This document shows positions 1 through 27,971 of a stretch of DNA of 27,971 nt, in pieces. Position numbers and translations under genes: made by a program. Numbering within the stretch: position 1 is the first letter of the stretch; each line of letters opens with the position of its first letter. The DNA is from Coleofasciculaceae cyanobacterium CTOTU46613 (GTDB taxonomy: Bacteria > Cyanobacteriota > Cyanobacteriia > Cyanobacteriales > Coleofasciculaceae), in the NCBI GenBank assembly GCA_031969975.1, contig DALYJI010000033.1, positions 4,095 to 32,065 on the forward strand, written 5' to 3'. The notes beneath the pieces are model-generated. The model ran no database searches and had not been told where the DNA came from. It saw only the letters and a program-made list of their open reading frames with translations.

Positions 1-730
1 TTGGCACTGCCCAAAATGGCACAGGTAACGAGCTTGACAACACCATCACAGGTAATGAGCTGGACAATATCCTCGACGGAGGTAGTGGTAATGATACCCT
101 GATTGGTGGTTTAGGCAACGACACCTATATTATTGATAGCGCTGGAGATAGCATTACTGAAAATGCTAATGAAGGCACGGATATAGTGCAATCTAGCCTT
201 GCTAGCTATACCTTAGGCAGCAATCTGGAAAACCTGAGTTTGATTGGCACTGCCCAAAATGGCACAGGTAACGAGCTTGACAACACCATCACAGGTAACG
301 AGCTGGACAATATCCTTGAGGGAGGTAGTGGTAATGATACCCTAATCGGTGGTTTAGGCAATGACACTTACATTATTGATAGCACTGGGGACGCGATCGC
401 TGAAAACCTTAACGAAGGCACCGATACTATTCTTTCTAGCCTAGAGAGCTACACCTTAGGCAATAACCTGGAAAATCTGGTACTGGTAGGCTTGGCTCAA
501 AACGGTACTGGTAACGAACTCGCCAATACCGTGACAGGCAATGAAGGTAATAACAGCCTCAATGGAGGAGGTGGCAATGATATCCTGTTTGGCAATGCTG
601 GTGCCGATACCCTTACAGGAGCAGCCGGTGCAGATACCCTTGATGGTAGTGAAGGGGATGATAACCTCAACGGTGGTGTAGGAACGGATTTGCTCCTAGG
701 TGGTGCAGGCAATGATGTTCTCACTGGTGG
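1..730 (+). repeat. 243-bp (81-codon) tandem direct repeat inside the RTX gene: 2 near-identical copies (1-243, 244-486) plus a diverged third copy, probably continuing upstream of the window
   Basis: TTGGCACTGCCCAAAATGGCACAGGTAACGAGCTTGACAACACCATCACAGGTAA(T/C)GAGCTGGACAATATCCT... at 1 recurs at 244 with only a few substitutions (e.g. GCTGGAGATAGCATTACTGAAAATGCTAATGAAGGCACGGATATAGTG vs ACTGGGGACGCGATCGCTGAAAACCTTAACGAAGGCACCGATACTATT). The third copy, from about 491, is diverged (CTTGGCTCAAAACGGTACTGGTAACGAACTCGCCAATACC). Confidence 0.85.
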
Positions 731-1088
731 TGATAGCAATGACATTTTAGTAGGTGGTATCGGCAATGACACCATTACAGGCGGTGCAGGCAGCGATACG
801 ATTCGCTATGCCAATAGTGATGGCCAAGACAGAATTAACGCATTCACCGCAGGCGTAGGTGGAGACATCCTCTCATTCAGCGGCATGACTACTGCGCTTG
901 ATGTCCGCCTAGTCACCACAGCCACGGCGGGTACTAATACACAAATCCGAGTCAGCGATGGCATTAGTGGAAACTCAGGTTTTGGACAAGGGGAATTGTT
1001 AATGACTCTGATTGGTGTCGCCTTGACCCAAGCGGATATCACCACCAACGTTGACGCAACTAACAGACCTACTTTCCTGTTCTCCTAA
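1..1088 (+). CDS. RTX / hemolysin-type calcium-binding repeat protein (5'-partial; the reading frame is open from window position 3, so the gene starts upstream of the window)
   Basis: The frame of the listed ORF 186..1088 has no stop back to nt 3. Translation shows repeated GGxGxDxL/I nonapeptides (GGSGNDTLIGGLGNDTYIID, GGGGNDILFGNAGADTLTGAAGADTLDGSEGDDNLNGGVGTDLLLGGAGNDVL), which are typical RTX beta-roll. There are larger ~81-aa repeats with a SYTLGxNLENL motif, and a non-repeat C-terminal ~90 aa. The antisense ORFs inside it are artefacts of the Gly/Asp codon repeats. Confidence 0.8.
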   Translation, partial: GTAQNGTGNELDNTITGNELDNILDGGSGNDTLIGGLGNDTYIIDSAGDSITENANEGTDIVQSSLASYTLGSNLENLSLIGTAQNGTGNELDNTITGNELDNILEGGSGNDTLIGGLGNDTYIIDSTGDAIAENLNEGTDTILSSLESYTLGNNLENLVLVGLAQNGTGNELANTVTGNEGNNSLNGGGGNDILFGNAGADTLTGAAGADTLDGSEGDDNLNGGVGTDLLLGGAGNDVLTGGDSNDILVGGIGNDTITGGAGSDTIRYANSDGQDRINAFTAGVGGDILSFSGMTTALDVRLVTTATAGTNTQIRVSDGISGNSGFGQGELLMTLIGVALTQADITTNVDATNRPTFLFS

Positions 1089-1303
1089 TTGAAAGCGCGA
1101 TCGCTTTTGATGCACTCAATGCGATCGCATCTTGTCAAAGTTTGGCAAAACAGTTTGCCATTGATCTGCGTGAGCTACCGCGTAACACACCCTACTAATA
1201 GAGGCTGTGCGTAAGTCTCAAACAAGTTACAAGCGATCGGATTTGCAGTGCATTACGTACTCTCAGATATCAATCAACTTATCTCAAAACAGAGGACTAA
1301 ATC

Positions 1304-2554
1304 ATGGCTATCAAAAATGGAACAGAACTGCCCGATACTCTTACAGGTACTACGAACGCCGACACGCTGCGTGGTTTTGGCGGCGACGACCTACTAAATG
1401 GTTTAGGCGGTAATGACCTGCTCCGAGGCGGGAACGATAAAGATACCCTGCTTGGTGGAGGTGGCGCTGACAGGCTCTTTGGGGATGCAGGCGAGGATTC
1501 TTTGTATGGTGAAGCTGGCAATGACACCCTCTATGGCGGGACGAGCCTTAGCGATGTTCTTGATGGCAAAGACCTCCTTGATGGTGGTAGTGGCAATGAC
1601 TGGGTATATAGCGGTTTCGAGGATACCGCGATGGGTGGTGCGGGAAATGACACTCTGGTTGGTAGTTTATATAATGATCTGCTATACGGCGATGATGCAG
1701 AGGGTTTCGTTCTGGGTGGTGCTGACTCGCTCGTAGGTGGAGATGGCAATGATACCCTTTACGGCGAAGCTAACGACACCATTAGCGGTGGCAACGATAC
1801 CATCTTAGGCGGAGGTGGCGATGACGTTCTCTATGGCTATGCCGGTAATGACTCCCTCGTGGGCGGTGATGGTGTTGATACCCTCGTCGGTGGCGACGGC
1901 AACGACGTTTTAGATGGCGGCGCTGGCTCCAGTACACTGTTGGGCGGCGCTGGCTTAGAAACCATCACGGGTGGTGTTGAAAGTGACTACATTGATGGTG
2001 GCGAAGGCGTTGACAGCCTTTTAGGTGGCGGTGGTGATGACACCATTTATGGGGATTTCGGAGTAGCAGATTCGTTGTCTGGCAATGATGTCCTCAATGG
2101 TCAAGCCGGAAATGACATCCTTGATGGCGGCTTTGGTGCCGATCGCATCATCGGAGGCGCTGGCTTTGACATTCTCTATGGTGGTGAAGATGGAGAAACC
2201 CAAACCGCCCGCGATACGCTGACTGGCGGCGCTGATGCTGACCTATTCCAGTTGGCAAGCACAGACTTTTTGCTAGAGCCTGTTGAGCCTAGTTTCCCAC
2301 CAGAACCCGTACCACCAGAACCTGTTGGCGACCTGATTACTGATTTCCAGGATGGGATCGACTTGATCGAGTATGAGTTTGTCAATGACTTTAGTGAATT
2401 GATTATCATTGGCAACGGTACTTCTAGCGTTACTATCAGCGTTGTGAATCAAGGTATCCCTGGAGAAATACCTGACTACACAGAATTGGTCGCTCAGTTG
2501 AATGGGGCAGGTGGCTCCATCATCACGCTCACAGAAGCAGACTTCCTGATTTAA
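1304..2554 (+). CDS. RTX / hemolysin-type calcium-binding repeat protein with a Pro-rich linker and a distinct C-terminal domain
   Basis: The 416-aa ORF has many GGxGxDxLxG nonapeptides (GGNDLLRGGNDKDTLLGGGGADRLFGDAGEDSLYGEAGNDTLYGG; GGDGNDVLDGGAG; GQAGNDILDGGFGADRIIGGAGFDILYGG). The repeats are followed by PVEPSFPPEPVPPEPV and a ~90-aa non-repeat tail, a possible T1SS-type C-terminal secretion region. A start codon with aggac upstream sits at 1304. Confidence 0.8.
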   Translation: MAIKNGTELPDTLTGTTNADTLRGFGGDDLLNGLGGNDLLRGGNDKDTLLGGGGADRLFGDAGEDSLYGEAGNDTLYGGTSLSDVLDGKDLLDGGSGNDWVYSGFEDTAMGGAGNDTLVGSLYNDLLYGDDAEGFVLGGADSLVGGDGNDTLYGEANDTISGGNDTILGGGGDDVLYGYAGNDSLVGGDGVDTLVGGDGNDVLDGGAGSSTLLGGAGLETITGGVESDYIDGGEGVDSLLGGGGDDTIYGDFGVADSLSGNDVLNGQAGNDILDGGFGADRIIGGAGFDILYGGEDGETQTARDTLTGGADADLFQLASTDFLLEPVEPSFPPEPVPPEPVGDLITDFQDGIDLIEYEFVNDFSELIIIGNGTSSVTISVVNQGIPGEIPDYTELVAQLNGAGGSIITLTEADFLI

Positions 2555-2689
2555 GAAATGGCTGTGTACCTGGGTCAACCAGATACACGCATCTGATGCT
2601 AAATTTGGTTGTGAAATCTTGCATTCTGTTCATCTCCTGCTGTCTCTGGGCAAAGAGACGGCAGGAAATTAGTACTAAAATAACGAAGG

Positions 2690-4945
2690 ATGCGTATTCT
2701 ATTTTTACATCCTAATTTTCCTGCCCAATTCCGTCATCTGGCTGCGGCGCTCGCCAACGATAAACGTCACCAAGTAGTATTCGGCACTACCCGTCGCGAA
2801 GGTCATCTACCCGGTGTCACCAAGATGATTTATAGCCCAAAACGAGAAGCTCGACCGGAAACTCACCACTATGTCCGTCCCCTAGAAAACGCCGTAATTC
2901 AAGGTCAGGCTGTCTATCGCATGGCAGAGCAACTGAAGGCACGCGGATTTGTTCCCGATGTCGTCTATGGACATTCGGGTTGGGGGCCAACTTTATTAAT
3001 GAAAGATATATTTCCAAAAGCTAAATTACTGTGCTATTTTGAATGGTTTTATCATGCTCATGGCTCTGATGCTGACTTTGACCCAACTGAACAGCTAAGT
3101 GCTGACGATGAAGCCCGGATTCGGCTGAAAAATGCGCCGATTTTGATGGATTTATATAGTTGCGATCGCGGCCTTTCTCCCACCCACTGGCAGCGCCAGC
3201 AATTTCCAGTAGAAAATCAAAGTAAAATTACGGTACTTCATGATGGCATTGATACCAACTTCTTTAGCCCCAAGCCAGGAGCTAAGTTGGTTCTGCGCCA
3301 AATCAATCTAGACCTATCTCATGTGGCAGAACTCGTTACCTATGTAGGTCGAGGCATGGAACCTTACCGGGGTTTTCCGCAATTTATTGAAGCAATCTAC
3401 TTACTTCAACAGCGCCGACCCCAATGTCATGTTGTCATTGTTGGGGAAGATCGAGTTGCTTATGGGAAGTCTCTGCCAGATGGCAAAACCTATAAGCAGT
3501 TGATGTTAGAAAAATTCCCCTTAGACTTGTCTAGAGTTCACTTTACAGGACATCTCCCTTACGAAGAATATCTACAAGTTCTGCAAGCTTCTTCTGTCCA
3601 TATTTATTTGACTCGCCCCTTTGTTTTATCCTGGTCAATGTTGGAAGCTTTATCTACAGGTTGTTTGATTGTGGGTTCCAACACAGCCCCAGTAACTGAG
3701 GTCATCCAAGATGGGGTAAACGGTCTCATCGCAGAGTTCTTTTCACCAGCAGAAATTGCCGATCGAATTGAGGAAGCGTTGAATCATCCCGATCGCATGA
3801 ATCAAATCCGCACGCAAGCAAGGCAAATTATTCAGGAACGTTACGATCTGTCGCTGTTACTGCCCCAGCACTTACAGTGGATTCAGCAGGATATCGGCGA
3901 TAGTCAGATTCTGCTATGGCAGGGAACTCAGTCAAAGTCAGCCACTATCATCCCAGCCAACGAACCGCATGGGAAAGATCAAGAGTCGGAACGCTCATCC
4001 ACGCCAGAGCTAGTTCCGATCGCTCAGGGGAACGAGTCAAATGGCATTCCTAAAGCCAACAAGGCTTCAGTTAAACCAAAGCAAGTTGCGATCGCTCAGG
4101 GTTTTGGCTCAAAAGGAAAACCTAAAAGCACGAAGCATTCACCTACACCAAACCTAGCCGCTACTACCAATAGTTTCAGCTCGAAGGGAAAATCCAAAGA
4201 TCAGGAACAGCCATCTGCAACAGATTCAGGTATCTTACAAATTTGCGATCGCACCGTGACGGGGACTGAACTGGTTGTTCTGCTGAATCAATACCAACTG
4301 CTGCCAAAGCTTCAGCAAGAGATCGTAATTGAGGATGCGATCGCGCCCTTTAGCTGCACCCTGGAAGAGAAAGTCCAGTGCTGCCAGGACTTCTACGATC
4401 GGCATCAGTTGACATCCGACACGGTACGTCAAACCTGGTTGCAGCAGCAGAGCATGACAGAAGCCCAATTAATCAACCTGGCAACCCGGCAACTGAGAAT
4501 TGAAAAGTTTAAAGAAGCCACCTGGGGTAGCGAATTGGAAACCTACTTTCTCAAGCGCAAGTGCCAACTCGACCAATTCGTCTACTCCCTAATTCGTCTT
4601 CGGGATGCTGAAACTGCCCAGGAAATTTACTGCCGCTTGCAAGAAGGGGAACAGCCTTTTGCTGAATTGGCACAGCAATATTCCCAGGGTGTAGAAGCTA
4701 AGACGGGTGGCTTAATTGGTCCAGTGGGATTGAGTAACGCTCATCCTCAACTCGCCCAACTCATCAGAACCAGCCAACCAGGGCAGCTATTGCCTCCTAT
4801 TGCCATCGCAGATTTGTGGGTGATTGTGCGGTTAGAAAAGTTTTTGCCTGCTCAACTAGATGAACTAATGCGGCAGCAGTTACTCAACGAACTATTCGCT
4901 AACTGGCTCAAGGAACAACTTCAAAAACCTGCAATATCATTATAA
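2690..4945 (+). CDS. Glycosyltransferase family 1 (GT4-type) N-terminal domain fused through a low-complexity S/K/P-rich linker to a degenerate parvulin/PpiC-type peptidyl-prolyl isomerase-like C-terminal domain
   Basis: The N-terminal ~400 aa have the GT1 architecture (MRILFLHPNFP..., VGRGMEPYRGFPQFIEA..., SWSMLEALSTGCLIVGSNTAPVTEVIQDGVNGL, which is EX7E-like). The C-terminal ~100 aa (VYSLIRLRDAETAQEIYCRLQEGEQPFAELAQQYSQGVEAKTGGLIGPVGLSNAHPQLAQLI...LWVIVRLEKF) align in pattern to E. coli PpiC (LHILVK..A..LLEQIKNG.DFGKLAKKHS..PSGKRGGDLGEF.QGQMVPAFDKVVF...). The two parvulin catalytic His positions are replaced (S/L and L/V). Confidence 0.75.
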   Translation: MRILFLHPNFPAQFRHLAAALANDKRHQVVFGTTRREGHLPGVTKMIYSPKREARPETHHYVRPLENAVIQGQAVYRMAEQLKARGFVPDVVYGHSGWGPTLLMKDIFPKAKLLCYFEWFYHAHGSDADFDPTEQLSADDEARIRLKNAPILMDLYSCDRGLSPTHWQRQQFPVENQSKITVLHDGIDTNFFSPKPGAKLVLRQINLDLSHVAELVTYVGRGMEPYRGFPQFIEAIYLLQQRRPQCHVVIVGEDRVAYGKSLPDGKTYKQLMLEKFPLDLSRVHFTGHLPYEEYLQVLQASSVHIYLTRPFVLSWSMLEALSTGCLIVGSNTAPVTEVIQDGVNGLIAEFFSPAEIADRIEEALNHPDRMNQIRTQARQIIQERYDLSLLLPQHLQWIQQDIGDSQILLWQGTQSKSATIIPANEPHGKDQESERSSTPELVPIAQGNESNGIPKANKASVKPKQVAIAQGFGSKGKPKSTKHSPTPNLAATTNSFSSKGKSKDQEQPSATDSGILQICDRTVTGTELVVLLNQYQLLPKLQQEIVIEDAIAPFSCTLEEKVQCCQDFYDRHQLTSDTVRQTWLQQQSMTEAQLINLATRQLRIEKFKEATWGSELETYFLKRKCQLDQFVYSLIRLRDAETAQEIYCRLQEGEQPFAELAQQYSQGVEAKTGGLIGPVGLSNAHPQLAQLIRTSQPGQLLPPIAIADLWVIVRLEKFLPAQLDELMRQQLLNELFANWLKEQLQKPAISL

Positions 4946-4948
4946 TCA

Positions 4949-5815
4949 ATGCGAATTCTAATTACAATCCCCCACTTTTTTAAACCGAAAGACAATAGTA
5001 GGCACGGTTCCCAACGCAAAGACCCTCAGTCCCGCCTAGAAGCATTAAGTAAAAGCCTTGCTGCCTTACACCAGCTATTTGGTAAATCTCAGAGTATTAT
5101 CAATATCAATCAGCGATTAGCTTTTCCGGTTAACCAGCCCCAGGCTCACGAGCTAGATATCGTCATCTGTACAACTAGAGACTGTCATCTGCTAAATCAA
5201 CTTTCCTTACCCGCTCATTTCTATCAGCATTATCCCACTCAGGTAGAACCTTTGTTCCTGGGGTTTGAATGCCAAGCAATCTTGCGGGATTGTCTCGAAC
5301 AGTATGATTATTATTGCTTCCTCGAAGATGATCTGATCCTCCACGATCCCTGGTTTTTTAATAAATTAAGCTGGTTTACCAAGGAGGCAGGAGATCTGTG
5401 CTTGCTCCAACCTAATCGTTATGAAATCTCCACCTATGCTCTCACCTGTAAAGCCTACGTTGACGGCGATTTAGCTTCACGAGTCACCGAGCGCTTTCAA
5501 AATGTAAAAGAGCGATCGCAACTACAAAGCAACATTATGGGGGTTCCTATCACCTTCCAACGCGCTCTCAATCCTCATTCTGGTTGCTACTTTTTGAATG
5601 CCAATCAGATAGCTCATTGGGCGCAGCAATCTCACTTTCTTGATCGCGATACCAGTTTTGTTAGCCCGCTGGAAAGTGCTGCCACTTTGGGAATTATGAA
5701 GACATTCCTAGTCTACAAATCAGTACCGCAACAGGCAAGCTTTTTGGAAATCCAGCACTATGGAACGAGATTTTTAGATCTTATTGGGGAACAGGTAGAT
5801 TTAGCAATATGCTAA
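4949..5815 (+). CDS. Hypothetical protein, possibly a GT-A-like nucleotide-sugar transferase (weak), probably co-transcribed with the upstream glycosyltransferase
   Basis: The 288-aa ORF starts 4 nt after the stop of the GT gene. It has no recognisable family motif other than a DxD-like acidic patch (DYYCFLEDDLIL) after a hydrophobic beta-strand-like segment (LDIVICTT). Its codon usage resembles the neighbours. Confidence 0.45.
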   Translation: MRILITIPHFFKPKDNSRHGSQRKDPQSRLEALSKSLAALHQLFGKSQSIININQRLAFPVNQPQAHELDIVICTTRDCHLLNQLSLPAHFYQHYPTQVEPLFLGFECQAILRDCLEQYDYYCFLEDDLILHDPWFFNKLSWFTKEAGDLCLLQPNRYEISTYALTCKAYVDGDLASRVTERFQNVKERSQLQSNIMGVPITFQRALNPHSGCYFLNANQIAHWAQQSHFLDRDTSFVSPLESAATLGIMKTFLVYKSVPQQASFLEIQHYGTRFLDLIGEQVDLAIC

Positions 5816-5866
5816 GCCTGGTCTTAGGTAGTAAATTATCAATGGGTAATGGGAATTAAAGAACAA

Positions 5867-7060
5867 TTACCAATTACCTATTAACATTTCCACTAACTGG
5901 TCAATCTCACTATACTCAGTAAAGTAGTGAACGCAGGCACGAATGCAGTCTGGATTGTAAAGGGTTCGGAGATAGAAGCCTTGTTTTTCTAATAGTTGTA
6001 CTACTTGCTTAGAGGATTGGCTATTCGTCATGACAAAGGAAACCAAACCAGCTTGAGGGGGTGAAGTTAATAAACAACGGATAGAGTCTAATTGAGATAA
6101 ACGCTGCCACAGGTACTGACTGAGTTGGCAAATTTGTTGGTAACGATCTTCTGGCGTTCCCCATTGCTGCTGAAGAGCGATCGCTTCTCGCAATCCCGCA
6201 TAAAGGGGGTAAGCCGAAGTAGCGACTTCAAAGCGCTTGCCATCGGGTTGCCAACTCACGATATCACCCGTTGCATTAGTGACAGTACTACGCCAACCAA
6301 TAAAGCTAGGGTTAAGGCTGGCTAAAGCATCAGGTCTCACGTAGAGACCCCCAAGACCTTCTGGTCCGCACCACCACTTGTGACCTGTAAAGGCGTAGAA
6401 ATCTGCTTCTAGTTCTGTCAAATTCAAGGGTAGAACTCCTACGGACTGAGCCGCATCTACTAAAATCCGGATGGGTTGGTTATCCGTCGGATAGTTATGA
6501 CAAGCCTTCACAATTTCGGCTAGCGGCAGCACTTGACCCGTGTTCCATAGGATATGACTCAGCACTACTAAGCGCGTGCGAGGTGTCAGGTGTTCCACAA
6601 TCACTGCTGTCGGATCTCCCCCGTTCAGCGTTGCCATAATTGGACAGGTGGATACTTCCACGCCAAACCGCCGTCCGATTTCTGTGGCAGCAGCGAGAAT
6701 GCCGGGATGTTCGCAATCAGTGAGGAGTAAGCGATCGCCAGCTTGCCAGTCAATTCCCCACAAGGCAATATTGCAGCCAATGCTGACATTTTCGGTAAGG
6801 GTGATGGTTTCTGGAGGTGCTTCCAGTTCTTTGGCGATGACTTGTCGGGTTTGGTTAGTTTCCTGAAGTAACCAGCCATAGACCCCACCGGAAAATGGCC
6901 CGTGCTTCTGGATATAGTGATAGGAGTTTTGGATCGCTGCCAGGGAGGCTAAGGATAGCGGGCCTTGACCGCCAAAGTTGAAATAGGCTTTGTTCGCTAA
7001 GGCCGGGAATTGCTGTCGGTAGCGTTCGAGCCGAGTTGATGCACCGTAGATATCAGACAT
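5867..7060 (-). CDS. Aminotransferase class V-fold PLP-dependent enzyme (cysteine desulfurase / isopenicillin-N epimerase-like)
   Basis: The 397-aa ORF has a PLP-lysine motif context (FYAFTGHKWWCGPEGLGGLYVRPD), similar to the HK(x)GPxGxGxLY region of NifS/SufS/CsdA-like enzymes. The N-terminal FNFGGQGPLS and DAAQSVG segments are typical of fold-type I class V. Confidence 0.8.
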   Translation of the reverse strand: MSDIYGASTRLERYRQQFPALANKAYFNFGGQGPLSLASLAAIQNSYHYIQKHGPFSGGVYGWLLQETNQTRQVIAKELEAPPETITLTENVSIGCNIALWGIDWQAGDRLLLTDCEHPGILAAATEIGRRFGVEVSTCPIMATLNGGDPTAVIVEHLTPRTRLVVLSHILWNTGQVLPLAEIVKACHNYPTDNQPIRILVDAAQSVGVLPLNLTELEADFYAFTGHKWWCGPEGLGGLYVRPDALASLNPSFIGWRSTVTNATGDIVSWQPDGKRFEVATSAYPLYAGLREAIALQQQWGTPEDRYQQICQLSQYLWQRLSQLDSIRCLLTSPPQAGLVSFVMTNSQSSKQVVQLLEKQGFYLRTLYNPDCIRACVHYFTEYSEIDQLVEMLIGNW

Positions 7061-7249
7061 AAAAGCGATCGCGAACAGTTGGCTAGCATGATTGTAAAGC
7101 TGGTGCGCTTCCCGCGATCGCTTTCTCCCCCATATCTGCTGTAGGGGCGACCCGCGGTGAATGGTTCAGGTGGATGCGAAGAGGATTTATTGGGTCGCCC
7201 ACGCTCGCCCCTGCATATAACATATATCCCACATGGCGGTGATAATGGG

Positions 7250-17297: not shown

Positions 17298-18860
17298 ATG
17301 CCAAAGGAAAGTCCAAACGTTAGCTTAGATGCCCTGATACCTAGAGAAGCTTTTGAAGTTCTAGGACAACAAAATCAAAACATAGGAAGAAATGTTCCTA
17401 TGATATCAATTCGAGATTTAGAACAAAATTCTTTCTTCTATCCATCTTTAAGGAAGCCAGATTTCCAGCGTGAAACTAATGAGTGGGATGCTGAGAAAAT
17501 ATGTGAGTTTATAGAAAGCTTTTTGGATGGAGATTTAATCCCAGCAGTTATTCTTTGGAGAAGTTCTGGTAGTGACTACTTTGTCATTGATGGCTCACAT
17601 AGACTAAGTTCTTTAATTGCTTGGATAAATGATGATTATGGTGATGGTAAAATTTCCAAAGAATTTTATGATGGAGACATCGCAGAAGAGCAGAAGAGTG
17701 CTGCTCAGATGGTAAGAAAATTGATTAATGAAAGGATAGGTTCTTACAAGCATTATCAATCTTTAACACAGCATCGAGGAGAAGTAGACCCAAAAATTCT
17801 TGATAGAGCAAGAAACTTAGGCGCTTTAGGTATACAGCTTCAGTGGGTTGAAGGTGATGTACGCAAAGCAGAAGATTCTTTCTTCAAAATCAACCAAAAA
17901 GCAGCGCCAATAGGTGAAACTGAGATACGTTTGTTACAAGCTCGAAATACACCTAATGGTGTTGCTACTCGTGCCATCATGAGAAGTGGTAACGGACATA
18001 AGTATTGGTCAGACTTTTCTCATGAGAAGCAAGAAAATATTGAGAAATTAGCTCAAGAAATACATCAACTCATTTTTGAACCTAAGCTGAAAAATCCTAT
18101 TAAGACTTTAGACGTACCAATAGTAGGAAATTTGTCATCTTCAGAAAAACTTGAATTAATATTAGAGTTTGTCAATATAGTTAATAATATAGAAGAAGAT
18201 AATCAATTGGGAAACGATTCAACGGGAGATAAGACAGTACAACTGTTAAGAAATTGCAAAAAAGTAGCTCAAAGGATAAATAGCAAAGACCCTTCATCTC
18301 TTGGTCTTCATCCAATAATATATTTCTATACGAGTGCTGGAAAGCCTAAAATTGGCTCATTTTATGGTGTTGTTGCCTTGATGTTAGATTTAGAAAAAAC
18401 TAAATCTTTTTCTAAGTTTATACAAATTAGAAAAGATTTTGAGTGGGTGATTTGGCAAGATGATATGGTTCCACAGATTGTCAGTAAGAGCAGTGCAGTA
18501 AAGGCGAGAGGAAAGGTTAAAGATTTTTATCGACAAATCATTGACAAATTATCTGAAGGAGTAGACAAGAAAAATGTCATGAAGGAGATAGTTGCTGAAA
18601 AAACATTTGGTTCTTTAAAAAGAAAAACAAAAGGGAATACCAGTGAAACCGCAAGTAAAGAATTTTCACGAGAGACAAAATCAGCAGCATTTATCAGAGA
18701 TACTTTACCTGGTTCTCCACGATGTAGAATTTGTGAGGGATATCTCCCCAGTAGCTTTTGCTCTATAGACCATAAAATAAGAAAAGCAGATGGTGGCTTA
18801 GGTACTTTAGAGAATGCCCAGTTGACTCACCCATACTGTAATACAACATTCAAAAATTGA
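17298..18860 (+). CDS. DUF262 (ParB/Srx-fold, GmrS-like) N-terminal domain fused to a C-terminal HNH (His-Me finger, Cys4 zinc) nuclease motif. This is a GmrSD/type IV restriction-like putative defence nuclease.
   Basis: N-terminus: DFQRETNEWDAEKICEFIESFLDGDLIPAVILW...YFVIDGSHRLSSL fits the DUF262 signature ((F/Y)QR...W...DGQQR(L)). C-terminus: CRICEGYLPSSFCSIDHKIRKADGGLGTLENAQLTHPYCN fits HNH (CxxC...DH...N...HxxC). The gene is AT-rich (about 35% GC by eye, against about 48% for the neighbours) and has no HIP1 sites. A strong SD sequence (AAAGGAG) lies 7 nt upstream of the ATG. Confidence 0.8.
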   Translation: MPKESPNVSLDALIPREAFEVLGQQNQNIGRNVPMISIRDLEQNSFFYPSLRKPDFQRETNEWDAEKICEFIESFLDGDLIPAVILWRSSGSDYFVIDGSHRLSSLIAWINDDYGDGKISKEFYDGDIAEEQKSAAQMVRKLINERIGSYKHYQSLTQHRGEVDPKILDRARNLGALGIQLQWVEGDVRKAEDSFFKINQKAAPIGETEIRLLQARNTPNGVATRAIMRSGNGHKYWSDFSHEKQENIEKLAQEIHQLIFEPKLKNPIKTLDVPIVGNLSSSEKLELILEFVNIVNNIEEDNQLGNDSTGDKTVQLLRNCKKVAQRINSKDPSSLGLHPIIYFYTSAGKPKIGSFYGVVALMLDLEKTKSFSKFIQIRKDFEWVIWQDDMVPQIVSKSSAVKARGKVKDFYRQIIDKLSEGVDKKNVMKEIVAEKTFGSLKRKTKGNTSETASKEFSRETKSAAFIRDTLPGSPRCRICEGYLPSSFCSIDHKIRKADGGLGTLENAQLTHPYCNTTFKN

Positions 18861-18980
18861 ATATTCCTAGACTAGCCATAAAATTAACCCTACAATTAAC
18901 TATGGCAATCGCTCGTGCGATCGCACCTCTATAGCAATTTTAAAATCAGCTTTCTGGTTGAAAAGCTCAACCAGATTCTA

Positions 18981-19016
18981 AACAAAAAGCCTCCCATTCA
19001 GGAGGCTTTATTCTCA
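18981..19016. terminator. Bidirectional rho-independent terminator between the convergent genes 17298..18860(+) and 19039..22179(-)
   Basis: An 8-bp GC-rich stem AAGCCTCC (18987-18994) / GGAGGCTT (19001-19008) with loop CATTCA. It is flanked by TATTCTC on the + strand and, on the - strand, by TTTTGTTT (complement of AACAAAAA at 18981-18988). Confidence 0.6.
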
Positions 19017-19038
19017 CATTATGTATGAAGTTGTGGCA

Positions 19039-22000
19039 TCAATAACCAAACATCGCTAAACCCCCTACGCCTAACACCCCAGCGAAAGCTGCAACTGCGA
19101 CGGAAGTAATCGCCGTACCAAACAACCACCAAGCTGCGGTTGCAGCGGCTTTTCGGGTTTCTTTCAGTTGCTTCTTAGCCTTATGTTTGAGTTCTTTAAC
19201 TCGTTTTTGAGCTTCCTCTTGCAGGCGTTCGGCGCGGCTGAGTATGCTATCGCGCATCCCTTCAATTTGGTTGACGATCCGATTAGCATCTGCCTGGGAG
19301 ATGTCCTCGCGGGAACTCAAGATCGCTACCAAGGTATCCCGATCGAATTGACTCAGCCGATCGCGCAGCGCTTCCAATCCCGCTTCTGGATCGTCAAACA
19401 GCTTGCGCAAGTCTCCCTTAATCCCTTCATAGTTTAGTTCGGGGCGATCGAGGGAGTTGAGGTAATTCCGGATTCTGCCAAAAATGCTGTCCATCGCAGA
19501 TTGGACTTGGTGTTGGACAGCTTGCACTTGTTCGACCAACTGATGGCGAACGGAGTCGATATTATCCGCAATTCGGTTCGCGTCCTCCTCGGAAATATCC
19601 TCCCGTTGCGATAGCAGTGCCACAAGGGTATCCCGATCGAACTGCGCAAGGCGATCGCTCACACTCTTCCACCCTGCTTGGGGGTCTTTAAATAACAGTT
19701 GCAAGTCTCGCTCGATCCCTTCGGGATTGAGTTCTTCTTTGTTGGTATTCCGCAAGTACTCTTCAAATTCGGCTCGGTAATCCCGTACCGTATCTTTAGC
19801 ACGACTGGCCAAGCGTCGCGGTGCTTTGATAATGCTGCGAATCGCATCCTGTACGCGATCGATAATCCGATTCACTTGCTCCTCGCTCAAGTTTTCCCGC
19901 TGACTAAGAAGTTTGACCAAGGTGTCCCGATCCACTTCCGAGAGCCGTTCGCGTAGTGCTAATGCTCCTGCTTTCGGGTCATCTAGGAGTTTTGCCAAAT
20001 CCTGCTTGATGCCTTCGGGGTCGAGTTCATCCAGATTGGTGTTCCGCAAATACTCGGCAATTTGATGCGTCAGGCGATCGTACTGCTCCTTAGCCTTACC
20101 TGTTAATTCTTGGGGTGCATTCAGGATGCGATCTCGCACTTCTAAGAAGCGATCAATAACCTGATTAATCTGTTCCTCACTCAAATCGCCGCGCTGACTT
20201 AACAATTGCACCAGCGTATCGCGGTCAAATTCCGAAAGCCTTTGCTGTAAAGCTTTTAGTCCTGCTTGGGAGTCATCTAGGATAGTTTGCAAACCTCGCT
20301 TGATGCCTTCAGGATTTAGTTCTTCTTTGTCGATCTCGCCCAGGTAGGATTCTATCGTTTGCCTGAACTCTTCTGCTTTAGATTTTGCTTGGTCTTGCAG
20401 ATTTTGAGCCTGTGACAAAATGCGATCGCGAGTGCTTTCCAGTCGCTCGACAATTTGATTCGCTTCCTCTTCACTCAGGTCTTGACGTGCTGCTTTAAGC
20501 ATCTGCACTAAGGTGTCGCGATCGAACTGCGAGAAGCGATCGCGCAGTGCATCAATACCAGCCTCTGGGTCTTCCAGAAGTGCTTGGAAATCGCGCTCAA
20601 TACCTTCTGGATTCAGTTCTTCTTTACCCGTCCCGGCTAGATAGTTTTCAACCCTACTACGGAGGTCTTGCGATCGCTGTTGACCTTCAGACTCTTGCAC
20701 CAAGTTATATACTTCCGTCCGCAGTTCTTCTAGCTGATCTGCAATCTCAGAAACGCGCTCGGAGTCGAAGTCACCCCGCTGATTCAGCAGTTGTACGAAG
20801 TAGTCTCGATTCAGTTGCTCTAGCTGCTGGCGAACGATGCCTGAAGCTGCTTCCACGTCATAGATAACGTCTCTAAATTCCTGTTTAATCGTCTCTCGAT
20901 TCAGGTGCCAAGGTTTGGAATTGAGCAGGTAGTTTTCAACATCTGCCTTAATTGTGTTGAAGGGTTGATGCAGTATCTGATCAGCAACCTGAGTGGAAAG
21001 GGTTTTAGCTTGCTCGGTTGCTTTATCTTTGAACTGTTGCAACTGGCTAGAAATTTTTTCCACATCTAGATCGGAGAGATCTGTCCGCGTCAGTACTCTA
21101 CCCACTAGAGCGCTAATACCCAGTTGCAAGGCTTGTTCCCCGAAGCCACCATTGCCATTACCGCCATCGGATTTGCTCGAGCCAACTCCAACTAGTTGTC
21201 CGAGCCTATCGCTAAGCCGATCGGAGGTTAGCTCTTCTGGACTGGCAGACTCAAGGAAATTGAGCAGTTTTGCCTGCGGATTAATCTGTTGTTGATGACC
21301 CAATACTTGCTGCCAAGCAGCTTCTAGTTGGTCTGCAATCCGATTAACGTCTTGTTTGGATAGATCTGTACGACTGCTAATTAAATCAACGAACGTCTGA
21401 CGGTTCACGTTTTGCAGAATGTCACTATCAGCAATAGACCTCAACTCCGAACCAATGAGCAAATTTTCAAAATCCTTGCGAATTTGTTTGAGGTCTAACT
21501 TGGGTATTTGCAGATCGGCGACGTAGTCTTGTAACGTCTCCCGGACGCGAGTCGGGTTAACCGCACCCCTCAATTCGCGGCGAACAGCAGCTACAGATGC
21601 ATCGACCGTATTGACAATCTGAGCGTTTGCCGCTCTGCCACCTAGAGCTGTAGCTACTACAGCCATGACTCCTTGCCAGCTTGAACCAGCTGTACTAGCA
21701 ACGGAACCTACAATAGAACCAATCCCCCTCGAACTAACCCACAGTAGCAGCAAGAAGTATGCTGACCAGATCACAACGCCTGTAATGCCTCCCAGAATCA
21801 GGCTGTTAATTAAGGTCAGTTTCACGGCCAGAAAACACGCCATGAATAAGGCAATGTTGACGGTAACTAAAGCCCATGCCCCTACCTTGGATTCAACTAC
21901 GCTAATCTTACCACCCCAGGTTTCGGCCTCCTCAGCCTCTAAGGGATTCTCCCCGGCTGAAATGCCTGCGGCGAGCGTGAAATTGGTTAACAAAAATTGG

Positions 22001-22179
22001 AAAGCAAACGCCATGAGTACCCCAGCAATCAAGGCGATAAAAAATTGCGATCCCGAAAAGACCAGTGCCCCCTGTTCTGGAGTATTAATGACTCCAGACG
22101 CGGTCGGATCTGATGGCATTTGGGCAAGCCAGAGTGGTGCGTTGCACAACCCTAGCAACATTCCCACACTTTGAAACAT
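19039..22179 (-). CDS. Large membrane protein of unknown function: an N-terminal polytopic TM region (~4-5 helices), then about 8 tandem ~100-aa alpha-helical repeats, then a C-terminal TM anchor
   Basis: 1046 aa. The N-terminal hydrophobic segments are FFIALIAGVLMAFAFQFLL, WALVTVNIALFMACFLAVKLTLI, ILGGITGVVIWSAYFLLLLWV and VMAVVATALGG. The repeat consensus is (E/R)NYL..T.KEELNPEGI..DL..LLDDP.AG..ALR.RLS.FDRDTLV.LLSQR.DLSEE..N.I.D.....R..IL; five well-conserved copies and three degenerate ones are visible. The C-terminal segment is AAWWLFGTAITSVAVAAFAGVLGVGGLAMFGY. Confidence 0.7.
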   Translation of the reverse strand: MFQSVGMLLGLCNAPLWLAQMPSDPTASGVINTPEQGALVFSGSQFFIALIAGVLMAFAFQFLLTNFTLAAGISAGENPLEAEEAETWGGKISVVESKVGAWALVTVNIALFMACFLAVKLTLINSLILGGITGVVIWSAYFLLLLWVSSRGIGSIVGSVASTAGSSWQGVMAVVATALGGRAANAQIVNTVDASVAAVRRELRGAVNPTRVRETLQDYVADLQIPKLDLKQIRKDFENLLIGSELRSIADSDILQNVNRQTFVDLISSRTDLSKQDVNRIADQLEAAWQQVLGHQQQINPQAKLLNFLESASPEELTSDRLSDRLGQLVGVGSSKSDGGNGNGGFGEQALQLGISALVGRVLTRTDLSDLDVEKISSQLQQFKDKATEQAKTLSTQVADQILHQPFNTIKADVENYLLNSKPWHLNRETIKQEFRDVIYDVEAASGIVRQQLEQLNRDYFVQLLNQRGDFDSERVSEIADQLEELRTEVYNLVQESEGQQRSQDLRSRVENYLAGTGKEELNPEGIERDFQALLEDPEAGIDALRDRFSQFDRDTLVQMLKAARQDLSEEEANQIVERLESTRDRILSQAQNLQDQAKSKAEEFRQTIESYLGEIDKEELNPEGIKRGLQTILDDSQAGLKALQQRLSEFDRDTLVQLLSQRGDLSEEQINQVIDRFLEVRDRILNAPQELTGKAKEQYDRLTHQIAEYLRNTNLDELDPEGIKQDLAKLLDDPKAGALALRERLSEVDRDTLVKLLSQRENLSEEQVNRIIDRVQDAIRSIIKAPRRLASRAKDTVRDYRAEFEEYLRNTNKEELNPEGIERDLQLLFKDPQAGWKSVSDRLAQFDRDTLVALLSQREDISEEDANRIADNIDSVRHQLVEQVQAVQHQVQSAMDSIFGRIRNYLNSLDRPELNYEGIKGDLRKLFDDPEAGLEALRDRLSQFDRDTLVAILSSREDISQADANRIVNQIEGMRDSILSRAERLQEEAQKRVKELKHKAKKQLKETRKAAATAAWWLFGTAITSVAVAAFAGVLGVGGLAMFGY

Positions 22180-22502
22180 AGTTTTTTCCTCTTTAAAGCT
22201 TGAGCAGGCGCAAAGTTAGCGTTATCCTCACCTTTCCCTCTTCTTGTAACGCCACAACACGCCTAACTTAATGTTTATCGCTAAAAACTGAACCTAACTC
22301 CCTCTAAGGTTTGAAAAGTGCCAGGACTTTTTGATATTTTATCTAACGTTGTTAAAAAAGTCTCCTTTATACCTTTAGGTGTACCCATATCTACTACTTT
22401 TGACGTAAAGCTTGCTATCCCAGCTTTCTTCTCTGGGAGGCTTCTAACTTGAAAGTCGGGAATCGGGAGTGGGAAATATTACTTTCATATCCTGAGATGC
22501 GT

Positions 22503-25500
22503 TTACTCAGGGCTAGCCGTCAAGTCAATAATTTCTTCAAACTGGAAGTTATTAACTAAATCCTTAAGCGCTTCGATGAGGGAAGCGTACTCTTGAGGAA
22601 TTTGCGCAACCAAGCCTAAAACTAGCTCGTCGTTACATGCCATGGCGGCATTGTGTAGTTGTACGACCCACTGGGTTGGTAGTTGAGCAAAGTAACGTTT
22701 AATTTCAGCCGATGTCATCATCTCTGGAGTATTTTGGCTAGCGCTTTGGGTGTTGATGGTTTGCTCTTCCCAAACGTAGATGGCCCCTAGGTGTTGGCTC
22801 ACTTTTTCTAGTAATACTTCCTCTCGAAATGGCTTGCCCACAAAATCATCACAGCCTGCTGACAAAATCATCTGTCGCTGATCCTCAAACGTGCTGGCTG
22901 TCAGGGCAATAATTTTAGTTTTGGGGCGCGGTAATTGGTGATAGGTAATTGTTGCTAGGGAAGCTTGTCCTGTAACGTGAGAATTTTGAGTTGGGAATTC
23001 CTCATCCCTCACTCTTTCCTGCTCCCTCGCTTTAATATAACGGGTGGCTTCATACCCATCCATGACTGGCATTCGCATATCCATGAAGATGAGGTGGGGT
23101 TGCCAAGTTGCCCACAACGCGATCGCTTCTCGTCCATTTTCTGCCTCTCGCACCAGAAAACCGATGGATGTGAATAGCGCGACTACTACTAGACGGCTCT
23201 CAAAGCGATCGTCAACTACTAAGATGCGATAGTCAGGTTGGTTTGGTGCTAAACCAGTTACTTGACATTTGGTTGGCGTTGTCTCAACATTAATGGCCTC
23301 AGTTAGCGCTACCTGGATATTAAAGGTAAAAATACTGCCCTTACCTAGGATACTGCTAATGCTGATATCTCCTCCCATGAGCTGAACGAATTTGCGGCTA
23401 ATTGGTAAGCCTAATCCAGTCCCTTGCTGAGATTTTCGGCCTGTTTCTGTTTGCCCGAAAGGTTCAAATAATAGGTCAATTTCAGTAGGAGCAATGCCGG
23501 AGCCTGTGTCTTCTATTTCAAATATAATGGTTGTTTGTTGTTGGTTGTTGGTTGTTGGTTGTTGGTTGTTTTTGGGAAGTTTTGCTCTTAAAAAGACATG
23601 TCCTTTGTTGGTAAATTTAATGGCATTTGAGAGGAGGTTAATTAAACAAGATCTTAGTTTGCCTTCATCGGTTTTTATGTAGTCGGGCAGGTTGGGAGCA
23701 ATTTCAAAAATTAGCTTTAAACCCTTGGATTCCGCTCTTAAGCGAAACATTTGTTTCACAGAGTCTAACAAGTGAATTAAGCTAAAGCAATTTTCCGACA
23801 AGGCAATTCTGCCTGCCTCGATTTTGGACATTTCTAGGACATCGTTGATTAAATCTAACAGATGCTCGCCAGCGCGATTAATAATTCCCAAGTATTGCTG
23901 ATGCTTAGCAGACAGGGATGAATCGCGATTCATGATTTGAGTAAAGCCGAGGATGGCGTTGAGTGGAGTACGTAATTCGTGGCTCATATTTGCTAAAAAT
24001 TCGCTTTTAGCGCGGTTGGCGGCATCGGCGGCATAGACAGCTTGTTGCAGTGCTGTTGACTGTCTTTGGGTTTCTTCTAGCAGTTCTGCCTGTTGTAAGG
24101 CAACTCCTAGCTGATTGCCAATTTGCACAACGATATTAATTTCTGCTGTTTTCCATTGGCGGGCACCAGAATTTTGATAGGTTGCTAGTAATCCCCAAAG
24201 TTGACTGCGGCAGAAAATCGGTACGGTAACGTAGGCTCTCGCTTGAAATTGCTCTAACAGCTGAACGTAACAGCTGGGAAACTCCGCCTGATAAATGTCT
24301 GGAACGCACAGGTAATTTACACCTTGGCGGTAAGCACCGCCTTTGGTGTCTTGCAGGTAAGTGTCTCGTACTAGGTCATCAATGCTAGTTAAATTTTTTA
24401 CATGACAAAGAGAGTCTTCTAGAGTATTTTCTGTAAAGGTAGCGTCATAGTGTTGCTGCCTCATGAGAGAAATCCACTTACCCCCTACCGACTCGGCAAC
24501 GAACTCTCCACTCCAGTCGGGATTGAACCGATAGACGACAACGCGATCGCAATTAATCACTTGGCGCAATTCTTGGGTGGTAGCGGTGAATATCGCTTCG
24601 ATATCCAAGGTTTGGCGCATTCTTTGGATGACTTTAGCGATCGCTCTTTCCCGCTGAGCCATCTGTCGCAGGGTTTCTTCTGCCTGTTTGCGTTCGGTGA
24701 TGTCCCGTCCTTCCGCAACTAGGAACATCACGTTATGACTGGAGTCCAAGACGGGTTTGACGGAAAAGTCAATGGTGGTAAAGGTGTATCCTGCACCTCG
24801 AATATCAACTTCATAACGAACAATGCTACCTGCCGCAGCACGAGTGATCGCTTCTTGCAATTGTTGCTGTTTTGGCGACAGACGAGGCGCGTTCTTTCTG
24901 GGATACTTGCTTGTCTTTTTACGTTTTCCAGGTTCAGTCCACCATCGGGTTTCCCAAAATGGACTCCCAACTGCCTCGGATAGTTCACTCCCAGCAAAGT
25001 CAAGAGCCGTTTGATTGGCATCTAGCAGGGTGCCATCGGGTTGTAATACTGCTGTAAATTGGAAACTGGAATTAAAAATAGCGCGAAATCGCTGTTCGCT
25101 CTCGCTGAGCGCAGCTTCGGCTTGTTTCTTGTCGCTAATATCAAAAATTACGCCATCAAGCCATAGTAGTACCCCGGTGGCATCAAAAATGCCTCTGCCT
25201 TTTTCGTAAACCCAAGCAATGCTGCCATCGGCTCGCATCATTCGATAATCGATCAGGAAAGGTTGTCTATTGGCTACACTTTCCCAGACTATTCTCTGAA
25301 CCTGATGTCGATCGTCGGGATGGATGATACTGGCAAAGGTGCGCACTTGATTGTTAATAAAATCGTTGGGTGGATAACCGGAAATTTCTAAAATGGCCGA
25401 GCTGATGAACGCCATCGTCCAGTCAGCATCGCAAAGGCAGCGGTAAACAGCGCCAGGGATATTGGAGACTAATGTTCTAAACCGTTCTTCTCGTTCTCGC

Positions 25501-26903
25501 AGCGTTGCCTCGGCTTGCTTGCGATCGCTGATATCGGTGTTAGAGCCTACCATGCGCACGGGGACTCCTCGTTCATCCCATACAGCCTGTCCTCTGCCCA
25601 AAATCCACTTATAACTGCCATCTTTGCACCGCAAGCGATGCTCAACGGCGTAATGGGGAATTTGGCGATCGAGGTAAGCTTGTTTGGTGGTCATCACTCG
25701 GTCGATATCCTCGGGATGGATGCGATCGAGCCATTCATTATTGTTATTTTCTATTTCGTGGTCTTCATAACCCAACATTTCTTTCCAACGGGTGGATCGA
25801 AAGATTTCTCCAGTAATTAGGTTCAAGTCCCATATTCCGTCATTATTGCCCTTGAGGACTAACTGCCAGCGTTCTTCAAGTTGTCGAATGGCAGCCTCTG
25901 CCTGTTTGCGTTCTCGTGCTTCAATGGCTAACGAAACTAAATCTGCCAGGGAGCGGGCGAAGTTCTGGTCTTCTGGCGTCCAGTGACGAGCAGCACCGAC
26001 CTGTTCTAAGCATATAACTCCTGCCGTTTGCCCCTTGATCTGGATGGGCGTATCCAGCATGGAGGCAATGCCTAAGGGGGTCAAATAAGACTCGGAAAAT
26101 TCTCGGGTTCTCGGATCGGTGTGAGCGTCATCTGCTGCGATCAGCTGGTCTTGCTGTAAGGCTTGAAAATAGGTTGGATAGTTTGTTGCTAGCAGTTCAA
26201 TGCCTGCACTATGCTGGTTACCACTCTTCTCAAATAAGTCAAGGCACTTAATTTTACTACCTGTGTCATCATAGATCCATATGCTAGAGCGTTCGACATC
26301 GATATTATAAGCACTAGCTTCTGTAATCTCTTGTAAAGCAGCTGGAAAATTTCCCTGATTTAAAGCTGGACTTTTGGCTAGTTGTGCCAAACTTAGGTTG
26401 TGATTGCGTAGCTTATGGGCACTCTCTGCCAAGGCTTCTTGGGCGCGTTGGCGTTCTGAGATTTCCCGTTGCAGTTGTAGGGTTTGTTCCCGCAGCGATA
26501 ACCGCTGGCGCACGATGGTTAACTGATTTTCTACACGGGCTATGACCTCTTCAATTTGAATTGGTTTGCTAATGTAATCGACACCACCGACGCTAAAGGC
26601 TTTTACCTTATCCAACCCCTCATCGAGCGCACTTAAGAAGATCACCGGAATCTCGCAGGTAGTTTCGCTGGCTTTGAGTTGTTGGCAAACTTCATAGCCA
26701 TTCAGATCGGGCATCATGATATCGAGCAAAATTAGATCTGGCGGATCGCAACGGGCTACAGTCAAAGCTAGTTTGCCGTTAATGACTCGACGAACTTCAT
26801 AGCCGTACTGTGTAAGCAGTGAGGATAGCAGGTGCAAGTTTTCCGGGACATCATCAACGATTAAGATGTCTCCTTTCGGTTGGGAAGTGCGATCGCTAAC
26901 CAT
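22503..26903 (-). CDS. Multi-sensor hybrid histidine kinase: REC - coiled coil - GAF - PAS/PAC x3 - GAF - HisKA - HATPase_c (with an N/Q-rich insert) - REC - conserved C-terminal ~70-aa domain
   Basis: 1466 aa. The N-terminal receiver is ILIVDDVPENL...DLILLDIMMPDLNGYEVCQQLK. PAS/PAC-like segments follow (WDLNLITGEIFRSTRWKEMLGYE; VYRCLCDADWTMAFISSAILEISGY). The H-box is ANMSHELRTPLNAILGF. HATPase motifs are NLLSNAIKFT (N-box), EIEDTGSGI (G1) and GTGLGLPISRKFVQLMGG (G2). The second receiver is RILVVDDRFESRL...IFMDMRMPVMDGYEATRYIK...KIIALTAS. The start ATG at 26903 overlaps the stop of the upstream paralogue by 8 nt. Confidence 0.93.
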   Translation of the reverse strand: MVSDRTSQPKGDILIVDDVPENLHLLSSLLTQYGYEVRRVINGKLALTVARCDPPDLILLDIMMPDLNGYEVCQQLKASETTCEIPVIFLSALDEGLDKVKAFSVGGVDYISKPIQIEEVIARVENQLTIVRQRLSLREQTLQLQREISERQRAQEALAESAHKLRNHNLSLAQLAKSPALNQGNFPAALQEITEASAYNIDVERSSIWIYDDTGSKIKCLDLFEKSGNQHSAGIELLATNYPTYFQALQQDQLIAADDAHTDPRTREFSESYLTPLGIASMLDTPIQIKGQTAGVICLEQVGAARHWTPEDQNFARSLADLVSLAIEARERKQAEAAIRQLEERWQLVLKGNNDGIWDLNLITGEIFRSTRWKEMLGYEDHEIENNNNEWLDRIHPEDIDRVMTTKQAYLDRQIPHYAVEHRLRCKDGSYKWILGRGQAVWDERGVPVRMVGSNTDISDRKQAEATLREREERFRTLVSNIPGAVYRCLCDADWTMAFISSAILEISGYPPNDFINNQVRTFASIIHPDDRHQVQRIVWESVANRQPFLIDYRMMRADGSIAWVYEKGRGIFDATGVLLWLDGVIFDISDKKQAEAALSESEQRFRAIFNSSFQFTAVLQPDGTLLDANQTALDFAGSELSEAVGSPFWETRWWTEPGKRKKTSKYPRKNAPRLSPKQQQLQEAITRAAAGSIVRYEVDIRGAGYTFTTIDFSVKPVLDSSHNVMFLVAEGRDITERKQAEETLRQMAQRERAIAKVIQRMRQTLDIEAIFTATTQELRQVINCDRVVVYRFNPDWSGEFVAESVGGKWISLMRQQHYDATFTENTLEDSLCHVKNLTSIDDLVRDTYLQDTKGGAYRQGVNYLCVPDIYQAEFPSCYVQLLEQFQARAYVTVPIFCRSQLWGLLATYQNSGARQWKTAEINIVVQIGNQLGVALQQAELLEETQRQSTALQQAVYAADAANRAKSEFLANMSHELRTPLNAILGFTQIMNRDSSLSAKHQQYLGIINRAGEHLLDLINDVLEMSKIEAGRIALSENCFSLIHLLDSVKQMFRLRAESKGLKLIFEIAPNLPDYIKTDEGKLRSCLINLLSNAIKFTNKGHVFLRAKLPKNNQQPTTNNQQQTTIIFEIEDTGSGIAPTEIDLLFEPFGQTETGRKSQQGTGLGLPISRKFVQLMGGDISISSILGKGSIFTFNIQVALTEAINVETTPTKCQVTGLAPNQPDYRILVVDDRFESRLVVVALFTSIGFLVREAENGREAIALWATWQPHLIFMDMRMPVMDGYEATRYIKAREQERVRDEEFPTQNSHVTGQASLATITYHQLPRPKTKIIALTASTFEDQRQMILSAGCDDFVGKPFREEVLLEKVSQHLGAIYVWEEQTINTQSASQNTPEMMTSAEIKRYFAQLPTQWVVQLHNAAMACNDELVLGLVAQIPQEYASLIEALKDLVNNFQFEEIIDLTASPE
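23529..23570. repeat. Heptanucleotide microsatellite (GGTTGTT)n, ~6 units, inside the HATPase_c coding region of kinase 22503..26903; it encodes NNQQPTTNNQQQTT on the minus strand
   Basis: Read directly: ggttgtt tgttgtt ggttgtt ggttgtt ggttgtt ggttgtt. The reverse complement AACAACC in a 7-nt register rotates through N-N-Q-Q-P-T-T every three units (21 nt). Confidence 0.9.
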
Positions 26904-27971
26904 TACTTATTAAATCAATTATTTCATCAAGACGGAAATCGTTAACTTTCTGGCCTATCCCTTCAGCTAGAGCCGCATATTCTGAAGGAATTTGCTCAAT
27001 CAGCTTCCAAATGTCTTTTTCTCTAGCCGAAACTGCGGCAGCATAAAGCTTAGCAACCCATTCAGCAGGCATCTGGGCTAAAGCTTCCTTTAAACAGGGT
27101 ACGCTAGGTGATGCTAAATTTGCTTTGAATTCGCCATTGGCCGTTTGGGGTTCATCATGTAAGGGAGCTGGTTCTTCGTAAATATAGTGCACCCCTAAAT
27201 ATTGAGACATTTTCTCCAAAATTTCTTCCTCTCGGAACGGCTTGCGTACAAAATCGTTACATCCAGCAGACAAGGCCAGGTGGTAGTCTTGTTCAAAAGC
27301 GTTAGCTGTCAAGGCGATAATGGTGGTTTGAGGCTGGGGAGTCGTGGGGGACAACTCATGATGTCTAATCTGCTTAGTCGCCTGGTAGCCATCCATCACG
27401 GGCATTCGTATATCCATCCAAATTAGGTGTGGTTGCCAACTTGACCATAAGGCTATAGCATCTTGACCATTTTCCGCTTCTCGCACTGTAAAACCTGCCG
27501 TTGTGAGGAGATGAACTAATAACAGGCGGCTTTCCCAACAATCCTCAACCACCAAGATGCGATAGTTGGGTTGGCGAGGTGCTAGGGCAATTGCTTGACG
27601 CTGGGGTTGTGTGGCCTGAATCTCAGCCGCTTTTCCCAGGCTAACCTGAATATCGAATTGAAAAATCGCTCCTTGGCCTAATTTACACCTTACCGATATA
27701 TCCCCTCCCATCAGTTGCACGAATTTGCGGCTAATGGCTAAGCCTAATCCCGTGCCTTGCTGAGATTTGCGCCCCGTTTCTGTTTGTCCAAAGGGTTCAA
27801 ACAGGAGATCGATTTCTGCCGGAGCAATGCCAGGGCCAGTATCTTCTACTTCAAAGATTATGGTTGTTGGTTGTTGGTTGTTGGTTGTTGGTTGTTGGTT
27901 GGTGGTTGGTGGTTGGTGGTTGTTGGTTGTTGGTTGTTGGTTGTTGGTTGTTGGTTGGTGGTTGTTGGTTG
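26896..27971 (-). CDS. Hybrid histidine kinase, paralogue of 22503..26903 (5'-partial: only the HATPase_c C-terminal part, REC and C-terminal domain lie in the window)
   Basis: The listed ORF 26896..27720 begins at an internal Met. The same frame continues upstream without a stop through 27721..27971: the reverse complement encodes ...EVEDTGPGIAPAEIDLLFEPFGQTETGRKSQQGTGLGLAISRKFVQLMGGDISV preceded by the poly-N/Q/P/T repeat. The REC domain is RILVVEDCWESRL...IWMDIRMPVMDGYQATKQIR...TIIALTAN. The C-terminal ~70 aa are about 50% identical to the C-terminus of the downstream kinase (LAQMPAEWVAKLYAAAVSAREKDIWKLIEQIPSEYAALAEGIGQKVNDFRLDEIIDL vs FAQLPTQWVVQLHNAAMACNDELVLGLVAQIPQEYASLIEALKDLVNNFQFEEIIDL). 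Confidence 0.88.
   Translation of the reverse strand, partial: TNNHQPTTNNQQPTTNNHQPPTTNQQPTTNNQQPTTIIFEVEDTGPGIAPAEIDLLFEPFGQTETGRKSQQGTGLGLAISRKFVQLMGGDISVRCKLGQGAIFQFDIQVSLGKAAEIQATQPQRQAIALAPRQPNYRILVVEDCWESRLLLVHLLTTAGFTVREAENGQDAIALWSSWQPHLIWMDIRMPVMDGYQATKQIRHHELSPTTPQPQTTIIALTANAFEQDYHLALSAGCNDFVRKPFREEEILEKMSQYLGVHYIYEEPAPLHDEPQTANGEFKANLASPSVPCLKEALAQMPAEWVAKLYAAAVSAREKDIWKLIEQIPSEYAALAEGIGQKVNDFRLDEIIDLISNG
27862..27971. repeat. Long heptanucleotide microsatellite of at least 15.7 units, (GGTTGTT)5 (GGTTGGT)3 (GGTTGTT)5 GGTTGGT GGTTGTT GGTTG..., running off the window end. It sits in the equivalent position of the paralogous kinase 26896..>27971.
   Basis: Units were parsed base by base from 27862; every 7-mer is either GGTTGTT or GGTTGGT. 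The minus strand has no stop codon in any frame (only A/C), so the ORF remains open. It encodes a poly N/Q/P/T loop. Confidence 0.9.

What the first reader, a model, noticed from the sequence alone, without database searches (positions are those of the whole stretch)
27862..27971. At least 16-unit heptanucleotide (GGTTGTT/GGTTGGT) microsatellite inside a histidine-kinase coding sequence, a slipped-strand contingency candidate
A perfect 7-nt periodic tract longer than 110 nt sits inside the HATPase_c domain (between the N-box and the G1 box) of the upstream hybrid kinase and continues past the window edge. Because 7 is not a multiple of 3, translation cycles through three frames of AACAACC and gives an N-N-Q-Q-P-T-T low-complexity loop. 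Gain or loss of a single unit would frameshift the kinase, separating HisKA from the HATPase/REC output domains. Only changes of 3 units preserve the frame. Long perfect non-triplet microsatellites within ORFs are the classic substrate for phase variation. This is unusual for a two-component sensor and reminiscent of the heptameric STRR elements of filamentous cyanobacteria, although the sequence does not match STRR1-3.
Basis: seen in the sequence. Interest (0 to 1): 0.6.

Follow-up and report, generated by a model that had tools for sequence, protein, structure and literature searches.

The report
Variable 7-base repeat inside kinase gene
A real, fast-changing 7-base repeat sits in frame inside a surface loop of a cyanobacterial signalling kinase. 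It looks like a tolerated by-product of the 7-base repeats common in cyanobacteria, and no evidence shows it works as an on/off switch.

Summary
The repeat is real. Window 27861-27971 holds 15.9 copies of a 7-nt unit with no indels, made of 11 TGGTTGT and 4 TGGTTGG units. On the coding (-) strand it reads (AACAACC/ACCAACC)n and lies between the N box and the G1 box of HATPase_c.

A 61-kb contig of the same organism (L081) is 100% identical to window 12503-27915. It shows the whole gene: a 2048-aa Ser/Thr-kinase/AAA/GAF/HisKA/HATPase/REC dual kinase. There the tract is 27 units (189 nt, 63 aa) and is in frame.

The adjacent paralogous kinase carries the same heptamer (6 units, in frame) at the homologous codon. 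In 104 related kinase copies this loop ranges from 45 to 342 nt. It holds 21 of the 105 period-7 arrays found but only 1.2% of the DNA, and every repeat-bearing loop is in frame. AlphaFold2 places the tract as a disordered excursion between two confident beta-strands.

Four assemblies with identical flanking proteins differ inside the tracts or break there, so the tract appears hypervariable.

No frameshifted allele attributable to unit slippage was found. The tract lies 81% of the way into the ORF, in a cytoplasmic sensor.

Verdict: a tolerated, slippage-prone, STRR-like microsatellite. Phase variation remains possible but unsupported.

The parts
27861..27971 (-). Heptanucleotide array (AACAACC/ACCAACC)n on the coding strand. 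This is the promoter-distal 15.9 of what are 27 units in the complete allele. It encodes a Q/N/P/T/H-rich loop, and the window ends inside it.
   Evidence: TRF; unit parse; excess over shuffles; complete allele in L081 8854-9042.
26896..27971 (-). 3' part (357 codons) of a 2048-aa dual Ser/Thr-His kinase gene ('p1'). It covers the second half of HATPase_c (G1, F and G2 boxes), the REC domain and a C-terminal tail.
   Evidence: Open frame; Pfam; full gene L081 3862-10008.
27826..27861 (-). Beta-strand plus G1 box (IIFEVEDTGPGI) immediately downstream of the tract.
   Evidence: Translation; D/T/G/G invariant in the 44-sequence alignment; strand E182-190 with pLDDT above 90 in the model.
27211..27558 (-). 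Receiver (REC) domain of p1.
   Evidence: Pfam Response_reg residues 138-253, E=1.3e-24.
27304..27363 (-). Decayed AACAACC-like remnant (HHELSPTTPQPQTT) in the REC loop just before the IIALTA strand. Intact AACAACC arrays occupy this position in other genera.
   Evidence: L022 9660-9693, L073 751-784 and L073 6580-6611 read ..QPTTNNQQPTT..IIALTAS.
23528..23570 (-). Second array of the same heptamer (6 units, KNNQQPTTNNQQQTT). It sits at the homologous loop of the adjacent paralogous hybrid kinase, in frame in a complete ORF.
   Evidence: TRF; translation; loop of 81 nt, phase 0.
22503..26903 (-). Paralogous hybrid kinase 'p2' (1466 aa: REC-GAF-PAS x n-GAF-HisKA-HATPase_c-REC).
   Evidence: ORF; Pfam.
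26896..26903 (-). 8-nt overlap (ATGGTTAG) between the p1 stop codon and the p2 start codon. It is a possible translational coupling, so premature termination in p1 could be polar on p2 (inference).
   Evidence: Sequence; ORF coordinates.

Best explanation
The tract is a slippage-prone heptanucleotide microsatellite of the kind that fills cyanobacterial genomes (STRR-like).

It has expanded inside the coding DNA for the beta-hairpin loop that joins the strand after the N-box helix to the strand carrying the G1 box. The gene is an HstK-type dual Ser/Thr-His kinase.

(AACAACC)n has no stop codon in any frame. It is translated as a disordered Q/N/P/T-rich excursion that projects from an otherwise intact Bergerat fold, so the insertion is tolerated.

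Replication slippage, and probably unequal exchange, keep changing unit number and unit order. This explains why otherwise identical genomes differ here and why short-read assemblies break here. Purifying selection on the kinase removes alleles whose length is not a multiple of 3. What is seen in consensus genomes is therefore an in-frame length-variable loop.

Out-of-frame variants (a change of 1 or 2 units) must arise. They would end the protein 0-5 codons after the tract, losing the G1, F and G2 boxes and REC. I regard these as mutational load, not a programmed switch.

Shown: the repeat, its position, the in-frame complete allele, the paralogue tract, the family-wide loop hot spot, predicted disorder, and differences between assemblies.

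Inferred: slippage as the generator, selection as the frame filter, and functional neutrality of the loop.
For: 1. Complete allele. L081 is 100% identical to window 12503-27915. It carries 27 units (189 nt) in an uninterrupted 2048-aa ORF with intact H, N, G1, F and G2 motifs.

2. Paralogue. The same heptamer occupies the same codon position in adjacent p2, with 6 units in frame.

3. Family-wide pattern. In 104 kinase copies from 81 loci the N-box-to-G1 spacer ranges from 45 to 342 nt, and 101 are in phase 0. Orthologues differ by whole codons: Coleofasciculus 189 vs 102 nt, and Microcoleus 240, 246, 282 and 288 nt.

4. Hot spot. 21 of 105 period-7 arrays lie in these loops, which make up 1.2% of the DNA. 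The expectation is 1.3 (binomial p=1e-19). 16 of 104 loops carry an array, with at least 14 different heptamers, and all are in frame. This points to a permissive site that collects whatever heptamer arises there.

5. Structure. The AlphaFold2 model has strands 109-116 and 182-190 and the rest of the domain at pLDDT above 90. Residues 117-181 (the tract) are coil at pLDDT about 45-50. The model matches solved kinase cores (RetS, GacS, HK853, ShkA) at E of about 1e-16.

6. Variability confined to the tracts. There are 8 differences in the distal 56 nt against 0 in 15,413 flanking nt between the window and L081. UBA9273 and UBA8803 proteins are identical over 1664+321 and 1031+341 residues. They read differently, or are longer, inside the tracts.

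7. No hairpin potential. Neither strand can fold (MFE 0 kcal/mol), because one strand is pure G/T and the other pure A/C. This is consistent with simple slippage, not structure-driven instability.

8. Literature. Heptanucleotide repeats are the most over-represented long SSR class in many bacteria, including cyanobacteria (PMC4692102, PMC4679880).
Against: - Only one complete allele of this tract exists in the data. Three of four assemblies break or gap at it, so out-of-frame alleles could not have been seen even if common.
- The differences between assemblies could partly be de Bruijn-graph mis-resolution of a repeat longer than k.
- A perfect non-triplet repeat this long, inside a gene under selection, is a large mutational burden. 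Its persistence, and the persistence of the same heptamer at the same site in several genera (P0002, P0061, L003, L073), could mean it is maintained for a reason.
- Neutrality of the 63-aa loop for kinase activity is assumed, not tested.
Confidence: 0.6

Rival explanations
1. True contingency locus. Gains and losses of one or two heptamers switch the histidine-kinase/receiver half of the dual kinase on and off within a population. Through the overlapping stop/start they may also switch the downstream paralogue. This would give bet-hedging in signalling.
For: - The unit is non-triplet, the array is long, and stops follow 0-5 codons after the tract in both alternative frames.
- The tract differs between assemblies that are otherwise identical.
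- Assemblies break at the tract in 3 of 4 cases, which within-sample heterogeneity would also cause.
- The same unit, AACAACC, is a proposed phase-variation tract in and near a TonB-dependent receptor gene of Haemophilus influenzae (PMC2651432).
- The 8-nt p1-stop/p2-start overlap offers a route to polarity.
Against: - No OFF allele was seen. The complete allele and both copies of the paralogue tract are in frame, as are all 16 heptamer-bearing loops in other genomes. If a third of alleles were OFF, seeing none in 16 would have probability of about 0.002.
- The one split gene found (L084) is shifted at a G7 homopolymer in a 5x long-read assembly, not in the AACAACC array.
- The array is a mosaic of three unit types, with a longest pure run of 5 units.
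- The tract lies at 81% of the ORF, whereas phase-variable coding SSRs concentrate near N-termini (PMC3315296).
- The gene class is a cytoplasmic sensor.
- Many cyanobacteria carry several chromosome copies, which would blur an on/off switch (own knowledge).
Confidence: 0.17
2. Functional tuning knob. In-frame changes in loop length or composition (steps of 3 units, or 7 residues) modulate kinase activity, partner binding or condensate formation through a Q/N-rich disordered arm. Variability is then selected, but as a rheostat and not as a switch.
For: - In-frame length differences occur between orthologues and between strains.
- TTNNQQP-type loops recur in several genera.
- Both arrays here have unit counts divisible by 3: 27 and 6.
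Against: - Loops in this family carry at least 14 unrelated heptamers and other repeats, encoding very different peptides. This argues against a sequence-specific role.
- The hairpin is predicted to be disordered, with no conserved residues.
- Unit variants show no significant codon-phase preference (8, 2 and 4 across the three phases, n=14; counted by hand from the unit string, chi-square p about 0.13).
Confidence: 0.15
3. Assembly artefact. The tract or its length is produced by the assembler cycling in a short repeat at a contig end.
For: - The window ends inside the tract and also begins inside a 243-nt tandem repeat.
- The distal 56 nt disagree with L081.
- In a metagenome sample, 28 of 128 (AACAACC)>=4 arrays lie at contig edges.
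Against: - The tract is spanned by an independent 61-kb contig with unique flanks on both sides, inside an intact ORF.
- Two further MAGs end in the same tract from both sides.
- A shorter copy sits in the middle of the window, in the paralogue.
- Homologous tracts exist in other species.
Confidence: 0.03

Closest known systems
STRR (short tandemly repeated repetitive) heptanucleotide sequences and other long simple-sequence repeats of cyanobacteria (Calothrix PCC 7601 heptamers as cited in PMC4692102; TAACTGA repeats, PMC4679880)
   Same: The unit is 7 nt in head-to-tail arrays, and the host is a cyanobacterium. HIP1 (GCGATCGC) occurs 34 times against 0.36 expected, and the best relatives are Coleofasciculaceae. 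Period 7 dominates tandem repeats in related DNA. Slippage is the presumed generator.
   Different: The unit AACAACC is not STRR1-3 as I recall them (CCCCAGT, TTGGTCA, CAACAGT; from memory, not tested). Described heptamer arrays are mainly intergenic or at protein termini (PMC4692102, PMC4679880). This one is inside a catalytic domain, at a recurrent site.
Intragenic heptanucleotide SSRs proposed to mediate phase variation in Haemophilus influenzae: (AACAACC)8-13 in an HI1369-like TonB-dependent receptor ORF, and (AATTTTG)14 inside hmw1A (PMC2651432)
   Same: The unit sequence (AACAACC) is identical, the unit is non-triplet and sits inside an ORF, and unit number differs between strains.
   Different: In H. 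influenzae the genes are surface proteins of a host-adapted pathogen, and a frameshifted allele was observed (hmw1A in strain PittAA). Here the gene is a cytoplasmic sensor kinase, the tract is interrupted, and only in-frame alleles are seen.
HstK / cbSTKIII 'dual protein kinases' of filamentous cyanobacteria (PMC2176072)
   Same: The gene has an N-terminal Ser/Thr kinase domain, a GAF domain and a C-terminal HisKA-HATPase_c.
   Different: This concerns the host gene, not the repeat. This member also has an AAA_16/STAND-like module, a C-terminal REC and the 63-aa repeat-encoded loop. No repeat insertion is mentioned in the passages of that survey that I read.
Solved histidine-kinase catalytic cores (RetS 6DK7, GacS 7Z8N, HK853 2C2A/3DGE, ShkA 6QRJ)
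   Same: The DHp plus Bergerat-fold CA domain matches at Foldseek E of about 1e-16.
   Different: The solved cores are 222-240 residues long. The query is 291 residues, and the extra ~63 residues are the unstructured tract between two strands.

Membership tests
Cyanobacterial heptanucleotide tandem repeats (STRR-like) | Head-to-tail array of a 7-nt unit | tested here: met
   TRF period 7: 15.9 copies in the window and 27.1 in L081, with 0% indels.
Cyanobacterial heptanucleotide tandem repeats (STRR-like) | Host genome is a cyanobacterium rich in such repeats | tested here: met
   HIP1 occurs 34 times against 0.36 expected. Relatives are all cyanobacteria. 105 merged period-7 arrays were found in 947 kb of related loci.
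Cyanobacterial heptanucleotide tandem repeats (STRR-like) | Unit equals one of the named STRR1-3 sequences | tested here: not met
   The units are AACAACC, ACCAACC and AAAAACC. The STRR1-3 consensus sequences are recalled from memory, not from a database.
Cyanobacterial heptanucleotide tandem repeats (STRR-like) | Predominantly intergenic or at gene periphery | tested here: not met
   The tract lies at residues 1665-1727 of a 2048-aa ORF, inside HATPase_c.
SSR contingency (phase-variation) locus | Repeat unit not a multiple of 3, inside an ORF, so that unit changes shift the frame | tested here: met
   The unit is 7 nt. Alternative frames stop 0 and 5 codons after the tract.
SSR contingency (phase-variation) locus | Unit number differs among closely related strains | tested here: inconclusive
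   The p2 tract is longer in UBA9273. The order of p1 units differs between the window, L081 and UBA9273, while flanks are identical. However, three of the four assemblies are incomplete at the tract, and mis-assembly cannot be excluded.
SSR contingency (phase-variation) locus | Both in-frame (ON) and out-of-frame (OFF) alleles occur | tested here: not met
   All complete alleles are in frame: L081 p1, window and L081 p2, and 16 of 16 heptamer-bearing loops elsewhere. The one split gene (L084) is shifted at a G7 run in a 5x assembly. Read-level data were not available.
SSR contingency (phase-variation) locus | Long uninterrupted tract, usually near the 5' end of a surface, restriction-modification or similar gene | tested here: not met
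   The array is a mosaic of three unit types with a longest pure run of 5 units. It sits at 81% of the ORF, in a cytoplasmic multi-domain kinase. The positional expectation comes from PMC3315296.
SSR contingency (phase-variation) locus | Reversible switching within a clonal population | not testable with these tools
   This needs spanning reads or culture experiments.
Histidine kinase catalytic core (HisKA + HATPase_c) | H box, N box, G1, F and G2 motifs and the Bergerat fold | tested here: met
   Pfam HisKA E=1.1e-23 and HATPase_c E=1.1e-22. N96, N100, K103-F104-T105, D190-T191-G192-G194 and the G219-G221-L222-G223-L224 positions are invariant in the 44-sequence alignment. Fold match to RetS, GacS and HK853.
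HstK / cbSTKIII dual protein kinase | N-terminal Ser/Thr kinase domain, at least one GAF domain, C-terminal His kinase | tested here: met
   Pkinase 7-258, GAF 1353-1494, HisKA 1516-1582 and HATPase_c to 1799. The definition is from PMC2176072.

The most novel reading that the evidence does not exclude
Heptamer arrays sit at two fixed loops of paralogous cyanobacterial hybrid kinases: the HATPase_c hairpin before the G1 strand, and the REC loop before the IIALTA strand.

On the most novel reading these are a maintained hypermutable module, in one of two forms. In the first, they act as population-level on/off or rheostat switches spread over dozens of sensors. In the second, they act as shared microhomology junctions: perfect (AACAACC)4-5 runs lie in the same orientation in genes 4.4 kb apart, and through them the catalytic/receiver halves of paralogous kinases could be exchanged.
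Probability: 0.1. Interest if true: 0.75.

Novelty: new member of a known kind. Interest (0 to 1): 0.4.

Why it matters
If the ordinary reading holds, the locus has three practical consequences:
- It is a clean example of how a genome-wide mutational habit (heptamer slippage) writes low-complexity loops into enzymes wherever the fold allows.
- It warns annotators that such tracts split or truncate kinase gene calls and break short-read assemblies. Many 'response regulator' entries of 300-440 aa start in or just after this loop.
- It offers a potentially sensitive strain-typing marker, because the tract differs between assemblies that are otherwise identical over 15 kb.

The loop hot spot (16 of 104 kinase copies, about 16-fold enrichment) was not mentioned in the papers I could search. 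It could be mined systematically.

If the tract did switch a two-component sensor on and off, that would extend contingency loci from pathogen surfaces to free-living cyanobacterial signalling.

Tried and rejected
1. Metagenome scan for the unique downstream flank plus tract start (31 nt) found nothing. No further alleles came from that collection.

2. Metagenome scan for (AACAACC)4 returned 128 arrays in 116 loci. None lies next to a HATPase G1 box or a REC beta-4 strand by my motif test, which does recognise the window's own sequence pattern. I therefore dropped the idea that this heptamer is specific to kinase loops. It is a widespread motif, including in eukaryote-like poly-Thr contexts.

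3. The genome-contig scan did not return the source species. Strain comparison had to rely on cluster members.

4. DNA for UBA9273 (P0122, P0128) and for Moorena P0011 is not on record.

5. Truncated gene calls as candidate OFF alleles:
   - L082 (Moorena) is an intact ORF with a ~270-aa repeat insert that the annotator cut.
   - L083 has a 100-N gap.
   - L084 is frameshifted at a G7 homopolymer in a 5.16x long-read contig.
   None is evidence for heptamer slippage.

6. Higher-order 21-nt periodicity of the 27-unit array, checked by hand on the unit string. Unit identity is 54% at lag 3 and 50% at lag 1, so there is no signal. TRF's higher 21-nt score only reflects a richer consensus.

7. Hairpin or cruciform potential is nil: MFE is 0 on both strands. 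G-quadruplex formation was not modelled. Only GG runs are present.

8. The three apparent out-of-phase loops (L037, L055, L061) contain no tandem repeats. They probably reflect my projection from gapped tblastn hits. They were not followed further.
Full report
**1. Observation**

The repeat is in the sequence as described. Tandem Repeats Finder reports window 27861-27971 as period 7, 15.9 copies, 96% matches, no indels, score 194. Unit by unit it holds 11 TGGTTGT, 4 TGGTTGG and a last partial unit. It is strictly periodic but not homogeneous.

The 14-mer GGTTGTTGGTTGTT with up to 2 mismatches occurs 22 times in the window. The expectation from shuffles is 0.26. All but one of the 22 matches fall in two places: this tract, and a second array at 23528-23570 (TRF 6.1 copies).

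The + strand of the tract is pure G/T and the - strand pure A/C. Neither strand can fold on itself (MFE 0).

**2. Coding context**

On the - strand, the frame that starts at 27969 is open through the tract to a stop at 26896. It reads TNNHQPTTNNQQPTTNNHQPPTTNQQPTTNNQQPTT-IIFEVEDTGPGI.... Pfam finds the second half of HATPase_c (profile positions 35-108) followed by a receiver domain. The other two frames stop 0 and 5 codons after the tract.

The window ends inside the tract and begins inside a 243-nt RTX-type tandem repeat. The exact-protein index records a 20-50 kb contig carrying the neighbouring gene. I infer that the window is a whole contig broken at repeats on both ends.

**3. The complete gene**

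An exact look-up of the neighbouring 1466-aa protein returned a 61-kb ENA contig (L081). Window 12503-27915 is 100% identical to it. All 8 mismatches lie in the distal 56 nt of the tract.

In L081 the gene is complete: 3862-10008, 2048 aa. Its domains are:
- Pkinase, residues 7-258
- AAA_16, residues 298-497
- a sub-threshold TPR_CHK1-like stretch
- GAF, residues 1353-1494
- HisKA, residues 1516-1582
- HATPase_c, split by the tract
- REC, residues 1829-1944

This is the HstK/cbSTKIII 'dual protein kinase' architecture of filamentous cyanobacteria (PMC2176072).

The tract there has 27 units (189 nt, 63 residues): 14 ACCAACC, 11 AACAACC and 2 AAAAACC. The longest homogeneous run is 5 units. The ORF is uninterrupted. 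The H, N, G1, F and G2 motifs are all present, at positions invariant in a 44-sequence alignment.

**4. A paralogue with the same repeat at the same place**

The next gene downstream (22503-26903, -) encodes a 1466-aa REC-GAF-PAS-GAF-HisKA-HATPase-REC hybrid kinase. Its start codon overlaps the first gene's stop by 8 nt.

It carries six AACAACC-type units (KNNQQPTTNNQQQTT) immediately before TTIIFEIEDTG. This is the codon position homologous to the first tract, and it is in frame.

**5. Family-wide picture**

Homologues are abundant in cyanobacteria: 1824 proteins at E<=1e-30. Many have low-complexity sequence at exactly this loop. Several carry TTNNQQP-type peptides (P0002, P0061, P0015, P0017, P0116, P0004). 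Others carry QPTNL pentapeptide repeats or TTDNGQL.

In 80 genomic loci plus L081, I paired N-box and G1-box hits for 104 kinase copies. The spacer ranges from 45 to 342 nt and is in phase 0 in 101 of them. The three exceptions contain no repeats and probably reflect my coordinate projection.

Orthologues differ by whole codons:
- Coleofasciculus: 189 vs 102 nt
- Microcoleus: 240, 246, 282 and 288 nt

Period 7 is the commonest tandem-repeat period in these 947 kb (109 of 347 TRF rows). After merging, 21 of 105 period-7 arrays lie in the loops, which make up 1.2% of the DNA. The expectation is 1.3 (binomial p=1e-19). 16 of 104 loops carry an array, with at least 14 different heptamers, and all are in frame. 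Some of these loci are orthologues, so the 16 are not fully independent.

A second, smaller hot spot is the REC loop just before the IIALTA strand. AACAACC arrays sit there in L022 and twice in L073. The window's own gene has a decayed remnant (PTTPQPQTT, 27304-27363) at that position.

**6. Structure**

An AlphaFold2 model of residues 1545-1835 (44-sequence alignment, mean pLDDT 79.6) gives:
- the N-box helix (87-104)
- a strand (109-116)
- 65 residues of coil at pLDDT of about 45-50, which is the tract
- a strand (182-190) ending in the G1 box

The rest of the domain has pLDDT above 90. The model matches solved kinase cores (RetS 6DK7, GacS 7Z8N, HK853, ShkA) at E of about 1e-16. Those cores are 222-240 residues long, against 291 here. 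The tract is therefore an excursion from the tip of a beta-hairpin in an otherwise standard fold.

**7. Variation between near-identical genomes**

The 90%-identity clusters of the two kinases contain pieces from two further MAGs, UBA9273 and UBA8803. Outside the tracts these pieces show no mismatches: 0 in 1664, 1671, 321 and 304 residues for the first kinase, and 0 in 1031 and 341 residues for the second.

Inside the tracts they differ:
- UBA9273's first-kinase fragment ends at a contig edge reading KTNHQPPTTNQQQLTTNNQPPTTNN. L081 reads KTNHQPPTTNQQPPTTNQQPTTT...
- UBA8803 has the gene split into two 'partial' proteins on one contig, which suggests a gap at the tract.
- UBA9273's paralogue fragment starts MNHNKQQTTNNQQPTTNNQQPTTNNQQQTT. 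That is at least twice as many units as the window's KNNQQPTTNNQQQTT.
- The window's own distal units (A5 C3 A5 C A ...) cannot be derived from L081's order (A5 C2 A C2 K C A2 ...) by a simple deletion.

Either the tracts mutate orders of magnitude faster than their flanks, or assemblers resolve them differently. I consider the first explanation more likely, but it is not proven.

**8. Testing the contingency-locus idea**

In favour:
- The unit is non-triplet, with immediate stops in both alternative frames.
- The tracts appear hypervariable.
- The very same unit, AACAACC, is a proposed phase-variation tract in and near a TonB-dependent receptor gene of H. influenzae (PMC2651432).

Against:
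- Every complete allele is in frame, here and in 16 of 16 heptamer-bearing loops elsewhere.
- The candidate split genes I chased do not show heptamer slippage. They were an annotator's truncation of an intact ORF (L082), a 100-N gap (L083), and a shift at a G7 run in a 5x long-read assembly (L084).
- The array is a mosaic with short pure runs.
- It lies at 81% of the ORF, whereas coding SSRs used for phase variation concentrate at N-termini (PMC3315296).
- The gene encodes a cytoplasmic sensor.
- Many cyanobacteria are oligo- or polyploid (own knowledge), which would blur a switch.

The decisive data would be reads spanning the tract, counted modulo 3. These were not available.

**9. Mechanism proposed**

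Steps (a) to (d) are partly shown and partly inferred, as marked:
- (a) Heptamer arrays arise and turn over by replication slippage throughout these genomes. Their abundance is shown. The mechanism is inferred from the literature (PMC4679880, citing Mrazek et al.).
- (b) Most coding positions cannot accept them. The tip of this hairpin, and one REC loop, can (shown by the hot-spot statistics and the model).
- (c) (AACAACC)n is open in all six frames, so it is translated as a Q/N/P/T-rich disordered arm (shown).
- (d) Selection on the kinase removes alleles whose length is not a multiple of 3. Consensus genomes therefore show in-frame length polymorphism (inferred from in-frame conservation).

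Out-of-frame variants would lose the G1, F and G2 boxes and REC while keeping the Ser/Thr kinase, AAA, GAF and HisKA parts. They might also lower translation of the downstream paralogue through the ATGGTTAG overlap (inference).

**10. Comparison with known systems, and novelty**

The tract belongs to the known class of cyanobacterial heptanucleotide tandem repeats. It differs in unit sequence from STRR1-3 (from memory) and in lying inside a catalytic domain. It resembles intragenic heptamer SSRs of H. influenzae in form but fails the tests that define a contingency locus.

I file it as a new member of a known kind. The recurrent loop hot spot is the most interesting by-product, and I found no description of it in the searchable literature.

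A metagenome scan showed that (AACAACC)>=4 is widespread in unrelated contexts, and that 28 of 128 arrays lie at contig edges. The heptamer itself is not kinase-specific.

**11. Scores**

Interest is 0.4. However, the best-supported reading is an ordinary tolerated microsatellite. The switch reading keeps about 17% probability. A broader 'maintained hypermutable module or recombination junction' reading keeps about 10%.

Noticed in passing
window 7250-9886 (-): This 878-aa ORF is a full-length Major Vault Protein homologue (Pfam Vault 2.4e-67, MVP_shoulder 2e-54, plus Vault_2, Vault_3 and Vault_4). MVP is the shell protein of eukaryotic vault particles, and here it sits on a cyanobacterial contig. 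Its origin (ancient or horizontally transferred), and whether it assembles, were not examined.
   Followed up: no
window 1-538, with ORFs 186-1088 and 1304-2554 (+): A 243-nt tandem repeat (2.0-2.2 copies, 82-86% matches) encodes RTX/HemolysinCabind nonapeptide repeats. The window starts inside it, just as it ends inside the heptamer tract. This suggests a contig broken at repeats on both ends.
   Followed up: partly
window 26896-26903: The stop codon of the dual kinase and the start codon of the next hybrid kinase overlap by 8 nt (ATGGTTAG). A HIP1 site (GCGATCGC, 26889-26896) lies directly beside the overlap. This is possible translational coupling of two paralogous sensors.
   Followed up: no
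L022 9660-9693; L073 751-784 and 6580-6611; window 27304-27363: This is a second recurrent site for AACAACC arrays: the receiver-domain loop immediately before the IIALTA(S) strand. Both hot-spot sites are followed by a strand beginning T-(T)-I-I.
   Followed up: partly
L082 about 2700-3410 (Moorena sp. SIO3C2); L002 5652-5995: The same hairpin loop is expanded to about 270 residues (L082) and 114 residues (L002). The expansions are 15-nt QPTNL/QPANL repeats. In L082 they are preceded by LKVDRSDQ-type repeats that look like the reverse complement of the same units, forming an inverted-repeat arrangement inside a coding loop. The annotated protein (P0012, 308 aa) starts only after the insert, although the ORF is open.
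   Followed up: partly
L001 5928-5999; L011 4520-4592: Loops reading SVVSSQWSVV...TTDNGQLT contain two different heptamer arrays (GTCAGTA/GTGGTCA and ACAACGG). They are near reverse complements of each other, which makes a potential hairpin within the coding loop.
   Followed up: no
window 13382-15070 (+) and 14560-14781: A Ser/Thr kinase is fused to six WG_beta_rep repeats. The 102-nt tandem repeat reported by TRF corresponds to these WG repeats.
   Followed up: no
window 2690-4945 (+): A glycosyltransferase family 4 domain is fused to a C-terminal PPIC-type peptidyl-prolyl isomerase (rotamase) domain. This is an unusual combination.
   Followed up: no
window 19039-22179 (-) and 17298-18860 (+): The first is a 1046-aa ORF with only weak Apolipoprotein-like and Bac_DNA_binding-like hits, likely a long coiled-coil protein. 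It lies next to a GmrSD_N (DUF262) restriction-like protein.
   Followed up: no
L084 4019-6125 (Caldora sp., 5.16x long-read contig): A REC-HisKA-HATPase-REC kinase is called as two overlapping ORFs. The frame changes at a G7 homopolymer within a GGGAGAT-like repeat in the same hairpin loop, upstream of an AACAACC-type array. It is probably a sequencing error but is a candidate natural frameshift.
   Followed up: partly
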